A DNA stretch of 63,495 nt, the filler included, from Octopus bimaculoides (taxonomy: Eukaryota), in the NCBI RefSeq assembly GCF_001194135.2. It is 5 parts of 5 records of this genome, joined end to end, with 100 filler letters (N's around TTAATTAATTAA, not from the genome) between each part and the next. Parts side by side here need not be neighbours in the genome. Positions count along the whole stretch, not along the records: positions 44,804 to 61,371 come from NC_069004.1; 4 more parts are not named here. One strand, 5' to 3'. Position 1 is the first letter of the stretch. The number at the start of each line of letters is the position of its first letter. Both the position numbers and the translations under genes were made by a program. Positions 1-63,495 of the stretch are shown in pieces. The notes beneath the pieces are model-generated. The model did not search any database, was not told the origin of the DNA, and saw nothing but the letters and a program-made list of their open reading frames with translations.

Positions 1-2517
1 ATATATATATATATATACTGAGGGTGATAAATTGAATATTAATTTAATTAACATCAATTTAAAACCAGTGGCCTAGCACATAAAAATCTGAAAATTCAGA
101 AAAATTGTATTACATGTGTATAAGAAGGGATGACCAAAAAGATGGATGGTTGGGGGACACACTCACACTACCATAAGGACGAGATTTTGACGAATAGAGG
201 GACAAAAAGCTTCAATAGAATTCTCTCCGCGTTCACCGGATCTGATACCACTAGACTTTATTTTTTGTTTTAAGGGGATGCTTAAACGATAAATTTTACA
301 GTACAAAACCGTTGACGGTCGATAAACTGAAGACAGCCATTGAATGCGTACAAACAGAAAGTTTTGACTTCATTAACTTCCTCACCACTCTGATGTACTC
401 GATTTTCGTTTTCATTTCTGCTTATGCCAGATTTACCTTCATTCCTCCAGAGTCAATACTATTCAAGTACCTGGAGGCGACAGTACCTACTAACCTCAAC
501 TCCAATCTTAAAACTTCTGCCTTTGTACTCAAAATTGTATGCCATTATATTCAATAGCGTCCAAATTTTTCCATATTTTAAACTGTAAAGAAGCAAATAG
601 TTCGAATTTAAATAGATAAAAACTGTTGTCTGTTGTGCTGAAGAGTAGCACAATAAGGATACTTGTAGCTATAAGGATACTTATATAAGGATACTTGTAG
701 CTCAAATCTGGCAGCCTTGGAAAACCCTTACTGACTGAAGCACATGATTCTCATTTGATAATGAAGAAACTGTCAGGGATGGCTTAGAAAACATGGAACC
801 CGTCTAAATATTTTACAGTATTTGAAAATTCGTTTCATTCAGAATTTAAGCCACCTTTTTCTTTTTTGTGTTTTCTTTATCAGGCGTGTTAATCTTGATT
901 TTCATTCCTCTATAGTTGGTGAAAGTATGGTATTAGCTTTCGACATGAATTAGTGATGTTATTGAAATGTAGACCAAAGAAAAGGGTGATGGAAGCAACC
1001 AGAACGGCGAAGGAAAAAAAAAATTTATTAAACATTTTGCTTTAAATATTCAACACTTTTCTTTACAATGATGAAAATAATGATAATGATGGTGATGACG
1101 ACGGGTAGGATGATAAAGAGGACGATGGTGGTGTATGAAAAGAAGGAAATATTCTAGANNNNNNNNNNNNNNNNNNNNNNNNNNNNNNNNNNNNNNNNNN
1201 NNNNNNNNNNNNNNNNNNNNNNNNNNNNNNNNNNNNNNNNNNNNNNNNNNNNNNNNNNNNNNNNNNNNNNNNNNNNNNNNNNNNNNNNNNNNNNNNNNNN
1301 NNNNNNNNNNNNNNNNNNNNNNNNNNNNNNNNNNNNNNNNNNNNNNNNNNNNNNNNNNNNNNNNNNNNNNNNNNNNNNNNNNNNNNNNNNNNNNNNNNNN
1401 NNNNNNNNNNNNNNNNNNNNNNNNNNNNNNNNNNNNNNNNNNNNNNNNNNNNNNNNNNNNNNNNNNNNNNNNNNNNNNNNNNNAAAGACGATAGAATAGA
1501 AATAGTGTTAATGATAGCGTGAAGCGATTCATTAGAAAATGGCTGCTGACTACCGTCTGCTTTTCTTCAAATTAAGCCTCTTTTCTTCAGACCCTTAGTT
1601 ATTAGGGCTTCTCTATCAAAGAAATGTTTGTCTTTGTGGGTGTGGGAAGAATAGAAGGAAGTTGTGGCTATTTGAAGGTCTGCTTTCGGAAATAACTGCT
1701 AAACCACTAGAAATTATTATCTGGTTGGTGCCGTGTGCGCGTGTGTGCGCGAACTGTTATGTGTTATGTACTTGTGAGTGTGTCTGTGTGTGTGTTTGTG
1801 TGTGTGTATATGTGTGTGTGTGAACATGAGACAGAAAGAATGAAAAAGAAAGAGAAGGAGAGTGTTTATTTGTGTCGAGTGTCTATGTGTGTGTATGTAT
1901 GTATGTATGTATGTATGTATATGTAAGTCGGTGTATAACGGAAGGATATTGCCATGTGCCGTGGTTGCGAAAGCTTTTGTATCCAAGTTTCAATGGTTAT
2001 GTGTGTATATATTTAGTTTGTCAGCGTGTATGCGTTTGTGTGTCTAAACAGCGGGAGAACAGAGAATGTGGGAAAAGTGTACGTGTACGTGAGTTTGTCA
2101 CTGTGTGAATGCATGGGTGTGAGATAGAATGAGTGTGTATACACATGTGTGTGTGCTTGTGTCTCTGCCTGTCGGCTGGGTATCATATACAAGGAAAAAT
2201 AGATGTGCGTGTGTCTGTTCTACATGAGCAGCAAAATAGCGCGCGCAGCTGTATGTGCGTGCGCCTATATGAGTGCACTCGTGTGTGTGTAAGTGTGTAG
2301 ACATATATACGTATATATTATATCAGCATACATATATAGTCATATTTACATACTTATATACACATATGTATATACACATATATATATGCATATCTACATA
2401 TACATATACACGTGTACATTTTATTATTTTAATCGTCAAAGCTTACAAAGAGGTTCAAAAGCCGAGAGTTTACATGTATGGCACTCATGAAGTTTGATGG
2501 AAATAATAATGATAATA

Positions 2518-2664
2518 ATAATAATGGTTTCAAATTTTGGCACAAGGCCAGCAACTTTGGGAAAGGGGATAAAGTCCATTAAATCGACCTCAGTACTCAA
2601 CTGGTACTCATTTTATCGATCCCGAAAGGATGAAAGGCAAAGTCGACCCCGGTAGCATTTGAAC

Positions 2665-2665
<1 letters not shown>
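2518..2665 (-). mobile_element. SINE family B, 3' part (Deu/Nin-like central domain)
   Basis: Reverse complement of GCCTTTCATCCTTTCGGGATCGATAAAATGAGTACCAG...GGCCTTGTGCCAAAATTTGAAACC plus (ATT)n tail. The same sequence recurs at 33.4-34.2 kb, 51.2-51.6 kb and 60.5 kb. Boundaries approximate. Confidence 0.75.
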
Positions 2666-2701
<36 letters not shown>

Positions 2702-2723
2702 TTTTATATATATATATATGTAC

Positions 2724-2765
<42 letters not shown>

Positions 2766-3016
2766 NNNNNNNNNNNNNNNNNNNNNNNNNNNNNNNNNNN
2801 NNNNNNNNNNNNNNNNNNNNNNNNNNNNNNNNNNNNNNNNNNNNNNNNNNNNNNNNNNNNNNNNNNNNNNNNNNNNNNNNNNNNNNNNNNNNNNNNNNNN
2901 NNNNNNNNNNNNNNNNNNNNNNNNNNNNNNNNNNNNNNNNNNNNNNNNNNNNNNNNNNNNNNNNNNNNNNNNNNNNNNNNNNNNNNNNNNNNNNNNNNNN
3001 NNNNNNNNNNNNNNNA

Positions 3017-3412
3017 TTCTTTTATTCTTTTTTTTCAGTCATTTGACTGTGGCCGTGCTGGGGCACCGCTTTTGATCGAACAAATCGACCCCAGAACTTA
3101 TTCTTTGTAAGCCTAGTACTTATTCTATCAGTTTCTTTTTGCCCAACCACAAAGTTACGGGAACATAAACACACCAACATCGGTTGCCAAGCGATGGTGG
3201 GGGAACAAACACAGACACAGAAACATACACACACACACATATACATACGACAGCCTTCTTTCAGTTTCCATCTACCAAATCCACTCACAGGGCTTTGGTC
3301 GGCCCGCGGCTATAGTAGAAGACACTTGCCCAAGGTGCCACGTAGTGGGACTGATTCAGGAACTATGTGGTTAGTAAGCAAGCTACTTACCACACAGTCA
3401 CTCCATATATAT
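3017..3412 (-). mobile_element. SINE family A (abundant tRNA-headed SINE with internal microsatellite)
   Basis: Reverse complement of GGAGTGGCTGTGTGGTAAG...GGCACCTTGGGCAAGTGTCTTCTACTATAG...CAGCATGGCCGCAGTCAAATGACTGAAA; about ten copies in the window. Confidence 0.85.
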
Positions 3413-3503
3413 AGTTCAACTTTACAGAAAAACAAAAGACGAAGACAGGTGAAGGAACAAGAAGCATGTGTATTAGTTTAACGCTCAGGAACAACTGAAA
3501 AGT

Positions 3504-3539
3504 CTTTGACGTTTCGAGCCTACGCTCTTCGACGGAAAG
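3504..3539 (-). ncRNA. Hammerhead-ribozyme-like motif, variant core (Penelope-type minimal fold)
   Basis: Minus strand CTTT-CCGTCGA-A-GAGC(GTAG)GCTC-GAA-ACGT-C-AAAG: stem I, stem II and palindromic ACGT present; core differs from CUGANGA at positions 4 and 6. Confidence 0.45.
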
Positions 3540-3734
3540 GATAGAGAGGGGAAAAATGAGAGCACGAAAAAACGGAGAAAGATAAAAACGTGTAAGGATT
3601 AACGGCTCAACGTGTTTATCCCATTTGTTCAACAAAACCCGTATATACCTACATGTATTCACACATACGGACACACAGAAACGCACATGCATACATATAC
3701 ATACATACATACATACATACATACATACATACAT

Positions 3735-4015
3735 ACAAGAAAAAGTATGTACCATCATAGAGGTCAGTTATCCTGCTAATGTGAATATCTCTTTGAAAAT
3801 CAAAGAGAAAGAATAACTATGAACAACTTGTTTCGAAACCTTCAGCTTCTATATCCGGATTACATTTATACCAATAATAATTGGTGCACTTGGTTTTGTG
3901 AGTAAATACCTACTGTCAGTCTGGATAAGCTTGGATTTTCAGAAAGAGAAATTAATCAACTGACTCACTCATTACAAATACAATCTGTAAGCGGAACAGT
4001 AAAACTGTTATCTTA
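3735..4015 (+). mobile_element. R4/Dong-like non-LTR retrotransposon, 3' REL-endonuclease fragment (degenerate)
   Basis: Translates across a stop and frameshift to KVCTIIEVSYPANVNISLKIKEKE...LQLLYPDY...FIPIIIGALGFVSKYL...LDKLGFSEREINQLTHSLQIQSVSGTVK, typical of the C-terminus of REL-type elements. Confidence 0.65.
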
Positions 4016-4059
4016 CTTATCAAAGGTGGAGCTTTGTATCTTCGTTATCAAGAAGCTCT

Positions 4060-4223
4060 GTGGAGGCGCAATGGCCCAGTGGTTAGGGCAGCGAACTCGC
4101 GGTCATAGGATCGCGGTTTCGATTCCCAGACCAGGCGTTGTGAGTGTTTATTGAGCGAAAACACCTAAAAGCTCCACGAGGCTCCGGCAGGGGATGGTGG
4201 CGAACTCTGCTGTACTCTTTCAC
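4060..4223 (+). mobile_element. SINE family D, 5' part (tRNA-derived head), cut by a gap
   Basis: GTGGAGGCGCAATGGCCCAGTGGTTAGGGCAGCG...GGTTTCGATTCCCAGACC with A/B-box-like motifs; near-identical to the copies at 13461-13851 and 57391-57777. Confidence 0.85.
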
Positions 4224-4798
4224 NNNNNNNNNNNNNNNNNNNNNNNNNNNNNNNNNNNNNNNNNNNNNNNNNNNNNNNNNNNNNNNNNNNNNNNNNNNNN
4301 NNNNNNNNNNNNNNNNNNNNNNNNNNNNNNNNNNNNNNNNNNNNNNNNNNNNNNNNNNNNNNNNNNNNNNNNNNNNNNNNNNNNNNNNNNNNNNNNNNNN
4401 NNNNNNNNNNNNNNNNNNNNNNNNNNNNNNNNNNNNNNNNNNNNNNNNNNNNNNNNNNNNNNNNNNNNNNNNNNNNNNNNNNNNNNNNNNNNNNNNNNNN
4501 NNNNNNNNNNNNNNNNNNNNNNNNNNNNNNNNNNNNNNNNNNNNNNNNNNNNNNNNNNNNNNNNNNNNNNNNNNNNNNNNNNNNNNNNNNNNNNNNNNNN
4601 NNNNNNNNNNNNNNNNNNNNNNNNNNNNNNNNNNNNNNNNNNNNNNNNNNNNNNNNNNNNNNNNNNNNNNNNNNNNNNNNNNNNNNNNNNNNNNNNNNNN
4701 NNNNNNNNNNNNNNNNNNNNNNNNNNNNNNNNNNNNNNNNNNNNNNNNNNNNNNNNNNNNNNNNNNNNNNNNNNNNNNNNNNNNNNNNNNNNNNNNNN

Positions 4799-4853
<55 letters not shown>

Positions 4854-5547
4854 TACATATATACATACAAACATAGTACATACAGACATGCATGCATGCA
4901 TGCGTACGTGCGTAAGTACGCAAGTGCCTGGTTTATTTTATTTGAATTACATTTTCTTTTTGTCCTTCGTAATTCTTAAATGCCTGTTGCTTCGGCATGT
5001 TGTATTCTTTTATCAATTAACATTGCTGAATAACTATCCCTCAAGTAGTATCCGTTTTAATGCTAACGCTCCTTTACTTCGAGTTTCCAAATTCGAAACA
5101 ATTGAGCCTATTCTCCTAGATGAAACTAATCATTAACATATCCCACAAAACGATTTTCACCGTATTCCAATGTGAAATGCATTTTATTTTTTATCTTATA
5201 AATTAGGGGTTTGAAAGCATGAAATTGTTCCATATGGTGGGTCGATAGAATGAGGTAATTCTGCAGGACTCCACTTCTTCTTTAAGAATTGTAATTCATG
5301 TTACAAATTTAGAAACCAATGTTTTAACCATTCCGTTCAGGTTGGATTCAACTGTGTATATTACTGGTACATACGCGAGCCAATGAGAAAGTTTCAGATG
5401 TGGTTGTCCTAAGTCCTAGAAATAGCAGCACAAAGGCCATGAATGACCCGTCTTTTTTTTTGTCTATCCTTCTAATTGTTGTTGCTCTTGTCCACCTTGT
5501 AGCGTCTAACTGTCCGAACGTTTTATTGTACTCTATTGCGTTTTTGT

Positions 5548-5582
<35 letters not shown>

Positions 5583-6183
5583 NNNNNNNNNNNNNNNNNN
5601 NNNNNNNNNNNNNNNNNNNNNNNNNNNNNNNNNNNNNNNNNNNNNNNNNNNNNNNNNNNNNNNNNNNNNNNNNNNNNNNNNNNNNNNNNNNNNNNNNNNN
5701 NNNNNNNNNNNNNNNNNNNNNNNNNNNNNNNNNNNNNNNNNNNNNNNNNNNNNNNNNNNNNNNNNNNNNNNNNNNNNNNNNNNNNNNNNNNNNNNNNNNN
5801 NNNNNNNNNNNNNNNNNNNNNNNNNNNNNNNNNNNNNNNNNNNNNNNNNNNNNNNNNNNNNNNNNNNNNNNNNNNNNNNNNNNNNNNNNNNNNNNNNNNN
5901 NNNNNNNNNNNNNNNNNNNNNNNNNNNNNNNNNNNNNNNNNNNNNNNNNNNNNNNNNNNNNNNNNNNNNNNNNNNNNNNNNNNNNNNNNNNNNNNNNNNN
6001 NNNNNNNNNNNNNNNNNNNNNNNNNNNNNNNNNNNNNNNNNNNNNNNNNNNNNNNNNNNNNNNNNNNNNNNNNNNNNNNNNNNNNNNNNNNNNNNNNNNN
6101 NNNNNNNNNNNNNNTATATGTATGTATGTATGTATGTATTATGTATGCATTCCTTTCTCTCTCCATTTTTTTTATTCTCATTC

Positions 6184-6219
6184 CATTCTGTTTATGAGCG
6201 TAGGCTCGAAATGTCAATG
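6184..6219 (+). ncRNA. Degenerate hammerhead-like motif (same family as 3504-3539)
   Basis: CATT-CTGTTTA-T-GAGC(GTAG)GCTC-GAA-ATGT-C-AATG; downstream flank resembles the reverse complement of 3440-3500. Confidence 0.35.
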
Positions 6220-6785
6220 ACTTTGCCATTCTTCCCGACCGTCAAACTAATACACTTGCTTGTTGTTCCTTCGCGCGTCTTCATTTTTTAAATATATTTT
6301 CTGTAAATTTGAACTATATGTGAGTATGTGTGCGTGTGTGTGTATTTCCATAAGCATGCGCATAACCTCAGCACTGTCATACAATTTGAAAGATTTTCCT
6401 TCCCCACCCACCGCGACGATTAGTGAATGCTGTTACGATTTCTTGTTCTATTAGAGATCAAGGCATGTGACTAGTTGTATGTTAGAGCTTTAGGGATGGT
6501 AAATACATACATAATTACACGCAAACACACACACACACAGACACACAAACACACATATATATGTATATATATATTATATGTGTGTGTTACTGCCTGTGTG
6601 AATGTGCGTGTGCGTGTTTACTTTGTATTGTTTTATTGTCAATAAAATATATGTTCATACATAAAACACTCTTACAGAAAAATATTTGCATATATGCATA
6701 TTTACATAGATGTATATGCATGCGTATATATGTTCGTGTTCGTGTGTCTATGTATGTGTGCGCTGTTTATGTGTACGGAAATATA

Positions 6786-6894
<109 letters not shown>

Positions 6895-7074
6895 ATGTAT
6901 GTATATATATATATGTATGTATACAGACGAGGACAGATTGATTGAAAATGGGTTTTATATGTTTACTATTGCCTCGGTTTATTTTGTATACAATTTCATG
7001 TGATTATGACGCGTGTGTATATGTGCATGCCTGCAAAAACTTGTATATGTACGCGGGATGTGTGCGTCAACATG

Positions 7075-7106
<32 letters not shown>

Positions 7107-7136
7107 TACATATATATATGTATGTATTTGTGTGTG

Positions 7137-7168
<32 letters not shown>

Positions 7169-7789
7169 CAAACAAAATGCACGCTCCCGTTGAAGAGGAC
7201 ATATAAACATTCAGCCTTAACCGAACGATCTGTACAAATGGTTAGTTTAGAGTGACCAAATTTACAAATGTTCGTATCGCACTTTAGTCCACTCTCTCCA
7301 TTAAATCGACGTTATCTGAACAGGTGCACGGTGTGCCACGCACACACACACACACACTCACATGCACGCACACACGCACNNNNNNNNNNNNNNNNNNNNN
7401 NNNNNNNNNNNNNNNNNNNNNNNNNNNNNNNNNNNNNNNNNNNNNNNNNNNNNNNNNNNNNNNNNNNNNNNNNNNNNNNNNNNNNNNNNNNNNNNNNNNN
7501 NNNNNNNNNNNNNNNNNNNNNNNNNNNNNNNNNNNNNNNNNNNNNNNNNNNNNNNNNNNNNNNNNNNNNNNNNNNNNNNNNNNNNNNNNNNNNNNNNNNN
7601 NNNNNNNCGTGATCTCCTGTTTGGTGGGATTTGAGACGGTCACTGTCTCGGAGCGGCGTTTATGTTTTATGTTTTATGTTTTATTTGTTTCAGTCATAAG
7701 ACTGTGGCCATGCTGGGGCACCACCTTAATGCTGTTTTAAAAAACAGAGGACGTTGGATTTAAACAATTGGTAAAATGTTTGGAAAATG

Positions 7790-7877
7790 ATGAAGAAGGG
7801 TGGAAGGAAGAGGTGGAGGACGACGACAACAACGATGATGACGATGATGACGATGATGATGATGATGGTGGTGGTGG

Positions 7878-7919
<42 letters not shown>

Positions 7920-7970
7920 CGGTGATGATGATGATGATGACGATGATGGTGGTGGTGGTGATGATGATGG

Positions 7971-8035
<65 letters not shown>

Positions 8036-8095
8036 GTGACGACGACGACGATGACGATGACTACGATGACGGTGACAGCGACGACGATGATGGCG
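7790..8095. repeat. (GAT/GAC/GGT)n trinucleotide microsatellite
   Basis: Directly visible; produces the poly-Asp/His/Met/Ile ORFs in the track. Confidence 0.95.
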
Positions 8096-8569
8096 CTGAC
8101 ATTGGTGGAGTTGAGTGTCCGGTGAGAGAATGAACGGCAGCTGAGTGTGAGTGAGCGCAAGGCAGTGGAGTGTAGCCATCTGAACCTGGCTTACATTTTG
8201 AAAAGACGTCTTTCCATGAATTTAAATGTCTGCACAGAAGAAGAATGCCGGAACTCTTTCGGTTGGGGTTTTTCTTGTGGGGTGGGCATTAAGATTTGAA
8301 ACTGGGATAATTTTACTAAGCTTCTAGTTTTGCGATTTCGTGATTTAAAAATTTCTTTTTTTATATATTTTACTTTAAGGATTTTCTCAGTGATCACTTC
8401 AACCCTAAACTTAACCCTAAGGTTGACCCCTTAGGTTATCCATGACCTTAGCCCTAATCATGACTCTAACCTTAAACTATACTGGAAATGATGTAATATT
8501 TGCGTTGGTGCTTCTAAAGGGGGTGATAATGGGGTTTGTGATGACGGGCTAATTGTGAAGACGATGGCG

Positions 8570-8934
8570 TTGGCAAAGACGATGGCGGTGATGATGATGA
8601 TGATGATGATGATGATGGCGACGACAAGACAAGACGAAGGAGGAGGAGATGAAGGAGGAGGGGAGATGAGGAGAAGGAGAGAAGAAGGGAGAGAAGAGGG
8701 AAGAGGAGGGGAAGAGGGCGACACCGACTGCGAAGATGATGATGATGATGATGGTGCCGGTGATGGTGTTGCCGTCGCTGTTATGGATGACAGTGTTGTT
8801 GCTACTACTACTACTACTTACAAGTAGTAGTAGTAGTAGTAGTAGCAACAGTAGTGGTGGTGGTGATGGTGGTAGTAGTTATAATAGTGGTGGTGGTGGT
8901 GGTAGTAGTAGTAGTAGCAGCAGCAACAGCAGTG

Positions 8935-8981
<47 letters not shown>

Positions 8982-8985
8982 CGTC
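8570..8985. repeat. Compound (GAT)n / GGA-rich / (TAG)n / (GGT)n microsatellite
   Basis: Directly visible. Confidence 0.9.
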
Positions 8986-10240
8986 GTTCAGTACTGTCTG
9001 CTATTGATATGATGATTGTTAGTAAAGGTCTCCATGTTGGCAGGGGCCTGTAATTCTGCGTGTGTGCAAATTATGGGTGATACGTGCCAATAGGCAAAAA
9101 TGCTGAAGACCTGTAATTGTATATGTGTGGGCATATGAATCTGTACTTATGTCAATAGACCTGCATGTATAGATGTATATATCTATATGCATATGTATGT
9201 ATATATATATATATATNNNNNNNNNNNNNNNNNNNNNNNNNNNNNNNNNNNNNNNNNNNNNNNNNNNNNNNNNNNNNNNNNNNNNNNNNNNNNNNNNNNN
9301 NNNNNNNNNNNNNNNNNNNNNNNNNNNNNNNNNNNNNNNNNNNNNNNNNNNNNNNNNNNNNNNNNNNNNNNNNNNNNNNNNNNNNNNNNNNNNNNNNNNN
9401 NNNNNNNNNNNNNNNNNNNNNNNNNNNNNNNNNNNNNNNNNNNNNNNNNNNNNNNNNNNNNNNNNNNNNNNNNNNNNNNNNNNNNNNNNNNNNNNNNNNN
9501 NNNNNNNNNNNNNNNNNNNNNNNNNNNNNNNNNNNNNNNNNNNNNNNNNNNNNNNNNNNNNNNNNNNNNNNNNNNNNNNNNNNNNNNNNNNNNNNNNNNN
9601 NNNNNNNNNNNNNNNNNNNNNNNNNNNNNNNNNNNNNNNNNNNNNNNNNNNNNNNNNNNNNNNNNNNNNNNNNNNNNNNNNNNNNNNNNNNNNNNNNNNN
9701 NNNNNNNNNNNNNNNNNNNNNNNNNNNNNNNNNNNNNNNNNNNNNNNNNNNNNNNNNNNNNNNNNNNNNNNNNNNNNNNNNNNNNNNNNNNNNNNNNNNN
9801 NNNNNNNNNNNNNNNNNNNNNNNNNNNNNNNNNNNNNNNNNNNNNNNNNNNNNNNNNNNNNNNNNNNNNNNNNNNNNNNNNNNNNNNNNNNNNNNNNNNN
9901 NNNNNNNNNNNNNNNNNNNNNNNNNNNNNNNNNNNNNNNNNNNNNNNNNNNNNNNNNNNNNNNNNNNNNNNNNNNNNNNNNNNNNNNNNNNNNNNNNNNN
10001 NNNNNNNNNNNNNNNNNNNNNNNNNNNNNNNNNNNNNNNNNNNNNNNNNNNNNNNNNNNNNNNNNNNNNNNNNNNNNNNNNNNNNNNNNNNNNNNNNNNN
10101 NNNNNNNNNNNNNNNNNNNNNNNNNNNNNNNNNNNNNNNNNNNNNNNNNNNNNNNNNNNNNNNNNNNNNNNNNNNNNNNNNNNNNNNNNNNNNNNNNNNN
10201 TATATATACATATGTGTGTGTGTGTGTGTGTGTGTATGTG

Positions 10241-10560
10241 AAGGCCCGTGGCTTAGTGTGGTTAGGGTATTCGGCTCACTATCGTAAGCTCTTGAGTTCA
10301 ATTCCCGGCGACATGTTGTCTCTTTGAGCAAGACACTTTATTTCACGTTGCTCCAGTCCACTCAGCTGGTAAAAACGAGTTGTACCTGTTGTTCAATGAG
10401 CCAGCCTTGTTACATTTGGTATGTCATGCTGAATCTCCTCGAGAACTACGTTTAGGGTGCATGTGTCTGTGGAGTGCTCAGCTACTTGCATGTTAATTTC
10501 ACGAGCGGGCTGTTCAGTTGATCGTATCAGCTGGGACCCTCGTCGTTGTAACCGACGAAG
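10241..10560 (+). mobile_element. SINE family C (tRNA head plus CORE/V-like domain)
   Basis: GAAGGCCCGTGGCTTAGTGTGGTTAGGGTATTCGGC...GAGTTCAATTCCCGG...TTGAGCAAGACACTTTATTTCACGTTGCTCCAGTCCACTCAGCTG; related copies at 17500-17735 (-), 45570-45870 (+) and about 48830-49030 (+). Confidence 0.75.
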
Positions 10561-10796
10561 TGCTCCTATGCATGTATATGTTTGTGTGTCTGTTTTTGTC
10601 CCCCACCATCACTTAACACCGATGATGGTGTGTTTACGTCCCCGTAACTTAGCGGTTCGGCAAAAAGATCGATAAAATAAGTACTAGGCTTACAATGAAT
10701 AAGTAATGGTGTCGATTTGTTCGACTAAAGGCAGTGCTCCAGCATGGCCGCGGTCAAATGACTGAAACAAATAAAAGAATAAAAAAGAATATATAT

Positions 10797-11221
10797 ATAG
10801 GCGTAGGAGTGGCTGTGTGGTAAGTAGCTTGCTTACCAACCACATGGTTCCGGGTTCAGTCCCACTGCGTGGCACCTTCGGCAAGTACCTTCTACTATAG
10901 CCTCGGGCCGACCAAAGCCTTGTGAGTGGATTTGGTAGACGGAAACTGAAAGAAGCCTGTCGTGTATATATGTATATATATATATGTATGAGCGTGTGCA
11001 TGTTTGTGTGTCTGTGTTTATCCCCCCAACATCGTTTATAAACCGATGCTGGTGTGTTTACGTCCCCGTAACTTAGCGGTTCGGCAAAAGAGACCGATAA
11101 AATAAGTACTAGGCTTACAAAGAATAAGTCCTGGGGTCGATTTGCTCGAATAAAGGTGGTGCTCCAGCATGGCCGCAGTCAAATGACTGAAACAAGTAAA
11201 AGAGTAAAAGAGAGTAAAGAG

Positions 11222-11222
<1 letters not shown>
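10797..11222 (+). mobile_element. SINE family A, full length
   Basis: GGCGTAGGAGTGGCTGTGTGGTAAG, B-box GGTTCAGTCCC, internal (TA/TG)n, 3' CAGCATGGCCGCAGTCAAATGACTGAAAC and (AAGAGTA)n-like tail. Confidence 0.9.
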
Positions 11223-11265
<43 letters not shown>

Positions 11266-11703
11266 CAGAGAGATGTATATGAGTGAGTGTGTGTGTAAAT
11301 ATGTGCGCACATATATACATAGACACATGTATACGCTGTTACGCACATTCATGAATGCACACACACACACACACACATGTATGTATATCTATCTCTATAT
11401 ATATATATGTATATATATATACATGAATATATTCAGATGTATACATGTGTATATATGTACACATGTATACACTTATACCAAATATGCATATGAGTGTATA
11501 TTTATATATATACATACATATATNNNNNNNNNNNNNNNNNNNNNNNNNNNNNNNNNNNNNNNNNNNNNNNNNNNNNNNNNNNNNNNNNNNNNNNNNNNNN
11601 NNNNNNNNNNNNNNNNNNNNNNNNNNNNNNNNNNCCATTAAAGCTCAACAGCCGCAACAATCCCACCACATCCACCACCACCACCACCACCACCACCACC
11701 ACC

Positions 11704-11746
<43 letters not shown>

Positions 11747-12519
11747 AAACACCATCAACAACAACTGCAAAGAAACACGATCTGAGGAGTAGAATGTCGG
11801 TTTGGTCATTTCTTGAGATGCGTGAGGTCCTTTTAAAATTCCTTAAAGGTCTCTTCAGGCATTAATATGTCGTCTATACGTGCTTTGACACCACCCAATA
11901 TGGCAATGAGGAAGTAGAGAAATATCTCCATTATTATTATTATAGTTGTTGTTGTTGTTATTATTTTCATCATCATCATCACCATCACCATCATCACCAC
12001 CACTACTGTCATCAGCGTCGTCGTCATCATAATTATTATTTGTAAGTGAGAGAGCAGCACATGCCATCAAAGTGACGCTAATATACAAATATGCGAAGCA
12101 CAGTATACCCATCATGACTACCCGTCTGATATGGGTACACCAGACACATGCATCACAACAACCATATCTGCGCGACATGGTGATCTCATATCAAGAAAAA
12201 CTGCGCATGACTTTGCAGGTGGGACCCAGTTAGAATTTTCTTCAGATCGAGTAACCCATCCCACTCAAAAGATCCCTGAATGAGGGTTATTAAGGGTGAT
12301 GTGACGAAACCACTATGCTTCCAGGGGTGAATTACTCAAACCCCAAAGAATTCCTCTCAACACGTGACTATGATGCTCCCCGACTACTTCTGCTCGTGAT
12401 CAGAGATGCACATATTGCCAGCCACCAAGGGACATGTTCAACTGGTTAAGGTCAAGCAACTGACAAGAAAATCTGTGGTATAGAGTAGAATATTTGCTGT
12501 AGCCCATCTTTTACATCAA

Positions 12520-24262: not shown

Positions 24263-25289
24263 CGCACGCACACACACACACACACACATTCTCAGTTTTA
24301 TATATTAAGAAGATATATATATATGGAGATGGAAGATGGACTATACGAGAATTTATTATTAATCACAACAATTGTATCGACACATCCAGCATCTATCCTC
24401 ATGGGTAGGACATTCAACAACTGGTTCAGGAGTCATTGACTGCTAATCAATGACTTAAAAACTTTATTTCTCTTTTAAGCATAAGATCTCATTTTTCTGT
24501 CCTAAGAAAGTGAACAGTATAGACTGTGACTCCTTGAATATTAGGTTGTTGCTCTTAGAGATAGTTTATGGCCAGAAATTTGATGATGATAGAGCTGGAC
24601 TACTTTAGGGGCTGAAAATTCCAGTCTCTGGAGATGCAAGTCTCATAATTTTGCTTTTCAAGTCACAGTTAAGTCAATTGTCAGTAACTTGTTCAGCTGT
24701 TTTTGCAGTTTTAGTGTTAGTTGTGTAAGCATGTGTGTCAGTATTTGTGTTTCTGTATGTTAGTGTTGACCCTTTGGCAGCAAACCTCACTGATCCTTCT
24801 TATATTAATTGATTCAGAACCATTTTTAGGAAACACCAAAAGAAATTAATTACAGTATATAACTGGTAGAAAATTTTTCCCCTTAATCTCCAGAAAGAGG
24901 AAAATCAAAGTTGACTCCAATGGAGTTTGAAACTTGGGCATTAAGAGTTGTAACTAAATACAACAAATCAGTTGGTTCTGAAGATTTTCATATTTTGTTA
25001 TATCAGTATACATTCAGATTTGACTGGATGGACTTTGCTTTTCATTTTTCTGGTATTGATAATTACCAAGCAAGAAATGGAGTGAATTAAGCAGACTATA
25101 CTTCTCTGCAAAATCTGTGCTAATATCAGAAGTTATTCTTATTATTATGAACCATTATTATGTTTAACATTGGAATAAGAAGGTGTTGACCGGCAAAATC
25201 ATTGGGTCTGAAAAATTCTAAAGATTCTACATTTGCTGTCTTACTGAGTTTTGTTGATCTTTGCCTTTACCAGATTTGTTCTAAAGGCT

Positions 25290-26640
25290 TGATCCTGAGC
25301 AGCTATAACTAATGTTTCTGTTCTTGTTTTAAATTCCCATCTGTCAACCAAAGCCAGTGGGCTTCACTTGCAACCTTTTTGGCTTGTTGCGTGAATTGGC
25401 CATGCAATTCTATTTCTTTACATTTGTTCATTCTGTTGTTTATCTTTTTCTCTTTGAATTCTCCTACTGTTTCAGTCACTTTTTGGGTATCTCTGACTAC
25501 CAAAAATATTCTTTCTTTGCTCTATACTACATAATATTTCAAACCCAATATTGCAGTACCAACAGTTTCTTCCATGTCTAGTAATCCTCTACCACCTTCC
25601 CTTCTTAGCAAATAGAATTGGTCAGCATTACTTTTAAGATGGAGTGTGTTGTGTATTGTTAGCAGCTTTCCGCTTCTAAGTTCTGCAGCTTGATTTTTGT
25701 CCATTTCAGAAAGAGGGCTAAGTATCTCAATACTGGCATTGCTCATGTATTTATGGCTTTAATGATGTTCCCTCCATTTAATTTTCTTTTGAGCACCTCC
25801 CTAATTCTCCTTTCATACTTTTTAGTGACTTTCTCATTTTGCATTTCTATTATCGTATCGTTCCCATTTCTATTATCTCTCATTTACCATTTCTATTATT
25901 ATTCCACAGCAATCAAATGATGTTGTCTTGTGGTAATTTTATGCCATCAGACTTCGTTTTCTGGCTTCTCTTCATAGTTGGTACTGCACACTTGTCTACC
26001 CCAAACTGCATCCAAAATCTCTTTATTCAACATTCTCATTATTCAGATTAGAGAATCCAGGTCTATCTCATTTTTTGTATATGTCTTGAGGTCATCTATA
26101 TAAAGTAGGTGATTTATTCTTATCTTAGATTTGGTAAACTCATAGGCAGGCCTGGATTTTTTCAGTATATTTGTCAGAGAGATTAGCACAATGATGAAGA
26201 GTAATGAAGAGAGCAAGTACCCTTGGAAAATGTCCCTGTCTATTTTCATGTTACCTTGCGATTCATTTACAATGCTGGTTCTACTTCCCATTCTGTTAGC
26301 AGTTAACAGAGTAATGGCGAACAATTAGTAGGTCTATTATTGCTGACTTCCCTTCTCTTTTCTTTGTCCTTCTGTATCAGTACTGTCTTTCTTTTTGTCA
26401 TCCATGTTAGTGTTCTGTTTTCTGTGCAGTCAATAAAAAATAGTCATATATTGTTGAGTATACTCAGGAGGTTTTTGAGCCAGAAACCCTGGACTCGATG
26501 TGGTTTAGGGGCTTTCTAACTTGGTATTTTCTTAATCATCTCTTTTACTTTCTTATCTGTGATTGTTATATTCTCTTGTGTCACTCCATCTTCCATTTCT
26601 TTTTTAAATTACCATAACCAGTTTGCTTTTATATTATGTT
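25290..26640 (-). mobile_element. R4/Dong-like non-LTR RT fragment (degenerate)
   Basis: Minus strand RDIFQG.LLSSLLFII.L..L...INHLLYIDDLK and HNTLHLKSNADQFYLLRREGGRGLLDME; many stops. Confidence 0.75.
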
Positions 26641-26654
26641 AGACTTCTTCATTA

Positions 26655-29600
26655 TTCATCATCATCATCCAATGTTTTAAATCTGGTGTCCCCGTTAACG
26701 AGGGTGGCTAGATCTACCTCAATGCCATAGCAACCACCCTAACACACATCTTGCCATCATTCCCAGTTTTGGGCATCCTCTTTTTCAAACCAACCCTCCC
26801 AATCTCCTCCACCTGTCCCCTCCATCTTTTCCTCGGTCTCTCTTGCTTTCGTGCTCCATTTACCTCAAATGCAATTACCCTCCTCAGAACATGCTTTTCA
26901 TCCGTCCTCAACACATGCTCATACCACCTCACTCCATTTGCCCTTGAAAACCATTCCACCACTTCCTCCAACCCCAGAATTCCCATCAAATCCTCAGTCT
27001 TCCTCTTATCAAACAGCTTCACCACACACATTTCTCTCACCATTGCTCTCTCAGTCTATCTCAAAATTATCATTTTTCCGTCCCTCAGACATCATGTCTC
27101 ACTCCCATACAGCATTGCAGCTCTCACACAACTCTTATAGACCCTTCCTTTCATTTTTAATGAGAACCTTTTCCCATATAACAACGCTCCACATTCCCTG
27201 AACTTCACCCAGCCAAGTCTCACTCTTGCTGTCACAGCTGCTTCATATCCACCACTTACATCCACCCTATCTCCCAAATAACAAGACCCTCTCACCGTTT
27301 CCACCTCATTACATAGTGTTTCCTCTGGTTCCTCCGGCTCCTTTCTCACATCTTCCACAAACAAACTCTCTTGCCAGTCTTAGGGTCACCTTCTTCATTT
27401 TCATACATCTACCATGAATCCATTTCTCACATCTTGTACACAACACCGCATTTGCCATCACCCTCCTCCCACATACACCGAATGGATCCACCTTGCTCAC
27501 TAACACTTTTTCTACCCTGCTCACCATCGTCTTTGTCCTCCCGAAGTTTACCTTCAAACCTTTGCTTTCAGATGCCTCCTTCCATTTCCAAAACTTCTCC
27601 CTCAATCCTTTCATCGTCTCACTCATCAGAACAAGGTCATCCACATTCAGTATCTCCATTATCAATCCCTCTTTTGCACTCTCTGTCACCACATCAACCA
27701 CTATTGCAAACAACAACGGTGACAACACAGATCCCTGATGCACACCAACTTTCACCACAAACTCCCCCAACAGCTCATTGCTCTCACTATTACCTCTAGT
27801 ACACCTCTCTTCCTCAATGCCCACTCAATCACCTTCCTTAGAACCCTATCAAATGCCTTCTCCAGATCAACGAAGCACATGTACAACTCCTTCTCTCTGT
27901 ATTCCTCTTGCAATCTCCTTACAATGAACACTCCATCTATTGCCTCCCTACCTGGCATAAAACCAAATTGCATCTTGTCGACATCCACCCCTTTCTGAAT
28001 TCTCTCCAACACCCTTTCTCCTATNNNNNNNNNNNNNNNNNNNNNNNNNNNNNNNNNNNNNNNNNNNNNNNNNNNNNNNNNNNNNNNNNNNNNNNNNNNN
28101 NNNNNNNNNNNNNNNNNNNNNNNNNNNNNNNNNNNNNNNNNNNNNNNNNNNNNNNNNNNNNNNNNNNNNNNNNNNNNNNNNNNNNNNNNNNNNNNNNNNN
28201 NNNNNNNNNNNNNNNNNNNNNNNNNNNNNNNNNNNNNNNNNNNNNNNNNNNNNNNNNNNNNNNNNNNNNNNNNNNNNNNNNNNNNNNNNNNNNNNNNNNN
28301 NNNNNNNNNNNNNNNNNNNNNNNNNNNNNNNNNNNNNNNNNNNNNNNNNNNNNNNNNNNNNNNNNNNNNNNNNNNNNNNNNNNNNNNNNNNNNNNNNNNN
28401 NNNNNNNNNNNNNNNNNNNNNNNNNNNNNNNNNNNNNNNNNNNNNNNNNNNNNNNNNNNNNNNNNNNNNNNNNNNNNNNNNNNNNNNNNNNNNNNNNNNN
28501 NNNNNNNNNNNNNNNNNNNNNNNNNNNNNNNNNNNNNNNNNNNNNNNNNNNNNNNNNNNNNNNNNNNNNNNNNNNNNNNNNNNNNNNNNNNNNNNNNNNN
28601 NNNNNNNNNNNNNNNNNNNNNNNNNNNNNNNNNNNNNNNNNNNNNNNNNNNNNNNNNNNNNNNNNNNNNNNNNNNNNNNNNNNNNNNATAAAGCTTTGTG
28701 CGCCTCCTTCTTCCTCACTATCATAACCCTCCTCGTTCCACCACCATGTATCTCTTCAATCTCTCCTACCTTTCATCCTTCCACACACTCCGTCACTTGC
28801 CTTTAGTACCCCTTCTTTAATAGACTTCCACAAATCTGGTGCATCAATGCTTACCAATTTCCCAACTCTCTCTTCAAACCTTGCTCTTGTGTTTTCTTCC
28901 TTCAGTCTCCACACCTTTCTCCTCTCAACTGTTCCCTTTCTCACACACTTTTTAACTTTCTTCTTATCCAAGTCAGCAACACCAACCTGTGCTGCAACTC
29001 TCCTGGTATTGTCTTTGCATCTCTCAGATACTTTCTGTTTTTCCTGCCAACTAACATGAAGTCAATCTCTGTCTCATTCCCTCCCACACTGAAAGTCACC
29101 TTCCTTTTCTCTGTCTTCCTAAACCATGTGTTTGCCACACACAACTCTTTCTCATCACAAAACTCCAACAGCATCCTTCTTTCCAAATTTCTCTCCCCAA
29201 TTCCTTTTCCTCCATGCACACCCTCAAAGCCTGGGATCCATTTCCCAACATGTCCATTAAAATCACCCATGCCCAAAACCAATTCATCCACCTTATGACC
29301 TTATGTCATTTCACCAAAGAACTGCTCTTTCTCAGCGATCCCTCTTCCACTTTGCGAACCATACCCACAAACCACCCTCACCACTTCTTCCTCAAATGCT
29401 AACACTAACGTTACCACTCTGTCACTCTTTCTCCTGACCTCCACCACCTTCTCACAGATTTCTTCCTTCATCAAAACTCCCACTCCTCCAGTTCACTTGC
29501 TCTTTCCCGACCACCACAACTTGTACCTTCTTCCCTTGACCCCCTCAAATCTTGCATTCTGGCCCCTCCACCTAGCCTCCTGCACACAGCACACATCCTC

Positions 29601-29690
29601 CCTCTTCCTCAGTTCCTCACATATCTCAGTTCCCCTTCCACGTAGACTGCTCACATTCCAACTTCCCAACCTCATCCGAAGCTTCTCCTC
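26655..29690 (-). mobile_element. RTE-clade LINE, near full length, pseudogenised (APE + RT + PHD-type finger)
   Basis: APE: RLGSWNVSSLRGRG...CCVQEARW, MGDFNGHVG, TEIDF. RT: QFGFMPGR.AID.VF...FVDLEKAFD, GVHQGSVLSPLLF, NVDDLVL. C-terminus: MLYGSET...GVRWYEHVLR. (GAT)n tail at about 26655. Confidence 0.9.
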
Positions 29691-29714
29691 AGGCCTTTAT
29701 CATCATTATTAAGT

Positions 29715-29995
29715 TACCACAGTATGAGAGTATTAAACTGGAATGATTTCTACTTGAGAGAGCAAGTTACATCCCAGCATCCTCAGCTCTCAAGGGCACT
29801 TCTTTTGATGCTTGCTGTTCCAAGCAATGTGGCTTTCTACAGCAGCTTCATGCTACTTTTGAGTTGTAACTAACTGGGATTTGAAATTGGTAATTACCAT
29901 TCTGAATGAGCCAACTATGATTGGAATTACACATGCAGCCTTTAAGTTCCATATCTTTTCCAGTTCTTTTCTCAGCCCGCTGAAGTTGGTCACTT
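29715..29995 (-). mobile_element. R4/Dong-like REL 3' end fragment
   Basis: Minus strand LRKELEKIWNLKAACVIPIIVGSFRMV... followed by a degenerate ATLLGTASI motif and an (AAT/GAT) tail. Confidence 0.55.
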
Positions 29996-30002
29996 TCTCT
30001 TC

Positions 30003-30418
30003 ATACTCTTTTACTCGTTTCAGTCATTTGAATGTGGCCATGCTGGAGCACTGCCTTTAGTCAAGCAAATTGACCCCAGGACTTATTCTTTGTAAGCCTA
30101 GTACTTATTCTATCGGTCTCTTATGCCAAACCACTAAGTTATGGGGACATAAACACACCAGTATCGGTTGTCCAGCAATGTTGGGGGATAAACACAGACA
30201 CACAAACATATACACACACACAAACATATACACACACACATATATACATATATACAACGGGCTTCTTTCAGTTTCCGTCTACCAAATCCACTCACAAGGC
30301 TTTGGTCGGCCTGAGGTTATAGTAGAAGACATTTGCCCAAGGTGCCATACAGTGGGACTGAACCTGGAACCATGTGGTTCGTAAGCAAGCTACTTACCAC
30401 AAACCACTCCTACGCCTT
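30003..30418 (-). mobile_element. SINE family A
   Basis: Reverse complement of the family consensus. Confidence 0.85.
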
Positions 30419-31599
30419 GATTTTTATATTCTTGCTCCTGGCGATTGGTTTGTTAATAATGTCACATTTTCTATCTTTCTTGTACAGGACCAAATTATCT
30501 GGCCTTGTGTTCTGTCACATTGTCTGTTTGTATGCTAAAGTCTCAGATAAATGTAACATTGATGTTCTCCATGACATTTTGTGGTTTGTGGTTATACCAG
30601 TTGACCTCATCAATAAAACCATTTTTCTGACACACTTGTAGATGGATGATCCTGGCTGTATTATCATGCTTCAGCTTATATTCAGTTTGTGTTACTTCAA
30701 ATTATTACTAGCAGCATCTGTGAATATTTCACGGAATTAATGGTAAACCTATTGGGTTATTTCTGAAAACTTTATCCAAAAAACCTGAAAGTGTAGCCTA
30801 TGTTGTGTCTGTACCCATCTGTTACTCATTGAAAAGTGAAAGAAATTGGAATCTAATGATTACTTAATGTACTTTATATAAACACTTTATGCACAGTTTT
30901 ATAGACTTAATACACAACATTCATAAAATAAATATTCACTCTTATTTTTCCATTTTTTCCATAAACAAAACAAAAACTATCCTGTACATATGATAGAATC
31001 TTGAGTGAAATTTGAAATTGCATATATCTGCCATGTAAATAAGCGTGAATATTTCACAGAATTGCACTTATACGCATGCGTTAAGTGGTAGGTGATACAA
31101 AAAACTTAGTTCAATTAAAAAAAATACACTTTTCACTATTGAAGCACCATCACCACCACCATCATCTCTCTTCCCCCTCTCTCTCCGTACCCTCTCTTTC
31201 TCTCCCTCCTCCCTCTCGTTCTCTCCCTCCCTCCCCTCTCTTTCTCCCCTCCCCTCTCTTTCTCCCCTCCCCCCTCTTTCTCCCCACTCACCTCTTTGTG
31301 CCTTTCTTTAACCTCACCATCAGAACATCACCCTCTGCTAAAATTATTACGTTTTCCCCTACCTCACGTCATGGACACTTTTCTCTCTCCATCTTTTTCT
31401 TTCTCCTTCTTTTTGTCTCACTCTTCGCCTTATCTTTTTTCTCCTCTTTTTCCCTTCAACTTTTCACGTGAAAGCCTTACAATTACATTCCCCTTACCTC
31501 ATGTCATGGATGCTTCTCCCTCCCTCTTTTTATCTAATCACATGAAAGTGTTACTGATGGGCTAAGTAAAACAGTGACAAGCAGAATTATTATAAGATT

Positions 31600-33375
31600 A
31601 TTATTGTTAATATTATTGGGCAAATCACATGGTTTGGGTGGTCTGCCCTACGAGCTTTACGCTTACTTGCCAGACTTGTTTGGCAACCTCTTAGCAAACA
31701 TTTACTGCAACTGGCAACAGAATGGGAAAATTCCCAGTTTTGTAAGCCAAGAAGCAGTGGTATTGCTGAGAAAAAACCCGAATAAGGGGGATTGTATTGA
31801 CAACTTTAGGCCCATAATTCAGCTGAATGCAGAGTTCAAAATTTTGGCCAAGGTGTTAGCTACAAGGTTGGTGCGTGTTGTCAGGGATCTGGTAGGGGAA
31901 ACACAGACATGTGCCATCCCCAAAAGATCCATCCATGACAACTTCCATCGCATGTGATAGATCATTGAGAAAGTGACTAAAGAACCTGGCACAGATGGAG
32001 CCCTGATCAATTTAGATCAGTCTGAAGTTTTCAATAGCAGTGGTACTCAATTCAGCTGGTTTTGGGCCTGTATTCAAGAGCTGGATCACTGCAATGCACA
32101 GCAACATCTGTTCAGTGGTCAGAGTGAACAGTCACCTCTCAGAGCCATTCAACATCATGCGCTTGGTCCAGCAGGGTTGTCCTCTCTCATCTATCTTGTA
32201 TGTACTGACTCTCAAGCCACTACTACACAAAATGGAGGCATTGAGAGGCTAACCTGTATATTGTGCCCATCATCTACTATCACTTGACCATCATGCCTTG
32301 TCCTAGCCACCGTCTGATTATGCTGGAGCATATACTCTTCCACTTCTTGTAGAAGGGACATGTCCCGGTGGTCAGGCAGTCTATCTGCTGTCAGCACCTG
32401 CTACATGGTGGTCTGGGCATACCTTGGTTGATGATGTGCAGATATGCACTGAGGCTACAATATCTCCAGTGCTTCCTTGACAGTGAACAGATGTGGTCGC
32501 TGTTCACCAGACATATTTCCACAGCTAGTTTCTTTAATGGAGCTGCAGTCCTAGGTAAAACAGAGACCAAAAGGGAGTATTTGCAAAGAGGAAGTCTTCA
32601 AGTGCTCACAGCGCTCAGCCAATTGGACATTGTGATAGGTGGAATGTCCGCTTTAGCTTTTTATAGAGGAAAAGTGCGACAATGTTCTTGGGGAGACCTT
32701 GGGTGTGAAAGAAAATCAGCTAGTCACTCTTTTCCAGGGAACTTTTGGGCCGGGACCAATGGATAATTTCCAAAAATCTCTGGCCTGGCAGTGCTACTGG
32801 AGTGTTACCTGTTCGAGATAAACTTTACAGGTATGGAAGTGCTGTCAGCTGAGCATTTCTGAGATGCGTGCAGGATGATGCACTTGTCCAGTGCCCAAGC
32901 ATTGCTGACCTGTGGGTTTATGTCGAACACTTGCTGTCATATGTGAGGTTGTATGGTGGACAAGATTGAAGGGACTGAAGCTGAAGGAAAATAAGGGTAG
33001 AGAAGGAAGTGTTGTCTTCTAGCCAGTTTGGCCGAAAGGTTGATGAAAGTGGTGAGAATGGTGCTAGTGAACGGGCCTGCCCTGAGCATATGCCTGTAGT
33101 TGGAAAAAGGAAAGGAAAAAAGGCACCTGCCTCAAAAGTCAGGGTACCCATGGTTTTTTTTATGGGGTTTTGCCATGAGTAGCCCTCAAATGTCTCCTCC
33201 CTATTGAGGATTGCACATTGCTGATTTCTTCCTTTTTTTTTTTGTAAATTTTGTTAGTCTTGTTTACATGCAAAACCCTCACAACAACACACATACACAC
33301 ACACATTGTTTTGTCCTGTACTGTCCATAATGTTTTTCTTAACTAAAACACTTGTGCTTAATAAAGAAATCATTA
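31600..33375 (+). mobile_element. L1/Tx1-clade LINE, RT to 3' end, degenerate
   Basis: GLGGLPYELY...LLRKNPNKGDCIDNFRPIIQLNAEFKILAKVLATRL...QTCAIPKRSIHDN and VQQGCPLSSILYVL, GGLGIPWL; ends CTTGTGCTTAATAAAGAAAT. The YADD region appears deleted. Confidence 0.8.
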
Positions 33376-33377
33376 TT

Positions 33378-34190
33378 AAGGCAGTGAGCTGGCAGAATTA
33401 TTAGCATGCTGGGCAAAATGTTTGGTGGTATTACATCTATCTTCAAATTTCCCCAAGGTCAATTTGCCTTTCACCCTTTCAGGGTCAATAAAATAAGTAC
33501 CTGTTAAACACTGGGGTCAATATAATCAACTTACCTCCTTCCCTGAAATTCCTGGCCTTGTGCCAAAATTTTTATCTTTTAATTATCATTGTCGTTGTTG
33601 TTGTTGTTATTATTATTATTATTATTCAAATTCTGCCAAGGTCAACTTTGCCTTTCATCCTTTTGCAGTCAGTAAAATAAGTACCAGCCAAGCACTGGGG
33701 TTGATATAATCGACTTACTCACTCCTTTGAAATTGCTGGACTTGTACTAAAATTTGAAACCATCATCATCATCATCGCTAATATTCAAATTCTGCCAAGG
33801 TCAATTTTGCTTTTAATCTTTTCAGGGTTGATAAATTAAATACCAGTTAAACCCTAAGGTTGATGTAATTGGTTTACCTTCTCCTCCAGAATTGCTGGCC
33901 TTGTAACAAAATTTGAAATTGATATATTCTTACTAATTCAGTCAAGTCCATAACAAATTATAACTTAAAGGGGCCAAGCTGGCAGAATTGTTAGCACACC
34001 AGGTAAAATGCCTAGCAGCATTTCATCCATCTTTACATTCTGTGTTCAAATTGTGCTGAGGTCGACTTTGTTTTTCATCTTTTCGGGGTCAGTTAATTAA
34101 ATACCAGGGAAACACTGGGGCTGATGTAATCAACTAGTCCCCTCCCCCAAAATTTCAGGCTTTGTGTCTTTAGTAGAAAGGATTATTATT
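33378..34190 (+). mobile_element. Cluster of four head-to-tail SINE family B copies or fragments
   Basis: Units at about 33378-33570, 33625-33770, 33783-33920 and 33975-34185, each with TTTGCCTTTCA.CCTTT..GGGTC.ATAAA.TAA.TACC. Confidence 0.8.
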
Positions 34191-34292
34191 ATTATTATTA
34201 TTATCATTATTATTATTATAATTATTATTAATTTAGTTGTTGTTGGTTAATATTATTATAATTATTATTGTTGTTATTATTTCATTATCCAG

Positions 34293-34517
34293 AAAAAGAA
34301 TACTGAATTGTGTCAGAAGATTCATGAAGAGCGAATGATCTGTCTCGATGTGAAAGTTCAAATTCGACTGCTGCAACAGAAGCAACAAGAACCCTCCAAC
34401 TCTGTTTCTTTAGGAGTGGGAAACAGTGGTTTAACTGGCTCTGTTGGAGCTAATACAGAAAATAGTGGATCACTTGGTCTTGGGAGGTCATTTGATAAAG
34501 AAGCCACAAGTTTGTGA
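34293..34517 (+). CDS. RALBP1: RalA-binding protein 1 (RLIP76) orthologue, terminal coding exon
   Basis: TTATCCAG|AAA...TGA; KKNTELCQKIHEERMICLDVKVQIRLLQQKQ...SFDKEATSL* aligns with human RALBP1 C-terminal KNNHLNQAIHEEREAIIELRVQLRLLQ...RKETSI* (recalled). No other exons found. Confidence 0.75.
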   Translation, partial: KKNTELCQKIHEERMICLDVKVQIRLLQQKQQEPSNSVSLGVGNSGLTGSVGANTENSGSLGLGRSFDKEATSL

Positions 34518-35338
34518 GATAAAACAATAACAATAAAGTAAAGGATGATGACAACAACTACAAAATGGCTTAAAATAAATGGTTGGCAGGGGGTAAGAAT
34601 GTTAAAATAGAATAAAAACAAAGAAACAAACTAGTAACATAAAAACAATTACAATTTGCAAAGCAAAGTGCCTGCTCATGAGAGGGACAGAAATGCAGCT
34701 TGGGTTGTTCGATGGTTGATGGTTCAAGGCTTAATCTGTGGCAAAACAAAAATGGATATTTTTTATTGGAGCTCTTATTTAAAAAAAAAATGTGCTGTTT
34801 TTGGACATTCTTGGTCTCCTGCTTCAGATGATTTGTTTAGCATTTGTCTATTTCTTGTCTGTTTCACTCCTTGGCCTTTCCTACACAAAGAGGGAATGCA
34901 ATGAAGGGTGTGATTTAAAATGTTAAAACTGAACAGAAGATGGAAGGACCAAGTAACACATATGCAAATACATACACATATTACATATAATTATACATAG
35001 AAAACATCTACTTATAAATGCATGACATATGACAATAATTGTAATTTAATATATTTTGTAAAATGAACACCACTGATTTTTGATTTATTTGTAAATGTAA
35101 TATGTACAATATATATATATATATATGAGAGGTATTGGTATCTAGAAGACCCAAAGAATGTCAGGTAATGCTAAGTAAGTGCTATGGACAGACTGTAGTT
35201 TAACTCTTGGTTCGATAATGATATGAGTGAGGAGTCTAATATGAGACTTGTATTAGCATGCATGTATATATTATACAGAATGAGATGACAAAGCCAAGAC
35301 TGTAAGGAATTTTCAGGATATTTATAAGGTAATAGTTG

Positions 35339-35378
35339 TACAGCTGTTTCTGGGATATTATGGATATCCCTTCATCAT
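35339..35378 (-). ncRNA. Degenerate hammerhead-like motif (third family)
   Basis: Minus strand ATGATGA-A-GGGATAT(CCATA)ATATCCC-A-GAA-ACAGCTGT-A; 7-bp stem II and palindromic ACAGCTGT, but C3 and stem I are lost. Confidence 0.35.
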
Positions 35379-35771
35379 TTCTCCCTTTTTTCCTTTTTCT
35401 TATTTCTCCCTTTCTTCCTCTCAGTTTCTCCTCCTCTTTTTAATTTGTCCTATCTCCTCTTTATCATCATACACATCTCTCCTTCCCATTTTCCACAAAT
35501 ACTACCAATACATTCTCAAATTTTTATTCACACCACAGCTGTAATAACATTTCCTTAAAAATATCAAGAAAACTCCTCACAGCCATGGCTTTCTTATTTC
35601 ATTCTATATGATGTATATATATATATATGTGTCATCATCATCGTTTAACGTCCGCTTTCCATGCTAGCATGNNNNNNNNNNNNNNNNNNNNNNNNNNNNN
35701 NNNNNNNNNNNNNNNNNNNNNNNNNNNNNNNNNNNNNNNNNNNNNNNNNNNNNNNNNNNNNNNNNNNNNNN

Positions 35772-38700
35772 TTTCAGGTACATGATGCTGCTGTCCCCCA
35801 TCCCAGGGTCTCACGGGCCCATATCTCCCACGCCCTCAGGGTTGGCACTCTCAACATCAGCACACTGAAAGGTAGGTCTGGTGAGATTGTTCAGATGCTT
35901 GAACGGAGATGTGTCAATATCTGCTGCCTCCAAGAAGTNNNNNNNNNNCTTGAACGGAGATGTGTCAATATCTGCTGCCTCCAAGAAGTAATGTGGTGAG
36001 GGGGTTCCTCACAGGCAACGAACACAGGTACAAGATTTTCTGGGCAGGGAACACAGACGGGGGCGTGGGTATACTTCTTGCAGAGAAATGGGTGGATAAG
36101 GTAATCGAGGTAGCGTATGCGATAGAATACTTAGGATTAGATTAGTCCTTGACCATGGGTTAGCAACCATTATCTCGACCTATGCCCCTCAGCTCGGGCT
36201 ACCCGACAGACAGAAAGACCAATTTTATGACACCCTCCTGCAGACTACCTCATTGACGAATGACGGGGACCTTCTCTTTGTGGCTGGTGACCTCAATGGT
36301 CATGTTGGACAACATTCAGGGGGCTTCTATGGCATACATGGAGGCTACGGTTTTGGTTCCCGCAATGAGGAGGGAACCAGGCTGCTGGCGTTCTGTGATG
36401 CAAATGACCTTATGGTCTGCAATACTAACTTCAGGAAACCTGCCAGTCACCTAGTCACCTACCGTTCTGGCAGACATACTAGTCAAATTGACTACATCCT
36501 CGCCAGGAAAAGGGAAAGATGGCTGCTTATAAATGCCAAAACCTTGCCAGGCGAAGAATATACCCCACAACATAGACTAGTAGTTAGTGACTTGAGGATC
36601 AGGGCTAAATGGATGCCCAGAAGACGACCAGCATGGAGGAGAAGATTCTGGAAGCTTAAAGATCCTGCAAATGGACAGAGATTTAGAGACGTATTACTCA
36701 AAGCTTTTGACGAAATAGAAGGGGATATAGCATCACACGATGTGAAAGACAACTGGAGGTTTCTACGGGACAACTTGCTGAGGGCCACTGACCAGATCTG
36801 TGGATGGTGCAAAGTCCACTCTCAACCCAAAATAACATGGTGGTGGAACAAGGAGGTAGACAGGGCTATTAGACAAAAGAAACAGGCTTGGAAGGACTGG
36901 AAGAACAGTGGTAGCAAGGAATTGTATCAGACTGCCAGAAGGGAAGCTAGGCGAGAGGTTTATTTAGCCAGAGGGGAAGCAGATGAGAAAAAATATGCCA
37001 ATGTTCTATGCCATGAGGACCAAAGACTTGAGGTATTTCATGTTGCAAGACAGTGTAGGAGAGAGAATCATGATGTCGTGGGAGAGAAATGTGTTTGCAT
37101 GGATGATGGTACGCTTGCACTAAACAAGGCTGCAAAGAAAGAGGTTTGGAGACGCCACTACGAAAGATTGCTCAATAAAGAGAATGAATAGGAGAAAGAG
37201 AGTCTGTCGAATGTTGNNNNNNNNNNNNNNNNNNNNNNNNNNNNNNNNNNNNNNNNNNNNNNNNNNNNNNNNNNNNNNNNNNNNNNNNNNNNNNNNNNNN
37301 NNNNNNNNNNNNNNNNNNNNNNNNNNNNNNNNNNNNNNNNNNNNNNNNNNNAGTCAACTGCTACAAAAGTAAAGGTGACACTTTAGATACAAATAATTAC
37401 AGAGGTATCAAGTTGTTAGATCAGGTAATGAAAGTCATGGAAAGGGTCATAGCCCAATTGATTAGGGAGAGAGTCAGTTTAGATGAGATGCAGTTTGGGT
37501 TCGTGCCAGGGAAAAGCACCACTGAAGCTATATTTCTGGTAAGACAGCTGCAGGAGAAATACCTAGCCAAGGATAAACCTCTGTACCTGGCTTCTGTCGA
37601 CATGGAGAAAGCCTTTGACAGGGTCCCCCGATCCCTCATATGGTGGTCTATGAGGAAACCAGGGATAGAAGAATGGTTAGTGAGAGCTGTACGAGTCATG
37701 TACAGAGATGCTATCAGTAAGGTGAGGGTTGGCAATGAGTACAATGAAGAATTCCGGGTAGAGGTAGGGGTCCACCAATGTTCAGTCCTCAGCCCCCTCC
37801 TATTTATCATAGTCCTCCAGGCGAGAACAGAGGAATTCAAGACAGGATGCCCCCTGGGAGCTCCTCTATGCTGATGACCTTGCACTAATTGCTGAATCCC
37901 TATCAAAACTAGAGGAGTAGTTTCAGGTGTGGAAGCAAGGACTAGAATCGAAGGGCCTTAGAGTCAACCTAGCTAAAACCAAAGTCCTAATAAGTAGGAA
38001 GGTAGAAAAAACACAAACCCCTTCAGGTAGATGGCCCTGCTCAATCTGTAGAAAAGGCGTAGGTAGAAACTCTATAAAATGCACCCAGTGCAAGCTATGG
38101 ACACATAAGAGGTGCAGCAATATCAAAGGAAGGTTAACTAGGAAGTTAGTTTTTGTATGTGGCAGATGTTCAGGAGCAATAAACACTGTAAATGTGCGGA
38201 AAACAACTTCTGCCACATTCCAGGGAGAAAAACTAGACGTAGTTGATAGCTTCTGTNNNNNNNNNNNNNNNNNNNNNNNNNNNNNNNNNNNNNNNNNNNN
38301 NNNNNNNNNNNNNNNNNNNNNNNNNNNNNNNNNNNNNNNNNNNNNNNNNNNNNNNNNNNNNNNNNNNNNNNNNNNNNNNNNNNNNNNNNNNNNNNNNNNN
38401 NNNNNNNNNNNNNNNNNNNNNNNNNNNNNNNNNNNNNNNNNNNNNNNNNNNNNNNNNNNNNNNNNNNNNNNNNNNNNNNNNNNNNNNNNNNNNNNNNNNN
38501 NNNNNNNNNNNNNNNNNNNNNNNNNNNNNNNNNNNNNNNNNNNNNNNNNNNNNNNNNNNNNNNNNNNNNNNNNNNNNNNNNNNNNNNNNNNNNNNNNNNN
38601 NNNNNNNNNNNNNNNNNNNNNNNNNNNNNNNNNNNNNNNNNNNNNNNNNNNNNNNNNNNNNNNNNNNNNNNNNNNNNNNNNNNNNNNNNNNNNNNNNNNN

Positions 38701-39300
38701 NNNNNNNNNNNNNNNNNNNNNNNNNNNNNNNNNNNNNNNNNNNNNNNNNNNNNNNNNNNNNNNNNNNNNNNNNNNNNNNNNNNNNNNNNNNNNNNGAAGA
38801 CCTGTTGGGGCAAGTGAAATCGGAATCGAAATTGAACCATACTCAATGACTGGCACCTGCGCCAGTGGAGCACTAACGGCACTGTCCAAGCATGTTCGTT
38901 GCCAGAGCAGCTGTCTGGCTTCCATGCTAGTAGCCTGTAAATAGCACCATTTGAGCGTAATCGTTACCAGCGTCGCCTTCTAGCACTTGTGCTGGTGGCA
39001 CGTTAGAAAATCATTTGAGCGAGGTCGTTGCCAGTACCGCTGGACTGGCTCCCGTGCTGGTGGCTTGTAAAAAACACCTTTGAGCGAGGCCATTGCCAGT
39101 ACCGTGTGACTGGCCCTCGTGCTGGTGGCACGTAAAAGCACCCACTACACTCTCGGAGTGGTTGGCGTTAGGAAGGGTATCCAGCTGTAGAAACTCTGCC
39201 AGATCAGATTGGAGCCTGGTGCAGCCTTCTGGCTTGCCAGTCCTCAGTCAAATCGTCCAACCCATGCTAGCATGGAAATTGGACGTTAAACGATGATGAT
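35772..39300 (+). mobile_element. RTE-clade LINE (second family), near full length, frameshifted, with minisatellite-bearing 3' UTR and (GAT)n tail
   Basis: APE: LRVGTLNISTLKGRSGE...CCLQE, AGDLNGHVG, SQIDYIL. RT: YRGIKLL, QFGFVPGKSTTEAIF, DMEKAFDRVPR, GVHQCSVLSPLLF, LLYADDL (frameshifted). 3' end GGGTATCCAGCTGTAGAAAC...GACGTTAAAC(GAT)n. Confidence 0.92.
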
Positions 39301-41999
39301 GATATATATATATATATATATTTGATGGGCTTGGAGGTGGTGGTGATGCTGGCTGGTGTGATTTTGTGTTTTGCTGTTATGCTGAGAAAAATCCACTTCT
39401 GTTTCTCATATATTCTAAGTACAGCTGCTGTTGTTCTTGACTCATGTGTTCTCGATTCTGTTGATCTCCATCTCTCTTATTTCGAAAATACGCTTCTCTT
39501 TGGTTCATTTGTTCTATCCTTTGCTGATTTCTTTCCTCCCCCCCCCCCNNNNNNNNNNNNNNNNNNNNNNNNNNNNNNNNNNNNNNNNNNNNNNNNNNNN
39601 NNNNNNNNNNNNNNNNNNNNNNNNNNNNNNNNNNNNNNNNNNNNNNNNNNNNNNNNNNNNNNNNNNNNNNNNNNNNNNNNNNNNNNNNNNNNNNNNNNNN
39701 NNNNNNNNNNNNNNNNNNNNNNNNNNNNNNNNNNNNNNNNNNNNNNNNNNNNNNNNNNNNNNNNNNNNNNNNNNNNNNNNNNNNNNNNNNNNNNNNNNNN
39801 NNNNNNNNNNNNNNNNNNNNNNNNNNNNNNNNNNNNNNNNNNNNNNNNNNNNNNNNNNNNNNNNNNNNNNNNNNNNNNNNNNNNNNNNNNNNNNNNNNNN
39901 NNNNNNNNNNNNNNNNNNNNNNNNNNNNNNNNNNNNNNNNNNNNNNNNNNNNNNNNNNNNNNNNNNNNNNNNNNNNNNNNNNNNNNNNNNNNNNNNNNNN
40001 NNNNNNNNNNNNNNNNNNNNNNNNNNNNNNNNNNNNNNNNNNNNNNNNNNNNNNNNNNNNNNNNNNNNNNNNNNNNNNNNNNNNNNNNNNNNNNNNNNNN
40101 NNNNNNNNNNNNNNNNNNNNNNNNNNNNNNNNNNNNNNNNNNNNNNNNNNNNNNNNNNNNNNNNNNNNNNNNNNNNNNNNNNNNNNNNNNNNNNNNNNNN
40201 NNNNNNNNNNGAGTGTGTGTGTGTCTTTTAATTTTTGCTTACACATCAACAAATGAGCCAATTGGACAACTCTGTGTGATTGTTCTTTTTGCTAGAAATA
40301 ACAGCTAAATCTCTCTCATACTAAGCCCTTGTTCGTATTAAGAAAAGGGAAAAAATAGAATTAATATTTTTGATTTTGTTTGGCTCTGTGAATTTAATTT
40401 TTCTTTTAAATGCTTTCGTCCATTACAAGAAAAGAGAAATTAGAAAAATCCTGACCAAAACAGAGAAATTTTAACTTAACAAAGGATATAGAAAGAGAAA
40501 GAAAAGGTTGTATTCAGAAGCCAAAAGATGCTTTTTAGCTGAGGTGTAATATTATAATTAAAACAAATTCAAAATTTAAATTTTGGAACATAAACCATAA
40601 CATGTTATCTTGTGTATGGCCAAATTCACAAGGGTAGAAGACCTACAACAAATGTGTGTGTGTGTGTGGTTGGGCCTTTAATAGCCAGGGGTCAATTTTA
40701 GTTCAGTTGTAGAAAGTATTCAAATACTTATCAGCCACTCCCTCTCACTCTCTTTCTCTTTCTCTCTCACTTCCTCTCTCCCTTGCTCGACACACGCGTC
40801 AAATTTAAGTATCTTAATTTTCTCATTAAAATCGTTGATACTTTGGTGGCCCAGTAGGCAGTTAGAAAATTTTTTTAAGCAATAAAATTTCTTTCTCTTA
40901 AGCGTGACACACATGTCAGGTACATACAAAAAGCAAATTGGCACATTAATATGATTGATGTTATATGACATAGCATTCATTTAATTTGGTAGATCAATAT
41001 TACATGCAAAATGTAATTTTATACAAAGACTATAAAAGATGAAAGAATAAGTTAAGTAAATTAAATCAAATAAAATAATTGGAGTATATTATAAGACATA
41101 ACATACATTCAACTAGGTAGGTTAACTTACATGCGAAATGTAATTTTATACAAAAATTATAAAGGTGAAGGAATAAGTAAAGTAAATTAAATCAAATAAG
41201 ACAAAATACAATAAATACAATAAAATAAGAGTTAATTTTAAACCTAACAAAGAATGAATATGCTATTTAAAGGATGTACTAATAGTACATGACAGTGATA
41301 AATGCAAGGTATAATATAATGTGGGAAAATAAGAAATTTTGTGGAATAAAATGTTACTATCAATACAGATTAGAATAAGAGATAAAAAAAATAAGGAATT
41401 AAACCAGGTTAAAACCAAAGAGTATTTTACATAATATATGTGGAAATCAGAACATATATCTGATAAATTAATATTATATCCTGAATTAAGAACTTATAAA
41501 AGGTAAATAATACTGAAAGGAAATAGAGAATGGAGACCATAAATCCATATAACTTTCACATATATAGGCACACACACACATACACACAAAAACACCTGGT
41601 AAAAGCTAGATAAATTGGGTTGATCATAGAATTTAGATTAAATTTAATATAGTTTATGGGAAAGGGATAAATAAGTTAATATATAAGATATAGATGAATA
41701 TTAATGCAGGGGTAAGATATATATGAATATTAATGTAAGGGCAAATATATATCCATACATAAAGCCGGGGTTAAAATTATGTTGATTTTTAAAGAGGAGC
41801 TTAATGTAGTTAAACGGAAAAAAGGTTAAATATGTAGTCAAATGGGTTAGACATGGATGCAAATGCAAGTGATAAAATAAATAAATAATTAAATAATATT
41901 ATATCGGTATTTTGAGAATACAAATTTAGTCCTATGAATACAAGAGGAGTTGCATTCATCGTGAAGGTTAAGAATAGGTATGTATCTTGCCAATGAAAA

Positions 42000-42405
42000 A
42001 AGGGCAAGCCAAGTGAGATCGTTGCCAGTGCCCCTGGACTGGCTCTTGTGCGGGTGGCACATAAGATGTACCATCCTGAGCGTGACCGTTGCCAGTACCG
42101 CCTGACTGGCCTTGTAGGGTTTTTGAGCGAGATCGTTGCCAGTACCCCTGGACTGGCTCTTGTGCAGGTGGCACATAAAAGACACCATTTCGAGCGTAGC
42201 CGTTTTCGTGCGGGTGACATGTAAAAGCACCCACTACACTCTCTGAGTGGTTGGCGTTAGGAAGGGCATCCAGCTGTAGAAACTCTGCCAAATTAGGTTG
42301 GAGCCTGGTGTAGCCATCCTGTTGCACCAGTCCTCAGTCAAATCGTCCAACCCATGCTAGCATGGAAAGCGGACGTTAAACGATGATGATGATGATGATG
42401 ATGAT
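42000..42405 (+). mobile_element. RTE 3'-end-derived element (minisatellite plus RTE tail)
   Basis: About three ~65-bp units, then GGTTGGCGTTAGGAAGGGCATCCAGCTGTAG...GGACGTTAAAC(GAT)n. Confidence 0.85.
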
Positions 42406-42449
42406 GACATATATAAATATATATATACAACTTTCAGGAAAATGGATAT

Positions 42450-42880
42450 ATCATCATCATCATCATTGTTTAACGTCCACTTTCCATGCTAGAATGGGTT
42501 GGATGATTTGAATGAGGACTGGTGAACTAGATGGCTGCACCAGGCTCCAATCTGATCTGGCAGAGTTTCTACAGCTGGAGGCCCTTCCTAACGCCAATCA
42601 CTTCGAGAGTGTAGTGGGTGCTTTTACGTGTCACCGGCATGAGGGCCAGTCAGGCAGTACTGGCAATGGCCATGCTCAAAATGGTATTTTTTTATGTGCC
42701 ACCTGCACAGTATCCAGTCCAGCGGCACTGGCAACAACCTCGCTCGAATGTTTTCAAACGTGCCACCGGCACAAGTGCCAGTAAGGCGACATTGGTAACG
42801 ATCACACTCAAATGGTGCTATTTACGTGTCACCGGCACGGAAGCCAGGCAGCTGCTCTTGCAATGATCACGCTCGGATGA
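42450..42880 (-). mobile_element. RTE 3'-end-derived element, inverted relative to 42000-42405
   Basis: (CAT)n, GTTTAACGTCCACTTTCCATGCTAG...GCCCTTCCTAACGCCAATC and reversed minisatellite units. Confidence 0.85.
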
Positions 42881-44938
42881 TATTTATGTATACAAATGAG
42901 TAAATATTTATGTATATATATGTGTATTTATGTTAAACGATGATGATGATGATGATATATCCAAGAAAGTTAGGGGTTGTGAATCCAACCCACTAAGTGA
43001 TAATATCTATCCAATATACTGCTGGAAGAATACCCAATTATTATTACACTAGTGTTTTTTCATTGCATGGCAATTTCATTACCAAGTGCAATAAATGGGT
43101 GCAGGTAAAAAGTTATTTTACCATTAAATTTATATAGCAATAAGAAAATGGAGGGGATTATTAGATGGTATTCATCAACTTGCAGACATTGTATTTATAT
43201 TGAAAAGAAAAAAAAAAAACCCAACACCCTTCCCTCCTAGTTCTATGCCTTGGCCTTCAAGCAGACTATTCACATGCTAGAAATAACAGCTAAATCTCAC
43301 ATGGGCAAGACCATTTTCAGTTCCACAAACACACGATGTTTTGCGCTGGTCAAATGATTCTCTTTAATTTCACTTTGGCACAGTNNNNNNNNNNNNNNNN
43401 NNNNNNNNNNNNNNNNNNNNNNNNNNNNNNNNNNNNNNNNNNNNNNNNNNNNNNNNNNNNNNNNNNNNNNNNNNNNNNNNNNNNNNNNNNNNNNNNNNNN
43501 NNNNNNNNNNNNNNNNNNNNNNNNNNNNNNNNNNNNNNNNNNNNNNNNNNNNNNNNNNNNNNNNNNNNNNNNNNNNNNNNNNNNNNNNNNNNNNNNNNNN
43601 NNNNNNNNNNNNNNNNNNNNNNNNNNNNNNNNNNNNNNNNNNNNNNNNNNNNNNNNNNNNNNNNNNNNNNNNNNNNNNNNNNNNNNNNNNNNNNNNNNNN
43701 NNNNNNNNNNNNNNNNNNNNNNNNNNNNNNNNNNNNNNNNNNNNNNNNNNNNNNNNNNNNNNNNNNNNNNNNNNNNNNNNNNNNNNNNNNNNNNNNNNNN
43801 NNNNNNNNNNNNNNNNNNNNNNNNNNNNNNNNNNNNNNNNNNNNNNNNNNNNNNNNNNNNNNNNNNNNNNNNNNNNNNNNNNNNNNNNNNNNNNNNNNNN
43901 NNNNNNNNNNNNNNNNNNNNNNNNNNNNNNNNNNNNNNNNNNNNNNNNNNNNNNNNGCGCGTAAAGCAACGGGAAAGTGGAGAGAGGACTTCGAAAAATT
44001 CACAAAATCCGAGTTTTTCCCTCATAACTTTTAGAAAAATGGGGGTTTTTTTCAATGAAATTTTATGGAAATACTTTTCAAACGGCATATATTACGATTA
44101 TAACGTGAAGTTTCCGAAACTCCTCTCTCCACCCTACCAGATTCGTTTGCGCAATTTTTTTTTTGTCATATTCGTTTTCTACTCAGTTAACACCCAACAG
44201 GCTGGGTTTTTTTGTTTTTTTTTAACGGGTGAAGATCTTTATATTAACCGCGACGTTTTCCTCAAATCGTATCTTACCTTCTTGGAAATGACGAATAATA
44301 GATAACTTTCATTGTCAAATTAAAAATATAAACACGGTTTTTTCCCTTGAACTTTTTCTGGGAATTGTCTCCCCTGAACCAGTCTATTATTTTCTGAATG
44401 TTTTTGTTTTGGTTAAAGAAATTGGGTAAAAGTTGCTACTGGTAAGTTTTAAATGTTTGTCCTTGTCGATAAGCTTACCGATATAAAGCAAATTATGAAA
44501 AATATCAAATAAAAATGTAAATGACGGCAAGACTTCCGCCCGTCCGTCCCCCCATCAAACCACCCGTTAAAAAATTTTTTTTTTTGGACACAAGCCCCAC
44601 TTTTCGGCTTCGGAGAATACGTATCAGCCAAAAAATTGGCTAAAAATCAGCATTTTTAAAATTACCAGCCTACCCCCATTTCCTTCATTTTTTTTTTTTA
44701 CTTNNNNNNNNNNNNNNNNNNNNNNNNNNNNNNNNNNNNNNNNNNNNTTAATTAATTAANNNNNNNNNNNNNNNNNNNNNNNNNNNNNNNNNNNNNNNNN
44801 NNNACAGAATAATGCCACACACTAGACTTCCAAAATAAACACATTTTTACCGTATGCGAGGAAAAGCAACTCTTAAAAAAACAAACTTTTAAAAACGAAC
44901 ATATATATATATATATACATACACATGTTATTTTGCAG

Positions 44939-45011
44939 TTATTAGTTGCAAAGAGCCGGGAATACCGAATGAGGCGCAAAGGACAGCCAAACGGCCAATC
45001 GGCAGCAGAGT
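44939..45011 (+). CDS. Factor C-like CCP-serine protease, first visible exon (N-half of CCP/sushi; phase 1 to 2)
   Basis: TTTTGCAG|TT...GT|GTAAGT; xISCKEPGIPNEAQRTAKRPIGSR; phase joins the 46233 exon to give GTG (Val). Not in the ORF track. Confidence 0.8.
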
Positions 45012-45569
45012 GTAAGTAAAAATCACATTCGTTGATTTAAACTAATAAACCAATCTAATTGAAGATGTTAATATAATTGACAAAATTGATTTAAAAAAAG
45101 TGTAACGTGTGCACAAATTTATATAACAATTGACACAAAATACCAATGCTTTGATTCCGATTCTCTGTAAATTGTCGTTTGTAATCCTACAGAGTGTGAG
45201 AAAGCAGTTCGGAATTTTATAAACGTTTGATAAACGTTTCAACAATTGACACACATACTCCACTGCTCCAAATCGTATTAATAATAATTAATAGCTACTT
45301 GAAGACACCATTACGAGTTGTCTAAACTTCAGAAGTGTCACGTCAATGGCCGAATTATAAAAAGGAGGTCTTTTTCTGTCATACTCTGTACATGCAAAGA
45401 TTTCGAGTTGCGTTTATTTATTATCGTTGATAATAGCTGTACGTGTCGGGGTTTCGATTCCACCGAGTGTCACTTTGGTTATCAGTAAATGACAGGTGGA
45501 ATTTAGGAGACGGAAAATCAGTCGCATGTATGTATGTATGTATGTATGTATGTATGTATGTATGTATTG

Positions 45570-45870
45570 TGAAGGTGCGTGGCCTAGTGGTTAGGGTATT
45601 CGGCTCACAATCGTAAGTTCGTGAGTTCGATTCCCAGGGATGCGTTGTGTCCTTGAGCAAGACGCTTTATTTCACGTCGCTCCAGTCCACTCAGTTGGCA
45701 AAAATAAGTTGTACCTGTATTTCAAAGGGTCAGCCTTGTCCCATTTTGTGTCACGCTGAATCTACCTGAGAACTGCTTGGAGATTATCCATTTCTGTGGA
45801 GTACTCAGTCACTTGCAAGTTAATTTCAGGAGCGGGCTGTTCCGTTGATCGGAGCGACTGGAACCGACGG
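45570..45870 (+). mobile_element. SINE family C
   Basis: GAAGGTGCGTGGCCTAGTGGTTAGGGTATTCGGC...GAGTTCGATTCCC...CCTTGAGCAAGACGCTTTATTTCAC. Confidence 0.8.
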
Positions 45871-46173
45871 TGTGCCAGTTAAGTTAATTCATGTATGTAT
45901 GTATGTATGTATGTATGTATGTATGTATGCATGCATGTATGTATGTATGTATGTATGTATGTATGTATGTATGTTATGTATGCATGTTTCCATCAGCGAA
46001 ATTCACTCACGTGGTTTGGTTGGCCTGCGAACATCTTGAATAAGACATTTACCCAAAGTGCTACGCAGTGTATTTGAACCCGAAACCACGTAGTTACAAA
46101 GCAAACTTCTTAATCTCACAGCCAACGCTGCGCCTACACGCACACACATACACACACACACACACATACACAT

Positions 46174-46204
<31 letters not shown>

Positions 46205-46232
46205 TTTCTCAAATATTATATTTCGTATCCAG

Positions 46233-46363
46233 GCGTGACGATTTCCCCATCGGTACGGTGTTGAGTTTTAAATGCCCATCGTTATATAAACTCTACGGAT
46301 CAGCAAACCGTAAATGTTTACCGACCACTGAGTGGACAGGGTCTCAACCTACCTGTGTCCCAG
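46233..46363 (+). CDS. Factor C-like protease, C-half of CCP/sushi (phase 2 to 1)
   Basis: TCCAG|G...G|GTAAG; RDDFPIGTVLSFKCPSLYKLYGSANRKCLPTTEWTGSQPTCVP (C..C..W..C sushi pattern). Confidence 0.92.
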
Positions 46364-46396
46364 GTAAGATCGAAACATTGAACCTATATAAGAATT

Positions 46397-46429
<33 letters not shown>

Positions 46430-46546
46430 NNNNNNNNNNNNNNNNNNNNNNNNNNNNNNNNNNNNNNNNNNNNNNNNNNNNNNNGAGAGAGAGGGGGGAG
46501 AGAGAGAGAGAGAGAGGGGGGAAGACAGTAATCCACGTCATCTTTT

Positions 46547-47115
46547 AATTGTTTCAGTCATTGGACTGTGGCCATGCTGGAGCAACACTTTGAGCGATTT
46601 TAGTCGAAGAAAACGAATCCTCTCATGCCTATTGTTTTGTCTGCTACTAAATTACATCGGTCCCTTTTGCTGAGCCGCTTATATACTGGGGCGTAAACAA
46701 ACCATAGCCGGTCGATCAACGGTGGTGAAGGCCAAATGCACATATTCACGCCCAAATGCACATATTCACGCCCAAATGTACATATTCACACACACACACA
46801 CACAATCACACACGCTCGCACACACACTCATACATACACTCACACACTCACACACATACAAGCACACTCACACACACAAACACACTCACACATACACACA
46901 CTCACACACATACAAGCACACTCACACACATACAAGCACACTCACACACACAAACACACTCACACATACACACACTCACACATACACACACTCACACACA
47001 CGCACACTCATACTCACGTATTCGTCGAGTTTCCGCACAGTCTCCGTCTACCAATTCACTCAAAAGGCATTGATCGTCCCGAGGCGATAAATAGAATATA
47101 TCTGCCCAATGTATC
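46547..47115 (-). mobile_element. SINE family A, diverged, with expanded (CA)-rich interior
   Basis: TTTCAGTCATTGGACTGTGGCCATGCTGGAGC...CCGTCTACCAATTCACTCA; includes a short ~20-bp tandem repeat near 46732-46790. Confidence 0.7.
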
Positions 47116-47124
47116 GTGCTGTGA

Positions 47125-47267
47125 TGTTAAGAAACTTGCTTTTCAATCAGGTGGTTTTAAGTTCAGTCCAACAGCGCGGCACCTTGGATAAGTCTCTTCT
47201 ACTATAGCCCCGAGCTAACCAAAGCCTCCTGATTGGATTTGGCAGACGGAAACTGAATAAACCCTTG

Positions 47268-47353
<86 letters not shown>

Positions 47354-47520
47354 TTTGTGTTTGTCTCTACAACATAGCAGTTCGGCAAACATTCCGATTA
47401 AGTAAGCCCCAGGTTTACTTAGGTATTGGGGTCGATTTGTTCGACTAAATCGTTCAGGGTGTTGCCCTAGCATGACCGTAGTCCAATGACTGAAAGAAGC
47501 AAAAGACAAAAGATGAAAGA
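47125..47520 (+). mobile_element. SINE family A, diverged, head-to-head with the previous copy
   Basis: GGCACCTTGGATAAGTCTCTTCTACTATAG...(TG)n...GCATGACCGTAGTCCAATGACTGAAAG. Confidence 0.75.
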
Positions 47521-47672
47521 TAAATAATAATTCCATTTTTCTCTTTCATGAACTCAAAAACTTGTCACCGATTATACTCGTTCACAGCTTCTGTAACAAT
47601 GTTTTCATTCGATGACACATTCGTTCATTTCAATAATTACATTCGTTTATTCCGTTATTCTTTTCAATTTAG

Positions 47673-47965
47673 AATGTGGACGAACCAGCAAACATGATTT
47701 GGACGTGGAGAATATACTCGGTGGTAGAGCATATCCTCGAGAAGCTATGCCGTGGCATGCGGCCATATCCACAGACATCGGTCTGAATGAAGTGGTCCTT
47801 AGATGCGGTGGCACTCTGATCAGCGATCGCTGGGTTTTGACCGCGGCACATTGTATCACAGCCTCAACATCCAAGGACTCCCTACCTCTACGTCAGATCA
47901 CGGTTCACATCAGTAAAGTGTACGCAAATAACTCTCGGGATGACAGATATGTCCAGAAGTTTCAG
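47673..47965 (+). CDS. Factor C-like protease, linker plus protease N-terminus with His57 (phase 1 to 0)
   Basis: TTTAG|AA...CAG|GTATG; (E)CGRTSKHDLDVEN-ILGG...MPWHAAIS...CGGTLISDRWVLTAAHC...KVYANNSRDDRYVQKFQ. Confidence 0.95.
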
Positions 47966-48426
47966 GTATGGAGGACACACATTATTATTTCTTACATTTA
48001 ATTGTTTATGCTATGATTTTATTTACTCCATGTACTCAGTCTTTGTGGATACCCTGTATAGTAGTTCTCTCTGTCAAAACTTTAAAACGTATCACCCGCT
48101 TCTCATCCCGAGCGCATCGTCTCTCTCTCTCTCTCTTGAGCTTCCTGTTACTCATGACTCCTTTTATTCTTACAGCTTATTTCCTCGAACTGCTGTTCTC
48201 TGGAACTCACTATCAGCATCTTCTTTTCCTCTGGTCTATGATATTCAGTCTTTTAAGCTTTCTGTCAAAGAACATCTTTGAATTTGGCGGACCCTTCTTT
48301 TCCCTTTTTTGTAGTACAGTACGCCACAGTAGCTTCATGTCTTGTTTGGGACAAAATCGTTAAGAAAATACTAATTGGTATTGTTTTTGTTTCTTTTTTT
48401 CTTCTTTTCCACCAATCGCAATTTAG

Positions 48427-48703
48427 GCTGACGATGTTTATATCCACGACTATTACCAACCATCAACAAAGAAGAACGATATTGCTTTGATTTACTTGTC
48501 CAGAAAAGTGAAACTCGGACCTTTCGCGAAGCCAATATGTCTGCCGGATAAATCAATGTTAATACACTATGCCATACAAGACACCAAAGGCTTTGTGTCT
48601 GGTTGGGGCCTAACTGAACAAAAAGTTAAGGCCAGTCGCTTACTGACCACCAAAGTATCGGTCTTCAAAGACGACGATTGTCTTAGAAATATCAGGAAAG
48701 AAT
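48427..48703 (+). CDS. Factor C-like protease, exon with Asp102 (phase 0 to 1)
   Basis: TTTAG|GCT...T|GTAAG; ADDVYIHDYYQPSTKKNDIALIYL...KPICLP...GFVSGWGLTE...DDCLRNIRKE. Confidence 0.95.
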
Positions 48704-49298
48704 GTAAGTTGAGAGAATCTCGGTGAAATTTTATTTGCTTTTATGTTAGAAGCAATTAGTTAAAGAAAGAAAAAAAACACAAAACATTCGCTGTCGTATC
48801 CACCCCGACCCCATTGCCTCGCTCCTTGACTGGGCAGTGCGCTGTGTTCTTGAGCAAAATCCTTCATTTCACTTTGCTCCAAATTCCACTTTCGATCGGT
48901 GGGGAATGCAGACCTGCTCGCCTAGCCAGCAGGGTGGCGTCATGCGAAGGCTAAAAACATTGCAAATGTGCATCGTGACTAGCGATGTATAAACAACACC
49001 TGGTAGTCTGGTCGGTCACGTGGTCACGTGGATATATATATATATATATATANNNNNNNNNNNNNNNNNNNNNNNNNNNNNNNNNNNNNNNNNNNNNNNN
49101 NNNNNNNNNNNNNNNNNNNNNNNNNNNNNNNNNNNNNNNNNNNNNNNNNNNNNNNNNNNNNNNNNNNNNNNNNTACATATAATAAATAATATATAGCAGA
49201 CACACACACACATATATGTATAAGCATATATATGTACAGGACGTCACCAACGGTGCAAATAACATGAACTACGTAAACAACGAGAGAAAAAATGGCAA

Positions 49299-49348
<50 letters not shown>

Positions 49349-49574
49349 ATATATCAAAACAGGATTGGAAAAAGATTCGTATTATTTATTCACCATTAAA
49401 TGTGTTTCATTTGCTAATAGGAGTTACAAAATTGTACATGTAGGAGAAGCATGTAAGATAATTGCTATTTGAAATTTTTCAGAGATTCAATCCGCTGTTT
49501 TGATGTATAATTACTCTGTATAAAAATGTTTCCGAGAATTTTCAACTCTTAAACATACCTCACACAAATTTAAC

Positions 49575-49735
49575 AGATGCACGACGGGCTTCTTTCAGTT
49601 TCTCCCCAACCAAATCCATTCACCAAGCTCTGGTCAGCCTGGAGGTACAGTAGAAGACACTTGCCCAAGGTGCCGCATAGTAGGACTGAACCCAAGACCA
49701 CAGAGTTGGAAAGCAAGCTGCTTAACCAATAGTCA
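49575..49735 (-). mobile_element. SINE family A, 5' half
   Basis: GACGGGCTTCTTTCAGTTTC...GAAGACACTTGCCCAAGGTGCC...GCTGCTTAACC. Confidence 0.75.
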
Positions 49736-49877
49736 TGTAGAAGTTTATTCACTCGGTTGTGAATTAAAATGGAGATGCGCCACTTTGTGTCGTTTCTCCC
49801 CTAAAAAAATATAAATATAAATCTCATAGAAGTACAGGGATATAACAGACTATCATTTTTGTTTCTTTTCTGAGCAG

Positions 49878-50006
49878 TTCCCAAAATGGAAAGCGAATAT
49901 CTAGAAAAGGTATTCTGTGCGGGAACGAGACCAACCGAAAACAGGGTACTCACTGATTCGCAAAAATACGATTCCGGTGGTGGTTTGGTGTTCAGGACAT
50001 GTCGTG
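49878..50006 (+). CDS. Factor C-like protease, exon with Ser195 (phase 1 to 1)
   Basis: TTTTCTGAGCAG|TT...G|GTACGT; (F)PKMESEYLEKVFCAGTRPTENRVLTDSQKYDSGGGLVFRTCR; 129 nt, phase-compatible on both sides. Missed by the ORF track. Confidence 0.9.
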
Positions 50007-50235
50007 GTACGTATAAATAATTATTTTTCTTTGAAGTTTTTAATTAATTCATTGAGGAAAAGGCGTGAAAACATAACTTCACACCTCATTTCCCCCATCC
50101 CACATTCCAAAACCTTCTACGTTGCTAACTATATTCGAAAAATAATGTCCTTATCATCACAATCAGCAACAGCATCATTGATTTCGAATATTGGTTTCAA
50201 ATTTTGGCACAAGGCAAGTAATTTCGGTCGAGGGT

Positions 50236-50283
<48 letters not shown>

Positions 50284-51122
50284 NNNNNNNNNNNNNNNNN
50301 NNNNNNNNNNNNNNNNNNNNNNNNNNNNNNNNNNNNNNNNNNNNNNNNNNNNNNNNNNNNNNNNNNNNNNNNNNNNNNNNNNNNNNNNNNNNNNNNNNNN
50401 NNNNNNNNNNNNNNNNNNNNNNNNNNNNNNNNNNNNNNNNNNNNNNNNNNNNNNNNNNNNNNNNNNNNNNNNNNNNNNNNNNNNNNNNNNNNNNNNNNNN
50501 NNNNNNNNNNNNNNNNNNNNNNNNNNNNNNNNNNNNNNNNNNNNNNNNNNNNNNNNNNNNNNNNNNNNNNNNNNNNNNNNNNNNNNNNNNNNNNNNNNNN
50601 NNNNNNNNNNNNNNNNNNNNNNNNNNNNNNNNNNNNNNNNNNNNNNNNNNNNNNNNNNNNNNNNNNNNNNNNNNNNNNNNNNNNNNNNNNNNNNNNNNNN
50701 NNNNNNNNNNNNNNNNNNNNNNNNNNNNNNNNNNNNNNNNNNNNNNNNNNNNNNNNNNNNNNNNNNNNNNNNNNNNNNNNNNNNNNNNNNNNNNNNNNNN
50801 NNNNNNNNNNNNNNNNNNNNNNNNNNNNNNNNNNNNNNNNNNNNNNNNNNNNNNNNNNNNNNNNNNNNNNNNNNNNNNNNNNNNNNNNNNNNNNNNNNNN
50901 NNNNNNNNNNNNNNNNNNNNNNNNNNNNNNNNNNNNNNNNNNNNNNNNNNNNNNNNNNNNNNNNNNNNNNNNNNNNNNNNNNNNNNNNNNNNNNNNNNNN
51001 NNNNNNNNNNNNNNNNNNNNNNNNNNNNNNNNNNNNNNNNNNNNNNNNNNNNNNNNNNNNNNNNNNNNNNNNNNNNNNNNNNNNNNNNNNNNNNNNNNNN
51101 NNNNNNNNNNNNNAATTTGAGG

Positions 51123-51166
<44 letters not shown>

Positions 51167-51179
51167 TACTACTACTACT

Positions 51180-51383
51180 GTGATGGGGGAATTGTTAGCA
51201 TGCTGGACGAAATGCTTAGCGGTATTTCGCCCGTCGCTACGTTCTGAGGTCAAATTCCGTCGAGGTCGACTTTGCCTTTCATCCTTTCGGAGTCGATAAA
51301 TTAAGTACCAGTTACGTACTGGAGTCGATGATATCGACTACCCCTCCCGCCAAATTTCAGGCCTTGTGCCTATAGTAGAAAGG

Positions 51384-51420
<37 letters not shown>

Positions 51421-51640
51421 GCGGGACATAGTTTGCAGGACCGTTTGCATGTTGGACAAAATGCGTCATGGCATTTCGTCCGTCTTTACGTTCTGAGCTC
51501 AGATTCCCTCGCGGTTGACTTTGCTTTTCATCCTATAGAGGTCAACATAATAAGTTCCAATCAAGTACTGGGGTCGATGTAATCGCCATACAAATCCCCC
51601 CAGGTTGCTGGCATTGTGCTAAAATTTGAAACCGTTATTA
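51180..51640 (+). mobile_element. Two head-to-tail SINE family B copies
   Basis: Units at about 51180-51385 and 51420-51640, separated by (ATT)n. Confidence 0.8.
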
Positions 51641-51701
51641 TCATTTTCATTATTGCTATTATTTATTTATTTATTTATTTATTTGTTTGTTCAATTTTCA
51701 G

Positions 51702-51814
51702 ATTACGTCGAAACGTGGTATCTAGAAGGGATCGTCAACTGGGGAGTGAAGAACGGTGTCGGAGTTTACATAAGAGTGATGAACTATATCAGTTGGATAA
51801 ACAGTGTGATCTGA
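51702..51814 (+). CDS. Factor C-like protease, terminal exon
   Basis: TTTTCAG|AT...TGA; (D)YVETWYLEGIVNWGVKNGVGVYIRVMNYISWINSVI*. Confidence 0.92.
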
Positions 51815-52124
51815 GTAAAGAGAAGACTTAGAATACGAGAAAGACAGAGAGAGAGGAGGAGGAGGGGGAGGAGGAGAAGAGAAAAAGAAGTAGGAGGAAG
51901 GGGAGAGCGAGGCATAGAGAACTAGGGAGAAGGAAGAGGTGAAGAACCGAAAGAACCGAAAGAAGAGAGAAAGAAAAGAATATGTAATGAATTTATTGAA
52001 TTTCATAAACAACAGAAAAAGAAAAAAATCAAAGTTTGGAAAGAAGAAAGAAAAGTTCGTACACACATAGTACGTATATATATAAATATAAATATATACA
52101 CTCTCTCATTATCTCGTTCCCTCG

Positions 52125-52182
<58 letters not shown>

Positions 52183-53058
52183 NNNNNNNNNNNNNNNNNN
52201 NNNNNNNNNNNNNNNNNNNNNNNNNNNNNNNNNNNNNNNNNNNNNNNNNNNNNNNNNNNNNNNNNNNNNNNNNNNNNNNNNNNNNNNNNNNNNNNNNNNN
52301 NNNNNNNNNNNNNNNNNNNNNNNNNNNNNNNNNNNNNNNNNNNNNNNNNNNNNNNNNNNNNNNNNNNNNNNNNNNNNNNNNNNNNNNNNNNNNNNNNNNN
52401 NNNNNNNNNNNNNNNNNNNNNNNNNNNNNNNNNNNNNNNNNNNNNNNNNNNNNNNNNNNNNNNNNNNNNNNNNNNNNNNNNNNNNNNNNNNNNNNNNNNN
52501 NNNNNNNNNNNNNNNNNNNNNNNNNNNNNNNNNNNNNNNNNNNNNNNNNNNNNNNNNNNNNNNNNNNNNNNNNNNNNNNNNNNNNNNNNNNNNNNNNNNN
52601 NNNNNNNNNNNNNNNNNNNNNNNNNNNNNNNNNNNNNNNNNNNNNNNNNNNNNNNNNNNNNNNNNNNNNNNNNNNNNNNNNNNNNNNNNNNNNNNNNNNN
52701 NNNNNNNNNNNNNNNNNNNNNNNNNNNNNNNNNNNNNNNNNNNNNNNNNNNNNNNNNNNNNNNNNNNNNNNNNNNNNNNNNNNNNNNNNNNNNNNNNNNN
52801 NNNNNNNNNNNNNNNNNNNNNNNNNNNNNNNNNNNNNNNNNNNNNNNNNNNNNNNNNNNNNNNNNNNNNNNNNNNNNNNNNNNNNNNNNNNNNNNNNNNN
52901 NNNNNNNNNNNNNNNNNNNNNNNNNNNNNNNNNNNNNNNNNNNNNNNNNNNNNNNNNNNNNNNNNNNNNNNNNNNNNNNNNNNNNNNNNNNNNNNNNNNN
53001 NNNNNNNNNNNNNNNNNNNNNNNNNNNNNNNNNNNNNNNNNNNNNNNNNNNNNNNNNN

Positions 53059-53089
<31 letters not shown>

Positions 53090-53592
53090 TGATTAGTACC
53101 AGTTTAACGTCTGTGTTCTCTAAGAACCGACGATACTGCTCTCTTACCCGCAGGAAGACATCTTCTCCAGCTGGTTATTGAGTGCATTTTCGCACCCGAT
53201 ATTCATTGCAGGCAGGAGAGAACTCCCGCGACATTATCTCCGATATATATGCATTTATTTATCTTTACATAAATATACACACCGGTTCATATAATAGCCC
53301 TCATATTTGCTAATACATATCGTCAATGATAATAAGCTTGTTGTAACTAAAGTAACAAATTTGAACAAACATGACATCTGTATCGACTTTTAGTCATTTT
53401 CGTTCGAGATTATCCGAGAACAATCAGTCATTGGCGTAAGAAAACGGCTAACAGAACATGCACTTCTGTTTGGTCAATACAGTCCATAAGTTGATGTGGT
53501 TTTTAAGTATTAAATTGAGATGAGATATCCAGTCACGTGACAGTGTTGCAGCTGCATGAATTCAGTCAAGACGACATTTATGCTTGTCACAT

Positions 53593-53680
<88 letters not shown>

Positions 53681-53683
53681 TCC

Positions 53684-53724
<41 letters not shown>

Positions 53725-53849
53725 ACACACATATATATATATATACACATACACCGAGGGGAAGCTGGAAATTTTCTGGCTTTGAGTAAAAGAAAGTACA
53801 GGAGGATAGCTTACTTATGATTTTACCCAGTATATTCCCCTCTCAGATT

Positions 53850-54245
53850 CACACACTTATTGCAGCGGTCCTTCAGTTTTTCTACGCCCTGCAAAAGAAC
53901 ACAGAAGTTTTGGGCCTCCTTAAAGCCAGGAACGTTTCAGCACCCCTTCATAAACGTATGACCGAATGCGTACTTTTCTGCAACCCCTTACGATCTAGTA
54001 TAAACACCACCACCCTCCTATTTCACGCTTTCTGCTCCCCAAGCATACTCCGATCCCCCTCGTCGTCATGTACCCTACGCCTGCAATGCATTGGGTGACA
54101 CTTTAACGAAAGCCTTCGTTGTTAAGCTCGAGTTCTTCGGCTGCCTATCCATTCTTGTCCAACCAGCTTCTGATTTTCTCCATCCATTGCTGTTCTTTAT
54201 TTGCTCTATGGTAACTCAAATACTCGTTCATAAAACGCACACACG
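53850..54245 (-). mobile_element. Probable mariner-like remnant
   Basis: Minus strand contains GAAGGGGTGCTGAAACGTTCCTGGC, resembling mariner TIRs; no clean ORF. Weak support. Confidence 0.3.
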
Positions 54246-55665
54246 TAAAGCATTCGTAGAGAACAAAGCAAACTGGAATATATATATTTCAATTATGTCC
54301 TTTCAGCACCTTTCTTTTTTTTCTTTTTTTTTTTGTTTAGTCCGGCAGAACCGCTAATTTATGAGGACTTAAACAAACCAACAACGGTTGTCAAGCAGTG
54401 GTGAGGGACAAACAGTGAAAAACACACACATACTCACACAAACGTGTGTATATATANNNNNNNNNNNNNNNNNNNNNNNNNNNNNNNNNNNNNNNNNNNN
54501 NNNNNNNNNNNNNNNNNNNNNNNNNNNNNNNNNNNNNNNNNNNNNNNNNNNNNNNNNTATAATATAATATAATATAATTATAATATAATATAATATAATA
54601 TAATATGATATAATATAATATAATATTTATGATATTATATTTGTGTGTGTATGTATGTATGTATGCATGCATGTATGCATGTATGTTTGCGTGTATGTAT
54701 GCAAGAATGAATATATTTATTGAGGTGACGTGCTGTCAGAATCGTTGGGATTCCGGGCCAAACGCTTGGCGGCATTTTATCCGTATTTACATTTTCAGTT
54801 CAAATTTCTGTAGAGAGTCAGCTTTGCTTTTCGTTCTTTCGTGGGGAGGAAATCGATGAAATATTGCACACCACCAGGCCTTGTACTTATTGTAGAAAAA
54901 GCTTATTATTTTACATACATTGCTCCACTTTATTTTTCCAAAATAAATATTCGGATATAATTTGTTTGTTGCTTTATTTTTTTCATAAATTACAATTTTT
55001 TCTTTCAAAAATGATCTGGATTGCGAAAGAGAAGTCAATGGGACCGAATTGTATACGGATGCACTCGCAAATGCACGTACATACTCATACATCTCTATGC
55101 ATCTATATGCAGGTGTACATATGCATATACACAGTCATAGGTAGAAAAACACACGACTATCCTTCAATCAGCCTGTTTCTCTGGCTATCTCTTTATCTCT
55201 ATCTCTCTCCCTCTCTCTCTCTCACTCACACGGCCATCTGTAACGGTCATATATAACAGACATCTATAAAGACCATATATAATGATCATATGCAACATGA
55301 GTCTAAAACATAATTCTTTTGATGAGAAGTTGTATGTAAATTGTTTTTATTTTCTATTTTGAGAGATTTAAAGGTAATATTAACAAGGAAAACTCCAAAA
55401 CAAAACGACAAATCAAAAGGAAATTAAAATTAAACAACACAAAATGTGAGTGTATTAAGTAAAGCAGCATCGAAATTTTGTTTCAGTTGCTTCTTATAAT
55501 CAGAATACTCATATCAGACGACGTAGGAAACAAGTGAAAATTAAAGGAGAAATCAATGGAATGATTTTAATGAAAACTGGTACGAGTAAATACATATGCA
55601 CATCGTCTCTATACATTCCGAATAGCAACTGTAACAGGACACTTATCTCATTGATTTTGGACGAG

Positions 55666-55880
55666 TTAAGTTTTTTTCTGTTTCCCATTATGCAAATAGA
55701 AAACTAAGATAAATGCTAGAAATGAGATGAAACGACCGAAAATCATAGGGAAGAATATGACGCCTCTTAAGTTATCTAGATCATACAATTTACAAGCCCC
55801 GCGTTCATTACACTTCATATCCCAGAGGATGCACACTAAATCGATGGCACGTCCAAATACAACCGGCGCAGGAAGGAAGC
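55666..55880 (-). CDS. OATP/SLCO organic anion transporter, terminal exon
   Basis: TATCCCAG|GC...TAA; (G)FLPAPVVFGRAIDLVCILWDMKCNERGACKLYDLDNLR...HNGKQKKT* (P.P..FG..ID..C..W...C...G.C..YD OATP motif). Confidence 0.95.
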
Positions 55881-57117
55881 CTGGGATAGAAAAGTAAAAA
55901 AAAAAGAACAAAGAGGTGCATAAGAAACTTTGGTATATACAAAATAAGTAACTGTTGAAAATGAAAATAACGTTCAAATTATATAGACTGAAAGCAAAGA
56001 CTCCTGATTTGTTGGAAGCGTTTAACAGCATTACTTAATGCCATACGGTTTACATCAGTTAAATTATTTGAAATATTTCAGCAGTCATTTGAATTTACGT
56101 CGGCAAAAATACAAACTCAGAACGAACGTTAAGAATGGAACCCCTTATGGAACTGTGTACTAAGCTCCTTAGAGACATAAATCGTACAAATTGTATTACG
56201 TTGTAAGTTCTGTCGTATTCTAATGTCTCAAATGATTTAAAAACATTTAAATTCTTATTCCAAGTCAAAAAGGTATGAGGTTAACATTGTATCAGATTTA
56301 TAAAAGTTGATCTGTGTTGGTTATATTATATTTTGAAAGGATTTGCCGTCAGAACAATATTAAAAAGACTGAAGTATTAGCTGAAATTTCTTTCGCGTAA
56401 TAAAGGGTGAATTTCAACACTTACAAACTATTTAAGGAATATTTCTAGGGCTTCATACAGTTATAGAAGCAAGAAGGGCTAAGTATGGATATAGAATTAA
56501 GTTTTTTAATATTACTATTTGCCATTTTAGTATTAAAGTTCCGTGTACAACTATAATGTAATTCAACATTATTCTTATTTAAAGTTTTAGGACATCTAGA
56601 ATTTATTTCAATTCCCTTACTCTTTAGGAATGTCCAAATATTGTTAAAACTTTGTGAAAGGAAAATACACCAGATGAACTACTAGATTAACCTATACTGT
56701 CAAATCATGTATAACTTAGCAACAACACTAATCTTTAAGCCTAATTCTTCAAATATTCATGAAATTTTTCAATGAAATTATTTAACTGTCAAGTTTTTAT
56801 ATTACCTTTTATAATAAGCTCGTCATCTCGATATGGCTAATGTTATAAATTATTGGATTTATTATGTAATACATATAAAAATCTCAAGGCCTATAAGCTC
56901 ACCAGTTTCACCGGAATTTAGCCAAGCCATCGCCACTGCAAAATAGAGTAATTTCTGTACCCTCTGAGTAAAATTGAAAGGAAGTAATGATCTCCAACCA
57001 TGTATCAATATTTTAATATCGGAATCACTGACTGATAGAATATTTAGTGAGAGGAAAGTCATATTCTCCTCTTGTTGTACAGTATTCACTACAAGAGACG
57101 AGTCATATTATACTTAC

Positions 57118-57182
57118 CGCCAGCAGATAAAACCATTGAGTAGAAGCCAATTCCGAGGGCCTTATCTTTCTCACTTGGTGTT
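57118..57182 (-). CDS. OATP/SLCO exon (phase 2 to 1)
   Basis: TTTTCCAG|A...G|GTAAGT; (R)TPSEKDKALGIGFYSMVLSAG; 65 nt, phases match both neighbours. Not in the ORF track. Confidence 0.88.
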
Positions 57183-57390
57183 CTGGAAAAGTATAATGGA
57201 AAAATGTCGAGATTATTACTATTTACTTCATAATTGAAATCTTACCGCGGTCATCATTACGTTTCGTCCTACCAGAGTTAATGAAATAAATAGCAGCCGA
57301 TCGAGTCATCCACACCAATTCCGTCAAAATGCTTTTCTTTGAACGAATATTAAAAACAAATGTTGTTGTTAAAAGATTACTGAGTGAGTG

Positions 57391-57777
57391 TTGTTATTGG
57401 CACTCCGTCGCTTACGACGTCGAGGGTTCCAGTTGATCCGATCAACGGAACAGCCTGCTCGTGAAATTAACGTGCAAGTGGCTGAGCACTCCACAGACAC
57501 GTGTACCCTTAACGTAGTTCTCGGGGATATTTAGCGTGACACAGAGTGACAAGGCTGACCGTTTGAATTACAGGTACAATAGAAACAGGAAGAAAGAGTA
57601 AGAGAAAGTTGTAGCGAAAGAGTACAGCAGGGTTCGCCACCATCACCTGCCGGAGCCTCGTGGGGCTTTTAGGTGTTTTCGCTCAATAAACACTCACAAC
57701 GCCCGGTCTGGGAATCGAAACCACGATCCTATGACCGCGAGTCTGCTGCCCTAACCACTGGGCCATTGCGCCTCCAC
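57391..57777 (-). mobile_element. SINE family D, full length, in an OATP intron
   Basis: Near-identical to 13461-13851. Confidence 0.9.
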
Positions 57778-58662
57778 AGTGAGTGAGAGTAGCGTAAGAA
57801 TATATGGCTAAAATCTTTATTTAGTTCCCGCTGAAGGACTTTTGCCATCTGAAGTCGATCAAATAAGTATTAGTTAAATATTAGGGTCAATTAATTACTT
57901 TTTTATAGATAGTAACTTTGTTCACAGGTTCAAACCTTTTATGTTCTTTACTGTTCCATACATTCAGTTGATGGACAAGAAAATCTATTATTATATCTCA
58001 TAATCTTCAAAGTAGTCCATGCCTTACCAGTCATATATTATACAAGATAAGACAAGACAATATCTGACAGTGTCATAGGAACCAAATATATATCGTAAGG
58101 CATTATCGAATACCATTTGATGAAAAGTGTTGCTTGTCATTCCAAATGTGTATTACATATCCTAAGACATTATGACTTATAATAATCAATGATACATTGA
58201 TTTTCATACCGATGTATACATACATACATATATACATACATGCATGCATGCATGTATGTATGTATATATGTAGAACTTGACATATCATAAGTTGTATCGT
58301 AGGTTTTATTTTTTCGATAAACATTTATCATATAACGTACGACATTAAGATGTGTCATAAGCAACAAAGCATAGATTTTCGTAGGAACGTACATAAGACG
58401 TGTCATAAATAGAAGTGTATTAAATCTCATATGACAAAAACAGGATAATTTACAGCTTAATCACAGAAAGACGGACAACACTAGAAACATTATTACAGAT
58501 TTCTGAGCCTGCTCGAGCAAAAAAAAAACAGATTACACCAAAAATGATGTGCTATCAGCAAACCAGAGACTATCTCTCAATGTATGCAACAGTGTGAGTT
58601 CCGCTGAAGACATCTAAAGACTGGATAATGTACCATATCAATCCATTTATACACGTACTCAC

Positions 58663-58817
58663 CTTACCATTAGAAGATAACCGGGTGGAACACTGGCCAT
58701 ACCAACAATGCCAATGATAGTCATAAGTACTATAAATAGATATTTGACCGGGCAATCAATGGGACACAGACCAGCAGTTGCTGACATTCCAGGGATTCCT
58801 TTGCAGTTGCTAAAATT
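58663..58817 (-). CDS. OATP/SLCO exon (end of Kazal-like loop plus TM; phase 0 to 2)
   Basis: TTTTACAG|AAT...AG|GTGAGT; NFSNCKGIPGMSATAGLCPIDCPVKYLFIVLMTIIGIVGMASVPPGYLLMV. Confidence 0.92.
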
Positions 58818-58888
58818 CTGTAAAAGAAAAATGGAAATACAAGAAGCGGTAATGAATGTATACATATATGCACACTCAGATATAGTCG

Positions 58889-58932
<44 letters not shown>

Positions 58933-59777
58933 CCCTCTCACACATGCGCGTGCACGCACATATATAATATTGTCCGAAGTGTACAGTATTACATATCCAT
59001 TACCGTCTTACCAATCGGTTTCGCACTCGGGATTCAACGGCGTGTTAGGTAACAATCCGATTATGTAACCCTGTGTTCATCAGAAGTAGCCGTTATGGAA
59101 TGAAATATAGCGGCTGCCTCTATTCTTCGGATAATATACCCATTCTATTGACAGATATGCGAGCGCATTTTTCCTGACTTATGGATTCTTAGATTACTTA
59201 CACGCGCGCGCACACACACATCTACGTGTATATACATATATATTAAGGTCCTAAAATGGCAGAAAGACACGGTACTTTCAATGCAGTTCTCAACCCGAGC
59301 CTTTGGTTATCTACACTCTTGTAGTCTTAGGTAAGATCGAAATTGTTCCAGTATAGAATATTCAGGTGTTATATTGACAAAACGAATGTCTGAGTCTAGC
59401 GAAGAGTAATATACAATCCAAATAAGGAAACAAAGAAATACGTTGTCACATCTTTAAGTACCAGTTACAATGCTTCTGTCCAACTCTGTTTTTAAAACCA
59501 ATTCATGTTCAATATGAAGAGTTACGTAATATTTACAGTTTTAAACATTTGGGTGGCACTTCATCGGGGCTTGTGACAAAGCTGCAGCCATAAATTGTGC
59601 GGCTGCCAAACGTTGTTTTTGGTTTCAATCGGAAGTGTGTGTAGAGAGAGAGAGAGAGAGAGAGAGTGTGTGTGTGTGTGTGTGTGTGTGTAGTGAACAT
59701 ATAGAGGAATGAAGAAATAAAGATGGAAAAGGAAGAAGAAAACGGTACATTAAGATTAAAAAATGCTTTGAACTTAC

Positions 59778-59913
59778 AAAATTATTTCCTTCCATACATC
59801 CAGCATGGCAGGGTGAGAAATAATTCTGTTGATCGGAACCACATACAGGGAAATACTGGCGAATATCACAATTGCAATCATCAACTAATGCCGACATATT
59901 GGCATTTAGGGAA
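59778..59913 (-). CDS. OATP/SLCO exon (Kazal-like domain; phase 2 to 0)
   Basis: TTTCAG|T...TTT|GTAAGT; SLNANMSALVDDCNCDIRQYFPVCGSDQQNYFSPCHAGCMEGNNF (PVCG...Y.SPC.AGC signature). Confidence 0.95.
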
Positions 59914-60285
59914 CTGAAAGGAAAACAGACGATAGGTATTTTTGTTATTTTAATCTCAGTTTGTCTCTCAATGAGTTCTGTTAGGATCAAAAGTAAAGGG
60001 TAGAAAACCCCCTTTGGTCATGAATGACCATGGGATCGCACCTAGAGACACAAGTCCGAACAGGTTTGTTTATGGAAGACCAGCAGTCAGTCGCCCATGC
60101 ATGACAGTCTTCCCTCTCTCCATGCCACCGATGTTATTCAATGGAAAGGCAACGGTTGATAATTGATGATGATGATGACGACGACGACGACGACGATGAT
60201 GATGGCTACAAAAACAAAAACATCAAGGACAACGACAGCGGAAGCAGACGCAACAATAACAACAATAATAATAACAACCACTTAC

Positions 60286-60478
60286 AAATTATTCATAGGA
60301 CTGTTGTTTATGAGAGGTGCTTCACAGCGCATGCAAGATGCAATAATCTCCAGGACGATGCAAATACCATATGCAATCAGCTTCATCAAAATCATCCCTC
60401 GTTTTTCAAGTCTCAATCGAGTAATTACGAGACAGCCAAGCATTATTCCAACCAGGGATCCCAGAAGCCCGACAATAG
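60286..60478 (-). CDS. OATP/SLCO exon (two TM segments; phase 1 to 2)
   Basis: TTTACAG|CT...TT|GTAAGT; (A)IVGLLGSLVGIMLGCLVITRLRLEKRG...IIASCMRCEAPLINNSPMNN. Confidence 0.9.
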
Positions 60479-60527
60479 CTGTAAAGAGATGAATTTTAAT
60501 AATATTATGGATGTACATAAATCTGAA

Positions 60528-60730
60528 AGCTGGCAGAATCGTTAGCGCGCCGAGCAAAATGGGGCATTTCTTCCGTCTTTAAATTCTGAGTTCAAATTCT
60601 GCCGTGGTCGACTTTGCTTTTCATCCTTTCGGTTTCGATAAAATAAGTACCAGTTGAGCATTGGAGGTAGATGTAATCGACTTTCCTCTCCCGCCGAACG
60701 GGCTGGCCTTGTACCAAAATTTGAAACCAA
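60528..60730 (+). mobile_element. SINE family B
   Basis: GCTGGCAGAATCGTTAGCGCGCCG...GTCGACTTTGCTTTTCATCCTTTCGG...AAAATTTGAAACC. Confidence 0.85.
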
Positions 60731-61074
60731 TACTTTGGATGTACATAATAAACAGAACATATGTTTTTATGTGCTACTATTAGTTTTATGTCCTGAGAAC
60801 GTGCCAAACAGTGTTTTATACTATGTCTGGTGTCCTAGCACAATTATCAAACATTTTCCCATAGCATAACGAACTAAAAATGGGACGAGTGAAAAGGCGA
60901 GAAAAGAAGAGAAGGAGGTATATATAAAAGGTGGAAGGTTGAAAAAACCGGAAAACGAAAAAGAAATCAGAAAGGAGCAAAAGAGGAAAATGGAGTTATT
61001 TCCCTTAGACTGTAAATTATAAGTTAAGGGTATTCCAATAACGAAGAATAACTGCATAAAGTTGGCATATTTAC

Positions 61075-61239
61075 CTAAAATATAGTTGGTTTCCCAGACA
61101 GGAAGGAAGAACTGGTGCTCGAAATATTTTTGTAAGAACGACCGCAAACCACCGAAACAAAACACGAGTATACAATCTCCAATCAGCAAGAGAACGTAGA
61201 TTGGATTGGTCAAAAGGCCTTTTAGTGAAGAAGGTAAAT
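61075..61239 (-). CDS. OATP/SLCO, 5'-most visible exon (phase 1 to 1)
   Basis: TTCATGCAG|AT...G|GTAAAT; xLPSSLKGLLTNPIYVLLLIGDCILVFCFGGLRSFLQKYFEHQFFLPVWETNYIL (L..NP...F..KY.E.QF motif); 165 nt. Confidence 0.93.
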
Positions 61240-61471
61240 CTGCATGAAGACATAAAAAGGACAATATATATATATATGTGTGTGTGTGTGTTTTATGTAT
61301 GAGTATGTGTATGTTTATGTGATTTTGCGCGTGTGTGAGTGGGTATGTGTGTATGTATACATATATATATANNNNNNNNNNNNNNNNNNNNNNNNNNNNN
61401 NNNNNNNNNNNNNNNTTAATTAATTAANNNNNNNNNNNNNNNNNNNNNNNNNNNNNNNNNNNNNNNNNNNN

Positions 61472-62010
61472 TGTTTTTATCGTACTTGTGGCTATGGCGA
61501 AAGAATGTATCTGGTGGACGCATCTGAATGGATTAGAGACAAACACTTTCCTCTCTGGTCAATCTCTCATCAACCTTTTCAAGTATCACTTGAAAACGAA
61601 GGTGAGAGTAGTGAGGAAAGTGTTGTCTAATGAATGTTTCCAAAAAAGATGGGTGAATGTAGCAAGGATGGCATGTATAAATGACGAAGCCACCTTGAAC
61701 AAGATCCTATGAAACGGAAAAAATTTTAAAGCAGAGAGTTACTTACTTTGTGTAAATAAATCTATTAACACGTAACATTATTGCCCGAGGTTACTGTGGT
61801 CTTTTCGTAGGTTTTTCTTTCCACAGATAAACCTCCCCATTTCTTCGAAACTTTTTGTATTATTTTAATTTTTGTATATATCCCAAATGATTTTGATCCC
61901 TTTTAATCGTTGTCCCTACGTTTGTTTGTTTTTTTTTACTTTGTTTTCGCCCCCTTCGACATTGTATTTGTCCCATCTGTGTCCAGCCCTGTGTGGCTAA
62001 TAAAGAAATN
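61472..62010 (+). mobile_element. L1/Tx1-like 3' end
   Basis: VAMAKECIWWTHLNGL...QSLINLFKYHLK.KVRV...KRWVNVAR; ends CCCTGTGTGGCTAATAAAGAAAT; similar to 20113-20640. Confidence 0.6.
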
Positions 62011-63061
62011 NNNNNNNNNNNNNNNNNNNNNNNNNNNNNNNNNNNNNNNNNNNNNNNNNNNNNNNNNNNNNNNNNNNNNNNNNNNNNNNNNNNNNNNNNN
62101 NNNNNNNNNNNNNNNNNNNNNNNNNNNNNNNNNNNNNNNNNNNNNNNNNNNNNNNNNNNNNNNNNNNNNNNNNNNNNNNNNNNNNNNNNNNNNNNNNNNN
62201 NNNNNNNNNNNNNNNNNNNNNNNNNNNNNNNNNNNNNNNNNNNNNNNNNNNNNNNNNNNNNNNNNNNNNNNNNNNNNNNNNNNNNNNNNNNNNNNNNNNN
62301 NNNNNNNNNNNNNNNNNNNNNNNNNNNNNNNNNNNNNNNNNNNNNNNNNNNNNNNNNNNNNNNNNNNNNNNNNNNNNNNNNNNNNNNNNNNNNNNNNNNN
62401 NNNNNNNNNNNNNNNNNNNNNNNNNNNNNNNNNNNNNNNNNNNNNNNNNNNNNNNNNNNNNNNNNNNNNNNNNNNNNNNNNNNNNNNNNNNNNNNNNNNN
62501 NNNNNNNNNNNNNNNNNNNNNNNNNNNNNNNNNNNNNNNNNNNNNNNNNNNNNNNNNNNNNNNNNNNNNNNNNNNNNNNNNNNNNNNNNNNNNNNNNNNN
62601 NNNNNNNNNNNNNNNNNNNNNNNNNNNNNNNNNNNNNNNNNNNNNNNNNNNNNNNNNNNNNNNNNNNNNNNNNNNNNNNNNNNNNNNNNNNNNNNNNNNN
62701 NNNNNNNNNNNNNNNNNNNNNNNNNNNNNNNNNNNNNNNNNNNNNNNNNNNNNNNNNNNNNNNNNNNNNNNNNNNNNNNNNNNNNNNNNNNNNNNNNNNN
62801 NNNNNNNNNNNNNNNNNNNNNNNNNNNNNNNNNNNNNNNNNNNNNNNNNNNNNNNNNNNNNNNNNNNNNNNNNNNNNNNNNNNNNNNNNNNNNNNNNNNN
62901 NNNNNNNNNNNNNNNNNNNNNNNNNNNNNNNNNNNNNNNNNNNNNNNNNNNNNNNNNNNNNNNNNNNNNNNNNNNNNNNNNNNNNNNNNNNNNNNCATAC
63001 ATACAGACACATGTACATATACATATCTCCATATACATACATAAAATCAAAATCAAAATCA

Positions 63062-63495
63062 CAGACGTGACTGATGACAGTACCGCCTGATTGGCACCTG
63101 TGCCAGTGGAACATTCAAAGCACCATCTGAGAATGATCGTTGCCAGGGCCACTGACTGGCTCCCGTGCCAGTGACATATAAAGAGCACCATTCAAGCATG
63201 GTCGTTGCCAACGTTGCCTCACTAGCACCTGTGCCAGAGGCACGTGGAAAACAGCATTCGAGCATGGTCATTGCCAGTGCCGCTGGACTGGCTCCTGTGC
63301 AGGTGGCACATAAAATACACCATTTGAGCATGGTCGTTGCCAGTACCCCCTGACTGGCCCTCATGCTGGTGGTATATAAAAGCACCAACTACACTCTCAG
63401 AGTGGTTAGCGTTAGGAAGGGCATCCAGCTGTAGAAATTTTGCACGATCAGATTGGAGCCTGGTGCAGCCTTCTGGCTCGCCAGTTCTCAGTCAA
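63062..63495 (+). mobile_element. RTE 3' UTR with minisatellite (runs off the window end)
   Basis: Four to five ~65-bp units, then GGTTAGCGTTAGGAAGGGCATCCAGCTGTAG. Confidence 0.85.

What the first reader, a model, noticed from the sequence alone, without database searches (positions are those of the whole stretch)
49955..51760. Catalytic triad kept but oxyanion hole and S1 pocket rebuilt: DSQKYDSGGG, Asn214, no Cys191-Cys220
Seen: His57 (TAAHC), Asp102 (NDIAL) and Ser195 (TCC at 49973-49975) are present. The usual D-[SA]-C-x-G-D-S-G-G-P reads D-S-Q-K-Y-D-S-G-G-G, so Cys191 is Gln and Gly193 is Tyr. The last exon reads GIVNWGVKNGVGVY, so Ser214 is Asn, the 220 loop is shortened and Cys220 is absent. 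An extra Cys appears in FRTCRD. Known: Gly193 forms the oxyanion hole, and Cys191-Cys220 braces the S1 pocket. Loss of both cysteines with an open frame and intact splice sites suggests selection rather than decay. Inference: a triad-intact pseudo-protease (decoy or regulator of an immune cascade) or an enzyme with new specificity; a motif scan would wrongly call it active.
Basis: partly seen in the sequence, partly recalled or inferred. Interest (0 to 1): 0.7.

Follow-up and report, generated by a model that had tools for sequence, protein, structure and literature searches.

The report
Cephalopod factor C-like protease, remodelled site
The odd active-site residues are real and belong to a secreted, factor C-like serine protease gene of octopus that has kept this rebuilt active site under purifying selection since before octopuses and cuttlefish split, so it is a working gene, most likely a restricted protease rather than a dead one.

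Summary
The window is Octopus bimaculoides chromosome CM046624.1. On the + strand lie six exons with canonical splice sites. They encode half a Sushi domain, a linker and a complete S1 protease domain. His57, Asp102, Ser195, Asp189 and Asp194 are kept. Cys191 is Gln, Gly193 is Tyr, Ser214 is Asn, Cys220 is gone, the 220-loop is about 6 residues shorter, and there is a new Cys near position 204.

The assembly gap lies wholly inside an intron. The gapless O. vulgaris orthologue has only repeats there, and mRNA contigs of relatives join the same residues directly.

The full-length O. vulgaris orthologue (566 aa) has a signal peptide, a factor C-type Cys-rich module, three Sushi domains and the protease domain. 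It carries identical motifs. dN/dS is 0.16 (p = 3e-14).

Argonauta, Sepia esculenta and a fourth lineage share the main changes: no Cys191 or Cys220, Tyr/Phe193, Lys/Arg192, the short loop and Cys204. All outgroup factor C-like proteins are canonical.

Its hint that the protein is catalytically dead is not supported. The oxyanion hole uses backbone amides, and active enzymes exist with Arg193, Phe193 or Ser193, or without Cys191-Cys220. I favour a narrow-specificity, inhibitor-resistant, Arg/Lys-directed protease (about 0.55). It is a new variant of a known kind.

The parts
44939..45011 (+). Exon encoding the first half of Sushi domain 3 (V)ISCKEPGIPNEAQRTAKRPIGSR(V). Not in the NCBI gene model.
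   Evidence: tblastn with the O. vulgaris orthologue gives 84% identity. AG acceptor and GT donor read. The phase fits the next exon.
46233..46363 (+). Exon encoding the second half of Sushi domain 3 (RDDFPIGTVLSFKCPSLYKLYGSANRKCLPTTEWTGSQPTCVP). Not in the NCBI model.
   Evidence: AG/GT splice sites. Pfam Sushi E = 3e-6. 95% identical to O. vulgaris.
47673..47965 (+). Exon with the linker Cys (ECGRTSK), the non-basic activation site VEN|ILGG (Asn AAT 47711-47713, Ile16 ATA 47714-47716), Cys42, and His57 (47849-47851, TAAHC).
   Evidence: The NCBI model XP_014774764.2 starts only at the internal Met at 47747.
48427..48703 (+). Exon with Asp102 (48478-48480, NDIAL), Cys122 (PICLP), SGWG without Cys136, and Cys168.
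49878..50006 (+). Exon with Cys182 (FCAG), a lengthened 186-loop (TRPTENRVLT), Asp189 (49955-49957), Gln191 (49961-49963), Lys192, Tyr193 (49967-49969), Asp194, Ser195 (49973-49975), GGG, and the new Cys~204 (50000-50002).
50007..51701 (+). Phase-1 intron holding the assembly gap (50284-51113). The gap is flanked by (AGT)n and (ATT)n microsatellites. The intron also holds two tandem ~250-nt SINE-like copies (about 51138-51380 and 51384-51640).
   Evidence: GT donor and AG acceptor. The flanks are orthologous to the gapless O. vulgaris intron L002 34869-36732.
51702..51814 (+). Last coding exon: (D)YVETWYLEGIV-N214-W215-G216-VKNGV-G226-VYIRVMNYISWINSVI plus the TGA stop (51812-51814). No Cys220, and a short 220-loop.

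Best explanation
The finding is the 3' end of the O. bimaculoides orthologue of a coleoid-cephalopod-specific, secreted mosaic serine protease derived from the factor C lineage. Its parts are a signal peptide, a factor C-type Cys-rich module, three Sushi domains and an S1 protease domain.

Shown:
- The gene is intact where the assembly has sequence.
- It is under purifying selection.
- The main active-site changes arose before the octopus/cuttlefish split and have been kept since. These are Cys191 and Cys220 both lost, an aromatic residue at 193, a basic residue at 192, the 220-loop about 6 residues shorter, the 186-loop 4-8 residues longer, and a new formally unpaired Cys near 204.
- The triad, Asp189, Asp194, Gly216, Gly226 and the Ile16 N-terminus are retained.

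Inferred mechanism: it is still a catalyst, and Asp189 directs it to Arg/Lys at P1. The bulky Tyr/Phe193 narrows the S1'/S2' side, as Phe193 does in TSV-PA and Arg193 in mesotrypsin. This would restrict it to one or a few substrates and make it poorly inhibited by canonical inhibitors and serpins. The rebuilt loops retune the S1 pocket. Like factor C, it probably sits at the top of a haemolymph recognition cascade, docking through the Cys-rich and Sushi modules. It would be switched on at a non-basic bond (Asn|Ile in octopods, Pro|Ile in decapodiforms) by clustering or autocatalysis rather than by an upstream trypsin-like enzyme.
For: Identity and gene model:
- All exons have AG/GT sites and one continuous frame.
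- The sequence is 100% identical to XP_014774764.2.
- The locus is syntenic with O. vulgaris CAI9740175.1, 566 aa, 288/313 identical, with every unusual residue the same.

Selection:
- O. bimaculoides vs O. vulgaris: dN 0.044, dS 0.268, omega 0.16, Fisher p = 3e-14.
- There are synonymous differences inside the motif codons.
- Sepia vs Lin3: omega about 0.1, with dS near saturation.

Age:
- The same main changes occur in Argonauta hians (66% identical), Sepia esculenta mRNA (seen in 61 RNA-seq runs; run SRR23936172 is identified in PMC10442824) and Lin3 mRNA.
- All outgroup factor C-like proteins are canonical.

Architecture:
- Pfam finds 3 Sushi domains plus Trypsin.
- The N-terminal module matches the factor C Cys-rich domain: blastp E = 5e-9, 5e-8 and 7e-6.
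- The nearest solved folds are the CCP-CCP-SP fragments of MASP-1/2/3, C1r and C1s.

Catalytic competence is plausible:
- All catalytic and S1-floor residues are invariant at 43-66% overall identity.
- There are precedents for residue 193 (PMC5413004, PMC11511063, PMC5551965) and for loss of Cys191-Cys220 in cathepsins and granzymes (bioRxiv 10.1101/515718).
- A non-basic activation P1 is a family trait: L, F, Y or S in the outgroups, and the F-I site in horseshoe crab factor C (PMC11836539).
Against: - There are no activity, expression-site or protein-level data for any member.
- Ablating Cys191-Cys220 cripples FXIIa, FVIIa and thrombin (bioRxiv 10.1101/515718). Non-Gly residues at 193 impair several proteases.
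- Here four perturbations coincide: residues 191, 193 and 220, plus both specificity loops.
- Pro at P1 in the decapodiform proteins is a very poor cleavage site, so the Ile16 N-terminus may never be released.
- AlphaFold models the 186/190s segment with low confidence (pLDDT about 61-63), so its geometry is unknown.
- The RWR LPS-binding tripeptide of factor C is not conserved, so the trigger cannot be assumed to be LPS.
Confidence: 0.55

Rival explanations
1. Triad-intact pseudo-protease. The S1 domain no longer turns over substrates and acts as a binding module, a decoy, or a cofactor or regulator of another protease. The conserved former active site serves as a docking surface, and Cys204 makes a covalent link to a partner.
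For: - Several catalytically sensitive features are lost at once: Gly193, Cys191-Cys220 and the native 186 and 220 loops.
- Loss of that disulfide inactivates or cripples FXIIa, FVIIa and thrombin (bioRxiv 10.1101/515718).
- The activation P1 is Asn or Pro, which is hard to cleave.
- The mature protein has a conserved odd number of cysteines, 29, suggesting a covalent partner.
- Strong purifying selection is equally compatible with a binding role.
Against: - Known S1 pseudo-proteases have lost at least one triad residue (haptoglobin, HGF, azurocidin, arthropod SPHs; from established knowledge).
- Here His57, Asp102, Ser195, Asp194, Asp189 and the Ile16 motif are all invariant across lineages only 43-66% identical.
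- Each single change has active precedents (PMC5551965, PMC5413004, PMC11511063).
Confidence: 0.25
2. Permanently single-chain, ligand-gated enzyme. The Asn|Ile or Pro|Ile bond is never cut. The domain stays zymogen-like and becomes transiently active only when the Cys-rich and Sushi modules bind a surface or a cofactor, as in the uncleaved 'active transition state' described for factor C.
For: - Pro at P1 in Sepia and Lin3, and Asn in the octopods.
- Factor C is reported to act through an LPS-induced active state and intermolecular autocatalysis (Shibata et al. 2018, as cited in PMC11836539).
- The activation linker has low model confidence (pLDDT below 50 for residues 304-313).
Against: Ile16-x-x-Gly19 and Asp194 are strictly conserved. 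That is what one expects if a new N-terminus is released and inserted. The linker Cys that would hold two chains together is also kept.
Confidence: 0.15
3. Artefact or decay. The motif comes from an assembly error, from a mis-join across the gap of exons from two gene copies, or from a young pseudogene.
For: - The finding spans an 830-N gap.
- The NCBI model is N-terminally truncated.
- Upstream exons are missing from the assembly.
Against: - The gap is intronic and the intron is orthologous to a gapless one.
- The same join is present in O. vulgaris and in spliced mRNAs of relatives.
- omega is 0.16.
- The motifs are identical in an independent long-read assembly.
- The missing exons fall where gaps lie.
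Confidence: 0.02

Closest known systems
Horseshoe crab / arthropod clotting factor C (and factor C-like proteins of ticks, scorpions, hemichordates, crinoids)
   Same: - Homologous N-terminal Cys-rich module (E down to 5e-9).
- Sushi repeats lie immediately before an S1 domain joined by a linker Cys.
- The S1 domains are the nearest canonical sequence relatives (tick, 39% identity).
- The activation site is non-basic.
- Asp189 is present.
- NCBI already names the octopus proteins 'clotting factor C(-like)'.
   Different: - Only 3 Sushi domains, and no EGF, LCCL or C-type lectin domain.
- The RWR LPS tripeptide is replaced by GWF, NWY or EHF.
- Cys191-Cys220 is lost, residue 193 is Tyr/Phe, the 220-loop is short, the 186-loop is long, and there is an extra Cys204.
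- P1 is Asn or Pro instead of Phe.
MASP-1/-2/-3, C1r, C1s (complement-initiating CCP-CCP-SP proteases)
   Same: - Best structural matches to the model (Foldseek E = 1e-28 to 1e-21).
- Among the best sequence matches in the PDB (E about 1e-28).
- The same CCP-CCP-SP arrangement, with the linker Cys bonded to Cys122.
- A role as recognition-coupled apex proteases.
   Different: - No CUB-EGF-CUB region.
- Those enzymes are activated at an Arg-Ile bond.
- Their Gly193 and Cys191-Cys220 are canonical.
TSV-PA (Trimeresurus stejnegeri venom plasminogen activator, Phe193), human mesotrypsin (Arg193) and KLK10 (Ser193)
   Same: A non-glycine residue, aromatic in TSV-PA, sits at position 193 next to an intact triad and Asp189. 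In TSV-PA and mesotrypsin that residue gives narrow macromolecular specificity and resistance to protein inhibitors (PMC11511063, PMC5551965, PMC5413004).
   Different: They are single-domain proteases that keep Cys191-Cys220 and normal 186 and 220 loops. The resemblance is convergent, not by descent.
Granule-associated proteases: cathepsin G, chymases, granzymes
   Same: They are active S1A proteases that naturally lack the Cys191-Cys220 disulfide (bioRxiv 10.1101/515718, citing Yousef et al. 2004).
   Different: They are vertebrate single-domain enzymes with a dipeptide propeptide. They have Gly193 and full-length 220-loops, and are an unrelated lineage.

Membership tests
Peptidase family S1A (chymotrypsin fold) | Trypsin-domain sequence and fold | tested here: met
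   Pfam PF00089 E = 9e-39 over the full model, positions 1-220. PDB hits have E about 1e-28. The AlphaFold core has pLDDT above 90, and Foldseek TM is 0.8-0.87 to thrombin and MASP-2.
Peptidase family S1A (chymotrypsin fold) | Catalytic triad His57/Asp102/Ser195, plus Asp194 and the Ile16 N-terminus | tested here: met
   All are present in O. bimaculoides and invariant in five family sequences.
Peptidase family S1A (chymotrypsin fold) | Gly193 and the Cys191-Cys220 disulfide (near-universal, not strictly defining) | tested here: not met
   Residue 193 is Tyr/Phe, residue 191 is Gln/Ala/Ser, and there is no Cys220. The background frequencies are 95% for Gly193 and 96% for Cys191.
Peptidase family S1A (chymotrypsin fold) | Hydrolytic activity | not testable with these tools
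   This needs an enzyme assay or an activity-based probe.
Clotting factor C family | N-terminal Cys-rich module followed by Sushi repeats and a C-terminal S1 domain | tested here: met
   blastp of the N-terminal module gives E = 5e-9, 5e-8 and 7e-6 against Ptychodera, Anneissia and tick factor C-like proteins. Pfam finds 3 Sushi domains plus Trypsin.
Clotting factor C family | EGF, LCCL and C-type lectin domains, and five Sushi repeats | tested here: not met
   Pfam finds none of these in P0112, P0114 or P0121, but does find EGF, LCCL and 4 Sushi domains in tick factor C.
Clotting factor C family | RWR tripeptide, the LPS recognition site (PMC11836539, citing Koshiba 2007) | tested here: not met
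   The aligned positions read GWF, NWY or EHF in cephalopods, while Ptychodera and Anneissia keep RWR.
Clotting factor C family | Non-basic (Phe-Ile type) A/B-chain activation bond | tested here: inconclusive
   P1 is non-basic as in the family (L, F, Y or S in the outgroups), but it is Asn or Pro here. Cleavage itself was not tested.
Clotting factor C family | LPS-triggered autocatalytic activation that starts a clotting cascade | not testable with these tools
   This is a biochemical property.
MASP/C1r/C1s family | CUB-EGF-CUB N-terminal region and an Arg-Ile activation site | tested here: not met
   There are no CUB or EGF hits, and P1 is Asn. Only the CCP-CCP-SP part resembles these proteases.
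S1 pseudo-proteases (serine protease homologues) | Replacement of at least one catalytic triad residue | tested here: not met
   The triad is intact in all lineages.

The most novel reading that the evidence does not exclude
This is an S1 domain that has kept a complete catalytic triad for hundreds of millions of years while being catalytically silent or only ligand-gated. It would work as a covalently tethered (Cys204) recognition or adaptor subunit of a cephalopod haemolymph defence complex. That would make it a true 'triad-intact pseudo-protease' that motif-based annotation cannot detect.
Probability: 0.2. Interest if true: 0.7.

Novelty: new variant of a known kind. Interest (0 to 1): 0.45.

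Why it matters
Very little is known about proteolytic immune cascades in cephalopods. This gene is a conserved, single-copy, factor C-derived candidate for the top of such a cascade.

It also combines four perturbations that protease biochemists usually study one at a time: residue 193, loss of Cys191-Cys220, and changes to both S1 specificity loops. It could show how far the S1 scaffold can be rebuilt while keeping, or losing, catalysis.

For annotation, the O. bimaculoides RefSeq model is truncated, and the name 'clotting factor C' overstates what is known about the protein.

Tried and rejected
- The first word-index protein search found no relative above 34% identity apart from the window's own protein. 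This wrongly suggested an orphan gene. The orthologue appeared only through the cluster look-up and the exhaustive search.
- Six-frame reading of the sequence upstream of 46233 did not reveal further exons by eye. tblastn with the orthologue then found the Sushi-3a exon and, outside the piece, the Cys-rich exon. The Sushi 1 and 2 exons and exons 1-2 fall in assembly gaps.
- Literature searches for cephalopod factor C-like proteins gave nothing relevant. The octopus mucus proteome paper mentions only 'von Willebrand factor C domain'. PMC4162196 is not held.
- The AlphaFold model gives no coordinates here, so I could not inspect the position of Tyr193 or the neighbours of Cys204. Only confidence values and fold matches were usable.
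- Pseudogene and mis-join readings were rejected.
- dS between Sepia and Lin3 is near saturation (pS 0.68), so that omega is only indicative.
- The species of Lin3 (run SRR24189497) was not identified.
Full report
**What is in the window.** The piece 44804-61371 is identical, gaps included, to Octopus bimaculoides assembly GCA_001194135.2, chromosome CM046624.1. tblastn with trypsin, followed by reading of the DNA, shows a + strand gene with the following exons: 46233-46363, 47673-47965, 48427-48703, 49878-50006 and 51702-51814. Each is bounded by AG and GT, and together they give one continuous frame. A sixth exon at 44939-45011 was found with the orthologue. The conceptual product has the second half of a Sushi domain (Pfam E = 3e-6) and a complete trypsin domain (Pfam E = 9e-39).

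**Checking the observation.**
- His57 is at 47849-47851, Asp102 at 48478-48480 and Ser195 (TCC) at 49973-49975.
- The motif reads D189-S-Q191-K192-Y193-D194-S195-G-G-G.
- The last exon reads GIV-N214-WGVKNGVGVY, with no Cys220.
- A Cys at 50000-50002 (FRTCRD) is at about position 204.
- Asp189, Gly216 and Gly226 are also present, so the floor and walls of a trypsin-type S1 pocket are kept.
- Against the nearest canonical relatives, the 220-loop is about 6 residues shorter and the 186-loop is 4 residues longer.
- Cys136 is absent, as it is in factor C-like proteins generally. The new Cys is therefore not the classical Cys201.

**The gap.** The gap at 50284-51113 lies between a GT donor at 50007 and an AG acceptor at 51700-51701. 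Both junctions are phase 1 and together form an Asp codon. The sequence on each side of the gap aligns to the gapless O. vulgaris intron (L002 34869-36732) at 88% and 84% identity. That intron contains only (ATT)n runs and SINE-like repeats. The O. vulgaris protein and uninterrupted mRNA contigs of two relatives join the same residues directly. The gap therefore hides no coding sequence. The paired loss of Cys191, on one side of the gap, and Cys220, on the other, belongs to one gene.

**Orthologues and selection.**
- The RefSeq protein XP_014774764.2 (245 aa, 'clotting factor C') is a truncated model that starts at an internal Met.
- Its 90% cluster also holds O. vulgaris CAI9740175.1 (566 aa, 'limulus clotting factor C-like').
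- That protein is 288/313 identical to my model and identical at every unusual residue.
- Its locus is syntenic, with the same OATP gene downstream on the opposite strand.
- Over 313 codons, dN = 0.044, dS = 0.268 and omega = 0.16 (Fisher p = 3e-14). For the protease domain alone omega is 0.18.
- Several motif codons differ synonymously between the two species, including Gln191 (CAA against CAG).
- An exhaustive profile-free search of 1.8 billion representatives found only two more close clusters. One is Argonauta hians GAB1610081.1 (66% identical). The other is a lineage known from RNA-seq contigs of about 2 kb ('Lin3', 50% identical).
- A family-profile search added a fourth lineage, present in 61 RNA-seq runs. 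One of those runs, SRR23936172, is Sepia esculenta larvae (PMC10442824).
- Sepia against Lin3 gives omega of about 0.1, with dS near saturation.

**Shared and lineage-specific changes.** All lineages share the following:
- no Cys191 (Gln, Ala or Ser instead);
- Lys or Arg at 192;
- Tyr or Phe at 193;
- DSGGG;
- a Cys at about 204;
- the short loop WGVK(N/D)G(V/I)GVY.

Ser214Asn is found only in the octopods. Every outgroup factor C-like protein is canonical, with DxCxGDSGGP plus Cys220. These outgroups come from a hemichordate, a crinoid, scorpions, ticks, and an unnamed RNA-seq protein with C-type lectin, Sushi and protease domains. The remodelling therefore arose once, before the octopodiform/decapodiform split, and has been maintained since. 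In a sample of 546 other S1 domains, 95% have Gly193, 96% have Cys191 and about 1% lack both.

**What the protein is.**
- Full-length members have a signal peptide, a 10-Cys N-terminal module, three Sushi domains and the protease domain.
- The N-terminal module is homologous to the Cys-rich domain of factor C-like proteins (pairwise E = 5e-9 to 7e-6).
- The RWR tripeptide, described as the LPS recognition site of factor C (PMC11836539), is retained in the hemichordate and crinoid proteins. In cephalopods it reads GWF, NWY or EHF.
- There is no EGF, LCCL or C-type lectin domain.
- The activation bond is Asn|Ile in octopods and Pro|Ile in Sepia and Lin3. Outgroups have Leu, Phe, Tyr or Ser at P1, and horseshoe crab factor C has Phe-Ile (PMC11836539).
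- The mature protein has 29 cysteines at conserved positions in the three full-length proteins counted (O. vulgaris, Argonauta, Lin3). After the standard pairs are assigned, Cys204 is left over.
- AlphaFold models the Sushi domains and the protease core confidently. The activation linker and residues 501-520, which cover the 186-loop and the 189-195 segment, are modelled poorly.
- The nearest solved folds are the CCP-CCP-SP fragments of MASP-3, MASP-1, MASP-2, C1r and C1s.

**How it most likely works.** The hole is built from the backbone amides of residues 193 and 195 (PMC5551965, PMC9016712), and side chains at 193 are tolerated:
- TSV-PA has Phe193, which is held to explain its narrow specificity and inhibitor resistance (PMC11511063).

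The Cys191-Cys220 bond is absent in cathepsins and granzymes, although removing it from FXIIa, FVIIa or thrombin is damaging (bioRxiv 10.1101/515718).

The triad, Asp189, Asp194, Gly196/197, Gly216/226 and Ile16-x-x-Gly19 are all invariant across lineages only 43-66% identical. I therefore infer a still-catalytic, Arg/Lys-directed protease whose aromatic residue 193 and rebuilt loops restrict it to few substrates and shield it from canonical inhibitors. It would act as a recognition-coupled apex protease like factor C or the MASPs. I put this at about 0.55.

The rival readings are:
- A triad-intact pseudo-protease remains possible (about 0.25), because several sensitive features changed together and Pro at P1 is hard to cleave.
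- A never-cleaved, ligand-gated single-chain enzyme is a third option (about 0.15).
- Artefact or decay is excluded (about 0.02).

**Comparison and novelty.** The protein is best described as a shortened, active-site-remodelled derivative of the factor C lineage, restricted to coleoid cephalopods as far as the databases show. It fails several factor C membership features: the domain set, the RWR tripeptide, and the canonical 191/193/220 residues. The database name 'clotting factor C' should therefore be read as 'factor C-like'. I found no paper describing it. It is a new variant of a known kind and of moderate interest.

Noticed in passing
window 47747 (start of the NCBI model), with exons at 44939-45011, 46233-46363 and 47673-47746: RefSeq XP_014774764.2 (245 aa) begins at an internal Met inside the protease domain. 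It omits the Ile16 N-terminus, the linker and the Sushi exons that are present in the assembly. The gene model is truncated by assembly gaps, not by biology.
   Followed up: yes
L001 1200-1355 (= window coordinates 38946-39101, outside the piece); gaps at 39359-42580 and 43349-44803: The exon for the N-terminal Cys-rich module is present 6 kb upstream, 96% identical to O. vulgaris. The Sushi 1 and 2 exons expected between it and 44939 fall in two large N gaps.
   Followed up: partly
window 50000-50002 (Cys~204); P0112 Cys528: O. vulgaris, Argonauta and Lin3 each have exactly 29 cysteines in the mature protein, at conserved positions. After the standard pairs are assigned, the new protease-domain Cys is unpaired. 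This suggests an intermolecular disulfide (dimer or partner) or a free thiol.
   Followed up: partly
window 47711-47716; P0112 310-311: The activation-site P1 is Asn in Octopus and Argonauta and Pro in Sepia and Lin3. Neither is a normal target for a trypsin-like activator. Outgroup factor C-like proteins have Leu, Phe, Tyr or Ser.
   Followed up: partly
P0112 residues 53-70 (O. bimaculoides exon at L001 1200-1355): The RWR tripeptide reported as the LPS-binding site of factor C is conserved in hemichordate and crinoid factor C-like proteins (YFYRWRPYCK). It reads GWF, NWY or EHF in cephalopods, so the ligand may differ.
   Followed up: partly
window 50235-50283, 51114-51191, 51138-51380 and 51384-51640: The gap is flanked by (AGT)n and (ATT)n microsatellites. 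The intron holds two tandem ~250-nt SINE-like copies (78% identical), each preceded by (ATT)n. These repeats probably caused the assembly break. The O. vulgaris intron has a much longer (ATT)n run.
   Followed up: partly
window 55666-61371, - strand (e.g. ORFs 55666-56031 and 59625-59990): A convergently oriented OATP/SLCO-type organic anion transporter gene lies downstream (Pfam OATP, MFS_1, weak Kazal_2 on the called product). The same neighbour is present in O. vulgaris, confirming synteny.
   Followed up: partly
P0124 (domain 2) and P0166 (both domains): Three unrelated S1 domains in multi-domain proteins carry Tyr193 with Cys191 retained (DACQYDSGGP). About 5% of the 546 surveyed triad-bearing domains have a non-Gly residue at 193, so residue 193 variation is more common than textbook motifs suggest.
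   Followed up: no
window 51815-51960: The 3' flank just after the stop codon is a purine-rich low-complexity tract (GA/GGA repeats), followed by (AT)n up to the next gap at 52183. No polyadenylation signal was looked for.
   Followed up: no
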